In this document: positions 1 to 64,000 of the stretch, piece by piece
Numbering within the stretch: the stretch's first letter is position 1
Layout: every line of letters begins with the position of its first letter
Source: an uncultured Chloroflexia bacterium
GTDB taxonomy: Bacteria; Chloroflexota; Chloroflexia; Thermomicrobiales; UBA6265
Direction of reading: 5' to 3'
DNA: 64,000 bases
Assembly: GCA_963741965.1 (NCBI GenBank)
Contig: CAVUKC010000001.1
Location: 602,794 to 666,793, forward strand
Made by a program: the position numbers and the translations under genes
Notes under the pieces: model-generated
The model's input: only the letters and a program-made list of their open reading frames with translations
What the model was told of the DNA's origin: nothing
Databases searched by the model: none

Positions 1-52
1 CCCCGCGGAGGCACTGCGGTACGAGTAGGCATACCCGTATCGGGCTGAAGTG

Positions 53-86
53 GCGCCCCCTCTCGCCGGCATGGCGGAGGGGGCGC
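53..86 (+). terminator. GC-rich stem-loop, probably the terminator of a gene that ends just inside the window
   Basis: 10-bp stem GCGCCCCCTC (53-62) / GAGGGGGCGC (77-86) with a 14-nt loop. It lies about 25 nt after an in-frame TAG at 26-28. There is no clear T-tract. Confidence 0.35.
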
Positions 87-348
87 TGTCGTGCCGCTGC
101 CCGGTGGGACGATAGCTGCTACCATGACGATCGAAGCGGGCGCGACCAGCTTGCCGGGGGAGGCAGCGTATGGGCTGGATCGCGCGCCACTGCAGCACTT
201 ACGGCATGCACACCGCGCGCGTCACGACGCTCGCCAGCCGGGAAAGGCGTCGCCCACCGATCTTGGGTGGAGGCATCCTTGCAGGACGTAGCAGTTGAGC
301 GTGTCGCGCCCTTCCTGCGGACTGCGATAGCACGAGGACACGGGGTAC

Positions 349-1797
349 ATGGAACGACGCGTCAAGATTGTTTCGACGCTGGGGCCCGCCGTCAGCGCCC
401 CAGAACGCCTGCGCGCGCTGATCGAGGCGGGCGTCGATGTGGTTCGCATCAATGCTGCACACGGCAGCAACGAGGAGCGCGCCCGCCTGATTCGGACCGT
501 GCGCGAGGTGGCGAGCTCGCTCGGGCGCAGGGTGCCGATCCTGTTCGATCTCCAGGGACTCAAGATCCGTACGGGACCGTTGCCGGAGAGCGGTGAGCCG
601 ATTCCCATCGCGCGGGGTACCACGGTGCGCGTGGTCCCTCGTGGCGAGCCGACCCGGCAGGACCAGATCGGCGTGAACTTTGCGGGACTCCTTGAGGTGA
701 TCACGGAGGGGGCGCGGGTACTGATCTCCGATGGACTCATCGAGCTCCACATCAACGAGATCCATGCCGACTATGCCGTTGCCACCGTCGCGCGAGGCGG
801 GCTGCTGCTTGGCCGCCAGGGCGTCACGTTGCCTGGCGCCCCGATCAAGGGCGGGGCGCTGACAGAGGTCGACCGGCAGGATGTCGCCTTCGCTGTGGGG
901 CAGGGGGTGGACTACCTCGGGCTGAGCTTCATCAACGACGCCAGTGACCTGGTAAGCGCGCGCGAGGAAGCGGAAAAGTACACCGACCACGTGCCGGGTC
1001 TCATCGCCAAGATCGAGCGGCCGGAAGCGCTCGCCAACCTGCGCGAGATCGCGCTGAAGTCCGACGGCCTCATGGTCGCTCGCGGCGACCTTGGCGTGCA
1101 GCTGCCGCCGGAGCAGGTGCCGCGGGCGCAGAAGGAGATCATCGGCGTTGCCAACGAGCTCGGCGTCCCGGTGATCACGGCCACGCAAATGCTGGAGTCG
1201 ATGATTACCCAGCCGGTGGCCACGCGCGCGGAGACGAGTGACGTGGCGAACGCCGTGTGGGATGGCACCGACGCGGTGATGCTCTCCGCCGAGACGGCAG
1301 TCGGCAAGTTCCCGATCGAAGCCGTGCACACGATGGACAGAATCATCAAGGAAGTCGAAAAGGACGGTCCCGTGCGCTCCGAGCGCGCCGCGAAGCACAT
1401 CCCGGTGATCGACGACGATCAGGAGCATCGCTTCGCGGACGCGATCGCGCGGGCCGCGTACGCACTCGCGGTGGACACGCCGGTGAAGTTCCTCGTCGTC
1501 TTCACCAAGACGGGGTCGGCGGTGCGGCGGGTCGCCAAGTACCGCCCGAGCCCGCCGATCATTGCCGTCGCGGACAACGATGAGACGGCTTGCCGGCTGG
1601 CGCTGGTGTGGGGCGTGCGCAGCATCGTGGTGCCGGTCGACCCGGATCCTGACTTTGTCTTTCGCAAGGCGGGCCAGCTGATCATCGACGAGGGGCTGGC
1701 CGAGAAGGGCGAGTATGCACTTCTGGTCGGATCGCTACCGATGACGCAGGAGGCAGGACGCACGAACCTCGTGCACTTCCGGCCACTGGGAACGTAG
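349..1797 (+). CDS. pyk: pyruvate kinase
   Basis: 482-aa ORF. 'KIVSTLGPA', 'MVARGDLGVQLP' and 'ATQMLESM' are classic pyruvate kinase motifs. A strong terminator follows. Confidence 0.95.
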   Translation: MERRVKIVSTLGPAVSAPERLRALIEAGVDVVRINAAHGSNEERARLIRTVREVASSLGRRVPILFDLQGLKIRTGPLPESGEPIPIARGTTVRVVPRGEPTRQDQIGVNFAGLLEVITEGARVLISDGLIELHINEIHADYAVATVARGGLLLGRQGVTLPGAPIKGGALTEVDRQDVAFAVGQGVDYLGLSFINDASDLVSAREEAEKYTDHVPGLIAKIERPEALANLREIALKSDGLMVARGDLGVQLPPEQVPRAQKEIIGVANELGVPVITATQMLESMITQPVATRAETSDVANAVWDGTDAVMLSAETAVGKFPIEAVHTMDRIIKEVEKDGPVRSERAAKHIPVIDDDQEHRFADAIARAAYALAVDTPVKFLVVFTKTGSAVRRVAKYRPSPPIIAVADNDETACRLALVWGVRSIVVPVDPDPDFVFRKAGQLIIDEGLAEKGEYALLVGSLPMTQEAGRTNLVHFRPLGT

Positions 1798-1836
1798 ACA
1801 CGCGACGTCCGCTCGCTTGATCGGGGCGAGCCCCAC

Positions 1837-1882
1837 AGCGCCCGTGTGGCGCCTCGCAAGAGGCGCCACACGGGCGCTTTTC
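1837..1882 (+). terminator. intrinsic terminator after pyk
   Basis: Perfect 19-bp stem AGCGCCCGTGTGGCGCCTC / GAGGCGCCACACGGGCGCT, GCAA loop, then TTTTC. Confidence 0.85.
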
Positions 1883-1949
1883 ATGCTGAGCGTCGAGAGC
1901 ACCATTGGGAAGTTCGGTATGCGCGCCTCGATTCAATAAATGCAAGCAG

Positions 1950-2001
1950 TTGACATCACGCATTGACATTGATACCGTCAGGCTACCTGTTCAACAAACA
2001 G
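1950..2001 (+). promoter_or_regulatory. AT-rich putative promoter/operator region upstream of the CUT2 sugar ABC operon
   Basis: Direct repeat TTGACAT at 1950-1956 and 1963-1969 (-35-like). Inverted repeat CTGTT-N5-AACAG at 1987-2001. About 100 nt upstream of the ATG at 2097, in an otherwise GC-rich context. Confidence 0.3.
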
Positions 2002-2096
2002 TGTCCGAACCCGCCACGGACGCCACAAGAGCGTATTGGCGGCGGCTCGGCCGGATCAGCCTCCTGGCTGGCACCGGCGGTTGAAGGAGGTCCCTG

Positions 2097-3260
2097 ATGG
2101 GCGAGATACATCGCAACCGGGTCAATCGTCGCCGCGTGATACAGGCAGGAACCATGGGAGCCGGCGCGGCGCTCGCCGGGCTCGGTGGCGTGCGAATCGG
2201 GGCTCTGGCACAGGACGCGACTCCAGCCACCCCCTCAGCAGCCGTGTTCGATCCCGCCGTGTGCTTCACGCCGCTCGGCGGTGCGCAAACGGTCCAATAC
2301 GATGCCGTCGGCGAGGGCCCGTTCAAGATCGGACTCAGCAACTCCTACATCGGCAATGTCTGGCGTACGCAGATGATCCAGATGGCACAGGCGTTCGTCC
2401 AGAAGGACGACATTGCCCCGCTGATCTCGGACTTCCAGGTCAACTCGTCCGGGACCGACGACACTGCACAGATAGCGGCGATCGAGGATATGATCTCGCT
2501 CGGTGCACAGGCGATCGTCGTCAACGCGAACACGCCGGGCGGGCAGGTCAACGTGCTCGAGCAGGCACGCGCCGACGGCATTGTTGTTGTTGCCTTCGAC
2601 AACATTGTCGATTCCGACCAGGTCGTGCTTGTGAACGAAGACCAGGTCGAGATGGGACGCCGCTGGGCGCAGTTCCTGGTCGATGAGACCGGCGGCCAGG
2701 GCAAGATTCTGATGGTCAACGGCGTTGCCGGAACCAGCGTGGACACCGACCGCCGCAACGGCGCGTACGAGGTGTTCGACGCGCAGGACGGCATCGAGTA
2801 CATCGAGGTCGTGGGCGAGTGGGATCCCGGCAAGGCCCAGACGGCGACAGCGACCGCGCTCGCTTCCAACCCTGACATCGTCGGTGTCTGGTGCCAGGGC
2901 GGCACCAACGGCGCGTTCCAGGCCTTCCTTGATGCGGGCGCGGAGCTCGTGCCGTTCGCGGGCGAGGCTGAGAACGGCTTCCGCAAGCAGATGCTGGAGT
3001 ACAAGGACCAGATCAACTGTCTCTCGATCGGGCAGACGCCCGCAATGGTCTGTGTCTCCATCCGCGTCGCGCTCGACCTGCTGCAAGGCAAGGCGGTGCC
3101 GTCGTTCGTCGGCATGCCGCTGCCATTGGCCACCACAGCGGAGCTGGTGCCGGGCGTCAATGTCTTCCCTGATACCGAGGACAACTTCTTCACCCCGATC
3201 CAGGTGCCGGGATGCGGCGTCGATCTCACGATCGAGGAGATCCAGGCGCAGAAGGTCTAG
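2097..3260 (+). CDS. sugar ABC transporter substrate-binding protein (periplasmic-binding-protein type I, ribose/xylose-like)
   Basis: 387 aa. RBS GAAGGAGG upstream. Tat-like signal 'NRRRVIQAGTMGAGAALAG'. First gene of an SBP-ATPase-permease-permease operon. Confidence 0.8.
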   Translation: MGEIHRNRVNRRRVIQAGTMGAGAALAGLGGVRIGALAQDATPATPSAAVFDPAVCFTPLGGAQTVQYDAVGEGPFKIGLSNSYIGNVWRTQMIQMAQAFVQKDDIAPLISDFQVNSSGTDDTAQIAAIEDMISLGAQAIVVNANTPGGQVNVLEQARADGIVVVAFDNIVDSDQVVLVNEDQVEMGRRWAQFLVDETGGQGKILMVNGVAGTSVDTDRRNGAYEVFDAQDGIEYIEVVGEWDPGKAQTATATALASNPDIVGVWCQGGTNGAFQAFLDAGAELVPFAGEAENGFRKQMLEYKDQINCLSIGQTPAMVCVSIRVALDLLQGKAVPSFVGMPLPLATTAELVPGVNVFPDTEDNFFTPIQVPGCGVDLTIEEIQAQKV

Positions 3261-3306
3261 GCCCGCTGCGCGACTGAGCCGGCATAAGGCCCAGGGGGCG
3301 TACGTT

Positions 3307-4836
3307 ATGCCATTGCTTTCGGCAACCGGCATCGACAAGCGGTTCGGCGGCGTGGTGGCACTCCACGCCGCCGATTTCGCGTGCGAGCCGGGCGAAATCC
3401 ACGCCCTTCTCGGTGAGAACGGCGCCGGCAAGAGCACCATGATCAAGGTGCTCTGCGGCGTGCAGCAGCCTGACGCCGGGGTGATCACCTATGACGGCCG
3501 GCCGGCGCCGTACAGCGATCCCGCCGGCGCGGTCGCGCTCGGCATCGTGCCGGTGTTCCAGGAGCTCTCGCTCGTGCCGGACCTCACCGTCGCCCAAAAC
3601 CTGGTGCTCGGGCGAGAGCCGAGAAACCGACTTGGGCTCCTGGATCAGCGCAGGATGCGGCGGGAGGCCGCCGCACTGTTCGAGCAGCTTGGATTTCACG
3701 GCATCAACCCCGGCACCCAGGTCAAGCACTTGCCGCTGGCCGACCGGCAGCTGGTTGAGATCGCCAAGGCGCTCAGCCGCAACCCGCGCGTCCTCATCCT
3801 CGATGAGGCGACGTCGGCGTTGAACCGGCGGGAGGTGGAGCGGGTGTTTACCGTAATCCGCCAGTTGCGTGACCAGGGCACCGCCGTGATCTTCATCTCG
3901 CATCGCATGGACGAGGTCCAGGAGCTTTGCGACCGCGCCACGGTGTTCCGGGACGGCACCAATGTCGGCACGGTCGTGATCGGCGAGACGCCTCCCGGTG
4001 AGATCGTCCGGATGATGGTCGGTCGGCCGCTGCAGGACATCTTCCCGCCGAGGCAGGAGGGGGTGGTCACCTCGCGGGCCCTGCTCGAGGTAGACCACCT
4101 GAGCTGGGGCTCGGAATTGCGTGACGTCTCGCTAACGGTGCACGCGGGGGAGATCGTCGGGTTATCCGGGCTCGAGGGGCAGGGTCAGGCGGAGCTGCTG
4201 TTCGCGCTGTTCGGCGTGTATGCCGGAGTGCGAGGCTCCATGACGCTGGATGGCGCGCCGATCGGCCAGTCCAGCCCAGCGGCAGCAATGCAGTCGGGTC
4301 TCGCGCTGGTGCCCGAGGATCGCAAGACGCAGGGGCTTGTGCTGCCAATGACCGTCCGCGACAACCTCGTGATGGCGACGCTGCCCGAGCACTCGAATGC
4401 GGGATTCATCTCACCAGCGCGGGAGCAGCGGGCGTCCCTGGCGGTATGGGAGCGGCTCGATATCAGGGCGGCGAGCGGAGAGACACCGGTGCGGTTCCTC
4501 TCCGGCGGGAACCAGCAGAAGGTTGTTATCGCCAAGTGGCTGCTCACCGACGCCAGGGTGTACCTGCTCTCGGATCTGACGCGCGGCATCGATGTCGGCG
4601 CCAAGCTGGAGATATACGAGCTGATGCGAGAGCTGACCGCGGCGGGAAAGGGAATCCTGTTCTTCTCCACCGATTTGACGGAGATTGTGGGGATGTGTGA
4701 TCGCGCGCTGGTGATGTATGAGGGATCCATCGTGCGGGAGCTTGCAGGTTCGGAGCTGACGGACGCGAACCTGGTGGAGGCTGCGGTCGGTTTGCCCGTG
4801 ACAGCGCAAACAGCACGCGCGGGAGTGGCGCCATGA
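3307..4836 (+). CDS. sugar ABC transporter ATP-binding protein with two ABC cassettes (RbsA/MglA-like)
   Basis: The tracked ORF 2725..4836 is over-extended at the N-terminus. ATG 3307 gives 509 aa starting 'MPLLSATGIDKRFGG'. Walker A 'GENGAGKST', second signature 'LSGGNQQKV'. Confidence 0.9.
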   Translation: MPLLSATGIDKRFGGVVALHAADFACEPGEIHALLGENGAGKSTMIKVLCGVQQPDAGVITYDGRPAPYSDPAGAVALGIVPVFQELSLVPDLTVAQNLVLGREPRNRLGLLDQRRMRREAAALFEQLGFHGINPGTQVKHLPLADRQLVEIAKALSRNPRVLILDEATSALNRREVERVFTVIRQLRDQGTAVIFISHRMDEVQELCDRATVFRDGTNVGTVVIGETPPGEIVRMMVGRPLQDIFPPRQEGVVTSRALLEVDHLSWGSELRDVSLTVHAGEIVGLSGLEGQGQAELLFALFGVYAGVRGSMTLDGAPIGQSSPAAAMQSGLALVPEDRKTQGLVLPMTVRDNLVMATLPEHSNAGFISPAREQRASLAVWERLDIRAASGETPVRFLSGGNQQKVVIAKWLLTDARVYLLSDLTRGIDVGAKLEIYELMRELTAAGKGILFFSTDLTEIVGMCDRALVMYEGSIVRELAGSELTDANLVEAAVGLPVTAQTARAGVAP

Positions 4837-5861
4837 GCGCTGTACCCGCACCGGACTCCACGCCAACCCGTCCCGCCCGGGAGCGGCGGCTGACAGGGGC
4901 GGGGAGGTTCATCGCCAGCAACGGACGGCTGGTGCTGGCGTTCGTCATTCTCACCCTTTTGCTGGTGATCTACGTCGAGCGCGTGCCACAGTTCGGCGCC
5001 CGCGAGCAGCGCTCGGTGGTCAACCAGGGCATGGCCCTCACAACGGCCGCGTTCGGGCAGACGGTGGTCGTGCTGACCGGAGGCATCGATCTCTCGGTGG
5101 GCTCGATGATCAGCCTGACCAACAGTGTGGCGTCGCGGATCACGAACGGTGAGAGCACGTCGCGCGTCTGGCTTGCTGGCCTCGCGTGTCTCGTCATCGG
5201 CGCGCTGGGGGGCCTCGTCAACGGGTTGATCGTGGCCTATGGCCGCCTTCAACCGATCATCGTGACGCTCGCGACGTCGTCCGTGTTCTCCGGCATCGCA
5301 CTCTATGTGCGGCCCCAGCCAGCGGGCGACTTCCCGTTCAATGCGACCCAGTTCTGGACCGGTTCGATGCAGTTCCGGCAGTGGCCGCGGGGTGTGCTTC
5401 TGCTTGCCGCGCTCATGGCGGTCTGGATGGTCTTTCGCCGCACGCGTCTGGCGACCCGTATCGTCGCGATCGGCAGCAGCGAGGGGGCGGCGTTCATGTC
5501 CGGCGTGCATGTCAACCGCGCGAAGATCGCCGCCTACACCGTTTCCGGCATCGCATCGGGCGCTGCCGGCTTCTACCTGACTGCCCAGACAGGGAATGGG
5601 AATGCGCTTTCGGGCGCTGCCTACACGCTGAATTCGATAGCCGCGGTGGTGCTCGGTGGCGCAAGCCTCGCCGGCGGAGCGGGGACCTTCATGGGCACCA
5701 TTGCCGGTGCCTATACCATCGCCCTGATCCCGCGCGTGCTGTTCTTCTACGACGTCTCGCAGTTTTACCAGCAGCTGCTCCAGGGGCTGGTGCTTCTCGT
5801 CGCGGTCGGCCTGGGCGCCGTGGGCGTGCTGCGGGCACGTAATCGTCTGGACAAGGTGTAG
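4833..5861 (+). CDS. sugar ABC transporter permease (RbsC/AraH family)
   Basis: 342 aa, polytopic, motif 'TGGIDLSVGS'. The ATG overlaps the ATPase stop (ATGA). Confidence 0.85.
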   Translation: MSAVPAPDSTPTRPARERRLTGAGRFIASNGRLVLAFVILTLLLVIYVERVPQFGAREQRSVVNQGMALTTAAFGQTVVVLTGGIDLSVGSMISLTNSVASRITNGESTSRVWLAGLACLVIGALGGLVNGLIVAYGRLQPIIVTLATSSVFSGIALYVRPQPAGDFPFNATQFWTGSMQFRQWPRGVLLLAALMAVWMVFRRTRLATRIVAIGSSEGAAFMSGVHVNRAKIAAYTVSGIASGAAGFYLTAQTGNGNALSGAAYTLNSIAAVVLGGASLAGGAGTFMGTIAGAYTIALIPRVLFFYDVSQFYQQLLQGLVLLVAVGLGAVGVLRARNRLDKV

Positions 5862-5863
5862 CG

Positions 5864-6886
5864 ATGTCGTCCACCACCCAACCAGCTGGAGAGCTCGAGC
5901 GCCGAAGTCTGGCACAGCGGCTCTACTCGGGTGAGGACTCCTTGTATGTGAGGAACAGGGCGCTGGTGATCGCGTTCGGGTTAATCATCGTGCTGCTCAT
6001 TCTCTCGGGTATCCGGCAGCCAGGCTTCCTGAGCCTGAACAACCTCCGCCAGCAGCTTGTGCTGGCCACATTTCTCGGCACGGTCGCCGCCGGGCAGACG
6101 ATCGTCATTCTGACTGGCGGCATCGACCTGTCGGTTGCGTGGAACCTGAACTTTGCGGCGATCCTCTTCACCCAGACGATCAGCGGCAGCCACGACCCCT
6201 GGAAGATCGCGATGGCCACCGTGCTTGCGCTGCTCGCCGGCACCGCCGTCGGCTTCGTAAACGGGCTGGGCGTCGCGATCCTGAAGATCCCCTCGCTGGT
6301 GATGACGCTCGGCATGAACACCGTGATGCTCGGTGTCACGCTGGTATATACGAACGGCTCGCCGCAGGGTCTCGCGCCGAGCTTCGCGAGGGCGCTGGCG
6401 ACCGGCAAGATCATCGGCCAGATTCCCTGGGCGCTGGTGTTCTGGATCGGGCTGTCGACGCTGATGATCGGGATCTTCAAGTACACCGTGTTCGGGCGGC
6501 GTATCTACGCGATCGGCAACAATCCACGCGCGGCGTACCTGTCCGGTGCACCGGTTCGCCTGACGCTGGTTGGCGTCTACGCCTTCGCCGGTATGACGGC
6601 GGGCCTGGGCGGCATCCTGCTCGCTGGCTACTCGAACAACACGTACCTCGGCATGGGCGACTCATATGTGCTGCAGAGTATCGCCGCGGTGGTGATCGGC
6701 GGCACGTCGATCCTCGGTGGCGCGGGCGGCTATGGCGGCACGATCGCGGGCGCGATCATGATCGTGCTGCTGCAGAACGCGTTGCAGGTTGCGGGCATCC
6801 GGCCGGCTGGCCAGGAGATCCTGTACGGGCTGATCATCCTGCTCATGCTCTTCATCTATGGTCGCGCGGCGAAGGTACGGGAGTAG
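5864..6886 (+). CDS. sugar ABC transporter permease (RbsC/AraH family), second subunit
   Basis: 340 aa, polytopic, motif 'TGGIDLSVAW'. Starts 2 nt after the previous stop. Confidence 0.85.
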   Translation: MSSTTQPAGELERRSLAQRLYSGEDSLYVRNRALVIAFGLIIVLLILSGIRQPGFLSLNNLRQQLVLATFLGTVAAGQTIVILTGGIDLSVAWNLNFAAILFTQTISGSHDPWKIAMATVLALLAGTAVGFVNGLGVAILKIPSLVMTLGMNTVMLGVTLVYTNGSPQGLAPSFARALATGKIIGQIPWALVFWIGLSTLMIGIFKYTVFGRRIYAIGNNPRAAYLSGAPVRLTLVGVYAFAGMTAGLGGILLAGYSNNTYLGMGDSYVLQSIAAVVIGGTSILGGAGGYGGTIAGAIMIVLLQNALQVAGIRPAGQEILYGLIILLMLFIYGRAAKVRE

Positions 6887-6913
6887 CGCCAGGCGAGCTG
6901 GCCAGCATCCGGC

Positions 6914-8563
6914 TCACTCGACGGTCGCGGTGACGATGTTGTACCCCTGCGCGCCCTGCGGCACGATGCCGCGCGGCTCGGGGGGCTGCGGCTCGCCGGT
7001 ACCGTCGACCGCCCGTGAGTACACGCGGTACTCACCGGCTTCGCCGGGCGTCCACTGGTAGCGCCACAGGACCCAGGTGAGATCCGTGCCGGGGTAGTAG
7101 ATCTCGGCGTCGTTCCACGTCTCGCCGTCGTCGGTAGTGACCTCGACGGAGCGAATGCCGCGATCCGCGGCGAATGCCCTGCCGCGGAGATCGACCGGCT
7201 GACCGGCAGGGAGAGGCCGCAGGAACTTCGCCGATTGCCCGGCGCCGGTGGTGCGCGGCCGGAAGACGTCTGAACGTGTCGGTGGCACGAACACCGGCCC
7301 CCAGCCCTGCTGCTCGTAGAACCCCTGCGTGTCCTCGGTGACCACCTCGATGCGTGCTACCCACTTGATGTTCTTCTCGCCGAAGAGCCCAGGCACCACC
7401 ACGCGCACCGGGTACCCGTGGTGACGCGGCAGCGGCTGGCCGTTCATCTCGTAGACGAGCAGGGTGTTCTCGTCGAGCGCGTAATCGATGCCGAAGGTGT
7501 CCGTGTAGGCGTCGGTGCCCCAGAGCTTGATCTCGTAGGCGTCGCCATGGACGCCGGCGGCGTTCAGCACATCGCGAAGGCGTACACCTCGCCAGGCGGC
7601 GTTGCTGAACAGTCCCGCACCGATGCGGTTGCTGATGCACATCAGCGTGGATTCCTGATCGATCTGCTCGTAGTCCTGCAGGTCGTCGAAGCTGATCGTC
7701 ATCTCGCGGTCGACCGCGCCGCCGATCTCCAGTCGCCAGAGATCGCGGTGGACATCCGGATCGACGACGTTCTTGGTTACCGTGTAGAAGCGGTCGTTCG
7801 GCGTGATCGGCTGGATGTCCTCGCCGCTGTACGGGCGGCCGTCGTAGAAGAAGGTGGCGCGGTTATACAGGCGCTGGAGCAGCTCGTAGGTGGGCCAGAC
7901 CAGCGCGGCACCGCCAGCGGCAGCGATGATCCCTCGTCGACTCAGCGGCGTGGCGATCGGTCGCACCGGTGCATCGTCCTCACCCCGGGCCTCCGGGACA
8001 TCCCTGGACAGGCGGCTGGTGCTGAGCCGATACACGAGCATCACGGTCGCCGCGAAGAGGGCGAACCAGGCGAGCAGAGCGATGATTGAAACCCACCGCG
8101 CGGTGGAGTGGGGGATACCGATGTAGCTCGCGGGCAGAACCGGCCAGAGGAGCGCGACGAAGCCGAGCCAGACCAGCAGCACGGCGGCGCCGATGAACAG
8201 CCACGCTGTTCTGGGAATGCCGAGGTACCAGGCTCGCGAGCGGCGGGACCATGGGCTCTCCACCACGAGCGCGTAGATGATGCCGACCACGATGCCAGCA
8301 GTCAAAATCCCGCGCAGGCCCGACAGGATGCCGAACTGCTTGAGCCCGTTGTATCCGCCGTAGGTGCCGAACATCGAGAAGAAGCGGTCGATGTCGAGTG
8401 TCGGCGCGACGCGGTCAGGCACAGCTTCCGGCGGTGGCATGATGCCGAGCCAATAGCGCCCCGCCACCATCGCGAGCGCGGTGACGACGGCGCCGACGAC
8501 ACCGGCGAGCATCCCGAGGATGGCATTCGGAAGATATCGGAGCCCCCTGGTGGTGATGCCCAT
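6914..8563 (-). CDS. membrane-anchored molybdopterin-dependent oxidoreductase (sulfite-oxidase family)
   Basis: 549 aa. The N-terminal ~200 aa carry several hydrophobic helices. The C-terminal Moco domain has 'STLMCISNR' (Mo-ligand Cys context) and 'GYPVRVVVPGLFGEKNIKW', followed by an Ig-like dimerisation-type domain. Confidence 0.75.
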   Translation of the reverse strand: MGITTRGLRYLPNAILGMLAGVVGAVVTALAMVAGRYWLGIMPPPEAVPDRVAPTLDIDRFFSMFGTYGGYNGLKQFGILSGLRGILTAGIVVGIIYALVVESPWSRRSRAWYLGIPRTAWLFIGAAVLLVWLGFVALLWPVLPASYIGIPHSTARWVSIIALLAWFALFAATVMLVYRLSTSRLSRDVPEARGEDDAPVRPIATPLSRRGIIAAAGGAALVWPTYELLQRLYNRATFFYDGRPYSGEDIQPITPNDRFYTVTKNVVDPDVHRDLWRLEIGGAVDREMTISFDDLQDYEQIDQESTLMCISNRIGAGLFSNAAWRGVRLRDVLNAAGVHGDAYEIKLWGTDAYTDTFGIDYALDENTLLVYEMNGQPLPRHHGYPVRVVVPGLFGEKNIKWVARIEVVTEDTQGFYEQQGWGPVFVPPTRSDVFRPRTTGAGQSAKFLRPLPAGQPVDLRGRAFAADRGIRSVEVTTDDGETWNDAEIYYPGTDLTWVLWRYQWTPGEAGEYRVYSRAVDGTGEPQPPEPRGIVPQGAQGYNIVTATVE

Positions 8564-8615
8564 CGCTTTCGCTCCATGACTGAACTGGCTGCTGCGATGC
8601 GTCCATGCTACAGGA

Positions 8616-9275
8616 TCAACCTGATTGCAGTGTGATGCCGTAGCGCTTCGCGATCATGTCGCGCCAGCGCGCGGCGAGGGCAGGGCAGGCGGTGATTGCC
8701 GCCGCGCGGTCAGAGTCGATCACCCCGCGGGCAGCCTGGAACGTCTCGCGGACGGTCGGCGCGTCCGCGTCACGATCGACGAGCACCAGCGTGCCAGTCG
8801 TCGGTGCCTCGCCGGGCTGAGCGACACGCGCGTACCAGCCCGATCGCTCGCTGGCGATCAGCAGCGCGGGAAGGTCACGATGCCCGGCCCTGAGCCCGAG
8901 CTTGAAGCATGGCCAGCGAGGCTGGGCGATCTCCAGGATCGCATCGCCCCACTGCCAGCGATCGCCGATGCGAACGTCGGGCTCAACCGCGCCGCGGATC
9001 GACAGGTTCTCGCCGAACGGTGCGTCGGTGCCGTCGCCGTACCCGATCTCCTGCATCCAGGCGGGGATATGATCGAGCGAGTAGGTGTACACGGCCTTGT
9101 CGACGCCGCCGTGCGCGACCAGGTCGGCCTGGCCGTCACCGTCGATGTTGGTGGCGCCGACCAGGACCGTGTCCCGATCGACGCGATGCTTGCGGATGCC
9201 GCTCTGCACGACGCGTCCCGAGCGGTCGTCCCGCAACGGGGCCGGCATGCCGACATTGACGGCGACAAGTTGCAT
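8616..9275 (-). CDS. MOSC domain-containing protein (YiiM-like)
   Basis: 219 aa. Conserved 'QPRWPCFKL' Cys motif. The start overlaps the stop of the upstream M16 gene (TGATG). Confidence 0.8.
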   Translation of the reverse strand: MQLVAVNVGMPAPLRDDRSGRVVQSGIRKHRVDRDTVLVGATNIDGDGQADLVAHGGVDKAVYTYSLDHIPAWMQEIGYGDGTDAPFGENLSIRGAVEPDVRIGDRWQWGDAILEIAQPRWPCFKLGLRAGHRDLPALLIASERSGWYARVAQPGEAPTTGTLVLVDRDADAPTVRETFQAARGVIDSDRAAAITACPALAARWRDMIAKRYGITLQSG

Positions 9276-11947
9276 CAGGCGCGGTCCTCGTGACCAGGGC
9301 CGGCGACGCCGATCACGATGCGGTCCGGGTCGAGGTGCTGCTGCGCCGCGCGCTGCAGATCATCGACCGTCAGCGCGTTGATGATCTCCGGGAAGCGGTC
9401 GAGGTAGTCCAGCCCATGTCCGAAGCGCTCGATGTTGAGCAGCAGGCTCGTGACACCGCCCAGCGACTCGAGGCTGAGCGGCAGGCTGCCGACGATGTAG
9501 GTCTTCGCGTCCGCGAGCTCCTGCTCGGAAACCGGCTCGTTCTGCAGGCGGCGAACTTCCGACAGGATGCCGTCCACGGTGCGGTCGACATTGGCCGGAT
9601 CGACGCCGGCCCTCGCGGTCCACATGCTGGACGCAACGCCCGGCGAGAGCGAGCTGGATACGTGGTAGGCGAGACCCTGCTCGTCCCGCACGCTCGCGCC
9701 GAGACGACCCATCAGCCCGAGCTGACCGAGGATGACGTTCGCGACGTTGAGCGCGTAGTAGTCGTCGTGGCTGCGCGGTAGCGTCGGATAGGCCATCACA
9801 ATGTTGCTCTGGCTCTTGCCGGCGAGAACGCGGTCATCGCGTCGCAGCGCGTCAGGTGGGACGACGGCATCGGGCGGCACGGCGTCGGGGGTCTCGCCGG
9901 TCCAGTCGCCGAACACGCTCCCGATTCGCTCGGCAGCCGCCTCGATCGAGGCCGTGCCGCCCGCGATCGCGATCGTCATCAGACCCGGTGCGAAATGCGC
10001 GTCATGGTAGGCCGCGAGATCCTCTCGGATGAAGTGGCCGATCGATTCGACGGTGCCGTCGAGGGGGATGCGTGAGGGATGCCCTTCAGGGTAGAGCAGC
10101 TCGCGCATCGCGTCGCTGGCCACGGAGCCCGTGTCGTCCTCATCCTCGCGGATGCTGGTAATTGTCTGCTGGCGCACGCGCTCCAGCTCGTCATCCGGGA
10201 ACGTCGGGTTTCTGATCACGTCGGAGGCGAGCTCCAGAACCTGCTCGAAGTCCTCCGCGAGCGCGTGGAAGTCGACGCTGATGCTGCGGCGGCCGGCGCC
10301 AGCGCCGATCATCGCGCCGAGACCATCGATTGCGTCGTTGTACTGGGCAAACGTGCGCTGCGTGGTCCCCCGGTTGAGCGTGTCAGCCATCAGCGAGGCG
10401 ATGCCCGGCCGGAGATCCAGCGTCGCGTTCTGGCCGGCCTCGATCTCGATCGATCCGTCGATGACGTCATCCCCCTCCCGCGGCTGCGCCAGCAGCACGA
10501 TGCCGTTGGGAAGCGTCGTGCGGGAGAAGCCGTAGGAGCCGCCCGCCTCGACGCCGTCGCTGAATCCCCACGGTCTGCCAAGATCGAACGGCACGACAGC
10601 CTCGGCGGGGATCGCGGCCTCGGTGGGGATGTCCGCACCGGCGAACACACCGGTGCCGTCCTCGGGCAGCTGCCAGCCGATCGTGCGTTGGCCTGGCACG
10701 AGCCAGGTGCGAGCGACGCGCTGCACGTCTTCCGGTGTGACCGCGGCGAGCTCATCCTCGAGCGAGTCGACACGCCCGGCGTGGTCGACGATCTCCATCT
10801 GTCCGGTGAGGAACGCCTGCGCCGTCACGGTTTCGCGGGAGTAGATGTATTGCGCGCGGGTCTGCTTGCGCGCCTTGACGAACTCCTCGTCGGACGCCGG
10901 CGTGGAGCGCAAGTGCTCGAGCTGCTCCTCGAAGGCAGCCTCGATCCGCTCTGGCTCGATCCCGGGAAGCGCCGTCGCGGAGAACGTCCACAGGAACGGG
11001 TCGATGTGGAGACCGGTACTCGACGACGCACCCCGCGCGAGCCCGGTCGAGACGATCGCGCGGTAGAGGCGAGATGAGCGGCCCATGGCGCTGCCCCCGC
11101 CCATGCCCATCGGCTTGGCGCCCGAGAGGATGGAGTCGGCGACCAGCAGGGCCGGGATGTCCGCGTGGTCGGCTGCCGGCATCCGGTAGCCCATCATCAT
11201 GTAGGCCGCGGGGCTCGGGCGTCGCACCGTGACGCGGCGCTCGGCATGCTGCGGCGGGTCCTGCGGGATGTACGGATGCAGCGGCGGACCTCCGGGGATC
11301 GAGCCGAACGCCTGCTCGATCCTTGCGAGCATGTCGTCGGTCTCGAAATCGCCGACGATGGAGATGAACGCGTTCTGTGGCGTGTAGTAGTGCTGGTAGT
11401 GGTTGTAGAGGTCGTCGCGCGAGATCGCGCGCAGGTCGGCCTCGTGGCCGATCACCATGTGACGGTACGGGTGGGAGCGGAAGGCCGCGCCGATCAGCTC
11501 CTCGGCGAGGTGGTAGGTCGGCCGGTTCTCGGCGCCCTGCCGCTCGTTGAGGATCACGGTGCGCTCGCTCTCGGTCTCGGAGGGATCGAAGCGCGAGTTC
11601 CGCATGCGGTCGGACTCGATCTTCAGCGAGAGGTCGATGCTGTCGGACGGCAGCGTCTCGAAGTAGGCTGTCCAGTCCATCGACGTCATGGCGTTGAGCG
11701 TGCCGCCATGCCGAGAGACCTCGCGGAAGATGGCGCCCTTCTCGAGCGAGGGGGTGCCCTTGAACTGCATGTGCTCGACCCAATGCGACAGGCCCGTCTT
11801 GCCGGGTATCTCGTTGCGGCTGCCCACGCGATACCAGATCCAGAAAGAGGTCAGCGGGGCGCCGTGGTCCTCCCGCAGGAAGACGGTGAGCCCGTTGTCG
11901 AGCGTCCGCGAGATGAGAGGCGTCGCACCTTGGACGGGTGAGGTCAT
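9275..11947 (-). CDS. M16 (pitrilysin/insulinase) family zinc peptidase, two M16 units fused
   Basis: 890 aa. Inverted zinc motif 'HWVEHMQFKG' (HxxEH) in the N-terminal half. The C-terminal half is M16-like but lacks the motif. Confidence 0.85.
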   Translation of the reverse strand: MTSPVQGATPLISRTLDNGLTVFLREDHGAPLTSFWIWYRVGSRNEIPGKTGLSHWVEHMQFKGTPSLEKGAIFREVSRHGGTLNAMTSMDWTAYFETLPSDSIDLSLKIESDRMRNSRFDPSETESERTVILNERQGAENRPTYHLAEELIGAAFRSHPYRHMVIGHEADLRAISRDDLYNHYQHYYTPQNAFISIVGDFETDDMLARIEQAFGSIPGGPPLHPYIPQDPPQHAERRVTVRRPSPAAYMMMGYRMPAADHADIPALLVADSILSGAKPMGMGGGSAMGRSSRLYRAIVSTGLARGASSSTGLHIDPFLWTFSATALPGIEPERIEAAFEEQLEHLRSTPASDEEFVKARKQTRAQYIYSRETVTAQAFLTGQMEIVDHAGRVDSLEDELAAVTPEDVQRVARTWLVPGQRTIGWQLPEDGTGVFAGADIPTEAAIPAEAVVPFDLGRPWGFSDGVEAGGSYGFSRTTLPNGIVLLAQPREGDDVIDGSIEIEAGQNATLDLRPGIASLMADTLNRGTTQRTFAQYNDAIDGLGAMIGAGAGRRSISVDFHALAEDFEQVLELASDVIRNPTFPDDELERVRQQTITSIREDEDDTGSVASDAMRELLYPEGHPSRIPLDGTVESIGHFIREDLAAYHDAHFAPGLMTIAIAGGTASIEAAAERIGSVFGDWTGETPDAVPPDAVVPPDALRRDDRVLAGKSQSNIVMAYPTLPRSHDDYYALNVANVILGQLGLMGRLGASVRDEQGLAYHVSSSLSPGVASSMWTARAGVDPANVDRTVDGILSEVRRLQNEPVSEQELADAKTYIVGSLPLSLESLGGVTSLLLNIERFGHGLDYLDRFPEIINALTVDDLQRAAQQHLDPDRIVIGVAGPGHEDRA

Positions 11948-12105
11948 GCGTTCGGTTTTCTCCTGTTGCTCGTCCGGAGGGCACGGGGCCTGGGAGACCC
12001 GTGCTCGCGCCCGTGAGTGTGGGCCGCGTCAGTAGAGGATACCGTTTCCCCCGGTGATGCTGCGTCCGCCGTCAGTCCCGTCGCTACCAGACACATAATA
12101 GCGGA

Positions 12106-12132
12106 GCGCGCACATGTCAGACATGTGCGCGC
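12106..12132 (-). terminator. hairpin downstream of the secreted repeat-protein gene
   Basis: Perfect 11-bp stem GCGCGCACATG / CATGTGCGCGC with a 5-nt loop, 31 nt after the stop at 12163. Partly T-rich 3' flank on the minus strand. Confidence 0.55.
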
Positions 12133-12162
12133 ATTCGCATCTCGATCCTGTTGTCCGCGTCT

Positions 12163-13875
12163 TCAGCTGGTAGGCGTCGCGTGGTCGTCGGCCGCGCCTG
12201 CCAGTCCTTCGGCAAGGAACACCGTTACGCCGGTCTGCGATCCATCGCCGGTAGGCGCCATGTATACGATGCCGGCGTACCCGGACCCGTTCATCTCGCG
12301 CATCCCGAGGACCAGCTCGCCGGAGTCGTTGATCTGGCCACCGATCGGGGCGCAGGCCACCGGGTCCGCCTGGGACGGATCGCCGTTCATCGGATACGCC
12401 ACCACGACATGGTCGCTCGCCAGCAGGTCGTCCAGCGATACCGGGATGGTCGATGTCGATGTCTCGGCGACGATCGCATCGGGCTGCCCCACCGTGTCGC
12501 CGTCGGACGGCCGGCGGAGGTCGGTCAGATCGACCACCGTCTGCGTCAGCCCGTCCGGCTTGCATGTACCCGCGACAATCTCCACCGAGCGGCCCGGCGG
12601 GAGGGGCGCTGCCGTCGCGGTCGGTGCCTCCGGTGTCTGAACCGCCGGCACGGCCACGAACAGAACCCATGCCTCGGACGCCTGCGGAATCTCGATCTTC
12701 TGTGTGTCGCCGCCGAGCACCATGGTATCGGCGGGCAGCGTCGAAGTGTCGATCGTCGCCACCAGATTGGCGCCGGTGGCGACGGTGACGTAGCAGGGAT
12801 CGGTTGCGCTGGTCTCGCAGGTTCCGTAGGTGCTGCCGTCCGGCGTTGAGACCGTGACGGAGGCGCCTGCGTACTGCTCGCAGCCGCTGGGCACCGTCCC
12901 CATCATCACGAAGTCGTTCCTGGCGGTTGCATCGGGCTCGGTGTCACAGGCGAGCGCGAAGATCGGAAGGTCGAACTGCTCCTGCGTCGTGTCGCCTCGC
13001 TGGCTCACCGGGATGGTGTACCAGTCACAGATCACGTTGGTGCTGGCCGGGAGGTCGAGCTGGATGCCGCCGGTGACGTATTCGACCGGAATCTGCTCCT
13101 GATTGCTGTTGCCTTCCGTTCCCACCGCGCAGTAGACCGCATAGTCGGTGAACTCGCCCGGTGCACCGCCGGTTATCGTGTAGGTGTCTGTCGGGAGATT
13201 AGCGAACCCGACGTTGCCGTTCTCGTTGGTGGTGCCCTCTCGTGTCACGCCGTCAGTGAAGGTGAAGGACAGCCCGGGATCCGGCACGTTGTCATGACAG
13301 TCGGCGAAGAAGTCCTCCCCCTCGTACCCCTCGGGGCAGATGCGGTTGTGCACCTCGATGGAGCTGTCGCCAGCCGCCGGCGCGGTGCCGGCGAGGTTCT
13401 CCGGGATGTCGTACCAGTCACAGATAACGTTCGTGTCGGCGGGCAGCTCCAGCTGGACGCCTGTGGTGACATCCGTGACCGGAATTTGCTGCTGATTGCT
13501 GTTCCCCTCGGTACCCACTGCGCAGTACACCGCGTGGTTGGCGAATTCGCCCGGCGCGCCACCGCTGATGGTATAGGTTCCCGCGCTCAGGTTGGCGAAG
13601 CCGACGTTGCCGTTCTCGTTCGTCGTGTCGCTGTAGGTCTCGCCGGTGTCCTCGTTCGTAAAGGTGAATGGCAAACCGGGGTCCGGGACGGTGTCGTGAC
13701 AATCCTCGAAGTAATTCGAGCCTTCGTACCCCTCGGGGCAGATGCGGTCGTGGACCTCGAGCGAGCTCATGCCTTCCTGCGCCGTCGCGGCAGGTGCTGC
13801 CGCCAGCGTCGAAAGCAGGCTTATCAGGAGTGTCAGAGCTCCCAGGGAGCGGGCGAGGTGGAATGATCGTTGCAT
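12163..13875 (-). CDS. secreted Cys-rich protein with two tandem ~134-aa modules plus a divergent C-terminal region; function unknown
   Basis: 570 aa. Signal peptide 'LGALTLLISLLSTLAAAPAATAQ'. Module 1 starts 'SSLEVHDRICPEGYEG' and module 2 'SSIEVHNRICPEGYEG'. Each contains a 'TNENGNVGFANL..TYTI.GG' segment reminiscent of Cna-B/SdrD-B/carboxypeptidase-regulatory beta-sandwich repeats. Confidence 0.7.
   Translation of the reverse strand: MQRSFHLARSLGALTLLISLLSTLAAAPAATAQEGMSSLEVHDRICPEGYEGSNYFEDCHDTVPDPGLPFTFTNEDTGETYSDTTNENGNVGFANLSAGTYTISGGAPGEFANHAVYCAVGTEGNSNQQQIPVTDVTTGVQLELPADTNVICDWYDIPENLAGTAPAAGDSSIEVHNRICPEGYEGEDFFADCHDNVPDPGLSFTFTDGVTREGTTNENGNVGFANLPTDTYTITGGAPGEFTDYAVYCAVGTEGNSNQEQIPVEYVTGGIQLDLPASTNVICDWYTIPVSQRGDTTQEQFDLPIFALACDTEPDATARNDFVMMGTVPSGCEQYAGASVTVSTPDGSTYGTCETSATDPCYVTVATGANLVATIDTSTLPADTMVLGGDTQKIEIPQASEAWVLFVAVPAVQTPEAPTATAAPLPPGRSVEIVAGTCKPDGLTQTVVDLTDLRRPSDGDTVGQPDAIVAETSTSTIPVSLDDLLASDHVVVAYPMNGDPSQADPVACAPIGGQINDSGELVLGMREMNGSGYAGIVYMAPTGDGSQTGVTVFLAEGLAGAADDHATPTS
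13000..13767 (-). repeat. intragenic tandem duplication (2 x ~402 nt) inside 12163..13875
   Basis: Protein modules span aa 37-170 and 171-292. The DNA copies are roughly four-fifths identical by eye, with a shared 20-mer 'ccgacgttgccgttctcgtt' near 13208 and 13601. Confidence 0.8.
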
Positions 13876-14167
13876 CGACTATGCCTCCTGCTGTCCGTTG
13901 TCCCGCGCGCGAGGGACGAACTTGTCACGCGAGCGGGCGTTCGTGCCGCCGGTCAATCGGGGAGGGTGATCCGAGAGGCGGCGTTTCGCGAAGCAGGGCA
14001 GAGCCCCACTCTTTTGGGGCCAGCAAGCTTGCTGCCATCGGCCCAGCCAAGTCATGACGGACCGGTGCAGGTTTCGCGGCATTCCGGCGGGTACAATACA
14101 CCGGAGAAGAGCCTGGATATCACCCGCGACCGGAACCGGCCGCGAAGGGGACAACGAGGAGACACGC

Positions 14168-14566
14168 ATGGCGCAGATTCTGCCGGAGCCGTTGTACGAT
14201 CACGATCTCGCCCGCAGGGTGGTCGAGTACCTGCAGACTGGTGACACCCGGCTGTTTCCGTTCGCGGCAAAGATGGACCCGGTGAAGCGGAAGGCGTTCG
14301 CCCGCGACCTGCGCGAGGGGCTCGCCGATCTGGTCGACAGTGGCAGCGCTCGGAAAACCTCGGCGACCGGATTCATCATGAATGACCGCCGGCTCGTGGA
14401 GATCGTCGGGGAGTGGCGCCAGGCCGGCGGTGGGTGGCCGGAAGGCGCCGACCCGGATGCGCTCGACACCGCGCTCGCCGCGCTGGACGAGGGCGATGCG
14501 GAGGACGACATCGAGCTGGCGCAGGCGTTTGTGCAGGATGACCTGAACGGCTGGCGTGTGCGATAG
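14168..14566 (+). CDS. hypothetical acidic protein (132 aa)
   Basis: ATG 14168 is preceded by GAGGAGA. No family recognised. A strong bidirectional terminator follows. The tracked ORF start at 14054 lacks an RBS. Confidence 0.55.
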   Translation: MAQILPEPLYDHDLARRVVEYLQTGDTRLFPFAAKMDPVKRKAFARDLREGLADLVDSGSARKTSATGFIMNDRRLVEIVGEWRQAGGGWPEGADPDALDTALAALDEGDAEDDIELAQAFVQDDLNGWRVR

Positions 14567-14593
14567 CTCGCGAATGTCGTATCTCATGAGCGC

Positions 14594-14628
14594 AAGACCG
14601 CCGGGGGAATCGGCACCCCGGCGGTCTT
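14594..14628. terminator. bidirectional hairpin between convergent genes
   Basis: Perfect 13-bp stem AAGACCGCCGGGG / CCCCGGCGGTCTT with a 9-nt loop. It lies between the stops at 14566 (+) and 14650 (-). Confidence 0.75.
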
Positions 14629-14649
14629 GTCGTGAATGAATGCATCGCG

Positions 14650-15792
14650 CTATCGCGCGTGCGCGAAGCGTCCCATCGAGAAGAGCGGTCGTGCCGCTGC
14701 CTCGCGGTCGAGCGCGAGGTCGGCGAGATGCTGGCCGATGACGGGCGCGAACTTGAAGCCGTGACCGCTGAACCCGGCTGCGAACGCCACGTTCGGATGC
14801 TCCGGGTGCCGGTCGATGATGAAGTCCTCGTCCGGTGTCATCGAGTACATGCAGACGGTGCTCTGCGTCAGCTCGCCGGTGATGCCGTTCATGTGCCGTC
14901 GCAGGAACGGCCCGATCTCGTCCTCGACGTCGCGATCCTGTACGTCGCGATCGACGCTGTGGGGATCGACGACATCGCCGCCGCTGTGCATGCCGGACTT
15001 CATGCCGGGCACGTCGACCTGCGGCAGGCCGTACGGGTGGATGCCGTCGATCTCGACGATCCAGCAGGGGAAGGCCTCCGGCGTGATGGTCTCGGGCTGC
15101 TGGGAGGCAAACCATAGCACCGGCTTGCGACGAACATGGAGCGGCAGCCCGATCGATGCCAGCAGGTGCAGGTTCCACGCGCCGGCGGTGACGATCAGCC
15201 GGTCAGCGGTGAAGGTGCCGCGCTCCGTCTCGACTTGCACGCCCTCCCCGTCCACCGACCAGTCTGTGACGCGGCAGTTGGTTTCCAGAAGCCCGCCCGC
15301 CTGGCGCATCTCGCTGGCCATCGCGCGCAGCGCAGGACCGACCTCGAGGTACCCCGCCCGCGAGGTGAAGCATCCCACCCAATCGTCCCCAACGTTCCAC
15401 GCCGGAAATCGCCGGCGGATCTCCTCGCCGGTGATCCACTCGTAGTCGAGGTCGTAGGCGTCGGCGCTTGCGCGGGCGAGCTGGGCATGTGTCGCCCCTG
15501 GCGCCGACATGTCCAGGCAGCCGACGCGGTGGATGAGCGGCTCGCCGTTTCGGTCCTGCAGGCCGTGCCACTCGTCGTCGGCGCGCAGCGCCCACGGCAC
15601 GTAGTCCGCGCCCTCGGCGTACGCGTGACGGAAGATGCGGGTGATGCCGCCGTGACTACCGAGGCTGTGGATATGGTCGAACTGCTCGACGACGCGGACG
15701 GTGTGGCCGCGCTGAGCCACCGCCCAGCCCGCGGCGGTGCCCATCGTGCCCCCGCCGAGCACGAGAACATCTGTGTGTCGGTCGCTCATCAA
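14650..15792 (-). CDS. FAD-dependent amine oxidase of the monomeric sarcosine oxidase / N-methyltryptophan oxidase / fructosyl-amine oxidase family
   Basis: 380 aa. 'DVLVLGGGTMGTAAG' dinucleotide fold. 'CMYSMTPDEDFIIDRHP' and 'AAGFSGHGFKFAP' are typical of the MSOX family. Confidence 0.8.
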   Translation of the reverse strand: MMSDRHTDVLVLGGGTMGTAAGWAVAQRGHTVRVVEQFDHIHSLGSHGGITRIFRHAYAEGADYVPWALRADDEWHGLQDRNGEPLIHRVGCLDMSAPGATHAQLARASADAYDLDYEWITGEEIRRRFPAWNVGDDWVGCFTSRAGYLEVGPALRAMASEMRQAGGLLETNCRVTDWSVDGEGVQVETERGTFTADRLIVTAGAWNLHLLASIGLPLHVRRKPVLWFASQQPETITPEAFPCWIVEIDGIHPYGLPQVDVPGMKSGMHSGGDVVDPHSVDRDVQDRDVEDEIGPFLRRHMNGITGELTQSTVCMYSMTPDEDFIIDRHPEHPNVAFAAGFSGHGFKFAPVIGQHLADLALDREAAARPLFSMGRFAHAR

Positions 15793-15826
15793 GGATTCAC
15801 CTCGCGCCGGAAGCGCCTCGCGGATG

Positions 15827-16702
15827 CTATTTGCCGGATCCCATCGTCAGGCCCTGGATGAAGTATCGCTGCAGGAAGATGAAGAGCAAGACCGTCGGGA
15901 TCACGGCGATGAGCGTCCCGGCAAACTGGATGTTGTACGCCTGGATGAACTCGCCCTTGAGGCTGGCAAGCCCGGTGGTGACCGGCTTGAGCTCGTCCCG
16001 CTGGACGAGGATCAGCGCCCACAGGTAATCGTTGAAGATCCAGGTGAACTCGAGCGTTGCCAGCGCCGCGATCGCCGGAAGCGTCAGCGGCAGCACGTGC
16101 TGGCGATAGATGCGGAACTCGCTGGCGCCATCGATGCGGGCGGCGTCGAAGATCTCGCCGGGGATCGTCCGGATGAAGTTGCGGAGCACGAAGGTGCAGA
16201 ATCCAATCTGGAAGGTCCCGTGGAAGATGATCAGCACCCAGTAGGTGTCGTAGAGATTGAGCGTGTTGGCGAGCCGGTAGACCGGCAGCATCAGGATCTG
16301 GAAGGGCAGCAGGCTGCCGCCCACGAAGGTGAAGTAGATGATGAGGTTGCCACGGAAGCTGAAACGGGCGAGCGCGAATGCCGCCAGCGATGACATCGAA
16401 AGGCAGATGAGCAGCGCCGGGATCGTGATGATGAACGAGTTCTTCATGTAGTGGCTGAGGCCGCCGGTGTTCCAGGCCTCGGAGAAGTTTTGCAGCTCGA
16501 TTTCCGAGGGCCAGCTGAACGGCCCGTTCATGGTGATGTCGTCGAGCGACCGTACGGCGGTCAGCAGCGTCATGAAGATCGGGATCAGCCAGATGAAGAG
16601 CAGCGGTACGACGAAGAGATAGAACAGCGCGATGCGGTACGGCCGCCAATTCCGCTTCTTCGCGTAGGTGTAGCGCTGCGTATCCGCCGAGGTCGCTGCC
16701 AT
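15827..16702 (-). CDS. carbohydrate ABC transporter permease (CUT1, MalG-like)
   Basis: 291 aa with six hydrophobic segments. An EAA-loop-like region sits around 'ARIDGASEFRIYRQHVLPL'. Confidence 0.85.
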   Translation of the reverse strand: MAATSADTQRYTYAKKRNWRPYRIALFYLFVVPLLFIWLIPIFMTLLTAVRSLDDITMNGPFSWPSEIELQNFSEAWNTGGLSHYMKNSFIITIPALLICLSMSSLAAFALARFSFRGNLIIYFTFVGGSLLPFQILMLPVYRLANTLNLYDTYWVLIIFHGTFQIGFCTFVLRNFIRTIPGEIFDAARIDGASEFRIYRQHVLPLTLPAIAALATLEFTWIFNDYLWALILVQRDELKPVTTGLASLKGEFIQAYNIQFAGTLIAVIPTVLLFIFLQRYFIQGLTMGSGK

Positions 16703-16785
16703 GAGGTGCTCCTGCGTGGGTCTGGCGTGCGGGGTCCTGCCGTTACCAGGGCGGCGCTACGAACGTGCGCCGTACCGGCGGAGTC

Positions 16786-17718
16786 TCAGAACTCCATTTC
16801 CTCGCGCAACATGCGGCGCAGGTAGATGAAGATGAAGACGATGCTGATCAGCGCAAGGATGGTGGCGATCGCGGCGCCGTAGCCCATGTTGTAGTTGTTG
16901 AAGGCCTCGATATACATCATTTGCGCCAGCACGTTGGATTGGTTGTAGGGACCGCCTCGGGTCATGATGTTGACCAGGTCGAACGAGCGCAGCGCATCGA
17001 TGATCGAGATCACCACGATGATCACGGTCACCGGCTGGAGCATTGGCAGCACGATGTCGCGGAAGGACCGGAACGCCGACGCGCCGTCGACGCGTGACGC
17101 CTCGACCAGCGTCTTGTCGACGTTCTTCAGCCCGGCGAGGTAGAGCAGCATGACGTATCCGACCTGCCGCCAGAGCGCCGCGCCGATGATCGCCCAGGTG
17201 ACGATGTCCGCGTCGGCGAGGAAGCCGATCGGCATGCCGTCGCGACCGAGCTTCGCCAGCAGCTCGTTGATCATGCCGTATGGCTGGTACATCCAGGACC
17301 AGACGAGTCCGATCACCACGGTAGAGACGACCATCGGCGAGAAGAAGCCGGCCTTGAAGAACCGGGTTCCCGGCAGGTCGTTGTTGAGGATGAGTGCCAG
17401 GCCGAGCCCGGCGGCGATGGGGATGGTGATGAACGCAATGAGCCAGCGGAGATTGTTGAAGAACGACGTCCAGAAAATCTCGTCGTGGACCAGGCGGTTG
17501 TAGTTGTCGAGCCCGATGAAGTCCTGCTGCGAGATGCCGTCGGAGTTCGTGAAGCTCATCCAGATGGAGTAGAACATCGGCCCGATGACCCAGATGCAGT
17601 AGAGGGCCAGCGGCAGCACCAGAAACAGGTACGGCGTCGCCCGGTGCGCATCGCGCCACAGCGGCTTGCGTTGCGCCTGCGTTCGCGTCTCGGTGGCGGT
17701 CAGGGTCGTCTGGGCCAT
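16786..17718 (-). CDS. carbohydrate ABC transporter permease (CUT1, MalF-like)
   Basis: The tracked ORF 16786..18711 is over-extended. ATG 17718 gives 310 aa starting 'MAQTTLTATETRTQAQRKPLWRD'. EAA-type loop 'SRVDGASAFRSFRDIVLPM'. Confidence 0.85.
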   Translation of the reverse strand: MAQTTLTATETRTQAQRKPLWRDAHRATPYLFLVLPLALYCIWVIGPMFYSIWMSFTNSDGISQQDFIGLDNYNRLVHDEIFWTSFFNNLRWLIAFITIPIAAGLGLALILNNDLPGTRFFKAGFFSPMVVSTVVIGLVWSWMYQPYGMINELLAKLGRDGMPIGFLADADIVTWAIIGAALWRQVGYVMLLYLAGLKNVDKTLVEASRVDGASAFRSFRDIVLPMLQPVTVIIVVISIIDALRSFDLVNIMTRGGPYNQSNVLAQMMYIEAFNNYNMGYGAAIATILALISIVFIFIYLRRMLREEMEF

Positions 17719-17798
17719 GGATCGAGCTCCGTGCGTATGGCCTGCAGCACCGCGAGTGCGGGGGGCGGGTCGTGACGCGCCCACCCCCCGCAGAAACG

Positions 17799-19118
17799 TC
17801 AGCTTTCGGATTCGTAGACGCGCTTGCGCTCCTCGTCCAGCTTGTCGAGGATACTGTCGACGTCGTCCGGGTTGTTCCAGAACTCCACGAACGCCGCCAT
17901 GCCGCGCTCGGCCATGTCCGGATGCGTGTCGCGGTCGTAAAACTGCGCGATGTAGTCGGATTCCTGCAGCATCTCGACGCCGCGGCGAGTGATGTCGTCG
18001 TAGAGGTCGAGCGGCACGTCCTTGTGGACCGCCGGGGAGCCACCCTGCTCGACGAGGAACTGCTGCGCCTCGGCACCGCCGAGGTACGTGAGCAGCGCCT
18101 GTGCGCCATCCGGGTTCGGTGCCTTGGTGGCCGCGAAGAAGCCGTCGGTGGGCGCGTCCTCGCCGACCGCGATGCTCTCGTCCATGATCGGGAAGCGGAA
18201 GAAGTCGAGGTCGTCCTCCAGCTCGTCGGGGAACTGGTCGACAATGAACCGGCCCATGAGGTAGAGCCCGGCATCGCCCTGCGCGAACGGCGTCACTGCG
18301 TCCTGCCAGCTGTACGCCTCGGGCTGCGGCAGGAACGCCTCCTTGTCGAGCAGCTCGCGCCAGCGCGCGAAGGTGTCCTTGACCTCCTGGGAGTTGTACG
18401 CCGCCTCGCCGTCCATCAGCTGGATATGGAACTCCGGCCCGTTCTGGCGCATGTTGAGGTAGTCGAACCAGCCGGCCGCCGTCCACGGCGCGAGGGTCCC
18501 GATCGTGATCGGCACCTTGCCGCCTTCCTTGAGGGCATCGACGAGCGACAGGAACTCGTCCCAGGTGGTCGGTGGCTCCAGGCCCATCTCCTCGAACATG
18601 CTCGGCCGGTACCAGACCGCCCAGTGGTAGTACGATGTCGGCACAAAGTAGTACGTGCCGTCGTTGCCCTTGGAGACGGCGAGAATGCCTTCTGGGTAGG
18701 CGTCTGCCCAACCGTTCTCACTGTAGAGATCGTCGAGCGGCATCAGCAGGCCGTTGTTGGAGAAGAACCGCATGCGGTTGCCGGCGAACCAGGTGAGCAC
18801 GTCGGGAGGATCGTCCGAGGCGAGGTAGGTGCGGATCGCCTGCTTGAACGCCTCGTGCTCGGTCGTGTTCACCTCGGCGGTGAAGCCACTGTCGCCGCCG
18901 TTGAAGTTCTCGACGACACCTTCGAGGCGGGCGCGAGGCTCGGGGTCACTTGCATTGGAGGCGAGGTTGACCGTGGTGTCCTGCGCGAGAGCTGCCAGCT
19001 CGGAGGCGCTGAACAATCCGGCGAGCGTGGGGATCGAGATCCCGAGTGCCGCGCCGCGAGCGGCGAGCTGGCGACGCGTGTGAAGCGACTGCATAAACCG
19101 AGACGATGAACGAGCCAT
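17799..19118 (-). CDS. ABC transporter substrate-binding protein (extracellular solute-binding family 1, sugars)
   Basis: ATG 19118 is preceded by GAGGAGG and gives 439 aa. Tat-like signal 'RRQLAARGAALGISIPTLAG'. It lies upstream of the two CUT1 permeases. Confidence 0.85.
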   Translation of the reverse strand: MARSSSRFMQSLHTRRQLAARGAALGISIPTLAGLFSASELAALAQDTTVNLASNASDPEPRARLEGVVENFNGGDSGFTAEVNTTEHEAFKQAIRTYLASDDPPDVLTWFAGNRMRFFSNNGLLMPLDDLYSENGWADAYPEGILAVSKGNDGTYYFVPTSYYHWAVWYRPSMFEEMGLEPPTTWDEFLSLVDALKEGGKVPITIGTLAPWTAAGWFDYLNMRQNGPEFHIQLMDGEAAYNSQEVKDTFARWRELLDKEAFLPQPEAYSWQDAVTPFAQGDAGLYLMGRFIVDQFPDELEDDLDFFRFPIMDESIAVGEDAPTDGFFAATKAPNPDGAQALLTYLGGAEAQQFLVEQGGSPAVHKDVPLDLYDDITRRGVEMLQESDYIAQFYDRDTHPDMAERGMAAFVEFWNNPDDVDSILDKLDEERKRVYESES

Positions 19119-19316
19119 CTGGTCCTCCTCGGGTGCGATCAGATCGGTTCGATACGTCGTGACCCCGGACACGCGTAGGGCACGCCGAGGTCGGGTTGAT
19201 CACCGCAACCTCTATCTTCCGGGTTCAGAAACGTGGGTCCAGTGTGCCGCCCGAGATGCACGGCGTCAACCGGCGTCGCTACACGAGAGGCTGCGAGGAC
19301 TGTCGGCGGGCGGCCA

Positions 19317-20339
19317 TCACTCGTCCCCGAACTCTGGACTATCGAGCGTCTCAACGGCGCCCGTGTTTTCGACCGTCCCGGCGACGGTGCTGCCACCGAT
19401 GGCGTAGATGGTGTCGCCGATCGCCGTGACGCCGACACCGTGCCGTGCGGTCGGCATGTCCGGCAGTGATGTCCACTCGTTCGTGATTGGATCGTACGCC
19501 TCGACGGCGGAGAATGTGGTGTCGCCGCGCTCTCCGCCGAGCACCACGACCCGGCCGCTCACGAACGCGCCCGCGAAGCCGCCACGGGGCGTCGGCAGCT
19601 CGGATACTGTCTCCCAGCTGTCGGTGTCCGGGACGTACGCTTCGACTGCCGATGCGAATTGGCCACCCTCATCGCCATTGGCGCGACCACCGATCGCGAA
19701 GATGCGTCCGTCGGCCGCAACAACGGCGAGGTGCTCGCGCGGCGTCGGCATGCTGGAGGCGGGTTCCCATGAATCCGTGTCGGGATCGTACACATCGACC
19801 GCGCCGGTGACCGGGCCACCCAGACGCTCTGTGGCGCCGCCGATGGCGTAGAGCTTGCCATCCAGCGCGGCGAGCCCCAGGGCGCCGCGGCGCTGCGGTA
19901 ACGGAGCGCGCGCCGTCCACGCGTCGGTGGCGGGATTGTAGGCCCAGACGGCGTCGCTGGCGCCGTTCTCGGTGTAGCCTCCGGCAACGTAGACCTTGCC
20001 GCCGAGGGCCGCCACGCCGGGATGATGCACGCCCTGTGGCAGATCCGCACCTGTCGACCACGAATCCGTTGCGGTGTCATAGCAGTCCAGCATGGATGGC
20101 CCACCGAAGCCGCCGACGACGTATATCGTTGTGCCGATGGCGACGGCGCCGAGCTCGGATCGCGGGCGGGGCATCGGGGCATGCTCGGTCCAGCCAGCGT
20201 CGGTGGTCGCCGCCGGAGATGCGAAGATGGGTGCCTCGCCCGGCGCACACGGCACGCCAGCCTGTGCGAGGGAGATCGGGACATGAACCATCCCGGCAAG
20301 CATCAAGAGCGCAATCAGGGAGCGTCGGACGTGCGTCAT
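19317..20339 (-). CDS. secreted Kelch-repeat beta-propeller protein
   Basis: 340 aa from ATG 20339 (RBS AAAGGA). Signal 'LIALLMLAGMVHVPISLAQA'. About six repeats of the type 'G.IY..GG........v..YDP.tdsW'. Confidence 0.75.
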   Translation of the reverse strand: MTHVRRSLIALLMLAGMVHVPISLAQAGVPCAPGEAPIFASPAATTDAGWTEHAPMPRPRSELGAVAIGTTIYVVGGFGGPSMLDCYDTATDSWSTGADLPQGVHHPGVAALGGKVYVAGGYTENGASDAVWAYNPATDAWTARAPLPQRRGALGLAALDGKLYAIGGATERLGGPVTGAVDVYDPDTDSWEPASSMPTPREHLAVVAADGRIFAIGGRANGDEGGQFASAVEAYVPDTDSWETVSELPTPRGGFAGAFVSGRVVVLGGERGDTTFSAVEAYDPITNEWTSLPDMPTARHGVGVTAIGDTIYAIGGSTVAGTVENTGAVETLDSPEFGDE

Positions 20340-20471
20340 CGGCGGTCCTTTGGCGAGGTATCCAGGTGACGATTGACGCATGGTAGCACCGGCGCGGGAG
20401 ACATCCTGGTGAGGGCCGATAGAGTTCCCTGTGTGACTGCCTGAGATCCGGAGCGTGAAGGAGAGACCAGC

Positions 20472-21476
20472 ATGGGTGAGTCATCGAGCATTGGCGTCAT
20501 GTTCCGCCGGGAGCAGCATCCGGAGCGGCTCGTGGAGTACGCTCGTCGCGTTGAGGCAGCCGGATTCGACGAGCTCTGGGTTGTGGAGGACTGCTTTTAC
20601 ATGGGCGGCATCGCCCAGGCAGCGACGGCACTCGCCGTCACGAGCGACATCACCGTCGGGCTCGGGATCGCGCCGGCGGTCGCCCGCAACCCGTCGTTTT
20701 TGGCGATGGAGCTCGCGACACTTGCGAACATGCACCCCGGTCGGGTCCACGGCGGCATCGGGCACGGTGTCGCGGAGTGGATGGACCAGATCGGCGCACG
20801 GCCAGAGTCATGGCTGGCGGCGCTCGAGGAGACGACCACAGCCGTCCGAGCCCTGCTCGCGGGCGAGACGGTCACCATGTCAGGCCGATTCGTGCACCTC
20901 GACGACGTTCGGCTCGAGTACCCGCCGGCCTCAGCGCCGCCGATCTCGCTCGGCGTGCAGCGCGAGAAGTCGCTCGCGCTTTCCGGTCGCTGCGCCGACG
21001 GCACGATCCTGGTCGAGGGGACGTCGCCGGAGTACGTCCGTTGGGCGCTGGAGCAGATCGGGGCGGGCACGGCGAGTGAGCAGACAGGCGGCTCTCACCG
21101 CGTGACCGTCTACGCGCTCTGCGACGTCGACGTGGAAGACCCTGCCGGCGCGCGAGGCAACGTCCGACGAGCGCTCGCGCCGTTCCTGGCCGCCGGCAGC
21201 GCATCGCCGACGGTGAGTGTGCTGCCGTACGCGGAGGAGGTCGATGCGCTCGCGGCCAATGGTGGTTCAGATCGATTGGAGCGGGACATGCCTGACGCCT
21301 GGCTCGACGATCTCGCCGTGGCGGGGACGCCGGAGCAGTGCCTCGCCGCGATCGAGCGACTGCGGTCGGCGGGCGCCGACGCGGTGGTGCTGGTTCCGCC
21401 GGCTGACCTCGATGCCGATGCCTGGCTGGACCGGGTCAGTACCTCGCTCCTGCCGGTGCTTCGGCCAGGCGGCTGA
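20472..21476 (+). CDS. LLM-class (luciferase-like) flavin/F420-dependent oxidoreductase
   Basis: 334 aa. N-terminus 'VEYARRVEAAGFDELWVVEDCF' is typical of luciferase-like monooxygenase TIM barrels. Confidence 0.7.
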   Translation: MGESSSIGVMFRREQHPERLVEYARRVEAAGFDELWVVEDCFYMGGIAQAATALAVTSDITVGLGIAPAVARNPSFLAMELATLANMHPGRVHGGIGHGVAEWMDQIGARPESWLAALEETTTAVRALLAGETVTMSGRFVHLDDVRLEYPPASAPPISLGVQREKSLALSGRCADGTILVEGTSPEYVRWALEQIGAGTASEQTGGSHRVTVYALCDVDVEDPAGARGNVRRALAPFLAAGSASPTVSVLPYAEEVDALAANGGSDRLERDMPDAWLDDLAVAGTPEQCLAAIERLRSAGADAVVLVPPADLDADAWLDRVSTSLLPVLRPGG

Positions 21477-21489
21477 AGAGTGAACTGTG

Positions 21490-21525
21490 CAGAGCGCCCC
21501 GGATCGACCGATCCGGGGCGCTCTG
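21490..21525. terminator. bidirectional hairpin between convergent genes
   Basis: Perfect 15-bp stem CAGAGCGCCCCGGAT / ATCCGGGGCGCTCTG with a 6-nt loop, followed by TTGTG. Confidence 0.75.
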
Positions 21526-21546
21526 TTGTGCGATATCGAACGCAGG

Positions 21547-22314
21547 CTACCGGAAGCCCTCGGTGACCGCATGCTTCCGGTCATACCACGGCAGGTCCTC
21601 GATCGGGTCCTGGTTGCCGAAGTTTCGAGCCGGGCGACTCACCGGGGCGGCCCACTTCACGGCGTTGCCGATCACCGTGCGAATCTCCGGGTTGAAGTAG
21701 GTGCCGTAGGTCTCGTGGCCGGGGCGGAAGTAGAAGACCTTGCCGGCGCCACGCTGGTAGCAGGCGCCGCTGCGGAAGATCTCGCCGCCCTGGAACCAGC
21801 TGACGAAGACGAGCTCGTCCGGCTGCGGGATGTCGAAGTGCTCGCCGTACATCTCCTCCTGCTCGAGCTCGATGTACTCGCCGATGCCCTCGACGATGGG
21901 GTGGCCGGGGCGTACGACCCAGAGGCGCTCCTTCTCGTCGGCCTCGCGCCACTTGAGGTCGCAGGTGGTGCCCATCAGCTTCTTGAAGATCTTCGAGAAG
22001 TGCCCGGAGTGGAGGACGATCAGGCCCATTCCCTCCATCACGCGCTTGTGCACGCGATCGACGATGGCGTCGTCGACCTCGCCGTGCGCCATGTGACCCC
22101 ACCAGACCATCACGTCGGTGTTGTCGACCACATCCTGCGTGAGGCCGTGCTCCGGCTCGTCGAGCGTGGCAGTGCGGGCGGTGATGCCGTCGAGCTCGTT
22201 CAGCCCCTCGGCGATCGCGCCGTGGATGCCGTTCGGGTAGACGTCCCCGACCTCCTTGTCCTTCTTCTCATGGCGGTACTCGTTCCAGACGGTAACGCGA
22301 ATCTCCTGGCTCAT
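21547..22314 (-). CDS. ThuA-domain protein (trehalose-utilisation-like)
   Basis: ATG 22314 gives 255 aa starting '[18 protein letters not shown]', with '[13 protein letters not shown]'. This is the typical ThuA-family pattern. Confidence 0.75.
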
Positions 22315-22408
22315 GTGAACGCTGTCCTTTCCGTACCTGCTGCGCGAGCTTCGCGCATGCCGGGCGGCTATCCTCGCGGAATCCGCCCCTACCTGAATCG
22401 TCCCCGTA

Positions 22409-23524
22409 TCAACCGTCGGCGGGCTGTGCCGCTGCCTCGGCATCCTCGATCGCGACCTCGCGGCCGAGCTCGGCCGAGCGGTAGATCGCTTCGATCACGC
22501 GGACGCGATCGAGACCTTCCTGCCCGTCCGGCGAGAGCGGCGCGCCATCGAGGATCGCGTCGATGAAGTTGCTGCAGATTTGCGCGTGGCCGTCGCGGCT
22601 CTGCAGACGCGGCGTCGAGTCGACTGCGGTGTCCCCGATGTCACTGAACAGCTGCAGCGTGCCGATGTCCGCGTAGTCCTTCGAATGGATCTTCGCGCCG
22701 CCGTTGCTGCCGTACACCTGCACGCCGAACTCGTCGGTCATCTCCGTGTAGGCGGCCCATGCCGCCTCGAGCAGCAGGGTACCGCCATTCCCGAACCGAA
22801 GGAAGGCGGTGGCGAGATCCTCGACCTCGTAGCTGTTGGAGCCGCCGGTGCGCGGACCCATGGCGCTCGGCAGGTTGCCCTTGCCCTGGCTGCCGATCTT
22901 GTCATAGGTGGCGGCGGAAACGCTGGTGATGGTCGGGTTGCCCAACATGTAGAGCGCCATGTCGAGAACGTGTACGCCGAGGTCGATCAGCGGGCCGCCG
23001 CCGGCCGCCTGCTTGTTCGTGAACCAGCTCCCCCAGCCGGGGATGCCGGTGCGTCGCATCCAGAACGCCTTGGCGTAGTAGACGTCGCCCATCACGCCGG
23101 AGGCGATCTGGTCACGGACGATCTGGACGTCATGGCGCCAGCGGCGCTGGAAGGCGATGCCGAGTCGCTTGCCATGCTCCTTCGCCGCGGCGACCATCCT
23201 CTCGCCGTCGGCAACGGTCCCTGCGAGCGGCTTCTCCACCAGCACATGCTTGCCCGCCTCGAAGGCATCCCTGGTCACCGGCCAGTGGAGGTTGTTGGGC
23301 ACCACGACGCTGACGGCGTCGATGTCGTGATCACTGAGCAGGTCCTGGTAGTCGGTGTAGATGCGCGGGACGTCGTACTGCTTCGCGAGCCGCTCGCAGC
23401 GGTCGGTGTCGAGCCCGGCCAGTGCGACGATCTTGACGCGAGGATCCTGCGAGTAGCCGCGCAGGTGGAACATGCCGGCGCCGCACCCGATGACGCCAAC
23501 CCGGATGGTCTTCGCTTCTGCCAT
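22409..23524 (-). CDS. Gfo/Idh/MocA family NAD(P)-dependent oxidoreductase (ThuB-like partner)
   Basis: 371 aa. '[13 protein letters not shown]' Rossmann motif and '[11 protein letters not shown]' motif. Confidence 0.85.
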
Positions 23525-23638
23525 TGTGCTTCCTTGCTGGCTCCGTGTGCGGGAGCGGTCGACCTGAACGCCCCGACCGGGCGCGAATGTTGTGGTGAGT
23601 GTGCCATGGGCGTGGAGCCGTGGCGAGAGGCCGGCGCG

Positions 23639-24481
23639 CTACTCCTGCTCGCCGAGGAGCGTGATCATGACGACCTCAGGCGGGCAGTTCAGGCGAACCG
23701 GCGGCCGGTACATGCCGATACCAGCGGATACGTAAAGCGGCATGCCGTCGACGTCGTACCGGCCGAGCTGATAGCGCTTGCCGAGCACCGGTGCGGCGGC
23801 GCCCTTGAGGAAAGGGAGCCGCACCTGACCACCGTGGGTATGGCCGGAGAGCATGAACAGGGGATCGTACGGCGCCACGCGCTCCGCGCGGTCAGGCTCG
23901 TGCCAGAGCGCGATGGTCGGCTCGTCCGCCGGGATGTCCCCGAACGCCTTCGGGAGGTCCGGCGAGCCGAGGATGGCGTCGTCGATGCCGACCAGCCAGA
24001 CAGGACCGCGGTCCGTCTCGACGCGAGCTTGCTCGTTCACGAGCACCGTGATGCCGGCGCGATCGAGCGCTTCCACCACGCGCTCGCGGGTGTTGGCGAC
24101 ATCGTGGTTGCCGAGGATGGCCCACGTGCCGAGCTTTGGCGTGGAGGCCATGTCCTCCAGCGCGGCAACCGACGGGTCGATGAAGCGGGGCGATTCAGAG
24201 ACGTAGTCGCCACCGAGGATGAGGATGTCCGGCTGGGACCGGCGCAGATAGTCGAGCGTCGGTCGGAGGTCGTCTGTGCGGAAGTGGGGGCCGACATGCG
24301 TGTCGGTGACGAACGCGATGGTGAGCCCATCGAGCCGTGCGTGCTTGCGCGGCAGCGGCATGATCACATGCGTGAGCCTGGTGCGATAGGGATGCACGAA
24401 CCGCGCCCGCCAGGCGATAACGGCGCCAGCCAGAGCTGCGATCGAGAACAGGAACCAGAAGACGCGCTTGAACGGGGTCAT
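23639..24481 (-). CDS. membrane-anchored metallophosphoesterase (calcineurin-like)
   Basis: ATG 24481 overlaps the stop of the upstream gene (ATGA) and gives 280 aa. N-terminal TM 'VFWFLFSIAALAGAVIAW'. Motifs 'FVTDTHVG', 'GGDYV', 'GNHD', 'SGHTHGGQ'. Confidence 0.85.
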   Translation of the reverse strand: MTPFKRVFWFLFSIAALAGAVIAWRARFVHPYRTRLTHVIMPLPRKHARLDGLTIAFVTDTHVGPHFRTDDLRPTLDYLRRSQPDILILGGDYVSESPRFIDPSVAALEDMASTPKLGTWAILGNHDVANTRERVVEALDRAGITVLVNEQARVETDRGPVWLVGIDDAILGSPDLPKAFGDIPADEPTIALWHEPDRAERVAPYDPLFMLSGHTHGGQVRLPFLKGAAAPVLGKRYQLGRYDVDGMPLYVSAGIGMYRPPVRLNCPPEVVMITLLGEQE

Positions 24482-25422
24482 AGCACCTCGATGATAGTCG
24501 CGACGATGTAGCCGGCGGTCACCAGCAGCCCGAACTGGAGATGCACGCCGGCCGACTGTCGCACGTACGGGTTGAGCTCGTGCGGTGTGTGAGCGTTCGG
24601 GATCGATCGGGCCAGGCTGACCGCGCGGGGCAGCACGAGCACCGAGATCGCGATTGGCCACGAGCCGGGGTCGTTCGCGATCATCAGCGCGATGAACAGC
24701 CATGGCAGCAGCATCAGCGCCTGGTACTCGCGGTCGGCGAAGGTCCGCGGCAGCAGGTTCGCCAGCGTGCGCTTGTTGTGGGCGCGGTCAACCTCCCGGT
24801 CACGGATGTTGTTCGCATGGAGGATCGCCGTCACGACGCAGCCGATAGCGAGGCTCAGCAGGACAGCGGTGAGGCTCACCTCGCCGGTATGGACGTAAAA
24901 CGTGCCGATCACCATGCCGACGCCCATCGCGAGGAAGACCGTGACCTCACCGAGCGCCCAGTAGGCGAGGGGGAAGGGACCGCCGGTGTAAAGGTAGGCG
25001 GCCGCGGCGCTGGCGATGGCGAGCAGGATGATGGGCCGGCCGATGTCGATCATGATCGGCAGCGCGGCGACGAAGGCGACCGCGAAGGAGACGATGATGC
25101 CGATGCCGAGGTCGCGGCGCTCGAGCAAGCCGCTCTGCAGGACGCCAGCCTGACCAATGACCTGCTTTCGATCCACGCCGCTCTCGTCGTCGTAGTAGTC
25201 GTTTGCGAGGTTACAGCCGGCGTGTGTCGCGGCGGAGGCGATCAGCATCAGCACGAGTGCCAGCACGCTCATGCGGTCTTCGTACAGCGCCAGAAAGGAC
25301 GCCGCGATCACGGGCACCGTCGACGTCGTGAACGAAAACGGCCGGATCGCCATGAACCAGACCTTCCAGAGCGGAGGTCGGGCGGGTGTGGTGTTCGTGG
25401 AGGTACCTGCAGCGAGATTCAT
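24478..25422 (-). CDS. menA: UbiA-family prenyltransferase, MenA-like (1,4-dihydroxy-2-naphthoate prenyltransferase)
   Basis: 314 aa, polytopic. The Asp-rich motif 'NLANDYYDDESGVD' matches the MenA-type NDYxDxxxGxD. Confidence 0.7.
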   Translation of the reverse strand: MNLAAGTSTNTTPARPPLWKVWFMAIRPFSFTTSTVPVIAASFLALYEDRMSVLALVLMLIASAATHAGCNLANDYYDDESGVDRKQVIGQAGVLQSGLLERRDLGIGIIVSFAVAFVAALPIMIDIGRPIILLAIASAAAAYLYTGGPFPLAYWALGEVTVFLAMGVGMVIGTFYVHTGEVSLTAVLLSLAIGCVVTAILHANNIRDREVDRAHNKRTLANLLPRTFADREYQALMLLPWLFIALMIANDPGSWPIAISVLVLPRAVSLARSIPNAHTPHELNPYVRQSAGVHLQFGLLVTAGYIVATIIEVL

Positions 25423-25423
25423 G

Positions 25424-26194
25424 TCAGTCCGCCACCCGCCAGGGCATGACGAGCCGCTCGCCGATGTTGATCAGCAGCGAGAGCAACCAGCCCATGATGC
25501 CGGTGATGATCAGCCCGACCATCATCTTCTTGACCGAGAGGATGGTCCAGCTCTGCCAGATGAGGGCACCGATGCCGCCCTGTGACACGGTCAGGAACTC
25601 GGTGCCGACGATCACGATCAGCGCGAACCCGAGCGCGAGTCGAAGCCCGGTGAAGATGCTTGGCAGTGCCCCCGGCAGCGCCACCGTGGTGAACAGCTCG
25701 AGCCGGGAGGCGCCGAGGTTGCGGGCGACGTCTCGGTAGGTGCGGTCGATCTCCATCACGCCGCTCATCGTGTTGAGCGCGACGAGGAAGAAGATGGAGA
25801 GCGCGACGATAACGAACTTCGAGGTCTCGCCGATGCCGAACACGATCATCACAAGCGGCAGGATCGCGATCTTCGGCACGGAGTACAGCGCGGCCGCGAG
25901 CGGCATCAGGAACACGCGCACCGGCCAGAAGAGTCCCATCGCCAGACCGAGCACCACGCCCGGGATCGCGCCGAGGAGGAACCCGCCGAAGATGCGGACG
26001 GTGCTCAGCCAGACGTCGTGAAGCAGCGCGTCTTCGGTGAGCAGCTCGACGAACGTGCTCCAGAGGCTGGTCGGCGCGGGCCAGTAGAGCGGGTTGATCG
26101 TGCCGGTGCGGGAGAGCACCTCCCAGATACCGAGCAGGACGATCGGCGCCGAGAGGGTCAACGTCACCTCGGCGGCGCGACGCTGTGAGGTCAT
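25424..26194 (-). CDS. ABC transporter permease (NitT/TauT/SsuC family)
   Basis: ATG 26194 overlaps the ATPase stop and gives 256 aa. Six hydrophobic segments, with an EAA-like loop around 'DVARNLGASRLELFTTVALPGALP'. Confidence 0.85.
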   Translation of the reverse strand: MTSQRRAAEVTLTLSAPIVLLGIWEVLSRTGTINPLYWPAPTSLWSTFVELLTEDALLHDVWLSTVRIFGGFLLGAIPGVVLGLAMGLFWPVRVFLMPLAAALYSVPKIAILPLVMIVFGIGETSKFVIVALSIFFLVALNTMSGVMEIDRTYRDVARNLGASRLELFTTVALPGALPSIFTGLRLALGFALIVIVGTEFLTVSQGGIGALIWQSWTILSVKKMMVGLIITGIMGWLLSLLINIGERLVMPWRVAD

Positions 26195-27063
26195 CGAGCG
26201 ATCTCCTGTTCCTGCTGGGCGCGCGCGGCGTTCACCTCGGCGCGCAGGATGTCCCACGTGCGGCCGAACAGCTCGGCGAACCGGGGATCGGTGCGAACTT
26301 CGGCCAGGCTGCGGGGGCGCGCGAACGGAACGTCGAACACTGTCCGCACGGTTCCTGGCTGGGCGCTCATCACGACGATCGTGTCCGCGAGCACCAGCGC
26401 CTCATCGAGCGAGTGGGTGACGAAGACGACGGTCTTGCCGGTCGCCTCCCAGATACGCAGCAGCTCCTCCTGCAGGATCATGCGTGTCTGCTCGTCGAGC
26501 GCGCCGAACGGCTCGTCCATGAGCAGGATGTCGGGGTCGACGGCGAGCGCCCGCGCGATCGCGACGCGCTGCCGCATGCCTTCGGAGACCTGGTGTGGGT
26601 AGACGCGGGCGAACTTCCGGAGCCCGACCAGCTGCAGCAGCTCGTCGGCGCGTGCTCCACGCTCGGCCCGCGATGTGCCCTTGAGCCGAAGACCGTAGGA
26701 GACGTTTTGGCGCAGTGTGAGCCACGGGAAGAGCGACCGGCCCTGGAAAACGAGCGCGTTGGTCGGTGACGACCCTTCCGCGCGGCCGTCGCCGAAGACA
26801 AGCTCGCCGCTGGTCGGAGTGTCCAGCCCGGCGAGCATCCGCAGGAACGTCGACTTGCCGCAGCCGCTCGGGCCGACGATGACGTTGAAGCTTCCGGCCG
26901 GAAACGCCAGCGTGACGTCCCGCACCGCGTCGATCGGCCCGCGTGGTGTCACGAAGCGCTTGCCGACACGGATCGCCGAGACGATCGCGTCATCACTGGA
27001 CTGGGGCGCCAACGCGGTGGCGCCCGGTCGTGTTTGGAGCGAAGGGAGAGCGGAGTCAGCCAT
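26191..27063 (-). CDS. ABC transporter ATP-binding protein (NitT/TauT/SsuB family)
   Basis: 290 aa. Walker A 'GPSGCGKST', signature 'VSEGMRQRV', Walker B 'ILLMDEPFGALD'. Confidence 0.9.
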   Translation of the reverse strand: MADSALPSLQTRPGATALAPQSSDDAIVSAIRVGKRFVTPRGPIDAVRDVTLAFPAGSFNVIVGPSGCGKSTFLRMLAGLDTPTSGELVFGDGRAEGSSPTNALVFQGRSLFPWLTLRQNVSYGLRLKGTSRAERGARADELLQLVGLRKFARVYPHQVSEGMRQRVAIARALAVDPDILLMDEPFGALDEQTRMILQEELLRIWEATGKTVVFVTHSLDEALVLADTIVVMSAQPGTVRTVFDVPFARPRSLAEVRTDPRFAELFGRTWDILRAEVNAARAQQEQEIAR

Positions 27064-27072
27064 GGTGCTCGA

Positions 27073-28194
27073 TCAGCTGCCGCCCAGCCGCTCGAGCGCG
27101 CCGTCGACATAGGTTGTGTCGACCATGGTGGCCGGGTCGATGTCCTCGTCGTACTCAAGCAGGCCGCGGTCGCGGAAGAACGTCTGAAGCGTGGAAAGCG
27201 AATCGAGGTCGATCTTGCCGTCACCCTGATACACCGGCTTGACCGATTCGGCGACGAGCGTGGCCGGCACGCCGGTGTACTGCTCGATGATGGCGAGATT
27301 GACCGGATCGTTGAAGTTCTCGTTGAGGTCGCGGGACGCCTTGAGGTACGCCGTGACGAGCCCCGTGGCCGCCTCCGGGTTCTTCTCGATGAACTTGTTG
27401 CTGGCGAAGATCATGGTCGGCTGGTACTGCTGCACGTCGAAGTCCGGTGCGATGCGGACGGCGATGCCGTCGTTCTCCGCCTGGGTCGCCAGCGGCTCGC
27501 CGATGATGGAGGCGTCGATGGCGCCGCTGTCGAGCGCGGCGACCGCGTCGGGGAACGCCATGTACTGCAGGTCGATATCCTCGATTGTCAGACCATCCGT
27601 GCGCAGCGCCGCGTCGAGCCACAGCTCGGTTGCGCCGGGCGCGTTGACGGCCACCTTCTTGCCCTTGAGGTCGCTGATCCGGGTGATCTCGCCGCTCTCG
27701 CAGGCGTCCTTCGAGATCATCAGCGGCGATGCCACCGGCGAGCCCTCACCGTGGCCCGGCGCGATGATCGTCACCGGCAGGCCCTGCGCTACGGCATTCC
27801 AGTAGGCGGGGCCGATGCCGCCGAGGCCCGCGTCGAACTGCCCGGTCGCGGTGAGCGCGACCATGTCGGAGCCGCCGGGAAGCGCCTCCAGGGTGACATC
27901 GAGTCCCTCATCGGCGAAGTAGCCCTTCTCGTATGCGACGAACATCGGCGCGAAGATCGACACCGGCGTGTAGCCGATGGTCACCTTCACCGCGTCGTCC
28001 GGGACCTCGAAGTCGGGAATCTCGACATCCTCCGCAACCGGGGCGGACGGTGTTGCTTTCGGGATCGGCTCGCAGCTCAGACCCGACTGCGCGGCGGCGG
28101 GCGCCGCGCCGGTGAGGGGCACGAGCGCGAGGAGCAGAGCGACGAGCATCACGACGGGCACGCCATGGAACCGACGGGTACTGGCTCGGGACAT
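27073..28194 (-). CDS. ABC transporter substrate-binding protein (NMT1/THI5/SsuA-like)
   Basis: ATG 28194 gives 373 aa. Signal 'VVMLVALLLALVPLTGAAPAAAQ'. 'KVTIGYTPVSIFAPMFVAYEKGYF' is typical of NMT1/SsuA-type binding proteins. Confidence 0.8.
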   Translation of the reverse strand: MSRASTRRFHGVPVVMLVALLLALVPLTGAAPAAAQSGLSCEPIPKATPSAPVAEDVEIPDFEVPDDAVKVTIGYTPVSIFAPMFVAYEKGYFADEGLDVTLEALPGGSDMVALTATGQFDAGLGGIGPAYWNAVAQGLPVTIIAPGHGEGSPVASPLMISKDACESGEITRISDLKGKKVAVNAPGATELWLDAALRTDGLTIEDIDLQYMAFPDAVAALDSGAIDASIIGEPLATQAENDGIAVRIAPDFDVQQYQPTMIFASNKFIEKNPEAATGLVTAYLKASRDLNENFNDPVNLAIIEQYTGVPATLVAESVKPVYQGDGKIDLDSLSTLQTFFRDRGLLEYDEDIDPATMVDTTYVDGALERLGGS

Positions 28195-28370
28195 GGGCAC
28201 GTTCCTTGTGGGAAATGCTGGCGGGCTCGCCCGGGGGTGGGGAGCGCCGCGGCATTGCGGCATGCGGAACCGTTCGGCCCGCGTTCATTCTTCGTGAAGT
28301 ATACGATTGCGCCGGTTGTCTGGCCGGTACGCCTGACACGCGCGGGCTCTGGCCTATGGCAGGCGTTGAT

Positions 28371-28865
28371 CTACTCGAAGGTGACCACGCTGATATTGCC
28401 GTCGCCCTCGAGGTAGGCGGTCTTCACCTTGCCGATGTCATCGACGCCCTGCTCGCGCAGCTGCGCCATGAGCTCGTCCTTCGTGAGGAACTCCCGCCGC
28501 ATGTTGTTGCGAACCATCTTGCCGTCGCGGATCACGAGCAGCGGCGGCGGCGCAATCAGGCGGTCGATCAGCGGGAAGTAGTATCCCAGCGAGTTGAGCA
28601 GGTAGTTCCAGAGGACCACGGTCACGACCGTGACGACCCCGGCGGGAACCGATGTCGCGCCGCCAGTCATCGCGTCAGCCGCGCCGTTGGCGACGAGCAG
28701 CACGAAGATAAAGTCGAGCATGGAGAGCTCGCCCGCCGAGCGGCGCAGCGTGAACCGCATGATGAGGAAGACCACGAAGTAGAGGACGGTTGCACGCACG
28801 AAGAGCTCGACGATCGAGAACTCGGTCGTGAACACCTCTTGCCAGTCGGTGCCGGAGAACTCCAT
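28371..28865 (-). CDS. DUF421 (YetF-like) membrane protein
   Basis: 164 aa. 'LRRSAGELSMLDFIFVLLVANGA' and the C-terminal 'RREFLTKDELMAQLREQGV' are typical of the DUF421 family. Confidence 0.7.
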   Translation of the reverse strand: MEFSGTDWQEVFTTEFSIVELFVRATVLYFVVFLIMRFTLRRSAGELSMLDFIFVLLVANGAADAMTGGATSVPAGVVTVVTVVLWNYLLNSLGYYFPLIDRLIAPPPLLVIRDGKMVRNNMRREFLTKDELMAQLREQGVDDIGKVKTAYLEGDGNISVVTFE

Positions 28866-28897
28866 TCGGCGTCACTCACTTTCGCCGGCGCCAGCGG

Positions 28898-29971
28898 TCA
28901 GTCGGCGGCGTCCGGAGCGACCCGGGTCAGCTGTCGCACGCCGAGAAGGTCAAGCTCCTCGGCGAAGTGGCAGGCGGCGTGGTGGCCGGGCCGAATCTCT
29001 CGCAGCGGCGGCTCATCGACCTTGCAACGGTCCTGCGCGTACTGGCAGCGCGGGTGGAAGTAGCACCCGGAGGGAGGGTTCACCGGGTCGGCGACCTCTC
29101 CCTGCGGCTTGATGCGCTTGCGGCGGTCCCGCAGGCGCGGGTCCGGCACCGGTACCGCCGACATCAATACCTCGGTGTAGGGGTGGAGCGGGTTGGCGAA
29201 CAGCTCGCGCGTCGGGGCAAGCTCAATGAGCTTCCCGACGTACATCACCGCGACGCGGTCGCAGATGTGTTCGATCACGCTGAGGTCGTGCGAGATGAAC
29301 AGGTACGTGAGGTCGAACTCCCGCTGCAGGTCGGAAAGCAGGTTCAGGATCTGGGCGCGCACGGAGACGTCCAGCGCGGACACGGCTTCGTCGAGCACGA
29401 CGAGGCGCGGGTCGAGCGCAAGGGCGCGGGCGATGCTGATGCGCTGTCGCTCGCCGCCGGAAAACGCGTGGGGGTACCGGCGCATGTACTCGGCGCGCAG
29501 GCCCACCTTCTTCAACAGCTCGGCGATGTGCCGCTCCTGCTCGCGAGACGAGCCGACCTTGAAGGCCTTGAGCGGCTCGCCGACCGTCTGCATCACGGTC
29601 ATGCGGGGGTTGAGCGAGGAGAATGGGTCCTGGAAGACCATCCGGATCTCCTTGCGGTACGGCTTCAGCTGCCGCTGGCTGAACTCCCGCAGGTCCACTG
29701 TCGAGCCGTCTTCCCTGATGTAGTTGATCGCGCCGCCGGTCGGCTCGATCGCCCGGACAATGCTGCGGCCGGTGGTTGTCTTGCCGCAGCCGCTCTCGCC
29801 GACGAGCCCGAGCGTTTCGCCGCGATAGATGGAAAAGGAGACGCCGTCAACCGCCTTGAGCGTCACCGCGGAACGCTTGAGGAAGCCGCCGCCGAGGGGG
29901 AAGTGGACCTGGAGCCGGTCGACCTCCAGCAGCGTCGGGCGAGGCGTCGAGGGTTCAGCTCGCTGTGCCAT
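28898..29971 (-). CDS. Opp/Dpp-type ABC transporter ATP-binding protein (OppF/DppF-like)
   Basis: 357 aa from ATG 29971. Walker A 'GESGCGKTT', 'FSGGERQRI'. The C-terminal Cys motif '[14 protein letters not shown]' is typical of the oligopeptide/dipeptide ATPase C-terminal domain. Confidence 0.9.
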
Positions 29972-31100
29972 CGGTCTCTCCGTGGGATGTCTCGAGCGGG
30001 TCGGGGTTCGCATGAATGTGCTGCGACTGCGGTGTGTCGAGATATTCCGGCTCGTACAGCAGACAGCGGACGTCGCGCCGGTAACCGAGATCGGTTCGTG
30101 GCGGGAGGACGCGGTCGCAGACGCCAGGTATCGCGAAATCGCAGCGGGTGTTGAACGGGCAGCCGTCTGGCCGGTTATAGGGGTCGGGCACCATGCCGCG
30201 GATCGAGTCCAGGCGCTCGCCAGTGGCCTCCCCGAGCCGCGGGATCGAGCGAAGCAGCGCTCGCGTGTACGGGTGCTTCGGCGCGTGGAAGATCTCGTCG
30301 ACGGTGCCGCGCTCGACCACGATGCCGAGGTACATCACCGCGACCTCGTCGGCAATCTCCGCGACGACGCCGAGGTCGTGCGTGATGAAGATCATCGCCA
30401 TGCCGAACTCGTCCTGCAGGCCCTGCATCAGCTCCAGGATTTGCGCCTGGGTGGTCACGTCGAGCGCGGTTGTCGGCTCGTCGGCGATGAGCAGCTGTGG
30501 GTTGTTGGAGAGCGCCATCGCGATCATCGCGCGCTGGCGGAGCCCGCCGCTGAGCTGGAAGGAGTAGCCGTCGAAGCGCTCCTCGGCGCGCGGCACCCCG
30601 ACCTTGCGCAGCATCTCGATCGAGTGCTGCCGGGCCTGCTCCTTGGACATCTTGTTGTGCAGGAGCACGTTCTCTGCGATCTGGCTGCCGATGGTGTGGA
30701 CCGGGCTGAACGAGGTCATCGGCTCCTGGAAGATCATCGAGATATCCTTGCCGCGGATGTCCCGGATCTGCGGTCCCGTCGGATTCAGCTTCGCGAGATC
30801 GACCGTCGAGACGGCGCCGGTCGCAAGGTCCCTGGGGTGGAAGAGCATCTCGCCCTCGATCACCTTGCCGGGCGGCTGGACGATTTGCAGGATCGATCGG
30901 GCGGTCATGCTCTTGCCGCAGCCGCTCTCCCCGACGATGCAGAGCGTCTTGCCCCGCTTGACGTCGAAGGTCGCGCCGTCGAGCGCCTTGACGGTGCCCT
31001 CGTCGAGCTTGAACCAGGTCTTCAGGCCGCGGACCTCGAGCAGCAGGTCCTCCTGCGCCGATGCCGCGGGAGCGGCGGTGTTGTGCGTGGCGGTCGCCAT
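29955..31100 (-). CDS. Opp/Dpp-type ABC transporter ATP-binding protein (OppD/DppD-like)
   Basis: 381 aa. 'GESGCGKSM', 'LSGGLRQRA', C-terminal '[15 protein letters not shown]'. Confidence 0.9.
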
Positions 31101-31114
31101 GAAACGTGCCTCCG

Positions 31115-32344
31115 TCAGCTTGCGTAGGGATCGGCGGCGTCGCGCAGGCCGTCACCGAGGAAGTTGAGCGAGATCACCGCGACGACCACCATCACGCCGG
31201 GCAGCAGCAGCCATGGCGCGGTGGAGACCGAGCGGATGTTCTGGGCCTCCTGGAGCAGCACGCCCCAGCTGTTGATGGGAGAGCGCAGCCCGAGGCCGAG
31301 GAAGCTGAGCGAGGTCTCGGCGAGGATCATGGCGGGGATCGCCAGCGTGATCGACGCGATGATGTGGCTGGTGAACGACGGCACCATGTGGCGCAGGATG
31401 ATGCGCATCTCGCCGGTGCCGTCCAGCCGGGCGGCGGTGACGAACTCCTCCTCGCGGAGGGAGAGGAAGCGTCCGCGTACAACGCGGGCGAGACCTGTCC
31501 AGCCGACGATGGAGAGAATGATGGTGATACCGAAGTAGACCTGGAGTGGCGACCAGGTCTTTGGCAGCGCGGCGGCAAGACCCATCCAGAGGGGAATGCC
31601 GGGGATGCTCCGCAGGAATTCGATGAAGCGCTGCACGAAGGTGTCGATCGCGCCGCCGAAGTACCCGGAGATGCCGCCGAGCACGATGCCGAGGATGAGA
31701 CTGATGAAGACGCCGAGCAGACCGAGTGTCATCGAGATGCGCGTACCGAGGATCATCCGGCTGAGCAGATCCTGACCGAGACGGTCGGCGCCGAGGGGAT
31801 AAAACGGCGTGCTGGGGTCGGTGGAGCCGAAGATATGCCGGTCCATCGGGATGAGGCCGAGGAGCTTGTACTCGTACCCCTTCACCCAGAACCCAACCGG
31901 GACGACCTTGTCCGTGTCGATCGTGAAGGTCTTGGCGAGGGTCTCCTTGTCGATCTCGGTCTTGTAGCCGTGGGTATAGAGGCCAACGACCCGCTCGCCG
32001 TCCTCCTCGCGCACGAAGTTGATGCCCTGGGGCGGCGCGTAGGTATAGGCGGCGTTGACATCGGTGGGGTCGTTCGGCGCGAGCATCTCGGCGAACGCGG
32101 CAACCAGGTAGAGCAGGATCACGATCACGAGCCCAGCCATCGCGAGCTTGTGGCGGCGGAACTTCCACCACATCAGCTTCCACTGGGAGGCGACGTAGAC
32201 GGTCTGCTCGGGCTGGCTCGTCTCCTCGGTGAGGTCCACCGCCTCCGGCACGCGATCCTGGACGGCGGTGCCATCGACATCGCTGTGCCCCAGCGGGGAC
32301 GCCCCCGGTTGCGCCTGCTCGATGCTCAGGTCCTCGTTACGCAT
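31115..32344 (-). CDS. Opp/Dpp-type ABC transporter permease (OppC/DppC-like)
   Basis: 409 aa with a long N-terminal/periplasmic extension. Its EAA loop contains 'AARLDGTGEMRIILRHMVP'. Confidence 0.85.
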   Translation of the reverse strand: MRNEDLSIEQAQPGASPLGHSDVDGTAVQDRVPEAVDLTEETSQPEQTVYVASQWKLMWWKFRRHKLAMAGLVIVILLYLVAAFAEMLAPNDPTDVNAAYTYAPPQGINFVREEDGERVVGLYTHGYKTEIDKETLAKTFTIDTDKVVPVGFWVKGYEYKLLGLIPMDRHIFGSTDPSTPFYPLGADRLGQDLLSRMILGTRISMTLGLLGVFISLILGIVLGGISGYFGGAIDTFVQRFIEFLRSIPGIPLWMGLAAALPKTWSPLQVYFGITIILSIVGWTGLARVVRGRFLSLREEEFVTAARLDGTGEMRIILRHMVPSFTSHIIASITLAIPAMILAETSLSFLGLGLRSPINSWGVLLQEAQNIRSVSTAPWLLLPGVMVVVAVISLNFLGDGLRDAADPYAS

Positions 32345-32395
32345 GTCTCACGCCTTTCGAAACGCTGGGAATCCTCATCGGCTCGGCCAGGAAGG

Positions 32396-33379
32396 TCAAT
32401 AGCGGATTCTGGGATCAAGCCATGCCAGCAGGATGTCCGAGAGCAGCGTGCCGATGACGGTGAGCACGCTGGTCAACAGGATCAGACTGCCAGCGAGGTA
32501 CATGTCCTGCGACTGCAAGGCGCGGAGCAGCAGCGGCCCGACGGTCGGCAGGCTGAGCACCACGCCGATGATCGCCTCGCCGGAGACCAGCGTCGGCAGG
32601 ATGAAACCCGAGGTGCTGACGAACGGGTTGAGCGCCATGCGGACCGGGTACTTGAGCAGAAGGGTGCGCTCGTCGAGCCCCTTGGCGCGAGCGGTGACGA
32701 CGTACGGCTTGTTGAGCTCATCCATGAGATTGGCGCGCATGATTCGCACGAGACCGGCGGTCGACGCGACGCCGACGATCACAATGGGGATCCAGAGATG
32801 CGCCATGAGGTCGGCGAACTTGTCGAAGCTCCAGGCTGCATCGACGTACTGCGGCGAGTAGAGCCCGCCGACGCTCTGATGGAAGTAGCGGAACGAGATG
32901 TAGAGCAGGATCAGGGCGATCATGAACTCGGGTATCGCCAGGCCGAGGAAGGCCATGAACGTGAGGACGTAGTCGCCGACGGTGTACTTTCGCACGGCGG
33001 AGTAGATGCCGAGCGGAAAGGCGATGGCCCAGGTGAGCAGGAGTGAGCCGACGGAGATGGCGATGGTGAATCCGATGCGGGAGCCGATGAGATCGGTCAC
33101 CGGGCGGTTGTATTCGAATGAGTCGCCGAAGTCGAAGTGAAGGATGATATTCCGCATCCAGTAGAAATACTGCACATACCATGGCTCGCCGAGCCCGTAG
33201 CGCTCCCGCAGCGCGACGAGCGCCTGCTGGTTCACCTGCTCGCCCTGGCTGCTCATCGCGGCGACCAGGGTGGTGAGGTAATCACCTGGCGGCAGCTGGA
33301 TGATGATGAACACCACGATGGAGATGGCGAAGACCGTGGGGATCATATACAGGGTGCGCCGAATGATGAAGGTGAACAT
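32396..33379 (-). CDS. Opp/Dpp-type ABC transporter permease (OppB/DppB-like)
   Basis: ATG 33379 (RBS AGGAG 8 nt upstream) gives 327 aa starting 'MFTFIIRRTLYMIPTVFAIS', the canonical OppB/DppB N-terminus. Confidence 0.85.
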   Translation of the reverse strand: MFTFIIRRTLYMIPTVFAISIVVFIIIQLPPGDYLTTLVAAMSSQGEQVNQQALVALRERYGLGEPWYVQYFYWMRNIILHFDFGDSFEYNRPVTDLIGSRIGFTIAISVGSLLLTWAIAFPLGIYSAVRKYTVGDYVLTFMAFLGLAIPEFMIALILLYISFRYFHQSVGGLYSPQYVDAAWSFDKFADLMAHLWIPIVIVGVASTAGLVRIMRANLMDELNKPYVVTARAKGLDERTLLLKYPVRMALNPFVSTSGFILPTLVSGEAIIGVVLSLPTVGPLLLRALQSQDMYLAGSLILLTSVLTVIGTLLSDILLAWLDPRIRY

Positions 33380-33673
33380 CAGCGGATCTCCTGGACGGAG
33401 CATGTCGGCCAGGCGGTGCTGTGGTGCGCTGGCTCGCCCGTGGGTTGTGTGAACGTCTCTACTGAAGCACATCGCTGGTGGCGTGTACAAGTGGCGCGGG
33501 TATCAGCCAGCTGGCTGACGGGCGTTCTGCGCGAAGGAAGCATCGCAGGAGGACTCCAAAATTCGGTCCGGATGCCGGACGTCCCGGACTCCGGCTGGCG
33601 GGAGCCACCAGTGAGGCGCTGCGAGACAGGATGATACGGATTGCGCTGCATCCGGCTGTGATGATCGTGCTGC

Positions 33674-33694
33674 TGAATCATATATGATATATGC
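33674..33694. promoter_or_regulatory. AT-rich palindromic operator candidate, site A
   Basis: 'TGAATCATATATGATATATGC' with a perfect 12-bp palindrome ATCATATATGAT at 33677-33688. It lies in the 412-bp spacer between the SBP and permease genes and shares its core with sites B, C and D. Confidence 0.6.
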
Positions 33695-33739
33695 GATTCG
33701 GAACAAGCGAGCAGATGGCGACCGGTCATTATCGCGAAC

Positions 33740-33772
33740 CAGCCCGACCGGTCGCTGCGACCGGTCGGGCTG
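33740..33772 (-). terminator. hairpin just downstream of the SBP gene (attenuator/terminator inside the ABC operon)
   Basis: Perfect 15-bp stem CAGCCCGACCGGTCG / CGACCGGTCGGGCTG with a 3-nt loop, 20 nt after the SBP stop at 33792. Confidence 0.65.
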
Positions 33773-33791
33773 GTGTGTTCCTGGCGGTGAG

Positions 33792-35768
33792 CTACTCCTG
33801 CTGACCGCCCTCGTAGAAGTACGTCTCCGGATGCGACGGCGCCGGGTTCGGGTAGAGCCAGGCGCCCGGCATCGACGCGGGCACGTTCTTCATGTTGACC
33901 TTCTTGATGCCGTAGCCAATCGCCGGCAGGCTGATGCCGATCGCGTTGAAGTTCTCCTGTGCGATCGCGAGCAGCTCGTTGAAGAGCTCGTCCTGCTTGG
34001 CGGGGTCTGGCGTGGTCTCGATCTCAGCGTAGAGGTCCACCTGCTTCTGGATGCTTTCGGGCGGCTCCATCGCCTCCGTCTGCGGGTTGGCGCCGGCGTT
34101 GTTCGCCCAGACCACCCAGGCCTCGCCCCAGAGCGACTCGTCACTGTGCGGGTAGTACCAGCGGGCTTCGAGCATGGCGTCGTTGAGACCGCCGTCACCG
34201 CCCCAGACCGCACAGTCGTGCTCGTTGGCCGCCTTGCGGGTGTACATGAGCGAGCGATCCTCCGGCTTGAGGCTCGCGTTGACGCCGACCGCCTTCCAGT
34301 AGTCGATCACCAGGTTGGAGGCATCCGTCCAGAACGGATTGAGCTCGGCGGCGACCTCGACGACGAACGAGAACGGATCGCCGCTCGGCATCAGGCGCAT
34401 GCCGTCGCCGTCCTTGTCCGGCAGCACCTTGTCGAGAGCCTCGTTCGCCTTGTCGACGTCAAACTCGGTGAACTGTTTGGCCAGATCCTCGTTGTACCAG
34501 CGCGTCTCCTGGCGCGGGCAGAGCTGCCACGGCTCGCCCTGGCTCACGAACACGGCGTCGATGATCTCCTGGCGGTTGATCGCATAGGAGAGCCCGACGC
34601 GGAAGTCCTTGTTCTGGAAGATCTCCCGCATCGCCTCGTTCTTGTGCGTCTGGTTGATCGCGTACACGGTGGTGTTCATCGACGATGGCACGATATCGAA
34701 GAACTCGTAGCCGCCCTTCTCGCGGTTCTCGGCCAGCACCGGCTTGTTGGTGTCCGTCGTGATGTGCCGCGCGTGCATGTCGATCTCGCCGTTGGAGGCC
34801 CGCAGCAGCAGCACTTCCGGGTCCTCGAGCACGTCGAACACGACCTCGTCGATGTACGGCAGCTGCTGTCCCTGGGTATCGACCTTCCAGTAGTACGGGT
34901 TGCGCTCGAAGCGGACCCGCGTGCCCTCGCCGTACGGCTCCACCAGCTTCCAGGCGTGGAGGCGCGGCAGCTCGACGTTCGACCAGCGGGCATCGTACGG
35001 CGTGCCCGGGATGCCCGCGCCCTTCTTCCGGAAGAGCTCGACCCAGTCCTGCGCGCCCTCGTCCTTGATCATCTGGTCGAGGGTGTCAGTGTTGAAGTCC
35101 TTGTGGAACTGCTCGAGGTAGTGGCGTGGGTAGCGGGTCCATTCGACACCGGCCGCCTCGCACATGTGCTGCAGCGCGAAGCCGTTCGGGGTCTCGTAGG
35201 TGACCGTGAAGGTCTGGTCGTCGGCGACCTCGATCGAGAAGTTGATGTCCGGCGCTGCCGGGTTCAGCTCTTCGTTGTAGCGGACGCTGTTGACGTAGAA
35301 CTCGACGTCGGCCGAGGTGAACGGCTCGCCGTCGGACCACTTCATGCCCTTGCGCAGATGGAAGGTGAAGGCGGTGCCGTCGTCCGAGACCTCGACCGCC
35401 TTGGCGATGTCCGGAAGCACCTCGGACCAGTCGACCGACCATGTCACGAGGTTGTCGTAGTTGACGGTGCGCTCCAGCCAGGCGGTGTCCTGACCGCCGA
35501 TGAGCGCGGTGCGCCACGTGCCGCCATAGGTGCCGACGGAGTCGATCGGATCGAGCACCATCGGCTCTTCACCGATGCGCTCGGCCACCGGCGGCAGGTC
35601 CTGACCCTCGAGGAACGGGGACTGGCTGATCTCGGCGGGGACGGCCGGGGTTTGCGCGACAGCGTACCCGCCTCGGGCGCCGGCGGCAACGGTGAAGCCG
35701 ATGGCTCCGCTGACCTGCAGGAATCGCCGTCGGGAGTACGGCTGGCGGAACGGGGAAACCTTCGACAT
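33792..35768 (-). CDS. ABC transporter substrate-binding protein, family 5 (peptide/nickel/oligosaccharide type)
   Basis: ATG 35768 (RBS AAGGAGAG) gives 658 aa. Tat signal 'SRRRFLQVSGAIGFTVAAGA'. The tracked ORF start at 35927 is over-extended. Confidence 0.85.
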   Translation of the reverse strand: MSKVSPFRQPYSRRRFLQVSGAIGFTVAAGARGGYAVAQTPAVPAEISQSPFLEGQDLPPVAERIGEEPMVLDPIDSVGTYGGTWRTALIGGQDTAWLERTVNYDNLVTWSVDWSEVLPDIAKAVEVSDDGTAFTFHLRKGMKWSDGEPFTSADVEFYVNSVRYNEELNPAAPDINFSIEVADDQTFTVTYETPNGFALQHMCEAAGVEWTRYPRHYLEQFHKDFNTDTLDQMIKDEGAQDWVELFRKKGAGIPGTPYDARWSNVELPRLHAWKLVEPYGEGTRVRFERNPYYWKVDTQGQQLPYIDEVVFDVLEDPEVLLLRASNGEIDMHARHITTDTNKPVLAENREKGGYEFFDIVPSSMNTTVYAINQTHKNEAMREIFQNKDFRVGLSYAINRQEIIDAVFVSQGEPWQLCPRQETRWYNEDLAKQFTEFDVDKANEALDKVLPDKDGDGMRLMPSGDPFSFVVEVAAELNPFWTDASNLVIDYWKAVGVNASLKPEDRSLMYTRKAANEHDCAVWGGDGGLNDAMLEARWYYPHSDESLWGEAWVVWANNAGANPQTEAMEPPESIQKQVDLYAEIETTPDPAKQDELFNELLAIAQENFNAIGISLPAIGYGIKKVNMKNVPASMPGAWLYPNPAPSHPETYFYEGGQQE

Positions 35769-35925
35769 GGATGTCTCTCCTTGTGGGGTAACGACCTTCC
35801 GAGTCCCATCCATGCAGCGCGTCCGGTGCACGCAGGCACGAGGATGCATCTTCCCCGAAACCCTCCAGCACCCGGCATGGACCCGGGCTGGCGGTGCGTT
35901 CAAATGGCGTTCTGCACGTGCCGGC

Positions 35926-35945
35926 ATTCTATATCATATAGGAAC
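35926..35945. promoter_or_regulatory. AT-rich operator candidate, site B
   Basis: 'ATTCTATATCATATAGGAAC'. It shares 13 identical nt (TCTATATCATATA) with site D and lies ~160 nt upstream of the SBP ATG. Confidence 0.55.
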
Positions 35946-36051
35946 GGTCGCGCAATCGAGACAAGGCGTTTTGGAGCACCGCGGGGTGAGAACGTGCTGT
36001 CGAGACACAGCACTTTCGTGTCACCGTGACGCACTCTCGTCTGCACCCAAG

Positions 36052-36088
36052 GCGGTGGACGGCCGATGATGCACCGACCGTCCGCCGC
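36052..36088 (-). terminator. hairpin downstream of the heparinase-like gene
   Basis: 11-bp stem GCGGTGGACGG / CCGTCCGCCGC (one G-U pair) with a 15-nt loop, 34 nt after the stop at 36122. No clear U-tract. Confidence 0.4.
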
Positions 36089-36121
36089 GGGATTGCTATA
36101 CAACGATGGGCACAGGTGCAA

Positions 36122-38014
36122 TCAGGCGTGGGCGCGTAGCGTCCAGCTGCCTTCCGCGGCCGGCTTCCGCAGGGTGAGCAACACCCGCGTGACGAAGTCG
36201 CCCCAGACCGGTGTCATCCGGCGGTCATCGATGTCGATGCGCTCGGTTTCGACGTCCCATCGGTCGGCGTCGTAATCGACGAGCAGGTCGCGCTTCGGGC
36301 CGGCGAGCCGGAGCTGTCCCGCGATGGACGTATCGACGTCGCTTGCCGCCATGAGGGTGAGCACGATGCTGTCGGGCTTGTGGCCAAGCTTCCAGGTGTC
36401 CTCCAGCAGGACAGCGGCATCCGTCCCGCGCTCGAGGCGGACGGTGCGGTCCCATCGTTCGATGCCTGCGGCGGCGTCCCATGCGCCCGCGATGTCGAGC
36501 CGGAGCTCGGCGCGATCGTCTGCCAGGTCGGCCCGCACGTCCCGCGCCTGGTACTCCGAGCCGGGTGACTGCTGGTGCCCATCGACCGTCGGCAGGTTGT
36601 GGTACGCGCTCTGCATCGTCCAGATCTCGTATCGCTGCGAGCTGAAGGTCTTCCTCGTGTACTCCTCGACGCCCGCATCGATCAGGACTGGCTGGCCGTC
36701 GAGCCCGACGATGAAGCTGCCGATGTCGTTGTGGTTGTGGCTCTCGCCGTTGTTGCCACCCTTGGCCGCAACGAAGAGTCCGTCCGATGTCCCCTCGGTT
36801 TCGCGCGCGGTGAGCACCTGGATGCCATCCAGCCAGCTCTGCCGGATCAGCGGGTATGGCGGAATCGGGTCTGGCTGCGGCACCGGCCGGAAGTACGTGT
36901 TGAGGAAGCGGTTGAACGACCGGAACTCGGCGTTCTCCGGCGTCACGTCCGCCTGCGACGCGATCGCGTGTTGCATGAGCCTGTCGTCCCCGATCTTCTC
37001 GCCGAAGTGGTAGACGATGTTCGGGTCCGGGATGGTCTTCGCGGTGCCGTCGGCGAAGTTGACGTACCAGTCGCCGCCGATGTGGGCGCGCAGGACGTAG
37101 CGCGCCATCTCCTGGATGAGCGACTCATCCCAGATGGCGATTGCGCCGTTCGAGGCGGTATCGAGCACATGGAGGCACTCGTAAACGCTCGCACCGGCGC
37201 GACCCCAGTAGGAGATCCCCTCGTCGCAGCCGCCGTCGCTGTGGTAGCCGCCGAGGAACTCGTCGAGACCGCGCAGGGCACGGTGGATCGCCTGGGCGCG
37301 TTGCTCGACGTCGTCCTCGATCAGCATCTCGAGCGCGAGCAGGTTGCTGATGATCCAGGGGTTCCAGTTGTTCGGCGGACCCTTGTGTCCTTCGTCGCGG
37401 ACGAACCCGAGCCACCACCACTCGTCGCGCTCCATGAACGGATCCAGCAGGCGGGTCCGGATCTCGTGGCGCATGCGAGCCGTGACGATGGGATCGACCC
37501 CGTCCAGCTTCTCGCCGACGAGGTAGTGGGTGTAGCCGATCACGGCGCCGGTTTCGGCTGAGAAGAGGGCGACGACAGGGTTGGTGACGTCCGGCAGCGG
37601 GTGGTTGCGATCCCACGACGACCGGGTGAAATAGCGGTTGTGGGCGGGGACGTCCCAGAAGCTCTCCTCGCAGATCGCCCAGACGCCATTGACGATATCG
37701 TCGACGAAGCGGCCCTGGTTTTCGACGCACTCGGCGGCGACGAGGCGGATGAGCATCTTGCGGCGGTCGTAGGACGCTGCCTGGTAGCGCGAGCGGTTGC
37801 CGTCGCGCTGGAACTCCATGAAGAGTGTTGCCTTGAGCTCGGGCCACGACGTGCCGAGCAGCGGCTCGGCGTCCGCGACGAGCGCCCGCCTCTGCTCCTC
37901 GGGCAGTCCGTCCCATGCTTGCCGGTCGGAGATCGCGGGGTAGGGCCGCCACTCCCCGGGCGGTACGAGATCGCGACGAATCTGGTCGATCGGGAATCGT
38001 TCTGCGAGCTTCAT
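36122..38014 (-). CDS. heparinase II/III-like family protein (polysaccharide-lyase fold), no signal peptide
   Basis: 630 aa from ATG 38014 (RBS GGGAG 5 nt upstream). The alternative ATG at 38095 lies inside operator site C and has no RBS. Typical N-terminal toroid pattern 'GNRSRYQAASYDRRKML...VWAICEESFWDVPAHN' and C-terminal 'GNNGESHNHNDIGSFIV'. Confidence 0.75.
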   Translation of the reverse strand: MKLAERFPIDQIRRDLVPPGEWRPYPAISDRQAWDGLPEEQRRALVADAEPLLGTSWPELKATLFMEFQRDGNRSRYQAASYDRRKMLIRLVAAECVENQGRFVDDIVNGVWAICEESFWDVPAHNRYFTRSSWDRNHPLPDVTNPVVALFSAETGAVIGYTHYLVGEKLDGVDPIVTARMRHEIRTRLLDPFMERDEWWWLGFVRDEGHKGPPNNWNPWIISNLLALEMLIEDDVEQRAQAIHRALRGLDEFLGGYHSDGGCDEGISYWGRAGASVYECLHVLDTASNGAIAIWDESLIQEMARYVLRAHIGGDWYVNFADGTAKTIPDPNIVYHFGEKIGDDRLMQHAIASQADVTPENAEFRSFNRFLNTYFRPVPQPDPIPPYPLIRQSWLDGIQVLTARETEGTSDGLFVAAKGGNNGESHNHNDIGSFIVGLDGQPVLIDAGVEEYTRKTFSSQRYEIWTMQSAYHNLPTVDGHQQSPGSEYQARDVRADLADDRAELRLDIAGAWDAAAGIERWDRTVRLERGTDAAVLLEDTWKLGHKPDSIVLTLMAASDVDTSIAGQLRLAGPKRDLLVDYDADRWDVETERIDIDDRRMTPVWGDFVTRVLLTLRKPAAEGSWTLRAHA

Positions 38015-38085
38015 GTGCACTCCCGCGCGTCGCGCGACCCGGTCCGGGCGCGCCGTGATCCGTAATGACTCCTTGGGCTCGGGAT

Positions 38086-38104
38086 CGTACATCATATATT
38101 TTCG
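38086..38104. promoter_or_regulatory. AT-rich operator candidate, site C (half-site)
   Basis: 'CGTACATCATATATTTTCG' contains the core ATCATATAT. It lies ~75 nt upstream of the heparinase-like ATG at 38014. Confidence 0.45.
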
Positions 38105-38182
38105 GCTGTAAATGCCGTCCTCGGTCTTGATTCGGATTCGATCGCGGCGTGTGCGCTTTGCATCAGCACCGCGTCGACACTC

Positions 38183-40070
38183 CTATACGGGTGGAATGCG
38201 CAGTGTCCGGCCGCGCCAGGCGATCTCGACGCGGCCATCCTCTCCCCATGTCACCGACGGTTGGTCGTTCAGTCGGTCGTGCAGCGAGCGTTCGCGCACC
38301 TGGCGGGATGTGCCGAGGAAGACCGTTGAAAGCGCGACGTCACCGGGCCGCAGCTCCCCGGTGAGATAGGGGATCACATTGCTGCTATGCACCACGTTGC
38401 CGGCCCCGCCGTCGGCGAAGGAGCGTGGCAGGTGCGGTCTCCTGATCGTGTCCCAGGAGCGCATAGCCACGGCATGCTCGTTCGAGGTGCCACCGCTGAT
38501 GCGCGTTTCCGGGTCGCACACCAGCTGCGGCGTGTCGCCATGGTCGAAGCCGAGCGCGGCCGCGCCCTCCAGCGTCGTGAGCGGACCGTTGGCGCTGCTT
38601 TCCACGAGGCGATGCACGCGCAGGTGAAGGTCGCCATCAGGCACCACGATGGTGTCGAACAGCGCCTGGGTGCCCGCGACCTCGTGACGGTGCCGATAGC
38701 GGATCCAGCCGTCGTCGTGAATGACAGCCGACTCGTTACCAGTCCGGTGGGAGACGTAGCCGTCGATGTGGATTGCGATCATCGCGTCCGGCGTCGGCGC
38801 GCCATCGCCGAGTCCAGCGTTGTACGGTGCCGCGGTGGAGTAGGCGAGCTTGGCGTACTTCGCGTGGGTGTGCGCGGTGTGCATCGTGAAGCGGTGGATC
38901 TCGCCGGACTCATGGGTGCCGCTCAGGATCCAGCCCGGCTGGGTGAAGACCTTGTGCACGTCGCCTTGGTCGATCGGCAAAGGCTCGGGCTCGCAGGTCC
39001 AGAATGGATCATCGTCGCGGAGACGCCACAGCCCGCCGAACGCCTGCATCGCCCAGTACGGCGCGCCGGTGGAGATGTACGTCTCCCGGATCGCCTCGCT
39101 TCCGGTGGACGTGAGCGCCTGTCGCAGCGAGCCGTCCGCGCGCACCGCGCCATGGCGCAGGTACCAGCCGATATGGCGCTCGACGATGGTGCGGAGCAAT
39201 CCCGGTGAGTGCGGCCAGGCGCCGTGACGGTAGGCCCAGAGCAGTGCGCCGAGACGGGCGAACTTGTACGCGCCGCTGCGTCCGTATTCCGGCCAGGCGC
39301 CGTCTGCCGCGAAGAAGAGCGGCACGTGCCGCATCTGCGCGCGCACCCGCTCCAGCAGCTCTGCGGCGCGGCGTGCGTTCCGGCCGCCATCGATATCGAT
39401 CCAGGCGAGCACGTGCGATGAGAAGACCCACAGGTTGTAGTCGTCGAAGTGGTTGGTGCCGATCGCCGCGCCGTCGTCGTACCAGCCGTCGCCGCAGTAG
39501 ACACCGTCGAGGTAGCGTCCCATCACGTCGTCGACGATGTCCTGGTCGAACGGGAGCTCGAGCGCCTGCCGCGCGGCGTGGTTGACGGCCCAGAACAGCG
39601 CCCAGTTGTTGCGCCAGCGCTGCTCCGGCGGCTGGCCACAGGCGATCAGCCAGTCGGCGATCTGCCGTCGTTCAGCCGGCTCGAGGGTATTCCAGATACG
39701 ATCTCGGGTCAGCCAGAGCGCATAGGCGACCTGGCCGGATTCGACGGTCGGCTGGGCGAGGCCGGTGCTCACCGGGTCGCCCCAGTAGGCGGGCCGTGCG
39801 GGCGGTGCCGGCAAGGAGCGCCCGCCGCGTGAGCGCCTCGAGGTCGTAGCCGCGGCCTCGCCAGGCGAGCGTGCCCGGACGCTCGGGATCCGAGAGCCAG
39901 CCGCCAAGCCCCCACATCATGCGCGTGGTGCCTTCGTAGGAGCCATTCGGCTCGGCGTGGTTGCGAATGCCGTCGATGAGCAGGTTGGCGCCGGCGGCGT
40001 CGAGGTGGTTCGCCCAGCCGGCGACGAGCATCGACCAGGTGTCGGTCATGCTGCGCTGAAAATCGGTCAC
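38183..40070 (-). pseudogene. DUF2264 family protein, interrupted by a +1 frame change near 39790-39805
   Basis: ORF 39672..40070 encodes the N-terminus ('SYEGTTRMMWGLGGWL...LTRRALLAGTA'). ORF 38183..39907 continues in the +1 frame ('PAYWGDPVSTGLAQPTVESGQVAYALW...'). The total span is 1888 nt (3n+1). The family call is from memory of the DUF2264 pattern (EGFAR..WG ... hPeYWG ... Q..VE). Confidence 0.6.
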
Positions 40071-40100
40071 GAGAAGCTCCCGGCGAAGAGTGGCTCGAAG

Positions 40101-40123
40101 AATCTATATCATATATGATAGTC
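40101..40123. promoter_or_regulatory. AT-rich palindromic operator candidate, site D (divergent control region)
   Basis: 'AATCTATATCATATATGATAGTC' with a perfect 14-bp palindrome TATCATATATGATA at 40107-40120. It lies 37 nt from the DUF2264 ATG (40070) and 61 nt from the GntR GTG (40181). Confidence 0.65.
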
Positions 40124-40180
40124 TCGTGGATTGCCGACGGGCGCGTTGAGTCGACCCCGATTACAAGAGGACACACCGCC

Positions 40181-40855
40181 GTGTTGCACCTGGATCAGCC
40201 GAAGGGGCAGGCGTACCGTACCAAGACCGAGCTGGTCCATGCCACGTTGCGCTCCGCGATCATGCGCTGCGAGCTCCAGCCAGGCGCTCGCCTGATCATC
40301 GACGACATTTCGGAGTCGCTCGGTGTCAGCCACATCCCCGTGCGCGAGGCGCTGAACAAGCTGCAGTCCGAGGGGCTCGTCTCGGTGATTCCGCACAGCG
40401 GCGCCACCGTTGCGCCGGTCTCGCCGGGAGATGTCGCGGAGATCTTCTCGATCATGGAAGGACTGGAGATCGTCGCCACGCGGCTTGCCGCGGAGCGGGC
40501 GTCAGAGGAGGACCTCGCCGCGCTGGCGGCGTTGCTCGATCCCATGGACAGGGCTGTGGCCGAGCAGGAGCTGGAAACCTGGGCGGAGCTCAACATCGAG
40601 TTCCACCGCGCGATATCCGCGATCACCGGCATGCCCATGCTGGGCGAGATGATGAACCGGGTGCTCGATCGCTGGGACCGCGTGCGCCGCTATGTGCGCG
40701 TGCTGCCCACCCGCATGGCGGAGGCACAGCAACAGCACCACGACATCGTGCGGGCGCTGCAGCGCCACGATGTCGCCACCGCCCAGGCGCTGGCGACCTT
40801 GCACAATCGCGGGGCGCTGGGAGCGTACCAGTCGCGCCTCGACGCTGACGAGTAG
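40181..40855 (+). CDS. GntR family transcriptional regulator (FadR-like, FCD-type C-terminal domain)
   Basis: Winged HTH 'ISESLGVSHIPVREALNKLQSEGLV' with an all-helical C-terminal domain. GTG 40181 is preceded by AAGAGGA. The tracked ATG at 40115 lies inside the palindrome and lacks an RBS. Confidence 0.85.
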   Translation: MLHLDQPKGQAYRTKTELVHATLRSAIMRCELQPGARLIIDDISESLGVSHIPVREALNKLQSEGLVSVIPHSGATVAPVSPGDVAEIFSIMEGLEIVATRLAAERASEEDLAALAALLDPMDRAVAEQELETWAELNIEFHRAISAITGMPMLGEMMNRVLDRWDRVRRYVRVLPTRMAEAQQQHHDIVRALQRHDVATAQALATLHNRGALGAYQSRLDADE

Positions 40856-40916
40856 GGGACATCGACGAGCCTGGGGCGAGCATCCCGGGGGCAGCATGAG
40901 TGGAGGGCGAGAGGAT

Positions 40917-42080
40917 ATGGCGGAGCATCGCGTAGGCATCATCATGAACGGCGTGACTGGGCGCATGGGCACGAACCAGCACCTCGTGCGGTCCATCCTC
41001 GCCATCCGCGAGCAGGGTGGAGTGAAGGTCGACGACCACACCAGCATCATGCCGGATCCAATCCTGGTCGGACGCAACGAGGACAAGCTGCGGAAGCTGG
41101 CCTCAGCGCACGGTGTCGAGCGCTGGACCACGGATCTGGACGCCGCGCTGGCGAACCCGGACGACATCCTCTACTTCGACTCCCAGCAGACGCTGCGACG
41201 AGCCGACAGCATCAAGCGCGCCATTGCCGCCGGCAAGCACATCTACTGCGAGAAGCCGACAGCAACGAGCACCGAGACCGCGCTGGAGCTTGCCAGGATC
41301 GCGCGCGACGCCGGGGTGAAGAATGGCGTGGTGCAGGACAAGCTCTTCCTGCCGGGGCTGATGAAGCTCAAGCGGCTGATCGACGGCGGCTTCTTCGGCC
41401 GCATCCTCTCCGTGCGCGGCGAGTTCGGCTACTGGGTGTTCGAGGGCGACTGGCAGCCGGCGCAGCGGCCGAGCTGGAACTACCGCAAGGAAGACGGCGG
41501 CGGCATCATGGTCGACATGCTCTGCCACTGGCGCTATGTCCTCGACAACACGTTCGGGCCGGTCAAGTCGGTCAGCACGCTCGGCGCGATCCACATCCCC
41601 GAGCGGGTGGATGAGAACGGCCAACCCTATGCCGCCACGGCCGACGACGCCGCGTACTCCAACTTCATCGTCGGCGACGACATCATCGTCAACATCAACT
41701 CGTCGTGGGCGACGCGCGTCTATCGCGATGAGCTCTTCGTGCTCCAGGTGGACGGGACCGAGGGCAGCGCGATAGCCGGTCTGCGGGAGTGCAAGGTCCA
41801 GCACCGTGCCGTCACGCCGAAACCGGTCTGGAACCCGGACGTGCCGAACCCGTTCAATTTCTACGACGACTGGCAGGACGTGCCCGACAACCAGGTGTTC
41901 GAGAACGCGTTCAAGGTGCAGTGGGAGATGTTCCTCCGCCACATCGTCTGCGATGACCCGCACCCGTTCGACCTGCTCGCGGGCGCGAAGGGCATCCAGC
42001 TCGCCGAGCTTGGGCTGAGGTCGTGGGAAGAGCGGCGCTGGCTCGACGTGCCGGATCTCACCGCCCAGCTGGAAGGATAG
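40917..42080 (+). CDS. Gfo/Idh/MocA family oxidoreductase
   Basis: 387 aa from ATG 40917. 'RVGIIMNGVTGRMG' Rossmann motif and 'GKHIYCEKPTA' motif. Confidence 0.85.
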   Translation: MAEHRVGIIMNGVTGRMGTNQHLVRSILAIREQGGVKVDDHTSIMPDPILVGRNEDKLRKLASAHGVERWTTDLDAALANPDDILYFDSQQTLRRADSIKRAIAAGKHIYCEKPTATSTETALELARIARDAGVKNGVVQDKLFLPGLMKLKRLIDGGFFGRILSVRGEFGYWVFEGDWQPAQRPSWNYRKEDGGGIMVDMLCHWRYVLDNTFGPVKSVSTLGAIHIPERVDENGQPYAATADDAAYSNFIVGDDIIVNINSSWATRVYRDELFVLQVDGTEGSAIAGLRECKVQHRAVTPKPVWNPDVPNPFNFYDDWQDVPDNQVFENAFKVQWEMFLRHIVCDDPHPFDLLAGAKGIQLAELGLRSWEERRWLDVPDLTAQLEG

Positions 42081-42085
42081 GCACC

Positions 42086-43261
42086 ATGGCGATCACCGGC
42101 ACCTCCCTCCGCCTCCCGACCGCATCGGGAGCCGTGGAGACCTACCAGCCGCGTCCGGGCGCCGATCCTGGTGTCGGGTTCAGCGAGCCGCGCACTCGCG
42201 TTGCGTTTGCCGCCTGCCACGTCGTGCCGGATGCGATGGCCGACATCAACCCGACACTTGATGTCGCGCTCGACTGGGACGCGACGATGGCCTACCGACG
42301 CTACCTCTGGTCGCTCGGGCTCGGCGTCGCTGAGGCGATGGACACCGCGCAGCGCGGCATGGGGCTCGACTGGGAGACATCGAAGGAGCTGATCCGCCGC
42401 TCGGTCGAGGAGTCGAAGGCCACCGGCGGTCGGCTCGCCTCTGGCGCCGGCACCGATCACCTCGCGCCGTCACCGGAGCTTTCCGTCGACGACGTGATCG
42501 CGGCGTACGAGGAGCAATGCGGCTACGTCGAGGGCGTCGGCGGGCGCATCATCCTCATGGCCAGCCGGGCACTGGCGGCATGCGCGAAGGGGCCCGAGGA
42601 CTACGCAACTGTCTACGGTCGCATCCTCTCGCAGGTCAGGGAGCCGGTGATCATTCACTGGCTCGGCGACATGTTCGACCCCGCGCTTGCGGGCTACTGG
42701 GGAAGCGACGAGATCGACGCGGCGATGGACACGGCCGTCGCGATCATCACAGAGCACGCCGACAAGGTCGACGGCGTCAAGGTCTCGCTGCTGGACGCCC
42801 AGCGGGAGATCGACATGCGCCGCCGCCTGCCCGAGGGCGTGCGGATGTACACCGGCGACGATTTCAACTACCCATCGCTGATCCGGGGCGACGAGCAGGG
42901 CCACTCCGACGCGCTGCTCGGCATCTTCGACGCGATCGCACCGGTCGCGGGAGCCGCCTTCGCCGCGCTCGATGCCGGTGACCTGGACCGCTACGACGAG
43001 CTGTTCGCGCCGACGGTGCCGCTCTCTCGCCACATCTTCTCGGCGCCGACGCGGTTCTACAAGACCGGCGTGGTATTCCTCGCATGGCTCAACGGGCACC
43101 AGGACCACTTCCGCATGGTGAACGGGCAGGAGAGCTGCCGTTCCGTGGTGCATCTCGCGCAGCTCTTCCGGCTCGCCGACGAGGCGCGGCTGTTCACGGA
43201 CACCGATCGAGTGACGGCGCGGATGCGGGCGTTTCTCGAAGTGGCGGGGGTGCCGCAATGA
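42086..43261 (+). CDS. DUF993 family protein (uncharacterised)
   Basis: 391 aa from ATG 42086 (RBS GGAAGGA), starting 5 nt after the previous stop. The family call is from memory of DUF993 proteins that accompany Gfo/Idh/MocA and TIM-barrel isomerase genes. Confidence 0.6.
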   Translation: MAITGTSLRLPTASGAVETYQPRPGADPGVGFSEPRTRVAFAACHVVPDAMADINPTLDVALDWDATMAYRRYLWSLGLGVAEAMDTAQRGMGLDWETSKELIRRSVEESKATGGRLASGAGTDHLAPSPELSVDDVIAAYEEQCGYVEGVGGRIILMASRALAACAKGPEDYATVYGRILSQVREPVIIHWLGDMFDPALAGYWGSDEIDAAMDTAVAIITEHADKVDGVKVSLLDAQREIDMRRRLPEGVRMYTGDDFNYPSLIRGDEQGHSDALLGIFDAIAPVAGAAFAALDAGDLDRYDELFAPTVPLSRHIFSAPTRFYKTGVVFLAWLNGHQDHFRMVNGQESCRSVVHLAQLFRLADEARLFTDTDRVTARMRAFLEVAGVPQ

Positions 43262-44079
43262 CCGAGGGCGATTTCTCCCGGCTCAGCTTCAACCAGAAGA
43301 CGCTCGACCAGTGGGACATGCGGCAGGCGATCGAGGGCTGTGCGCGCCATGAGATCCCGTGGATCGCGCCGTGGCGCGACAAGATCGCGGAGATCGGTCT
43401 GGACGAGACCGCAAAGCTGATCCGCGACGCCGGACTCAAGGTGTCGAGCCTCTGCCGGGGCGGGTTCTTTCCCGCGCCGACCACCGAGGAGCAAAAGGCG
43501 GCGATCGAGGACAACCGCTGCGCGATTCACGAGGCCGCCACACTCGGCACGGACGTGCTGGTGATGGTCAACGGCGGCATGAACGGCTGCCGCATCCAGG
43601 ACGCGCGAGACATGGTGCGCGACGGCATCGAGGCGATCCTGCCGTACGCCGAGGAGCGCGGTGTGAAGATCGGCATCGAGCCGCTGCATCCGGCGTTCGC
43701 GGCGGACCGCGCCGTGACCGCCTCCCTGGAGGAGGCGAACGACCTCGCCGAGCACTTCGGCTCGCCGTGGGTCGGGGTCGTGATCGACATCTACCACGTC
43801 TGGTGGGACGCGCACGTTCACCGGGAGATCAAGCGGGCGGCACCGTATACCCTGGGGTTCCACGTCAACGACTGGCTGGTGCCGAACACGAACGTGCTGG
43901 TCGGCCGCGGCATGATGGGCGACGGCGTCGTCGACAATCGCGAGCTGCGCGAGTGGGTCGATGCCGAGGGCTACAACGGGCCGATCGAGGTGGAGATCTT
44001 CAACGAGGAGATCTGGCAGCGCGACGGTGATGAGGTGCTTGAGGAGATGAAGGCGCGGTACGTCTCGCACGTCTTGTAG
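43258..44079 (+). CDS. sugar phosphate isomerase/epimerase (xylose-isomerase-like TIM barrel)
   Basis: 273 aa. The ATG overlaps the DUF993 stop (ATGA). 'GTDVLVMVNGG', 'IGIEPLHP' and 'GFHVNDW' are typical of AP-endonuclease-2/xylose-isomerase-like TIM barrels. Confidence 0.8.
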   Translation: MTEGDFSRLSFNQKTLDQWDMRQAIEGCARHEIPWIAPWRDKIAEIGLDETAKLIRDAGLKVSSLCRGGFFPAPTTEEQKAAIEDNRCAIHEAATLGTDVLVMVNGGMNGCRIQDARDMVRDGIEAILPYAEERGVKIGIEPLHPAFAADRAVTASLEEANDLAEHFGSPWVGVVIDIYHVWWDAHVHREIKRAAPYTLGFHVNDWLVPNTNVLVGRGMMGDGVVDNRELREWVDAEGYNGPIEVEIFNEEIWQRDGDEVLEEMKARYVSHVL

Positions 44080-44215
44080 TAGCAAAGTAGACCCGGGCCG
44101 CGGTGCCCGGGTTCGCACAAGACGACCAGCTGTGCTGAGGCCACTCATCTGCCGATAGATGCCCGCCCACGGTGGGGCGGGCCCGCCAGGGCAACAGCCG
44201 AGACGGGGCCATGGC

Positions 44216-45661
44216 CTACGACGCGCTTTCTCGCACGTCATCCAACACCTCGAAGATGACCTCGACGTCGTCCTCTGTCGTCATCCAGTTGTCGAACGCG
44301 AATCGCATCGCCGCCTTGCCGTCCCACACGGTGGTACTGGCGTAGACGCGACCGTCTGCCTGCAGCGCCGCCAGCAATTTCCGGTTGCGGCGGTCGTGTT
44401 CGTCAACGTCCCAGCCGGGATCGGTGTAGCGCAGGCAGACGACCATGAACGGCGAATCGCGCATGCGCTCGGCGTTCATCACCTCGAGCCACGGCTGCTT
44501 GTCGGCCCACTGGCTGAGCCTGAGGGCGTTCGCGAGACACCGGTCGATCAGCTCGCGGTATCCCTCGCGACCGAGGCTCCGCAGCGCGCACCAGGCGGGG
44601 ATTGCCCGCGCGCGTCGCGACATCTCCGGCGAGAAGTCATCGGCGTCCCAGCCGCCAGAACCGGCGAGATAGGCAGCGCCTGTCGTGGCGAACGCGCCTC
44701 GGACCGCCGCCTCGTCTCGCACGAACGCGAATCCGGAATCGTAGGGGACATTGAGCCACTTGTGGGCGTCGGCGCAGACGGAGTCTGCTCGCTCGATGCC
44801 CCGGACGCGGTCGCGGTGATCGCTGGACGCCGCCGCGAACAGTCCGAAGGCGGCGTCGACGTGCATCCACGCACCGCCGGGGTGCGAGGCGCACAGGTCG
44901 GCGGTGGCGTCGAGATCGTCGAACTGGCCCGTGTTGACCTCCCCGGCGTTCGCCACGACGATCACCGGTCCGTCGATATCCGCAAGCGCGGCCCGCAGCG
45001 CCTCGATGTCCGCAATTCCGCCGGGGGCGGGCACCGTCCGGACCGACTTGCGGCCGAAGCCAAGGTTGCCGAGCGCCTTGCGCGCGCTGGCGTGGATCGC
45101 CTCGCTGGAGACAACGGGGATGATCGGATGACCGCCGAGCCCGTCCTCCGCCGCGTTGAAGCCGAGCCGCTCCGACGCCCACTGTCGTGCCGCGGCGAGA
45201 CCGACAAGGTTGCTCATCGTCGCGCCGCTGGTCATCACGCCGTGCCACTCGGTTGGTAGCGAGAACAGCTCCTTCAGCCAGCGGATGACGGTGAGCTCCG
45301 TCTGCGCCGATGCCGGGCTCATGGACCAGATGCCGCCATTCTGGTCGATTGTGGAGGTGACCACGTCGCCGGCCAGCGCGCCGGGCAGCGTCCCGCCGGT
45401 GACGAACCCGAAATAGCGAGGTCCGTTGGTAGAGACGATGCCGGGTCGAGCTCGCTGCAGCCACTCCGCGACCGCCTCGCCTGGGTCGGAGCCGTGCTCG
45501 GGCAGCGGCTCGTCGAGAAGGTTCTTCATCTGCTCGGGTGTGGCGCCGGCGGTGATCGGTCGCTCGGGGAGGGCGGTGAGCCAGTCGTCTGCCAGCGCGA
45601 CGGCGCGGCGAAGCGCTTCGCGGGCAGGTAGGCTGCGGTTGTCTGTGGCTGATGTGCTCAT
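44216..45661 (-). CDS. pyridoxal-dependent decarboxylase (group II, aromatic-amino-acid/DABA decarboxylase-like)
   Basis: 481 aa from ATG 45661 (RBS CAGGAGG). PLP-lysine motif 'DAHKWLNVPYDSG' and 'TSGATMSNL'. Confidence 0.8.
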   Translation of the reverse strand: MSTSATDNRSLPAREALRRAVALADDWLTALPERPITAGATPEQMKNLLDEPLPEHGSDPGEAVAEWLQRARPGIVSTNGPRYFGFVTGGTLPGALAGDVVTSTIDQNGGIWSMSPASAQTELTVIRWLKELFSLPTEWHGVMTSGATMSNLVGLAAARQWASERLGFNAAEDGLGGHPIIPVVSSEAIHASARKALGNLGFGRKSVRTVPAPGGIADIEALRAALADIDGPVIVVANAGEVNTGQFDDLDATADLCASHPGGAWMHVDAAFGLFAAASSDHRDRVRGIERADSVCADAHKWLNVPYDSGFAFVRDEAAVRGAFATTGAAYLAGSGGWDADDFSPEMSRRARAIPAWCALRSLGREGYRELIDRCLANALRLSQWADKQPWLEVMNAERMRDSPFMVVCLRYTDPGWDVDEHDRRNRKLLAALQADGRVYASTTVWDGKAAMRFAFDNWMTTEDDVEVIFEVLDDVRESAS

Positions 45662-45745
45662 GATGTACCTCCTGAATGTGACGACACCCGGCCGCGATGT
45701 GCAGACCGGGTGTCCCATTGGGTTTTGAGATTCCTGTGTGTGGCG

Positions 45746-46925
45746 CTAGACAGCCTTGAGGGAGATCATCGGCTTGTAGGCGGAGCCGGAGTCCTCGACC
45801 TCGTCGAAGATACCGTTCTGGCGGTCCTCGACGACGGCGTTGATCTCGTTGGTGAGCTCCTCGAGCATGTCCTCCTCGAGCACGGTCTTGACGATCTTGC
45901 CCTTGCGGAAGATGACGCCCTTGCCGTTGCCGGAGGCGATGCCGACATCGGCGTCTCGCGCCTCGCCGGGTCCGTTGACCACGCAGCCCATGACGGCGAC
46001 GCGGATCGGCTCCTGCACGGTCTCGAGAACCTTGTCGACCTGGTTGGCGAGCTTGAAGAGATCGACTTCGACGCGGCCGCAGGTCGGGCAGGCGATCATC
46101 GTCGCGCCCTTCTGCCGCAGCTCCAGGCTCTTGAGGATCTCGTACGCAACGAAGACCTCTTCCTTCGGGTCGGTCGTCAGCGAGACGCGGATGGTGTCGC
46201 CGATACCCATCGCCAGCAGCGTGCCAATGCCGATCGCGCTGCGGACACTGCCGGCGCGGGGCGTCCCGGCCTCGGTCACGCCGAGGTGGAGCGGGTAGTC
46301 GTTGTCGAGACGGGCGAAGCGCTGGTACGCCTCGAGCAGCACCGGCACCTCGAACGCCTTGAGGCTGACCTTGGTCTCGTAGAAGTCGAGGTCCTCGAGA
46401 ATCTTGATGTGCCCGAGCGCGGAGCGGACGAGCCACTCGGCGCGGAGCTCGACCTGGGTCGCATTCTGCTGCGCCATCTCGTCGACGAACTCTTCGGTCA
46501 TCGGTGCGACCGAGCCGAAGTTGACGCCGATGCGGATGGGAACGCCGCGCTCCTTCGCCTTGGCAACGACCTCGCGGACATCCTCCGGCTTGCGGATGTT
46601 GCCCGGGTTGAGTCGAAGCCCGTGGATGCCGGCATCGAGCGCCTTCAGTGCGAGTGTGTGCTCGAAGTGGATGTCGGCGATCAGCGGCACCGCGGCGTAC
46701 GGGAACGATGTCCGGCAGGGCCGCCGCCGCCTTGCGGTCCGGCACGGCGATGCGAACGATCTCGCAGCCGACGCTGGCGAGGTCCTCGATCTGCGCGAGC
46801 GTCGCCTTGGGGTCGCGCGTGTCGGCGGTGGCCATGGACTGGACGCGGATCGGGTTCAGGCCGCCGATCTCGACGCCTCCGACATTGAGCACGCGCGTCT
46901 TGCGGCGCGGGGCAAGTAGTGACAT
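45746..46925 (-). pseudogene. ispG: 4-hydroxy-3-methylbut-2-enyl diphosphate synthase IspG (GcpE), interrupted by a +1 frame change near 46690-46705
   Basis: The N-terminus starts at ATG 46925 (RBS GGAGGAAA): 'MSLLAPRRKTRVLNVGGVEIGGLNPIRVQSMATADTRD...ALPDIV'. It continues in the +1 frame as ORF 45746..46690: 'PLIADIHFEH...LRLNPGNI...ACPTCGR...VMGCVVNGPGE'. The span is 1180 nt (3n+1). Confidence 0.9.
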
Positions 46926-47097
46926 TGGTATGCGTTTCCTCCATCGTGCGCGATCGGTCCGGTGACCTTTGTCGCCACACGGCATGCTGTCTTCATGGTA
47001 CGACGTTCCGCACCTCGCGGCTGTTCAGGATTGTGAAGCTCGCGACAAGAGATGTGCGGTGCACCGAATTCTGCCACCGTATTTCCCGGCGAGGCTC

Positions 47098-47154
47098 CCT
47101 GCCACGTCGACCGCAACACTCCACTGCTGTCTGCGCCGCGGTCGAAGTGGCAGG
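47098..47154. other. long stem-loop in the 284-nt rseP-ispG spacer
   Basis: 17-bp stem with one mismatch (core GCCACGTCGACCGC 47101-47114 / GCGGTCGAAGTGGC 47138-47151) and a 23-nt loop. No U-tract. Confidence 0.5.
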
Positions 47155-47209
47155 CTGGGGTTGGCGCAAGTCGCCCGGTACGGCCTCCGGTGCTGACTCC
47201 AGCTCCGAC

Positions 47210-48814
47210 CTACGGCAGGATCGACTCGCCGTCGACAATGCGGCTGACATCGTTGAACGCAACGAAGAACATCAGCGCGAGCAGCAACGCGAGCCCGGCC
47301 AGGTGCACCAGCCCTTCCTTCTCCGGTGGCAGTCGCTTGCCACCGCGGAGCACCTCGATGATCACGAACGCGAGGCGGCCACCATCGAGTGCCGGGAGCG
47401 GCAACAGGTTCAGCAGGCCGAGCCCGACCGAGATCACCATCACGATATTGCCGATGGTGAACCAGACAGGCAGGGAAGATTCGGTGATCAGCTCCGAGGT
47501 CAGCTGGCCCATGCCGACCGGACCCGCGAGGTTGTCCGAGCTCGGGGCGGTGGTGAACATCTCCTTGACACCGGTGAACGTGCCGCTGACCAGGAACCAG
47601 AATTGGTCGAGCCCCTTCGGGATCACCTCGGCTGCCGGGACCTTGTCGAAGACCCGACTGGACCGTGTGGATACACCGGCGAGGTCCTGCCACGTCTCGA
47701 GCGTCGCGTTCGCGCCGATGGCGGCCAGGGGATTGTCGCCCTCGCCAAAGGCCGGCACCGGGAGCGTGACGTCGATGGTGCGACCCTCCCGCTCAACGGT
47801 GACCGAGACATCCTTTCCGGCCGACTCCTGCAGTGCGTTGTAGAGCGAGTCGGCGTCAGTCACCTGCGTTCCGCCGATCGAGACGAGGCGGTCACCGGGG
47901 TAGAGGAGCGCCTTCGATGCGGGCGAGTCCTCGGCGACCGCCGTGAGTCGCACGGAGGTGTCGCGAAGGTCGACCGTCGTCTGGACCTGCTTGCCGTCCC
48001 GCAGCACGGTGACGTCTGCGGTGCCCTTGGGCGAAGCACCCAGGAGGGCGTCGACCTGCGCGACGGAGCTGATCTCGACGCCGTTGATGGCGACGATCCT
48101 GTCACCGGACTGCCAGCCGGCGCTCTCCGCGGGTGATCCCGCACGTACGTCACTGACCTCGATGGTGGAGAGGAACGCCTCGTCGATGCGAATGCCGGTC
48201 GCGCCCTGACCTGCAGGCGGGTCCTTGCGCGGCGTGACCGTGGTTTCGATGCGCTCGTTACCGCGCTGGATCACCACGGGAATCTCGCTGCCGGAGTTGC
48301 CGGCGAGCGCGTCCGCGAGCGCGCCGGCACGATCGACATCGTTCCCGGCGACCTCGACGATGGCGTCTCCGGGCTGCCAGCCCGCATCGGCAGCCGGAGA
48401 TCCCGGCTCGACCATGTTCACGTAGACGTGGCTGGTGTCGTTCGGCACGCCCTGCGTGGCGATCAGCACGATCGAGAGAAGTGCCGCCGCGATGAAGTTG
48501 GCGCCGGAGCCGGCCAGCAGGAAGAAGGCGCGGGCCGCCGGCCCCTTGGCGTTCATCGAGCCTGGCTCGTAGTCCGTACCGTCTTCGCCCTTGACGCGGA
48601 CGAAGCCACCGAGCGGGACCCAGTTGAGGGACCAGAGCACGCCCCGCCACATCCAGCCCTTCGCCCGCGGCGGGATGCCGATGCCGAACTCCTCCACCTT
48701 TATGCCGACGGATCGCGCGGCAAAGAAGTGGCCGAACTCGTGAGCGAGGATGATCACGGCGAGCATCGGGATGATCAACAGGCCGGCGAAGAAGCCGTCA
48801 GAGAGGTTTGGCAC
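47210..48814 (-). CDS. rseP: RIP site-2 metalloprotease RseP (M50) with three PDZ domains
   Basis: 534 aa. 'HEFGHFFAAR' (HExxH), C-terminal 'NLLPLPALDGG'. Three PDZ-like segments: 'EPGSPAADAGWQPGDAIVEV', 'RAGSPAESAGWQSGDRIVAI', 'AEDSPASKALLYPGDRLVSI'. Confidence 0.9.
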   Translation of the reverse strand: MPNLSDGFFAGLLIIPMLAVIILAHEFGHFFAARSVGIKVEEFGIGIPPRAKGWMWRGVLWSLNWVPLGGFVRVKGEDGTDYEPGSMNAKGPAARAFFLLAGSGANFIAAALLSIVLIATQGVPNDTSHVYVNMVEPGSPAADAGWQPGDAIVEVAGNDVDRAGALADALAGNSGSEIPVVIQRGNERIETTVTPRKDPPAGQGATGIRIDEAFLSTIEVSDVRAGSPAESAGWQSGDRIVAINGVEISSVAQVDALLGASPKGTADVTVLRDGKQVQTTVDLRDTSVRLTAVAEDSPASKALLYPGDRLVSIGGTQVTDADSLYNALQESAGKDVSVTVEREGRTIDVTLPVPAFGEGDNPLAAIGANATLETWQDLAGVSTRSSRVFDKVPAAEVIPKGLDQFWFLVSGTFTGVKEMFTTAPSSDNLAGPVGMGQLTSELITESSLPVWFTIGNIVMVISVGLGLLNLLPLPALDGGRLAFVIIEVLRGGKRLPPEKEGLVHLAGLALLLALMFFVAFNDVSRIVDGESILP

Positions 48815-48959
48815 GAGGACTCGTTACTCCAGGAGTGACATGGCGCGCCGGATCGTGGGCAGGTTCGGTCTTGTATCGGCGACCGGCGCGCCGCGCGGGG
48901 TTCGCCATGAGGAATGGTACAACGGCCCGGAAACATGCTCTGGGACTGGCGTACTTCCG

Positions 48960-48968
48960 TGCTAGAAT
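48960..48968 (+). promoter_or_regulatory. candidate extended -10 promoter element for ald
   Basis: 'TGCTAGAAT' (TGn + TAGAAT), 162 nt upstream of the ald ATG. No good -35. Confidence 0.35.
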
Positions 48969-49129
48969 GCCTCGATTGTGGGCCGCAGCAAGGTGATATC
49001 CGGCTGGGCGCGCCACGGAACCGGCATGGTGTCAGCGGTGGCTGGACGGCCGTTCCGGCGGTGCATCGAAACAGGAAGCTCGCACGGGCACGTGGCGGGC
49101 TTCAGTAGAGTGCTTGAGGAGAAATCTGC

Positions 49130-50257
49130 ATGATCGTCGGCGTTCCCAAGGAAGTGAAGGACCGCGAGAACCGGGTTTCCTCGACTCCGGCCGCCGTTCA
49201 CGAGTACGTCGCCTCCGGCCATGACGTCATCGTCGAGACGCAGGCAGGTGTCGGCAGCGGCTTCACGGACGAGGAATACGAGGCCGAGGGCGCGCGTATC
49301 GTGCCGACACACGAGGGCGTGTTCGCCGAGGCGGACATGATCGTGAAGGTGAAGGAGCCGGTCGCCAGCGAGTACGAGCTGTTGCGCGACGGGCAGATTC
49401 TCTACACCTACCTCCATCTCGCGGCGGATGAGCCGTTGACACGCGCGCTGATCGAGCGGAGGGTGCAGGCAGTCGCCTACGAGACGGTTCAGCTTCCGAA
49501 CCGGCACCTGCCGTTGCTCGCGCCGATGAGCGAGGTGGCCGGCCGCATGTCGATCCAGGTCGGCGCGCACTACCTGGAGAGCCCGAACGGTGGCATCGGC
49601 ACCCTGCTCGGAGGGGTCCCAGGCGTTCACCCCGGCGAGGTAGTGGTCATCGGCGGTGGCGCCGTCGGCACCAACGCGGCCAAGATGGCGCTCGGGCTCG
49701 GCGCGAACGTCACGATCATCGAGCTGAGCCTCGACCGCCTGCGCTACCTCGACGATGTGCTCCATGGGCGGATCAACCTGGTGGTGTCGACGCGAAAGAC
49801 GATTGCCGATGCTGTCGCGAAGGCGGACCTCGTCGTGGGCTCGGTGCTGATACCAGGCGCGCGGGCTCCGAAGCTGGTGACGAGTGACATGGTCGCGTCG
49901 ATGCGTCCCGGCGCGGTGATGGTTGATGTGGCGATCGACCAGGGCGGCTGTTTCGAGACGTCGCACCCGACCACCCACAGCGACCCGACCTATCTGGTTG
50001 ACGATATCATCCACTACTGCGTGACCAACATGCCGGGCGCCGTCGCCCGTACGAGCACGCTGGCGCTGTCATCGGCGACGCTGCCGTATGGCATCCGGCT
50101 CGCCAGCCAGGGGTTCATCGACGCGGTCACCGCTGACGAGGCGCTGGGCAAGGGGGTCAACGTCATGGACGGCCGAGTGACCCATAAGGGGGTGGCAGAT
50201 GCGTTCGGTATTCCGTACGTGCCGCTGGCCGACGCGGTGTCCACCTACCATGTCTAA
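49130..50257 (+). CDS. ald: alanine dehydrogenase
   Basis: 375 aa. 'MIVGVPKEVKDRENRV' and 'VVVIGGGAVGTNAAKMA' are classic Ald motifs. Confidence 0.95.
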   Translation: MIVGVPKEVKDRENRVSSTPAAVHEYVASGHDVIVETQAGVGSGFTDEEYEAEGARIVPTHEGVFAEADMIVKVKEPVASEYELLRDGQILYTYLHLAADEPLTRALIERRVQAVAYETVQLPNRHLPLLAPMSEVAGRMSIQVGAHYLESPNGGIGTLLGGVPGVHPGEVVVIGGGAVGTNAAKMALGLGANVTIIELSLDRLRYLDDVLHGRINLVVSTRKTIADAVAKADLVVGSVLIPGARAPKLVTSDMVASMRPGAVMVDVAIDQGGCFETSHPTTHSDPTYLVDDIIHYCVTNMPGAVARTSTLALSSATLPYGIRLASQGFIDAVTADEALGKGVNVMDGRVTHKGVADAFGIPYVPLADAVSTYHV

Positions 50258-50396
50258 CCGGACGTAGTATGGTTATGTCCGACGTGCCTTCGATGCCGCT
50301 TCTGGCTGGCGGCATCGGGCGAACACCTGTGCACATGTCTCCCGCCGCAACGGTCGCCTGATCGCGCGGTGACAGACAATAGAGGGGGAATCTCGC

Positions 50397-51410
50397 GTGA
50401 ATCTTCGGATCGAGGCCTTTCTGGAATATCTGGAAAGCGAACGGGCGTTTTCCGACAACACGATTGCGGCCTACCGAAACGACCTCAACCAGCTGGCCGC
50501 ATTTCTGGAGGCGCCGCCCGAGCCGTTCACGCTTGTGCCGGTGACCGAGATCCAGGATCTTCGCGACGACCACCTCTACGCGTTCGCCGACTATCTGGGA
50601 ACGCTGGATTACGCGTCGTCCACGGTGGCGCGAAAGATGGCCGCGTTGAAGTCGTTTGCGAGCTATCTTCACCGCTCCGAGGCGACCGAGAACCTGTTGG
50701 GCCGCGACCTGGTAGTGCCCCGCGTCAAGAAGGCGCGGCCACGCGCGATCACGACCGCCGAGGTCGAGATGCTGCTCCAGTCGCCGCTGACCCAGCAGCC
50801 GGCGCGGCCCGAGCAGGTTCGCGATGTGGCAATGCTCGAGCTGCTCTATGCCTCCGGTTTGCGCGTCAGCGAGCTCGTATCACTCGATGTCGATGACCTC
50901 AACTTCGATCAGCGCACGCTCGTACTGCGCGGCAAGCGCGGCGCCGACCGCACCGTGCCGCTGCCGAACCGCAGCGTGCGGTCCCTGCAGGCGTGGCTCG
51001 GCGACCCGCGCGCGGCGATTGCCAACCGAGGTGAAACTGCGCTGTTCGTCAACCACCGGGGTAATCGGCTGACACGCCAGGGCTTTTGGCTCATTCTCAA
51101 GGCGTACGCCAGCCGGGTTGGCATCAAGGAAATCACCCCACACACGCTGCGGCACTCGTTCGCGGCGCATGCGATGGACCGCGGCATGGACCTCAAGGAG
51201 CTGCAGCAGCGCCTCGGGCACGTCAGCAGTGTGACGACGCAGGTCTACCAGCAGATGAAGAACGGCTCCTCCAGGAACGGCTCCGGTTCGAATGGCGCGG
51301 GCAGCAATGGCGCCTCGGCCAACGGAGCGTCCGAGAACGGCGAGTCCGATGACGACGAGCAGCATGTGGAGCTTGACGAGCTGAAGCACGTCGCAGCCGC
51401 AGTGGAGTAA
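50397..51410 (+). CDS. xerD: site-specific tyrosine recombinase XerD/XerC family, with a low-complexity C-terminal tail
   Basis: 337 aa with a GTG start. N-terminal '[23 protein letters not shown]', catalytic 'HTLRHSFA' and '[12 protein letters not shown]'. Tail '[33 protein letters not shown]'. Confidence 0.85.
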
Positions 51411-51417
51411 TCCAATC

Positions 51418-52836
51418 ATGGCCCAGCAGCAACGGGAGCGCGTCGCGACGATGGACAAGATCGTCGCGCTGGCGAAGCGCCGCGGCTTCGTGTACCCGGG
51501 ATCGGACATTTACGGCGGCCTCGCCAACACGTGGGACTTCGGTCCGCTCGGGGTGGAGCTGAAAAACAACATCAAGCAGCTCTGGTGGCGAACCTTCGTC
51601 CAGCGTCGGCGGGATATGGTTGGTCTGGACGCGTCTATCCTGATGCACCCGCAGGTGTGGGTGGCCTCTCAGCACGTCACCTCGTTCAATGATCCACTCG
51701 TCGACTGCAAGACGTGCAAGGCACGCTTCCGCGCCGATCACCTCCTGGAGGAAAAGCTGGGGCGGACGGATGGAGAGTCACTCTCGCCCGACGAGCTGAC
51801 CGCAGTGATCCGGGAGGCGAACCTCGCCTGCCCGAACTGCGGCAACCGGACGCTCACCGACGCGCGCCAGTTCAACATGATGTTCAAGACGACGATCGGT
51901 CCCGTCTCTGAGTCGGGCACGGAGGTGTATCTGCGGCCGGAGACGGCGCAGGGTATCTTCGTGCAGTACAAGAACATCATGCAGACCAACCGGGTGAAGC
52001 TTCCGTTCGGCGTCGGGCAGATCGGCAAGTCCTTCCGCAACGAGATCACGCCGGGCAACTTCATCTTCCGCGTGCTCGAGTTTGAGCAGATGGAGATCGA
52101 GTATTTCATCCGCGAGGCGGAGTGGCAGCAGAGCTTCGACAGCTGGGTCGAGGCGATGGGCGAGTGGATCGATCTGATCGGGCTGGATCGCGACCATGTT
52201 CGTCTGCGGGAGCACGATCAGAACGAGCTCTCGCACTACTCGAAGCGCACCATCGACTATGAGTACAACTTCCCCGGCCCGATGGGCTGGAAAGAGCTGT
52301 ACGGCCTCGCGTATCGGACGGACTTCGATCTCCGGCAGCACCAGGAAACCAGCGGCGTCGACCTGACGTATTTCGATCAGGAGTCGCGCGAGCGGTTCCT
52401 GCCGCACGTGATCGAGCCGACCTTCGGCGTGGAGCGCACCTTCCTGACCGTCCTGCTGGATGCGTACGACGAGGAAACGACCACCGACGTCAACGGCAAG
52501 GCGGATACGCGCACTGTGCTTCACCTCGCGCCGAGGCTGGCGCCGGTGAAGGCGGCGATCCTGCCGCTGGCGAAGAAGCCTGAGCTGACCTCCGTCGCCC
52601 GAGAGCTGTTCGAGCAGGTGCAGGACACGCTCAACGTGATGGTCGACTACGACGAGACCGCGAATATCGGCAAGCGCTACCGGCGCCAGGACGAGATCGG
52701 CACGCCCTACTGCGTGACGGTCGATTTCGACTCGCTCGAGGACAAGGCCGTCACCGTGCGCGACCGCGACTCCATGGAGCAGGTTCGCGTCCCCATATCC
52801 GACGTGGCAGAATGGCTCCGGGAACGGATCTTCTGA
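51418..52836 (+). CDS. glyQS: glycine--tRNA ligase (homodimeric alpha2 type)
   Basis: 472 aa. '[25 protein letters not shown]' and class II motif 2 '[21 protein letters not shown]'. Confidence 0.95.
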
Positions 52837-52941
52837 GGAGCGAATGCGAGCCAGTCGAGGCACGACATCGCGACATACCGAGGCTGAACGGTCGCGTCGC
52901 ATCGACACGTTGACCATCGTTGGTGAAGGACCAGGAGCACT

Positions 52942-53832
52942 ATGGCAGGGAAGGACCAGTCCCGAACGCCGGAGGGCGAGGCGCAGCCGGGCAACACGTA
53001 CCGGAAGCGCGCCGAGCGTCGGCCAGAGATCGTGAAGCGCCGTCGCGAGCAGCGACGGCGCGAGTTCGAGAAGCAGCGGCGCAACTGGGTTCTGCTGCGC
53101 GCGGTATCTGGCGTCGCCATCCTGGCGATTCTCGTCGCCGCCGGCTGGTGGGGCTTCCGCCAGTACCAGGACTACCAGGTCAGTCAGGACGTGGTGTCGT
53201 ACTTCGGCATCGAAGACTATGCCGCGAACCATGTCGAGGGCGAGCTGCTGTACGAGCAGATCCCGCCGGTCGGCGGGCCGCACAACAACATCTGGCAGAA
53301 CTGCGGGTACTACAACCAGCCGATCTACAACTGGCACGGCGTCCACTCGATGGAGCACGGCGCGGTCTGGATCACATATGATCCGGATCTCCCACAGGAC
53401 GATATCGACAAGCTCCATGATCTGGCGAACCAATCGTATGTCCTGGTAAGCCCGTATCCGGGGATCGACAGCCCCGTCGTGGCATCCGTCTGGGGCAAGC
53501 AGCTGAAGCTCGATGGCGCGGACGACTCTCGGTTGGACGCGTTCATTCGCGAGTACCGGATCAACCCGGACAACACCCCCGAGCCGGGCGCGCTTTGCAC
53601 GCTCGGCGTGGACTACATGATGAATGACGGAGAGGCGCCGCAGACGGAGCCGGCGATCGTCTCCGGCTCGCCGGAGGACGTCGCGGCCGCCGAGGCGACC
53701 GCGACTGCCGAAGCGGGTGGCACGCCGGACGGCACCGTCGAGGATGCGATTGTTGGCGAGGCGACGCCGGGCACACCCGCCGGGACGCCGGTCGCGTCGC
53801 CGCAGGCAAGTCCCATCGCGACACCGGAGTAG
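52942..53832 (+). CDS. DUF3105 domain-containing membrane-anchored protein
   Basis: 296 aa. Basic N-terminus followed by TM 'AVSGVAILAILVAAGWWGF'. Core 'PPVGGPHNNIWQNCGYYNQPIYNWHGVHSMEHGAVWITYDP'. Confidence 0.7.
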   Translation: MAGKDQSRTPEGEAQPGNTYRKRAERRPEIVKRRREQRRREFEKQRRNWVLLRAVSGVAILAILVAAGWWGFRQYQDYQVSQDVVSYFGIEDYAANHVEGELLYEQIPPVGGPHNNIWQNCGYYNQPIYNWHGVHSMEHGAVWITYDPDLPQDDIDKLHDLANQSYVLVSPYPGIDSPVVASVWGKQLKLDGADDSRLDAFIREYRINPDNTPEPGALCTLGVDYMMNDGEAPQTEPAIVSGSPEDVAAAEATATAEAGGTPDGTVEDAIVGEATPGTPAGTPVASPQASPIATPE

Positions 53833-53940
53833 CGGAGCGACGACACAACAGGAGAGGCATGGTGATGGAACGGTTCAACGGACTGACGTTGTGGGGTTCT
53901 GGTCGTCGCTCGATGCGCGTGGTGCTCGTCGGCATCAGCC

Positions 53941-54528
53941 ATGCTTCTCCTGATCGCCCCGACAGCCGGCTCGGCCCAGACGAGCACGCCGACAACGGAC
54001 CCCGCGACCGGTGTGATGAGCTGGCCGGAGCTCGACGGCGTGCCGGGCACCCATATCGATGGTGAGCTGCTCTACGCGCAAGTCCCGCCCGTCGGCGGGC
54101 CGCACAATCCGGTGATGCAGAACTGCGGGTTCTACAGCGAGCCGATCTACAACTGGCACGCCGTGCACTCACTCGAGCACGGCGCCGTCTGGATCACCTA
54201 CGATCCGAGCCTGCCGGCTGGAGACATGGCGATCCTCCAGGCGTTCGGGACGCTCGATCACGTACTCGTATCTCCGTATCCGGGACAGGGAAGCCCGATC
54301 GTGGTCAGCGCCTGGGGACGGCAGCTGCGACTCGACGGCTTCGATCCGTATCAGGTGCAGGAGTTTGTCAGCGAGTTCCGCAATAATCCGGCAACCGCGC
54401 CCGAACCGAACGGTCCGTGTGAGCAGGGAACCTCCGATACGATCGCTCCCGGTGATACGCTTCAGACAGAACCAGCCGTGATATCCGGCACTCCGGACGA
54501 GGTTGCCGCCGCCGAGGCGGGCCAGTGA
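53941..54528 (+). CDS. DUF3105 domain-containing protein, paralogue; the true start is probably at 53859 in another frame
   Basis: 195 aa. Core 'PPVGGPHNPVMQNCGFYSEPIYNWHAVHSLEHGAVWITYDP'. The tracked start has no RBS and only a stub signal peptide. ATG 53859 carries RBS AGGAGAGG and encodes 'RRSMRVVLVGIS', but sits in the -1 frame relative to this ORF. Confidence 0.7.
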   Translation: MLLLIAPTAGSAQTSTPTTDPATGVMSWPELDGVPGTHIDGELLYAQVPPVGGPHNPVMQNCGFYSEPIYNWHAVHSLEHGAVWITYDPSLPAGDMAILQAFGTLDHVLVSPYPGQGSPIVVSAWGRQLRLDGFDPYQVQEFVSEFRNNPATAPEPNGPCEQGTSDTIAPGDTLQTEPAVISGTPDEVAAAEAGQ

Positions 54529-54586
54529 GTCATCCCCCGGCATTGCGGCGATGCGGGGGTGCCGGCAAGCAACAGGGATAGCAGGC

Positions 54587-55288
54587 ATGCCATCGACCGT
54601 GACCCGCGAGAAACTGACGTTCTTCGGCGTGCTGGCACTGATCGTGGTGCTGGTTGCCGGCGGGTTCGCGGTCAATGGGCTGTGGAACCGCTCCCCCGAC
54701 AGTGACTCCGCCGAGGCGGGGTTCCTCCGCGACATGCAGGTGCATCACCTGCAGGCCGTCCAGATGGCGATGATCGTCCGCGACCGCACCGAGGACGAGC
54801 AGATCAAGTCCATGACGACAGACATCGCCTTCAGCCAGACCTCGCAGATCGGCCAGATGCAGGGCTACATGGGGGTATGGGATATCGCTCCGACAGGAGA
54901 CCAGGCGCCCATGGCGTGGATGGGTCACGCCGTCGCCCCTGGCGAGCGAATGCCTGGCATGGCTTCTGACGAAGAGGTGCAGATGCTGCGGACCCTGCCG
55001 GTCGAGCAGGCCGAGACGCTGTTCCTGCAGCTGATGACGCGCCATCACATCGCCGGCGTCGAGATGGCGCAGGATGTGATCGACCGCAGCGACAACGACG
55101 ATATCGTCGACCTGGCGACATCGATGATGCGGGTGCAGAACGCCGAGATCCAGATCATGAACCAGTTTCTCGAAGGTCGGGGCTACGATCCGATCACACC
55201 GGAGAATGTCGACAACCTGGTGATCGCTTTCGACGCGACGCCACAGGCGAGCCCGGCCGCGACTCCCGCCAGTCACGAGGGGCACTGA
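54587..55288 (+). CDS. DUF305 domain-containing exported protein
   Basis: 233 aa from ATG 54587. TM 'LTFFGVLALIVVLVAGGFAV'. Two 'F...M..HH..A..MA' repeats: 'FLRDMQVHHLQAVQMA' and 'FLQLMTRHHIAGVEMA'. Confidence 0.8.
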   Translation: MPSTVTREKLTFFGVLALIVVLVAGGFAVNGLWNRSPDSDSAEAGFLRDMQVHHLQAVQMAMIVRDRTEDEQIKSMTTDIAFSQTSQIGQMQGYMGVWDIAPTGDQAPMAWMGHAVAPGERMPGMASDEEVQMLRTLPVEQAETLFLQLMTRHHIAGVEMAQDVIDRSDNDDIVDLATSMMRVQNAEIQIMNQFLEGRGYDPITPENVDNLVIAFDATPQASPAATPASHEGH

Positions 55289-55531
55289 ACCTCGATCAGA
55301 CGCACGTTTCGACTCGGTTTACATCGGTTCGCAGGGAGATTGGCGCGTAGGAGCGGTCCGGGCCTGTCCCGAGCAGGCGGCGCAGGCGCCGTCGTTGAAG
55401 GATGACCGGCCGGCGGTCGTGAAGCTGCCGCAGTCGATGGGGGATGCCGCCGGCCCACACATTGCCGCCCTGCGGGCGGCCGGGCGATCGCCCCTACGTC
55501 GTCGTGGAACCAACCTGAATCGTCGCCTGGG

Positions 55532-56494
55532 TTACGGCAGCCCGACGTGGATGGCGCGTGCATCGGCGCCGTCATACGCCGGCTCGTTTTCGGCGATTGC
55601 GGTCAGGCCGTCTCGTTCCAGCGCCATCACCAGCTCGGTGAGCCAGGGAAGATCCTCCGGCGCGAAGTCGGGCTTGACCAGGCGTCCGAGAGCGTCGAGT
55701 GGCATCGCACCGTCATTGTGCTCCCGAAGCGCGTCCATGATACGGCCGCGGAAATACCGGTTGGTCTGCTCGAAGGGGACGGCGCGAGCCTTGCCCTTGC
55801 GTGCCGAGGATGCGGCGAGAATATCCGAATGGATGGTGGGACGCGCCTTGCAGAATGCCTGCGCCGGACAGACCACGCAGGCGGGGGTGCGGGCGGTGCA
55901 CTGGAGCGCGCCGAACTCGATCAGCGCCTGGTTCCAGCGCCAGCCGTCGCCGTAGGGAATCGCGGTCTCGGCGATCTCCAGCACCTCGCGGTCGCTTGCC
56001 TGGCGCTCCGGTACGTCGCTGCCGACGAACACGCGATGCAGCACGCGGCGCATGTTGGTGTCAATGAACGGGACGTTCCGCTCGAACGCGAAGCAGGCGA
56101 TGGCGCCGGCGGTGTACGGGCCGATGCCGGGCAGGGCGAGCAGATCCTCCACCGTGTCCGGGAAGGTTCCACCGCGCTCGACGACCGCAGCCGCCGCGCG
56201 CTGGAGGTTCACGGCCCGCCGGTTGTAGCCAAGCCCTTTCCAGAGCCGGATGACGTCTGCCGTCGGTGCGCTCGCCAGGGCTTGCACATCGGGGAACCGC
56301 TCGAGCCAGGCGATGTAGTAGGGGATGACGCGGTCCACCTGCGTCTGCTGGAGCATGACCTCGGCGACGAGGATGCGGTACGGATCTCGCGTGCGACGCC
56401 AGGGCAGGTCGCGGGCGTTGCCCTCCCACCAGCCGAGCAATGCCCGTTGGAAGGCAGCGATGTCGTCGGCTGGCGGGAGAGTGGGATCGGTCAT
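55532..56494 (-). CDS. mutY: A/G-specific adenine DNA glycosylase
   Basis: 320 aa. 'LPWRRTRDPYRILVAEVMLQQTQV', HhH-GPD 'LPGIGPYTAGAI', 4Fe-4S cluster loop 'CTARTPACVVCPAQAFC'. Confidence 0.9.
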   Translation of the reverse strand: MTDPTLPPADDIAAFQRALLGWWEGNARDLPWRRTRDPYRILVAEVMLQQTQVDRVIPYYIAWLERFPDVQALASAPTADVIRLWKGLGYNRRAVNLQRAAAAVVERGGTFPDTVEDLLALPGIGPYTAGAIACFAFERNVPFIDTNMRRVLHRVFVGSDVPERQASDREVLEIAETAIPYGDGWRWNQALIEFGALQCTARTPACVVCPAQAFCKARPTIHSDILAASSARKGKARAVPFEQTNRYFRGRIMDALREHNDGAMPLDALGRLVKPDFAPEDLPWLTELVMALERDGLTAIAENEPAYDGADARAIHVGLP

Positions 56495-56514
56495 TCGAGC
56501 GTAGGCAGCGTTCG

Positions 56515-57171
56515 CTACTTGCCCATCGGGGCAGGGCGCTTGATCTCGATCACGCTCGGGCGGTCGCGGACGACGTTGACGAAGTCATGGAAGAACCCGA
56601 CGGGATCCTTCGGCATGTCCATGTAGTTGAGCTTGAGGTACGCCGCCTCGCCGTTCTCGAAGACGATCGTCGGGGTGCCGAACACCTCGTGCTCGCTGCG
56701 GCCCTCACGGTAGTCGTTCTCGATGTCGCTGAAGACCTCATCCGAGGAAAGATCGGCGCGGAACTGCTCGAGATCGAGACCCGCGTCCTCCGCGGCCGAT
56801 TCGAGAACCTGCTGTCGGCTGAGGTTGCGGCCCTCCTCATGGCGCTTGAGGAACAGCGCCGCATGGAACGCCGTGAACTGCTCTTCGCCCTGCTTCCTGG
56901 CGGCGTGGAACGCCTGGAAGGAGCGCAGCGTGCTGCTGGAACCGTCGTTCGGCTGCTCCCACACCTTGAAGTCGGGGTCCGAAGCGTTGACCTGCTCGAG
57001 CGGGAAGATGCGCCAGGTGAGATCGACCTCTTCGCCGAGCTCGTCCTTCACCTGGTCCAGCCAGAGCTGCGCCGCCCAGGCGAACGGGCAGGCGTAATCG
57101 AAATAGACGTCAAGCTTGTACGTCGCGGAGCCGGTGCGGTCCGCGGCGCGATTCTCGGTCGTGAGTGCCAA
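56515..57171 (-). CDS. DsbA-family thioredoxin-fold protein (CPFA variant); start uncertain
   Basis: 'KLDVYFDYACPFAWAAQLWL' and 'VFGTPTIVF' indicate a DsbA/HCCA-isomerase-like fold. The tracked ATG at 57291 would overlap coaE by 98 nt, so I chose the in-frame TTG at 57171, downstream of the coaE stop. Confidence 0.6.
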   Translation of the reverse strand: MALTTENRAADRTGSATYKLDVYFDYACPFAWAAQLWLDQVKDELGEEVDLTWRIFPLEQVNASDPDFKVWEQPNDGSSSTLRSFQAFHAARKQGEEQFTAFHAALFLKRHEEGRNLSRQQVLESAAEDAGLDLEQFRADLSSDEVFSDIENDYREGRSEHEVFGTPTIVFENGEAAYLKLNYMDMPKDPVGFFHDFVNVVRDRPSVIEIKRPAPMGK

Positions 57172-57193
57172 TGTACGGGACCCTTTCGTTGCG

Positions 57194-57901
57194 TCAGCCG
57201 GCACCTTGCTCGAGGCGACGCGAGATCTCCTGCCAGCCGGCGTCGACCTGCGCGTACGTTTCTTCGATGGTGCCGCTGTTTTCGATGACACGGTCCGCGC
57301 GCGCGAGTTTGGGAGCCATGGGTGGCTGTGCCTCGACGCGGCGGCGTGCTTCCACTTTGGAGAGTGTATTGCGCTCCATCAATCGTGTCACCTGAACGTC
57401 GGTATCGGCGGTCACCACCCAGACCTCGTCGCAGTGGTCGGCGTGGCCGCTCTCGATGAGCTTCACGGCGTCGATCACCACCACGCCGCGCTCGATCGCT
57501 TCGACGCGCCGGTCGATTTCGGCGATCACGGCGGGGTGCGTGAGCGCGTCGAGCTCACGCAGCTTGCCGGGATCGCTGAAGACGATGGCGCCGAGTGCAG
57601 GACGGTCGAGGCTCCCGTCCGGCGCGATGATGTGAGCACCGAAATGGCCCGCAAGGGTCGCGAGAAGCGGCTGGCCGGGACCGACGAGCTCGCGGTAAAC
57701 GAGGTCGGCGTCGATGCCGATGGCTCCGAGCTCCTCCAGGTGACGCACGACCGTGCTCTTGCCCGAGGCGATGTTGCCGGTGACGCCGAGGACGAATCTG
57801 CGGCGGTTGGACGCTCCAGTCGGAATGTCGCGACCGTGGATCACGCCACGAGGCTCTTCGGGAGCGGCTTTCGCCAGGCCGGCCACGCGATCATCGGTCA
57901 T
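57194..57901 (-). CDS. coaE: dephospho-CoA kinase
   Basis: 235 aa from ATG 57901, which overlaps the ABC-F stop (ATGA). P-loop 'GVTGNIASGKST' and 'HPAVIAEI'. About 30 aa of N-terminal extension. Confidence 0.85.
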   Translation of the reverse strand: MTDDRVAGLAKAAPEEPRGVIHGRDIPTGASNRRRFVLGVTGNIASGKSTVVRHLEELGAIGIDADLVYRELVGPGQPLLATLAGHFGAHIIAPDGSLDRPALGAIVFSDPGKLRELDALTHPAVIAEIDRRVEAIERGVVVIDAVKLIESGHADHCDEVWVVTADTDVQVTRLMERNTLSKVEARRRVEAQPPMAPKLARADRVIENSGTIEETYAQVDAGWQEISRRLEQGAG

Positions 57902-59872
57902 TCGCCCAGCTCGGCGGCGACGAGCTCCCGCTCCTGGGTGATCTCTTCCCATTGCTGGTAGACCGCATCGAGCTCCGCCTGGAGGCGCTCGTACTGCCCA
58001 CCGAGGCGAGCAACGGCGTCGAGATCCTGATCGGCGCTTGCGATGGCGAGGGCATCGGAGATCTCGTTGACCTTGCCCTCCATCTGAGCGATCTCCCGCT
58101 CCACCTTGCCGAGCCGCCGTTCGACGTCTGTCGAGGTCCGACGCCGAGGCTTGCCCTTGGACGTGATCGTCATCGCGGGGTCGCTCGGCGCTTGCTGGGG
58201 CTCCGGTTCTGCCACCGGTTCGGGTTCGGGGCTCGGCGGTGCCGCGGCAGCCTCGAGGCGACGATGGTAGTCGCTGTAGTTGCCGAGATGCTCGTGGATC
58301 GTGCCATCCTCCACGATCCAGAGCTTCGTCGCCACCTTGTCCATGAAGTAGCGGTCGTGCGACACGAAGAGGATCGTGCCGTCGAATCCGGTCAGCATCC
58401 CTTCCAGCGACTCGCGGGCGTTGATGTCGAGGTGGTTCGTCGGCTCGTCGAGGATCAGCAGGTTCGCCCGCTCGAGCAGCAGGACCGCGAGCGCCAGCCG
58501 CGAGCGCTCGCCGCCCGAAAGCGAGCCGACCTGCTTGTACACATCGTCGCCAGTGAAGAGGAAGCGGCCGAGGTACGTCCGGGCGGCTTCCTCCGTCATC
58601 GGCTGGACATCGAGGATGACCGAGAGCGGCGTGCCGTCGCCGCGCCCGCGGAGCTGCTCGTGGCTCTGAGCGTAGTAACCGGGGTGCACGTTGGTGCCGA
58701 AGGTGTGGTCGCCGTGCAGTGCGGGCAGTGTGCCCACAAGCGTCTTCAGCAGCGTGGTTTTGCCGCTGCCGTTAGGGCCGAGGAGGCCGATGCGGTCGCC
58801 TCGCTCGATCGAGAGCTCCGGCGTGCGAAGCAGCTCGGTCGGATGGCCCGTCTCGCCGTCGTGGTAGCCGACCGACATCTCGGTGGTGGAGAGGACCATG
58901 CGGCCGCTGCGAACCGCGCCGCCGATCTTCATGGTGAGCCGATCGTGCTCCTGCGGCTTCGGGACGCGCTCCAGCCGATCAAGCTTCTTCTGCCGGCCGC
59001 GCGCCTCGCGATACCGCTGTCCGTTGCCGTACTTGCGGATGAACTCTTCCGTCCGGGCGATGTGCTCCTGCTGCTCCTCGTACTCCTTGCGGCGGCGTTC
59101 CATGCGCTCCTCGCGCAACTCAAGATAGCGGCCGTAGGGAGCGGGGTAGTCCTCGAGACGACCGAAGGAGAGGTCCATGGTGCGGGTGGTGACGCGGTCG
59201 AGGAAGTAGCGATCGTGCGAGACGATCAGGCAGGCGCCGTTCCACGTTTTCAGGAATGTTTCCAGCCACTCGAGCATGTCAAGGTCGAGGTGGTTCGTCG
59301 GCTCGTCGAGCAGCAGCAGGTCCGGGTCGGCGAGGAGCGCCTTGGCCAGCGCCACGCGGGTCTTCTGGCCACCACTGAGCTGGCTCACCGGCTGGTCGAA
59401 CTGGTCCGACGTGAAGCCAAGCCCGGTGAGCACCTCGTCGGTGCGATGCTCGATGTCATAGCCGCCGGCCGTCTCGAAGCGGGTTTGCAGGCGCGCGTAC
59501 TCGTCCATCAGCGCGTCGAGGTCATGACCGTTGCTGGACATCGAGTGCTTCGATCTCCCGCATCCGGCTGGCCATCTCGAGCACCGGCGTGAACGCGAGG
59601 CGCGCCTCCTCGCGGAGCGTTTCCTCCGAGGTGAACGACGCTTCCTGCGGCAGATACGTGATGCGTAGCCCCTTCAGCGGTGCCACGATGCCCGCATTGG
59701 GGTGCTCGATACCGGCGATGATGCGGAGCACGGTCGACTTTCCGGCACCGTTGACACCCACCAGCGCAACGTGCTCTCGCTCCACGACCTGAAACGAGAC
59801 GCCGGAGAAGATCTCCTCGGCGATGTAGGTCTTGGCAAGGTCAGTGACGGTCAGAATCGGTACGGGGGGCAT
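57898..59872 (-). pseudogene. ABC-F family ATPase (Uup/YheS/EttA-like), interrupted by a +1 frame change near 59522-59560
   Basis: ORF 59522..59872 carries the first Walker A ('GVNGAGKST') only. ORF 57898..59541 carries the matching signature and Walker B ('LSGGQKTRVALAKAL', 'LLLLDEPTNHLD'), a complete second cassette and a C-terminal coiled coil. One ABC domain is therefore split across two frames. The span is 1975 nt (3n+1). Confidence 0.85.
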
Positions 59873-60214
59873 GAAGCTGGTCCTTGTGTCAGGGCGTGCA
59901 GGTCATTGCGTGGGCGCGGTCAAACCCGCTGCGAGCGGAGTTGCCAGCGGGTGTCAGGCTCTTCGGTTGGTCCGGAGTCAGCTGACCAGCAACATGACCG
60001 ATGCGTCTCCTGCACAGGTGTCCACGAGAGGAATGGAACGGGCGACCACGGTGGCCGGCCGGGGTGTGTCGCGAGCGATGCCGCGGGAACCTCCATTAGT
60101 ATAGCAAGGGCAGGAGATCCAGGAGGCGCATGCCCCGGTATGATGCGCCAGTTATGTGTACACTGCCTCACAAGAACTCATGCCCGCTCAGGAATCACCA
60201 CGCAGGACCAATGC

Positions 60215-61561
60215 ATGCCTGACCCGCTCAACACTGTCCTCTGGCCCACCGACAGCGCCCGTGGCGCCGCCGGCGAGATCGAAATCGCTGGACATGCGCT
60301 CTCCGCCCTGGCCAGTGAGTACGGCACTCCATTGTATGTCTTCTCCGAAGCTGAGCTTCGGGATAACTGCCGCCAGGTCACCCGCGCCTTCCGCGAGGCA
60401 TGGCCACGGACGCGGGTGGTCTATGCCGGCAAGGCGGGACTGAATGGCACATTGATCCAGCTGCTCACCGAGGAGGGGCTCGGGCTCGATGTTGTGTCCG
60501 GCGGCGAGCTTGCTCTGGCGCTGTCCGCGGGGGTTGATCCGGCGGAGATCTCATTCCACGGCAACAACAAGGGCGAGGACGAGCTTCGCGAGGCGGTGCG
60601 GGCAGGTGTCGGCAAGATCGTCGTCGACAATCTCGACGAGGTCGATCGGCTCGCCGGAATCGCCGCGTCGCTCGGCGCCACGCAGCCCGTGCTGCTTCGA
60701 CTGAACCCCGGCGTCGATGTGCACACGCACCACAAGATCAGCACCGGCATCGTCGATTCAAAATTCGGCATGCCAATCGCGAATGGACAGGCACGGGCGG
60801 CGGTCGAGCGCATCCTGATGCACCAGCAGCTTCAGCTGCTTGGCTACCACGCGCATATCGGATCGCAACTGTTCGAGTCCGAAGCGTACATCGCCGCAAT
60901 CGACGAGCTCGTCGCGTTCGGCGCCGGGATGCGCCGCGACCTCGGTGTCGAGATGCAACATCTCTCGCCAGGCGGAGGGTTCGGCATCGCGTACCTGGAT
61001 GAGGACGAGCCGAGGCCGGCGGCGTGGTGGGCGGGCGTGATCGCCAATGCCCTTCGCGATGCCTGCACCCGACACGACATGCCGGAGCCAGTACTCACAG
61101 TCGAGCCCGGGAGGTCGATAGTGGGACCTGCCGGTGTTGCGGTGTACCGGGTCGGATCGATCAAGGAGATTCCCGGCGTCCGAACATATGTTGCAGTGGA
61201 TGGCGGAATGGCCGACAATATTCGTCCTTCACTCTATGATGCGCGGTACACCGCCGTGGTGGCCAATCGCGACGCAGACGTCGGACGCATCCGCGATGTC
61301 GCGGTGGTGGGGAAGTACTGCGAGTCCGGTGACATCCTGATCGAGCATGTCTCGCTCCCGGATGTCGAAGTGGGTGACGTGCTCGCGCTGCCGGGGTGCG
61401 GCGCCTATTGCCTGCCAATGGCGAGCAACTACAATGGCGCCTTGCGACCGGCGGTCGTGTTGGTGTCCAGCGGCGGCGTGAAACTGATGCGCCGGCGCGA
61501 AACCTATGCCGATCTGCTGCGCCATGATCCGGCGCTCGATCTCGCCCATGCGGCCAATTGA
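60215..61561 (+). CDS. lysA: diaminopimelate decarboxylase
   Basis: 448 aa from ATG 60215; the tracked ORF 59702 is over-extended. 'YGTPLYVF', 'VVYAGKAG' (PLP-Lys), 'EPGRSIVG', 'GKYCESGD'. Confidence 0.9.
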   Translation: MPDPLNTVLWPTDSARGAAGEIEIAGHALSALASEYGTPLYVFSEAELRDNCRQVTRAFREAWPRTRVVYAGKAGLNGTLIQLLTEEGLGLDVVSGGELALALSAGVDPAEISFHGNNKGEDELREAVRAGVGKIVVDNLDEVDRLAGIAASLGATQPVLLRLNPGVDVHTHHKISTGIVDSKFGMPIANGQARAAVERILMHQQLQLLGYHAHIGSQLFESEAYIAAIDELVAFGAGMRRDLGVEMQHLSPGGGFGIAYLDEDEPRPAAWWAGVIANALRDACTRHDMPEPVLTVEPGRSIVGPAGVAVYRVGSIKEIPGVRTYVAVDGGMADNIRPSLYDARYTAVVANRDADVGRIRDVAVVGKYCESGDILIEHVSLPDVEVGDVLALPGCGAYCLPMASNYNGALRPAVVLVSSGGVKLMRRRETYADLLRHDPALDLAHAAN

Positions 61562-61633
61562 CACATCTGCCCAGCCCGCTATTCGATTCTGTAATGATGG
61601 GACAGGCTCGATACAGCACGTGAGGAGATCCAG

Positions 61634-63142
61634 ATGAGTGATGAAACGAACCCGACTGATCTGGATGTGGTGCTGCCCGACGATCTCGAGGCGGCGGACG
61701 AAACCGACATTGCACGCAGCCTGAGCCATATCGCTGATCTGCTCCACAGCGACGACGTCCCGGTGCGGCCAAGGCGGCGGGACCTCATGGAGGATGAGCC
61801 CGAAGCAGACGAGCTCGCCGAGGTGGAGATCGACGAGCCGGAACAGAACGGGCTCTCGACCGCCGCGATCGACGACGACACGAGCACCGACGTGAGTCTC
61901 GACGATCCGGTACGCATGTACCTTCGCGAGATCGGGCGCGTGCCGCTGCTGACGGCGGACCAGGAGGTCGACCTCGCCCAGGCGATTGAGCACGGCGAGT
62001 ATCTCCGCGAGCTGCTGGAGCGGTTCGGCGCGAGCACCGTCGACGAGGCGGACCCGGTCGAGCTCGGCATGGCGACCTTCAACGCCTTCCGCGCTGGCTG
62101 GGAGGTCGTTGATCGCCTCGCGCGCGGCATGCAGGGTACTCCACCACCCAGCCGGGGCATGATCCTGAGCACGATGCTGCCGATCACCAACCTTCCTGAC
62201 AAGCTCATCGCGCAGGTTGCTGGTGACCTCGACATGGATCCGGGTGACATCGAGGAATTCCTGCGCCAGCGTGCCATCGAGTGGCGGATGTTGCCCGTAC
62301 CGGTCCAGGACGAGCTTCAGGACCCGTCATCGTGGCCCGACCCGCAGGACATCGAGGCGCTCTTCGAGCGGCGACGGGTGCGGCAGATTCGCGACTGGCG
62401 GGCCATGCAGGCGGAGGGCGTGTCGGCCAAGGTAGCGCTCACCGAGGCGAACCTCCGGCTCGTGGTTTCGGTGGCGAAGAAGTACTCCGGCCGCGGGATG
62501 GGAATGCTCGACCTCGTCCAGGAAGGCAATCTCGGCCTGATCCGGGCGGTCGAGAAGTTTCAGCACCACAAGGGATTCAAGTTCAGCACCTACGCGACAT
62601 GGTGGATACGCCAGGCGATCACTCGCGCGATCGCGGACCAGGCGCGCACGATCCGCATCCCCGTGCACATGGTCGAGACGATCAACCGGCTCATTCGTAC
62701 CAGCCGGCGCATGCAGCAGGACCTGGGCCGGGAGCCGACGGATGAGGAGCTCGGCAAGGAGATGGAGATGACGCCGGAGCGGGTCCGCGAGATCCTCAAG
62801 ATCAGCCAGGACCCGATCAGCCTCCACATGCCGGTCGGCGAGGAGGAGGACAGCTCGCTCGGCGACTTCATCGAGGACCAGAACATGCCGGCGCCCGCCG
62901 ATGCGGCGGGAAAGAAGCTGCTGCGGGAGCAGGTCGGTGACGTACTTTCCACGCTCAATGAGCGCGAGCGGGACGTGCTGGCAATGCGGTACGGGCTGAA
63001 CGACGGCCGCGCGCGCACCCTTGAAGAGGTCGGGCGCGAGTTCGGTGTCACGCGTGAGCGCATCCGGCAGATCGAGGCGAAGGCGCTGCGCAAGCTTCGC
63101 CATCCGAACCGGGCGCGGATGCTGCGCGACTTCCTCGACTGA
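61634..63142 (+). CDS. rpoD: primary RNA polymerase sigma factor (sigma-70)
   Basis: 502 aa with an acidic region 1.1. Region 2 '[27 protein letters not shown]', region 4.2 '[28 protein letters not shown]'. Confidence 0.95.
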
Positions 63143-63317
63143 TCGCGATTCCTCCCGGAAAGCGAATCCCTGCGAACGGGCCGGCCATGTGCCGGTCCGT
63201 CGCCGTTCACACAGGCAGGTCCGGGAGGCACGGGTATCGCTGGATACCGGCGGCGGGGCAGGCATCCTGCGAACCATGTACAGTGATGCAGATACGAAGA
63301 CGAAGGAGACTCCTTGC

Positions 63318-64000
63318 ATGTTGGTCGATACCGCGCGCGTTCACGTCAAGGCCGGCAACGGCGGCAACGGATCCGCATCATTCAGACGAGAGAAATACGT
63401 TCCCAAGGGCGGTCCGGACGGCGGCGATGGCGGCAAGGGCGGTGACGTCATTCTGCACGTCGTGTCGAACCTGAACACGCTCCTGCCGTTCCAGTACGTG
63501 ACGCTCTACGCGGCGGAGCCGGGTGGGCACGGCGCGGGTCGCAACAAGACCGGCCGCGGCGGCAAGGACAAGGTCATCAAGGTCCCCGCCGGTACCGTCG
63601 TCTTCCTCGACGGAACGGGCGAGCAGATCGCGGACCTCACCCACCCCGGCGATGAGCTGGTGATTGCCCGCGGCGGCAAGGGCGGCCTTGGCAACGTCCA
63701 CTTCAAGACCTCGACCCGTCAGGCGCCGCGAGTGGCCGAGCTTGGCGAGCCGGGCGAGGAGCGTTGGCTCAGGCTGGAGCTACGCCTCATCGCCGACGTG
63801 GGACTGGTGGGACTTCCGAACGCCGGCAAGTCGACGCTGCTGTCCACGGCGACACACGCGAAGCCGAAGATAGCCGACTACCCGTTCACGACCCTGCAGC
63901 CGAATCTCGGCGTGGTCGAGATCGGCGGCGCTGGCGGGCAGACGTTCGTGATGGCCGACATTCCTGGCCTGATCGAGGGCGCTGCCGGTGGAGCCGGGCT
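63318..64000 (+). CDS. obg: GTPase Obg (partial, runs off the window end)
   Basis: Not in the ORF track because there is no stop in the window. ATG 63318 is preceded by GAAGGAGA. '[42 protein letters not shown]' and G1 '[11 protein letters not shown]'. Confidence 0.9.

Follow-up and report, generated by a model that had tools for sequence, protein, structure and literature searches.

Four conserved AT-rich palindromes are very probably the binding sites of a neighbouring FadR-type GntR regulator

Our results suggest that four copies of a palindromic motif (sites A-D, Table 1), lying between the genes of one locus in the 64-kb stretch of DNA analysed here (the window, part of a contig of about 956 kb), are very probably DNA binding sites of the GntR-type regulator encoded beside them. 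The explanation that we favour, with good confidence, is that A-D are operators through which the 40181-40855 protein represses five transcription units by RNA polymerase exclusion. A dimer of the regulator would recognise the two-fold symmetric sequence TATATC(A/C)TATA(T/G)GATATA, and every site appears to overlap the -10 hexamer or the spacer of a promoter for the genes next to it, a placement that fits repression by promoter occlusion and makes a regulon of five units plausible. The first unit would be the regulator's own operon (regulator, GFO oxidoreductase, DUF993 and isomerase-like protein) and the others the GH154-like dehydratase, the PL33-like lyase, the binding protein and the permease/ATPase genes. 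The unliganded protein would shut all five by keeping RNA polymerase out, and a pathway intermediate that binds its FCD domain would release it. Such a regulator-operator pair is an ordinary kind of switch, with a sequence unlike the usual one of the family.

Table 1. Sites, genes and hairpin of the locus (window coordinates)
Feature	Position	Strand	Description
Site A	33674-33691		candidate operator; 30.4 bits
Site B	35930-35947		candidate operator TATATCATATAGGAACGG; 19.9 bits
Site C	38088-38105		weaker candidate operator; 17.8 bits
Site D	40105-40122		candidate operator TATATCATATATGATAGT; 30.0 bits
Two Opp/Dpp-type permeases and two ATPases	28898-33379	-	Pfam BPD_transp_1, OppC_N, ABC_tran, oligo_HPY; downstream of A
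Hairpin	33738-33774	-	perfect 18-bp stem directly after SBP stop codon; repeat search I9
Family-5 solute-binding protein (SBP)	33792-35768	-	Pfam SBP_bac_5; downstream of B
PL33-like polysaccharide lyase (heparinase II/III-like)	36122-38014	-	Pfam Hepar_II_III_C; downstream of C
DUF2264 / GH154-like (glucuronate-dehydratase family)	38183-40070	-	Pfam PF10022; divergent from site D
GntR-family regulator, FadR subfamily (wHTH + FCD)	40181-40855	+	Pfam GntR 52.5, FCD 99.9 bits
GFO/IDH/MocA oxidoreductase	40917-42080	+	Pfam, NCBIfam
DUF993	42086-43261	+	Pfam, NCBIfam, PDB 4dnh
AP_endonuc_2-like TIM-barrel (isomerase-like) protein	43258-44079	+	Pfam, NCBIfam

The first-pass annotation had drawn attention to four strings (A 33674-33694, B 35926-35945, C 38086-38104 and D 40101-40123), and we found all of them in place, together with the 14-bp palindrome in D, the 12-bp palindrome in A and the 13 nt (TCTATATCATATA) common to B and D. 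All four are intergenic in a gene map of the window built from codon-position GC and Pfam, and three ORF-track starts, at 33684 (+), 38095 (-) and 40115 (+), were rightly explained as ATGs inside the motif, the orthologues backing other starts for the regulator and the lyase. The description of the motif as AT-only has to be dropped, as its conserved positions include a C at -4 and a G at +4 relative to the dyad. The core ATCATATA was said to occur at the four intergenic sites, which is correct for those four and misses a fifth place; over both strands the window has 7 matches, located at 5 places, where 0.16 would be expected, and shuffled windows never contained more than 2. The fifth place, at 33342-33349, falls within a permease gene, between 30 and 37 nt after the ATG, and its score of under 8 bits with the full matrix makes it a probable chance match. 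When the 64 kb were scanned with a 24-column weight matrix built from the loci of other organisms only, the window being excluded, A-D were the top four matches (scores in Table 1) and nothing comparable was present outside the locus within the window, the next-best match reaching 9.2 bits. In first-order Markov simulations of the window, scanned with an almost identical matrix to which the sites of the window also contributed, hits of 15 bits or more numbered 0.025 per 64 kb. Alternating TA overlaps itself readily and 8-mers recur, as in the gene at 33342, and A-D might on that account be taken for a cluster that arose by chance or for a short dispersed repeat, but this reading is effectively refuted by a count far above expectation, by the lack of similarity among the copies beyond about 19 nt in the repeat search, which groups A-D as a single family (D6), and by their retention at orthologous positions in other organisms.

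The motif is a 14-18-bp inverted repeat with half-site ATC(A/C)TA and low information content beyond +/-9, and in about half of the sites there is an additional ATATG/CATAT, similar to a half-site, 7 bp further out. Variants in which both halves are altered together (ATCCTATAGGAT, in locus L055) or a single half is altered (ATCATATAGGAT, in L001, L007 and window site B) are as expected for a dimer reading two half-sites. The motif is not an RNA element, since the motif regions have no Rfam match and their RNA folds are not more stable than shuffles (z -1.3 to +1.4). A literature search for the motif returned no match.

Phylogenetic footprinting, which the first-pass annotation had proposed as a check, came out in favour of the sites. 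In close relatives with the same locus (L009, L018, L019, L020 and L007) the intergenic DNA is otherwise poorly kept, at 53-57% mean column identity, and against this background the motif forms an island without variation where D and C have their orthologous positions, with B matched in L009. The consensus also recurs beside relatives of the regulator with 39-83% identity in Chloroflexota-labelled MAGs, as well as on contigs where the regulator is matched by MAG proteins carrying an Acidobacteria or Vicinamibacteria label. In a survey of 85 non-redundant related loci (530 kb) there were 61 sites of at least 17 bits, none of them inside labelled genes, and simulations gave 0. A site lies upstream of the regulator in 26 of the 33 loci having at least 3.3 kb of upstream sequence, and in 4 more it lies higher up, heading a longer operon. 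The more distant relatives of the regulator (39-64% identity) have different neighbours, among them ApbE-GFO operons, TonB-dependent receptors, MR_MLE/UxaC sugar-acid genes and other ABC systems, with the same palindrome at the front of the operon that includes the regulator gene or lies next to it. The motif was thus found in DUF2264-lyase-ABC, MR_MLE/adh_short/UxaC next to ApbE-GFO-GntR, TonB-receptor-GFO-GntR and GFO-DUF993-isomerase-GntR contexts, always heading either the operon of the regulator or catabolic operons nearby, and no DNA-binding protein other than the GntR regulator accompanies it through all of them. This co-occurrence across differing gene contexts lends support to the earlier proposal that the motif is the operator of the adjacent GntR protein.

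The regulator has 671 homologues at E <= 0.001, and no NCBIfam equivalog model reaches its cut-off for this protein. Its recognition helix reads VSHIPVREAL, and S-x-IPVREAL is present in the recognition helix of every motif-paired regulator. The motif is absent beside paralogues (24-32% identity) that have the canonical Arg (GRTPVRQ, SRNSLRE, SRQPVQQ), and a subgroup with Leu at that recognition-helix position has the core ATTATATAAT instead. It is conceivable that a different transcription factor encoded elsewhere binds the sites and that the adjacent GntR protein is a bystander, because we infer the link between the two and the GT/AC boxes expected of the GntR family are missing. We regard this as highly improbable, since GntR is the sole regulator gene in all motif-bearing contexts, the motif variants follow changes in its recognition helix, and autoregulation together with control of adjacent genes is common among such regulators (PMC4494728, PMC7641319).

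The closest comparison is with AusR of Zobellia galactanivorans, a FadR-subfamily GntR repressor of an alginate utilisation system, for which binding and effectors were shown experimentally; it binds one to three operators per locus promoter, its own included, most of which overlap the core promoter box, and it is released by degradation intermediates (PMC7641319). Both AusR and the window regulator are encoded within a uronate-polysaccharide utilisation locus and would share both this placement of operators and a repressor logic, which for the window is suggested by sequence. However, the AusR operator fits the canonical TKGT-N2-3-ACMA whereas the window operator does not, and uptake is by SusC/SusD in the Bacteroidota PUL of AusR but by an Opp/Dpp-type ABC importer in the window, which comes from a Thermomicrobia-like genome. 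The canonical FadR-subfamily sugar-acid regulators UxuR/ExuR, DgoR, GntR, LldR and PdhR (compiled in PMC4494728) resemble the window regulator in their GntR wHTH and FCD architecture and in the theme of uronate and sugar-acid catabolism, and their operators resemble A-D in being palindromes of similar size in an A/T-rich context at own and adjacent catabolic promoters. In contrast to that set, the window operator has no canonical TKGT/ACMA boxes, the only G/C pair per half-site being the C at -4 or the G at +4. The regulator clade also differs from FadR, in that Arg45, which makes an Arg-G contact, is replaced by His, Ser, Ala or Ile, and Arg35 aligns with Asp or a gap. There is precedent for FadR-subfamily proteins reading AT-rich motifs outside the GT/AC consensus in BioR (TTATMKATAA) and NanR (TGGTATAW direct repeats), both listed as exceptions in PMC4494728. 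The multiple repeats of NanR are loosely like the extra ATATG/CATAT of window-type sites, although the window motif differs in sequence, length and symmetry from the 10-bp BioR site and the NanR direct-repeat array.

Site D occupies the 110-bp divergent gap between the starts of DUF2264 (GTG 40070) and the regulator (GTG 40181); the latter start, like ATG 38014 for the lyase, is backed by orthologue lengths and alignments. Its core is the perfect palindrome TATCATATATGATA (40107-40120), an invariant island in the alignment of relatives with TATGAT on both strands, and the palindrome halves may themselves be the -10 hexamers of both divergent promoters. The promoter scan predicts TCGGCA-18-TATGAT on the minus strand, with its -10 inside D, and the plus-strand promoter would be TGGCTC-17-TATGAT, the -35 of which reads TGGCCA in the alignment for L018-L020. 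In the gap 38015-38182, site C is placed by the promoter scan between a -35 TTTACA (38112-38107) and a -10 TACGAT (38089-38084) on the minus strand, both hexamers being conserved in the orthologues, and GGATCGTACAT(C/G)ATATAT is kept in L019, L020, L009 and L007. For site B (gap 35769-36121), L009 has an identical 19-nt block TCCTATATGATATAGAATG (minus strand), which in our reading takes up the spacer of a minus-strand promoter TTGCGC (35955-35950)-18-TAGAAT (35931-35926) and reaches into its -10. B and C each have one good half-site and a degenerate other half (ATCATA and TAGGAA in B; a perfect left half ATCATA at 38091-38096 and a right half TATTTT in C), which counts against the explanation that we favour.

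Site A has the 12-bp palindrome ATCATATATGAT (33677-33688) followed by ATATATG, and we read a possible minus-strand promoter over it, TTGTTC (33706-33701)-18-TATGAT (33682-33677). It lies in the gap 33380-33791, about 50 nt past the hairpin behind the SBP gene; an equivalent hairpin is present at the same place in L010, and the hairpin is likely to be a terminator or attenuator parting the SBP unit from the A-headed unit. Two further observations speak against the favoured explanation here, namely that the site is some 300 nt upstream of the permease ATG (33379) and that it is absent in L010, the nearest relative keeping the SBP-permease junction. The -35 hexamers that we read for A, B and the regulator promoter match TTGACA at only 2-3 of 6 positions, which weighs against it as well.

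Part of the conservation at D, C and B could stem from the promoters themselves, because the palindrome carries good -10 hexamers on both strands. TATGAT matches TATAAT at 5 of 6 positions and its two copies at D suit two divergent promoters, and the whole motif could in principle be a promoter element (back-to-back -10s, or an AT-rich upstream element for RNA polymerase) and no transcription-factor site. This is very unlikely, however, as the full palindrome also stands between co-directional genes (A, and partly B and C), where an opposite-strand -10 is useless, and no comparable match lies upstream of any of the dozens of other genes in the window. Across MAGs carrying the labels of different phyla, moreover, the motif goes with one clade of regulators, and in the high-GC ApbE-type loci it is upstream of the -35, hence no -10 there. 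UP elements are A- and T-tracts, and differ from alternating TA with a fixed C and G.

Those high-GC ApbE-GFO-GntR loci bear also on the sign of regulation. Their site centre, 9-10 nt upstream of a TTGAC -35 box, at about -45, is placed as for an activator; this is at odds with simple -10 occlusion and could point to activation at these loci. In the window, the -35 of the promoter of the regulator itself (TGGCTC) is poor, as is usual for activated promoters, and E. coli FadR, with its opposite modes at fabA and the fad genes, is a precedent for dual action. That the same regulator binds but activates, or activates some promoters and represses others, is nevertheless unlikely, since all sites in the window and its close relatives lie over the predicted -10 or the spacer, unlike activator placement, and repression is the typical mode of FadR-type regulators encoded in loci for sugar-acid and polysaccharide catabolism, as it is for AusR (PMC7641319).

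Repression by the regulator would act on a locus that, judged from its genes, appears to serve the uptake and breakdown of an oligosaccharide containing uronic acid. The three genes 40917-44079 are probably co-transcribed with the regulator; the gaps from regulator to isomerase are 61 nt, 5 nt and a 4-nt overlap, no matrix match lies between the regulator and these three genes, and the GFO-DUF993-isomerase order follows the regulator in L007, L009, L018 and L020 too. The SBP translation has a twin-arginine-type signal (SRRRFLQ), and the PL33-like lyase, which has no signal peptide, matches PDB 8r6z-8r75 (E about 1e-118) from a study of PL33 (PMC11848413). GH154 enzymes function as glucuronate dehydratases (PMC12269599), and the L009 orthologue of DUF2264 matches the glucuronate dehydratase structures PDB 9o4u/9nwf. 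In the window the DUF2264 reading frame is broken near 39803, where the tblastn alignment of the intact L009 orthologue falls into two frames.

The four AT-rich palindromic copies (sites A to D) described in the first-pass annotation are present where it had placed them, in a window whose G+C content is 62-68% throughout. Its claims of a perfect 14-bp palindrome in D (TATCATATATGATA, 40107-40120), of a 12-bp palindrome in A (ATCATATATGAT, 33677-33688) and of 13 identical nucleotides common to B and D (TCTATATCATATA) were all borne out, and a gene map of the window drawn from codon-position G+C, translation and Pfam places all four sites between genes, D lying within a 110-bp divergent gap. The three ORF-track starts that had been called misleading, 33684 (+), 38095 (-) and 40115 (+), are indeed listed and are ATGs inside the motif; the true starts GTG 40181 and ATG 38014 are backed by orthologue lengths and conserved start regions. 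The claim of four occurrences holds for sites A to D and needs one amendment, a fifth exact ATCATATA at 33342-33349 that had been overlooked. This copy is intragenic, 30 to 37 nt past the ATG of the first permease gene. With the full motif model it stays below 8 bits; for that reason, and for its position in coding sequence, we rejected it as a functional site and take it as a probable chance occurrence. The 8-mer itself gives 7 strand matches at 5 places in the 64-kb window, with 0.16 expected from dinucleotide-preserving shuffles and never more than 2 found in a shuffled window. In a repeat search the four copies form one family (D6). Their origin as a dispersed, REP- or MITE-like repeat is excluded because the similarity between copies ends at about 19 nt and the copies are conserved at orthologous positions; the 64 kb also holds no more copies.

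Genes, candidate operator sites and putative promoters of the locus, with sites in related loci (L numbers, own coordinates); scores are from the matrix built without the window
Feature	Coordinates	Strand	Score (bits)	Remarks
Opp/Dpp-type ATPase	28898-29971	minus		
Opp/Dpp-type ATPase	29955-31100	minus		
Permease	31115-32347	minus		
Permease	32396-33379	minus		
Site A	33674-33694		30.4	
Putative promoter at A		minus		TTGTTC-18-TATGAT; A overlaps promoter just past 18-bp hairpin (our reading)
Family-5 solute-binding protein	33792-35768	minus		twin-arginine-type signal
Site B	35926-35945		19.9	19-nt block identical in L009 (alignment)
Putative promoter at B		minus		TTGCGC-18-TAGAAT; spacer filled by B, -10 overlapped (alignment, our reading)
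Heparinase II/III-like protein	36122-38014	minus		
Site C	38086-38104		17.8	GGAT..TACAT.ATATAT plus conserved GTAAA (gap alignment)
Putative promoter at C		minus		TTTACA-17-TACGAT; brackets C, both hexamers conserved in orthologues (prediction and alignment)
DUF2264 protein	38183-40070	minus		
Site D	40101-40123		30.0	TATATCATATA.GATA (gap alignment)
Putative promoter at D		minus		TCGGCA-18-TATGAT; -10 inside D (promoter prediction)
Putative promoter at D		plus		TGGCTC-17-TATGAT, -35 TGGCCA in L018-L020; other half of D as regulator's own -10 (alignment, our reading)
GntR/FCD regulator	40181-40855	plus		
GFO/IDH/MocA oxidoreductase	40917-42080	plus		
DUF993	42086-43261	plus		
AP_endonuc_2-like protein	43258-44079	plus		
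Next-best match in 64 kb			9.2	
ApbE-type site, L013	6969-6992			similar in L022, L029, L038, L076
ApbE-type site, L015	7068-7091			
ATTATATAAT-core site, L050	1498			Leu-51 regulator
ATTATATAAT-core site, L056	3577			Leu-51 regulator
ATTATATAAT-core site, L057	3002			Leu-51 regulator
ATTATATAAT-core site, L061	5954			Leu-51 regulator
ATTATATAAT-core site, L068	671			Leu-51 regulator

The motif was modelled as a 24-column symmetric matrix refined only on loci gathered around homologues of the regulator, with the window left out. A first refinement, which allowed matches 4 nt apart at a low threshold, drifted to 154 'sites' and was discarded; the cause was that alternating-TA sequence, when shifted by 2 or 7 nt, still matches itself. 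The refinement was redone with non-overlapping matches and a raised threshold, and then repeated without the window. The resulting consensus from 58 sites is TATATCATATATGATATA, in which we looked for a GT/AC pair and found none. Its information peaks at ATAT in the centre and at the C/G in either half, and in the pooled matrix it is at most 0.2 bit per position past +/-9. The half-site is ATC(A/C)TA, and its variants alter either both halves (ATCCTATAGGAT, L055) or one half (ATCATATAGGAT, L001, L007 and window site B), which is what a dimer binding to a dyad would lead one to expect. When a first-order Markov model was used to simulate the window, and the output was scored with a near-identical matrix that also took in the sites of the window itself, matches of 15 bits or more came to 0.025 per 64 kb. 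The fifth-best matrix match in the window is a near-palindrome, GGATCACATATGATCC at 53365-53388 (9-11 bits), within the span of a plus-strand ORF (52927-53832) with coding-like codon-position G+C; it was too weak to be kept as a distant regulon member and is probably unrelated to the regulon.

We gathered 97 loci from contig records and from genome and metagenome collections, and based the statistics on 85 non-redundant related loci (530 kb) at a threshold of at least 17 bits. These contain 61 sites, with none in simulations, and no site (0 of 61) lies inside a homology-labelled gene. Homology labels took the place of a test by long spanning ORFs, which was dropped as uninformative, long spurious ORFs being found on every strand of high-GC DNA. 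Of the 33 loci whose sequence extends 3.3 kb or more upstream of the regulator, 26 have a site there, 4 more have one further up, heading a longer operon, and 3 (L051, L070 and L062) have none of at least 17 bits in that region; weaker upstream matches occur in L051 (14.8 bits) and L070 (12.4 bits), and in L062 a match of 16.3 bits lies in another part of the locus. The loci without a site are mostly short contigs that end inside the operon. Phylogenetic footprinting, which had been proposed as a check, found the motif invariant at the orthologous D and C positions and a conserved block at B. Four close relatives (L009, L018, L019 and L020) have the same locus and a regulator that is 78-83% identical. 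In them the motif recurs in the corresponding gaps, on either side of DUF2264 (towards the regulator and towards the lyase) and ahead of the binding-protein genes, and in the gap alignments it stays unchanged within DNA whose identity is otherwise 53-57%. L010 (823-5311), which among full-length relatives is closest to the locus, has two tandem family-5 binding-protein genes in place of the single one in the window, each with its own motif copy ahead of it.

Loci with other neighbouring genes provide the strongest evidence. In one group, regulators that share 48-61% identity with that of the window are encoded by the fourth gene of an operon of ApbE, an unknown protein (about 177 aa), a GFO/IDH/MocA oxidoreductase (GFO) and GntR, on contigs of 66-73% G+C, and the best database matches of these regulators include proteins from MAGs with the labels Acidobacteria and Vicinamibacteria. 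An MR_MLE/adh_short operon, which UxaC joins in L013, often runs divergently from this one, and the only TATATC or ATCATA hexamers in the 20 kb of L013 are in the divergent promoter region. Other neighbours of the regulator are a TonB-dependent receptor, a GFO-DUF993-isomerase module and another ABC system, and the motif heads each operon. In Chloroflexota-labelled MAGs whose regulators are 40-42% identical, TATCATATAGGATATAAGATATATC (L001) or a close variant (L002) lies upstream of the regulator gene, about 45 nt and about 55 nt from its ATG, respectively. Both of these loci, whose neighbouring genes are quite different, carry a double motif there (L001 9903-9935, L002 9899-9930).

Part of this conservation could stem from promoters, since each half of the palindrome doubles as a good -10 hexamer. 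A mere promoter element, however, would fit poorly with the full palindrome also standing between co-directional genes, with its absence from every other intergenic region of the window, and with the ApbE-type loci, in which the operator centre is 9-10 nt upstream of a TTGAC -35 box and not at -10. The latter position suits activation as well as repression, so the regulator may activate some promoters. The conservation of the motif and its co-occurrence with the regulator across related loci support the proposal of the first-pass annotation that the sites are the operator of the adjacent GntR protein.

The regulator consists of a GntR-type winged helix-turn-helix (residues 18-77, PF00392, 52.5 bits against a Pfam cut-off of 27) and an all-helical C-terminal FCD domain (residues 87-208, PF07729, 99.9 bits against a cut-off of 24.3). 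Its closest solved structures are generic FCD-type proteins (7xp0, McbR 4p9f, 7u5q, 6z74 and TM0439), it has 671 homologues at E <= 0.001, and none of the NCBIfam equivalog models reached its cut-off against it. Residues H142, H186 and H208, which may correspond to the FCD metal site of TM0439-type structures, are invariant across 34 homologues. All regulators paired with the motif have an S-x-IPVREAL recognition helix in common, and an Arg-Thr-Lys near the N-terminus is invariant in them. In the FadR-DNA complex, Arg35 and Arg45 make base-specific contacts to guanine (PMC4494728, Table 1). A BLASTP alignment with the N-terminal domain of E. coli FadR, with a residue numbering that agrees with the same table of PMC4494728, puts H51 of the regulator at Arg45 and a gap or D41 at Arg35, and keeps Arg49 as R55; equivalents of the two base-specific arginines were not found in this alignment. 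Across the regulator clade, position 51 is H, S, A, I, L, P or T, and Arg in none. No motif accompanies the paralogues that are 24-32% identical and keep the canonical Arg. In a subgroup with Leu for His/Ser/Ala at position 51 (VSLIPVREAL), the operator core is ATTATATAAT, without the C/G and with 2 bp less between the arms. This pairing hints at protein-DNA co-variation in the sequences, although shared ancestry confounds it.

The operator consensus of the FadR subfamily consists of TKGT/ACMA boxes 2-3 nt apart, with BioR and NanR as exceptions (PMC4494728). Compared with the canonical GntR/FadR operator (NyGTNxACNy; TKGT-N2-3-ACMA), the sites described here lack the GT/AC boxes but share its two-fold symmetry in an A/T-rich context, as seen in D (14 bp), in A (12 bp) and in symmetric variants of other loci. 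They also share its placement at the regulator's own promoter and at adjacent target operons, conserved with the regulator. Regulator and operator thus depart from the GntR/FadR canon together, the motif being without the boxes and the clade without the canonical arginines. NanR sites consist of two or three direct repeats, whereas the core here is an inverted repeat, and a NanR-like third half-site is found at only some sites. Site A (33677-33696) has an extra half-site-like ATATG/CATAT exactly 7 bp past one arm (ATCATA-TATGATA-TATG), as do L028 (2818), L067 (2974), L093 (2779) and L015 (7068). Roughly half of the sites have such an extra element, but the pooled matrix shows it weakly, and we regard heptad periodicity or a third half-site as a lead and not as a general feature.

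The overlap of sites A to D with the putative promoters is the arrangement expected of a repressor acting by exclusion of RNA polymerase. We infer that the regulator, bound at these sites, would keep RNA polymerase off the promoters of the presumed transcription units, and that a ligand on the FCD domain would free it from the DNA, as is usual for locus-encoded FadR-type regulators. Judging from gene content only, the effector would be an unsaturated uronate oligosaccharide or a related intermediate. A fuller reading, which we consider rather unlikely as a whole, would have a clade devoid of Arg-guanine contacts read an alternating-TA palindrome with TATGAT -10 half-sites by means of DNA shape and the Arg-Thr-Lys arm, its dimer competing base-for-base with sigma at two divergent promoters and 7-bp-phased half-sites recruiting more dimers as in NanR. 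The sites could also be viewed as an RNA element or riboswitch, a reading that is unsupported: the window has no Rfam match, and no fold of the long intergenic gaps was more stable than its shuffles (z = -1.3 to +1.4).

Several features accompany the sites. Right after the stop codon of the binding-protein gene is a hairpin with a perfect 18-bp stem and a 1-nt gap (33738-33774), which is likely a terminator or attenuator between the binding-protein and permease genes; L010 has a hairpin of different sequence in the same place. Site A is absent from L010 and in the window is about 300 nt from the permease start; this unusually long gap (33380-33676) was searched for an Rfam match and for an ORF with coding-like codon-position G+C, and neither was found. 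Downstream of site B, a leader block CAC.TGCAGAACGC.ATTTGAAC (35898-35920, minus) is nearly identical in L009, the rest of the binding-protein leader having diverged, and may be a second regulatory element or a transcription start region.

The genes of the locus point to the breakdown of uronate-containing glycans. The heparinase-like protein matches PDB 8r6z-8r75 (E about 1e-118), which are PL33 lyases acting on glycosaminoglycans and gellan (PMC11848413). DUF2264 (PF10022) is the former GH154, a family with one member demonstrated to act as a beta-D-glucuronate dehydratase, by which terminal glucuronate is made ready for removal (PMC12269599), and the intact DUF2264 orthologue of L009 matches the glucuronate dehydratase structures 9o4u and 9nwf. 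In translation, a signal peptide is present on the binding protein and absent from the lyase and the DUF2264 protein. By inference, the ABC system would bring in a uronate-containing oligosaccharide to be broken down in the cytoplasm, with further processing of the products by the oxidoreductase, DUF993 and isomerase-like genes. Among characterised systems, the closest is AusR of Zobellia galactanivorans, a FadR-subfamily repressor in an alginate utilisation locus. Every promoter there contains copies of its operator, most of them covering the core promoter box, and its effectors are unsaturated uronate oligosaccharides (PMC7641319). As in the AusR locus, the regulator here stands among lyase, uptake and uronate-processing genes, namely a PL33-like lyase, a GH154-like dehydratase and an ABC importer, with four sites in four intergenic gaps.

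Systems of this kind are well known, and a local regulator with palindromic operators over catabolic promoters is ordinary. What seems not to have been described before is this particular regulator clade with its operator and regulon: a full-text literature search for ATCATATATGAT found no paper, and for these lineages our searches yielded no such regulator that had been characterised by experiment. The analysis offers a concrete, testable set of operator, regulator and regulon for a widespread uncharacterised GntR clade of uncultured bacteria, found in Chloroflexota-labelled MAGs and in contigs matching Acidobacteria- or Vicinamibacteria-labelled proteins. The motif could be used as a marker for uronate-glycan catabolism genes, including its constant but poorly understood companions DUF993, the GFO-type oxidoreductases and the ApbE-linked module. 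It is also a clear case of a FadR-subfamily protein without the canonical DNA-contacting arginines paired with an operator without the canonical GT/AC boxes, which is useful for specificity models of a very large family.

Two genes of the window are frameshifted. The minus-strand DUF2264 gene is split near 39803 (39790-39815) relative to its 633-aa L009 orthologue, residues 8-89 of which match in one frame and 91-629 in another, and it is either a pseudogene or the result of an assembly indel. The ispG/gcpE gene (minus, 45749-46925) has a frameshift at about 46702, where a homologue of 93% identity matches in one frame over residues 1-75 and in another over 75-392. The IspG of the window shares 85-93% identity with proteins from MAGs that carry the labels Thermomicrobia, Thermomicrobiales or Chloroflexota, so an uncultured member of that group is the probable source of the DNA. 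Since ispG is normally essential, both frameshifts are probably sequencing or assembly errors and not real gene loss.

Follow-up and report, generated by a model that had tools for sequence, protein, structure and literature searches.

The glucarate and galactarate route of Escherichia coli comprises GarL, GarR and GarK, and the oxidative uronate route of Agrobacterium comprises Udh, Gci and KdgD. The non-phosphorylative Entner-Doudoroff aldolases and the fungal 2-keto-3-deoxy-L-galactonate aldolase belong to the DHDPS/NAL family. In the chondroitin pathway of Bacteroides caccae, KduI, KduD, KdgK and KdgA act after the steps encoded by PUL25. That locus contributes BcPL35, BcGDH and BcGH88 (PMC12269599). 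As known from homologues, PL33-type lyases and GH154-type dehydratases both generate delta-4,5-unsaturated uronate ends, and these in turn open to 5-keto-4-deoxyuronate (DKI). The uronate dehydratase role of GH154 was shown only recently, and the family is said to pair with GH88/105.

The window, the whole 64,000-nt stretch of DNA analysed here, comes from an uncultured Chloroflexia bacterium. As in PUL25, a lyase and a GH154-type dehydratase that would produce delta-4,5-unsaturated uronate ends are encoded, and their catalytic residues are kept. Unlike PUL25, the lyase is PL33-like, no GH88/105, kduI or UxaC was found in the host genome (94% complete), whose sole KduI-family match is iolB, and the regulon instead contains genes for a Gfo/Idh/MocA oxidoreductase (Gfo), a DUF993 protein and an AP_endonuc_2 barrel (the triad). 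The features are as follows.

28898..33490, minus strand: Opp-type ABC importer, two permeases and two ATPases
33677..33688, no strand: second exact copy of the putative operator, upstream of the permeases
33792..35927, minus strand: solute-binding protein of family 5, with 40% identity to the binding proteins that alphaproteobacterial DUF2264 operons encode
35933..35944, no strand: degenerate operator copy ahead of the solute-binding protein gene, likewise in L092
36122..38014, minus strand: PL33-like polysaccharide lyase of two-domain length, matching 8R6Z (E 2.5e-118)
38091..38102, no strand: operator copy ahead of the lyase gene, degenerate with 2 mismatches; L092 and L097 each have a copy in the corresponding position
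38183..40070, minus strand: homologue of uronate 4,5-dehydratases (DUF2264/GH154), with a frameshift near 39803 in the present assembly
40108..40119, no strand: perfect palindrome of 12 bp that lies between the two divergent operons and is a putative GntR operator
40181..40855, plus strand: GntR/FCD repressor, probable GTG start behind an AAGAGGA site
40917-42080, plus strand: Gfo/Idh/MocA oxidoreductase, 387 aa, Pfam GFO_IDH_MocA families
42086-43261, plus strand: DUF993 protein, 391 aa, Pfam PF06187
43258-44079, plus strand: metal-dependent barrel, 273 aa, Pfam AP_endonuc_2 (E 5e-41)

The sequence-only reading had described three ORFs packed with a 5-nt gap and an ATGA overlap behind a GntR gene, and this is correct throughout: the gap separates Gfo from DUF993, and the overlap of DUF993 and the barrel lies at 43258-43261. 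From these junctions we infer that the triad is translationally coupled. The gntR stop at 40855 is followed by 61 nt to the start of the triad, no terminator-like site was found between gntR and Gfo, and gntR is probably the first gene of the triad operon.

The palindrome at 40108..40119 is invariant in the window, L092 and L094. Its exact form occurs twice in the 3.38-Mb genome, both times within the island, against 0.28 matches expected in shuffles. Operator-like sites are common to the family-5 ABC importer, the PL33-like lyase, the GH154-type dehydratase and gntR-Gfo-DUF993-barrel, and a single GntR would putatively serve both divergent operons via the palindrome. A 1-mismatch palindrome at 53371 was rejected as an operator because it appears inside a gene, and the NitT/TauT importer at 25424-28263, which has no operator copy, was rejected as an island member.

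In the lyase, N243, Y296, H453 and Y479 (ORF numbering from 38095) correspond to N238, Y291, H444 and Y470 of BtPL33, so that the PL33 catalytic set (N238, Y291 and H444) occurs together with the two-domain length. Equivalents of BcGDH E74, R78, N176, N177, W178, F181, Y229, R285 and Y289 are all present across the two frames of the dehydratase, including the essential Y229, R285 and Y289, and these residues are intact in L092 and L097. Gene loss was not concluded from the frameshift, since similar breaks affect ispG, iolB and a DUF6807 gene in the same assembly.

The middle protein of the triad matches PF06187 over 382/382 positions (E 6e-185; 615 bits against a cut-off of 24), and its tentative recognition as DUF993 is thereby confirmed by profile HMM. 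Structural-genomics relatives exist for all three proteins, namely 3OQB (Gfo), 4DNH (DUF993, E 7e-153) and 3QC0/7VPF (barrel), and no function paper was found for any of them. Literature searches on DUF993, PF06187, 4DNH and the S. meliloti SMc0412x-0413x tags yielded nothing beyond one proteomics table and one network paper, and those on 7VPF and a KduI-independent route gave nothing useful; no characterised DUF993 orthologue was found in the structure or literature searches. The triad is a real, widespread enzyme module whose function was not found in published papers. The earlier statement that DUF993 lacks an assigned activity holds to the extent that no function was found, but the DHDPS/NAL fold and a Schiff-base lysine provide clues.

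A sequence-profile search against the PDB returned 4DNH as the sole match of DUF993; the DHDPS link requires structural comparison. Structure comparison gave Z 24-30 for the DHDPS/NAL family (rmsd 2.4-3.3 over 270-300 residues) and Z ≤16 for the next folds; the tied rows included aldolases and dehydratases that act on keto-deoxy sugar acids. Atlas scores were 0.84-0.86 and serve as leads only. DUF993 is a DHDPS/NAL-superfamily barrel with C-terminal helices. On a weak profile alignment (E 0.048) and strand register, not measured distances, K232 aligns to the Schiff-base lysine (strand 6) and a histidine, H191, to the catalytic Tyr (strand 5); both residues are kept in 145/145 loci. The GxxGE/S keto-acid loop motif is absent, its place being taken, by strand register and outside the profile alignment, by M85-D86-T87-A88-Q89 with D86/T87 in the loop; further residues are G257-D258-D259. 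DUF993 may accordingly cleave a 2-keto acid in an aldol reaction or dehydrate it.

DUF993 shares with the non-phosphorylative aldolases the fold (YagE 2V8Z, Z 29.9; archaeal KDG aldolases, Z 26-27), the Schiff-base lysine and a glycerate kinase near several loci (L001, L138, L143, L161, L179 and L184), whereas it differs in sequence (12-17% identity), in being about 90 residues longer, in the His that replaces Tyr, in the replaced GxxGE loop and in its fixed partners, Gfo and the IolI-like barrel. In L161, transhydrogenase genes lie directly 3' of the triad. KdgD of the Agrobacterium route also has this fold (4UR7, Z 25.5). The E. coli and Agrobacterium routes resemble the present system in the kinase-free cleavage of a keto-deoxy acid, as proposed here, and in the enolase-family partner of proteobacterial loci, but none of the three triad proteins has an orthologue there.

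As part of the best explanation, the triad would make up the lower part of a regulon for uronic-acid catabolism. The chances are about even that it constitutes a kinase-free route from an unsaturated or keto-deoxy uronate to pyruvate and a C3 unit. Specifically, unsaturated uronate ends from the lyase and dehydratase would yield DKI, the barrel would shift the keto group through an ene-diol, and Gfo would set the redox level with NADP(H). DUF993 would cut C3-C4 in a 2-keto-3-deoxy acid via a Lys232 Schiff base, with His191/Asp86 as the acid-base pair, and the C3 product would pass to glycerate kinase. In proteobacteria, an enolase-superfamily dehydratase would supply the same intermediate.

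The partner proteins bear on two other substrate classes. Pairing of Gfo with an AP_endonuc_2 barrel is shared with the levoglucosan, DgpABC and Alistipes/Bacteroides AL1-type pathways, and levoglucosan dehydrogenase and DgpA are among the weak Gfo matches, which would suit 3-keto oxidation and elimination of a neutral glycoside (levoglucosan, C-glycoside or BT2156-2159 type). Gfo matches 3OQB at E 1e-166 and characterised enzymes at E 1e-15 or weaker. The levoglucosan dehydrogenase model (LevoglcsnDh), however, gives 55.9 bits, far under its cut-off of 650. The BT_2158/BT_2159 models are absent from the Gfo matches at E 1e-3, yet they match another Gfo; the protein thus appears to fall outside the glycoside 3-dehydrogenase families. 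Its invariant residues include the EKP lysine K113 and D200/H204, and the invariant G52-R53 after strand 2, with no conserved acidic residue, suggests NADP(H) as the cofactor.

The closest characterised relative of the barrel is the inosose isomerase IolI (profile E 1e-20; structure Z 27.8; identity about 20%), whereas eliminases and hydratases of the AL1, DgpB and AtHYD type share the fold at Z 20.5-22, and none of them is in its profile match list. The barrel is closest to IolI-type keto-isomerases rather than glycoside eliminases. IolO, UlaE, Hyi and OtnI models score far under cut-off, no IolI model is in the list, and orthology to any of these five is not indicated. The metal site comprises E141, D177, H202 and E244, plus H180 and R217 (Glu-Asp-His-Glu with His and Arg); in the alignment, H202 is kept in 39/40 sequences and the other five in 40/40, and their roles are presumably those known in D-tagatose 3-epimerase. 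Both triad proteins appear to lie outside the levoglucosan, DgpABC and AL1-type families, which have no DUF993 counterpart and no role for a Schiff-base keto-acid enzyme, and the neighbours of the triad are acid-handling genes. The analogy drawn earlier to such pathways is not supported, and this chemistry is highly improbable.

A cyclitol or cyclitol carboxylate is a slightly better candidate, though still very unlikely: Gfo would form an inosose, the IolI-like barrel would move the keto group, and DUF993 would open the ring. IolI and, for Gfo, scyllo-inositol/L-glucose dehydrogenase (E 3e-15) are the closest characterised proteins, but both matches are remote, a separate iolG-iolB-iolD cluster exists in the host genome, and no inositol genes recur around the triad, where uronate enzymes do.

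Among the best 80 DUF993 loci, 74 contained Gfo and 71 contained the barrel. Both partners occurred in 63/70 loci with enough flank, and 58 passed a strict contiguity filter; L012 and L033, which failed it on alignment ends only, were added back, giving a contiguous triad in 60/70 evaluable loci from several phyla. The module proposed from one locus is thus co-conserved in other genomes. In S. meliloti each of the three proteins has a close orthologue, among them SMc04132 (4DNH) and SMc04130 (3JU2/3QC0), and the gene order is unchanged; unlike the host, this species combines a TetR with a sugar ABC importer and has an enolase-family gene inserted. Around DUF993, importers of carboxylate type (TTT, TRAP) and a gene of the enolase superfamily are found repeatedly (34/80 loci), and no solved relative of the enolase-superfamily partner was found by sequence. 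The entire island is present in another genus (G032), with lyase, dehydratase and binding protein 48-56% identical, and a GH154-type dehydratase also lies near the triad in G037, Ornithinibacillus gellani, Meridianimarinicoccus, G725 and G730.

In the O. gellani family (Bacillota), DUF993 was found in 37/42 dehydratase-positive but 4/38 dehydratase-negative genomes (17/22 versus 4/37 with the largest block of handles removed), and GH88/105 had no effect once the dehydratase was held fixed. In the Meridianimarinicoccus family, DUF993 occurred in 3/3 positive versus 38/167 negative genomes; in one of the three, G365, it lies in a CoA context, not a triad. The significance of these counts is overstated because the genomes are related, and saccharolytic lifestyle is a confounder. 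A general tie of DUF993 to GH88/105 was rejected (4/19 GH88/105 genomes, no enrichment). The operator common to both operons and the genome co-occurrence point to a substrate link of the triad to the uronate lyase and dehydratase, which is new here. The earlier coupling of the triad to its lyase-fold neighbours is supported to this extent, but is not universal: DUF2264 lies inside the fetched flank in 1 of the first 80 DUF993 loci.

The triad might instead degrade a different small sugar acid from the same food, the lyase and dehydratase being co-regulated and their product going elsewhere. The dehydratase is missing from most DUF993 carriers in two samples (38/41 in the Meridianimarinicoccus family and 16/17 in the host phylum), and the importers around the triad are highly diverse, with additional genes for Gfo, enolase and barrel proteins. 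KduI and DUF993 coexist in 18/36 genomes, which also favours this reading and shows that DUF993 is no simple or strict replacement of KduI. We consider it fairly unlikely, since it would leave the lyase and dehydratase products without a known route in the host and 15 further genomes, and the association is specific to the dehydratase, not GH88/105.

It is unlikely, too, that the triad frees the unsaturated uronate in place of GH88/105, with Gfo oxidising the allylic C3-OH of a delta-4,5-uronide, elimination of the aglycone giving comenic acid, a hydroxypyranone carboxylate, which the barrel and DUF993 would hydrate, open and cleave to pyruvate and tartronate semialdehyde. Such a route would account for the dehydratase-positive genomes without GH88/105, of which 18/20 carry DUF993. 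A second group of DUF993 proteins, whose active site is identical, lies beside a GMC oxidase, an aldehyde dehydrogenase, a CoA transferase and an enoyl-CoA hydratase, which might suit a pyranone acid. Nevertheless, the barrel ranks among isomerases, not eliminases, a GH88-family gene directly behind the triad in G578 suggests sequence rather than substitution, and no paper on bacterial comenic-acid catabolism genes was found. The SDR partner of the second group was rejected as KduD (120 bits versus 339).

Within the kinase-free route that we prefer, the favoured order, itself rather doubtful, would make the barrel a KduI analogue, Gfo a KduD analogue and DUF993 a non-phosphorylative keto-deoxy-gluconate-type aldolase releasing glyceraldehyde. 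Next in rank, and slightly less probable, is that Gfo oxidises C1 to give 5-keto-4-deoxyglucarate, from which DUF993 releases tartronate semialdehyde, with the barrel acting like hydroxypyruvate isomerase. Counting against the main model are that no enzyme is assigned to unsaturated uronate release without GH88/105, that the keto-acid loop of DUF993 has no GxxGE, that the dehydratase gene is frameshifted and that many carriers have no dehydratase.

A bolder version is rather speculative. In it, the triad would release delta-4,5-unsaturated uronates as well as cleave them, as a widespread and so far undescribed pathway that needs no GH88/105, KduI or kinase. DUF993 would then represent a novel Schiff-base lyase of His/Asp type whose reaction might run via a pyranone or a 2,4-diketo acid, and free or 4-O-methyl glucuronate might gain a new way in through the GH154 dehydratase. 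If the proposed route is true, soil bacteria and rhizobia would have an additional route for uronic acids of plant and microbial polysaccharides, and class I aldolases would gain a new catalytic variant. DUF993 comprises at least 8000 clusters at 90% identity; crystal structures exist for this large family, no function was found, and about a quarter of the genomes of one alphaproteobacterial family carry it. Many genomes have the dehydratase but neither GH88/105 nor KduI, and DUF993 is present in almost every such genome tested (15/16), which provides an assay list for this orphan family.

Three packed ORFs had been read from sequence alone as a module directly behind a gntR gene, and their coordinates and junctions were reproduced:

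40917-42080, Gfo/Idh/MocA protein (Gfo; Pfam)
42086-43261, DUF993 protein (Pfam, E 6e-185)
43258-44079, AP_endonuc_2 barrel protein (Pfam)

The first ORF lies 61 nt from gntR, the Gfo and DUF993 genes are 5 nt apart, and the DUF993 and barrel genes overlap by ATGA. The profile HMM thus bore out the tentative DUF993 assignment of the middle ORF, whose closest named relatives are Thermomicrobiales, so that the host, too, probably belongs to the Chloroflexota; none of the three proteins reached an NCBIfam cut-off. Among the best 80 DUF993 loci, spanning Proteobacteria, Bacillota, Chloroflexota, Actinomycetota, Acidobacteriota and others, 74 carried Gfo and 71 carried the barrel. The co-conservation on which the sequence-only reading depended was also found, the triad being contiguous and in the same order in 60 of the 70 loci with enough flank. 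DUF993 distribution was patchy (6/60 relatives, 17/300 in the host phylum and 41/170 in one alphaproteobacterial family). Solved orthologues exist for all three proteins, without assigned function, and literature searches found no function for them. The triad is a real, conserved, uncharacterised catabolic module outside every named pathway, and its proposed way of working resembles that of known kinase-free keto-deoxy acid routes.

Structure prediction and structural search, suggested earlier for DUF993, gave a model (pLDDT 92) that matched 4DNH; beyond that entry, matches were confined to the DHDPS/NAL family (Z 24-30), with the next folds at Z ≤16. A weak profile alignment placed K232 at the Schiff-base lysine, H191 at the catalytic Tyr and G257-D258-D259 at the sugar-binding motif. 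All 145 loci keep K232 and H191, and D86 and T87 are present in every locus of this set that covers them. We infer that a His/Asp pair replaces the Tyr/Thr relay.

In the barrel, the Glu-Asp-His-Glu metal site is conserved, and among characterised proteins IolI comes closest (profile E 1e-20, against 8e-12 for the next; Z 27.8). Other keto-isomerases and epimerases follow, with glycoside eliminases and glycoside hydratases lower, at Z 20-22. Gfo retains the catalytic Lys, Asp and His. After strand 2 it has an invariant Gly-Arg and no conserved acid, suggesting that the cofactor is presumably NADP(H). Transhydrogenase genes lie downstream of the triad in one locus.

The triad and gntR form an island with a family-5 importer, a Hepar_II_III lyase and a DUF2264/GH154 dehydratase. 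A 12-bp palindrome at 40108, invariant across three genomes, has only one other exact copy in 3.38 Mb, at 33677; two-mismatch copies occur at 38091 and 35933, and all four sites precede an island gene. Five matches were observed versus 0.28 in shuffles, and similar sites occupy corresponding places in locus L092 and genome G032. The palindrome is a putative operator, probably bound by GntR. The entire island is preserved in G032, which belongs to another genus, and the dehydratase is also near the triad in O. gellani, Meridianimarinicoccus and genomes G037, G725 and G730. An NMT1/NitT-type ABC importer (25424-28263) and a PLP-dependent decarboxylase (44216-45658) flank the island and lack the operator. 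DUF6807, cupin and second Gfo genes adjoin the triad in other Thermomicrobiales (L045, L098); those of the host sit elsewhere (G000 C2:2229227-2231920), also without the operator.

The lyase is PL33-like: it matches 8R6Z at E 2.5e-118 and has equivalents of N238, Y291, H444 and Y470 (PMC11848413). The DUF2264 protein matches BcGDH, which removes water from terminal glucuronate and so generates its delta-4,5 form (PMC12269599), and carries its essential residues. Relative to an intact orthologue, its gene is frameshifted near 39803. Because ispG (gcpE; 46701) and iolB (C2:2328345) are broken likewise, as is the DUF6807 gene (C2:2229895), an assembly indel is a likely cause. Searches of the host genome (3.38 Mb, 94% complete) found no GH88/105 or UxaC, and iolB was the sole KduI-family match; a KDPG-type aldolase, UxuA-family genes and a probable glycerate kinase lie outside the island.

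In the O. gellani family, DUF993 occurred in 37/42 genomes with the dehydratase versus 4/38 without (17/22 versus 4/37 minus the largest block of handles). At fixed dehydratase status, GH88/105 had no effect in this family (19/22 versus 18/20 with the dehydratase; 1/5 versus 3/33 without). The Meridianimarinicoccus family gave 3/3 versus 38/167. In the host phylum, DUF993 was present in one of three dehydratase genomes, the other two carrying GH88-family genes, and in two groups the majority of DUF993 carriers lacked the dehydratase. In a hand-picked set examined for KduI, DUF993 was present in 15 of 16 tested dehydratase genomes lacking both GH88/105 and KduI, and KduI accompanied DUF993 in 18 of 36 genomes. 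All these counts include kin and are not independent. The regulon link and this co-occurrence are the added value of the analysis, since they make DUF993 function directly testable.

The lyase and dehydratase would yield unsaturated uronates, opening to 5-keto-4-deoxyuronate (DKI), which is a 2-keto-3-deoxy acid and therefore in the DHDPS/NAL substrate class. Because of this fit, and because a glycerate kinase recurs near DUF993 (six loci, two phyla), we give even chances to a cleavage into pyruvate and a C3 unit, in which Gfo and the barrel would tune the redox level and the place of the keto group. The preferred order would be isomerisation, reduction and cleavage; oxidation, cleavage and isomerisation would be the second choice. 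In proteobacteria, an unsolved enolase-family protein (34/80 loci) could produce the same intermediate. Without GH88/105, unsaturated uronate might be freed by a dehydratase acting on free uronate or a lyase acting from the chain end, or else by the triad itself in place of GH88/105. GH88 lies directly behind the triad in one genome, which favours a downstream role for the triad. Alpha-glucuronidases (GH67, GH115) occur near the triad in some Bacillota (L181, L183, L011), raising 4-O-methylglucuronate as a candidate substrate.

A second DUF993 group (L138, L139, L141, L143, L179), at about 53% identity, shows no change in the active-site residues; a related barrel is usually present, and an SDR replaces Gfo. 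Its operons carry CoA transferase, enoyl-CoA hydratase, acyl-CoA dehydrogenase, GMC oxidase, aldehyde dehydrogenase and glycerate kinase. Since the active site is shared and the partners differ, DUF993 seems to act on a common intermediate to which at least two compounds lead, a complication for which any final triad model must account.

Other contexts were also observed. On a Streptomyces yangpuensis plasmid (L142:9998-21185), a divergent DUF993 with changes at positions including Q89, R161 and D259 is immediately followed by genes for an FAD monooxygenase and for a type I polyketide synthase, which suggests a role in biosynthesis. Close DUF993 relatives (~80%) in L095 and the P0020 contig have neither Gfo nor barrel and adjoin a luciferase-like gene, and several alphaproteobacterial loci (L018, L028, L046, L059, L073, L075) place DUF993 beside genes for another DHDPS-family protein, an NAD-dependent epimerase and a GNAT protein. 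DUF2264 on a Halomicrobium plasmid (L159) accompanies GH88, Gfo, an FAH-family hydrolase, DUF362 and glycerate kinase; a DUF362 homologue (42%) is also at C1:99862 of the host genome. Finally, a recurrent cassette of 2-hydroxyacid dehydrogenase, second AP_endonuc_2 barrel and DUF2264 (L160, L174, L175, L176, L185, L051), often with a family-5 importer and lacking GH88, could be another unsaturated-uronide route.
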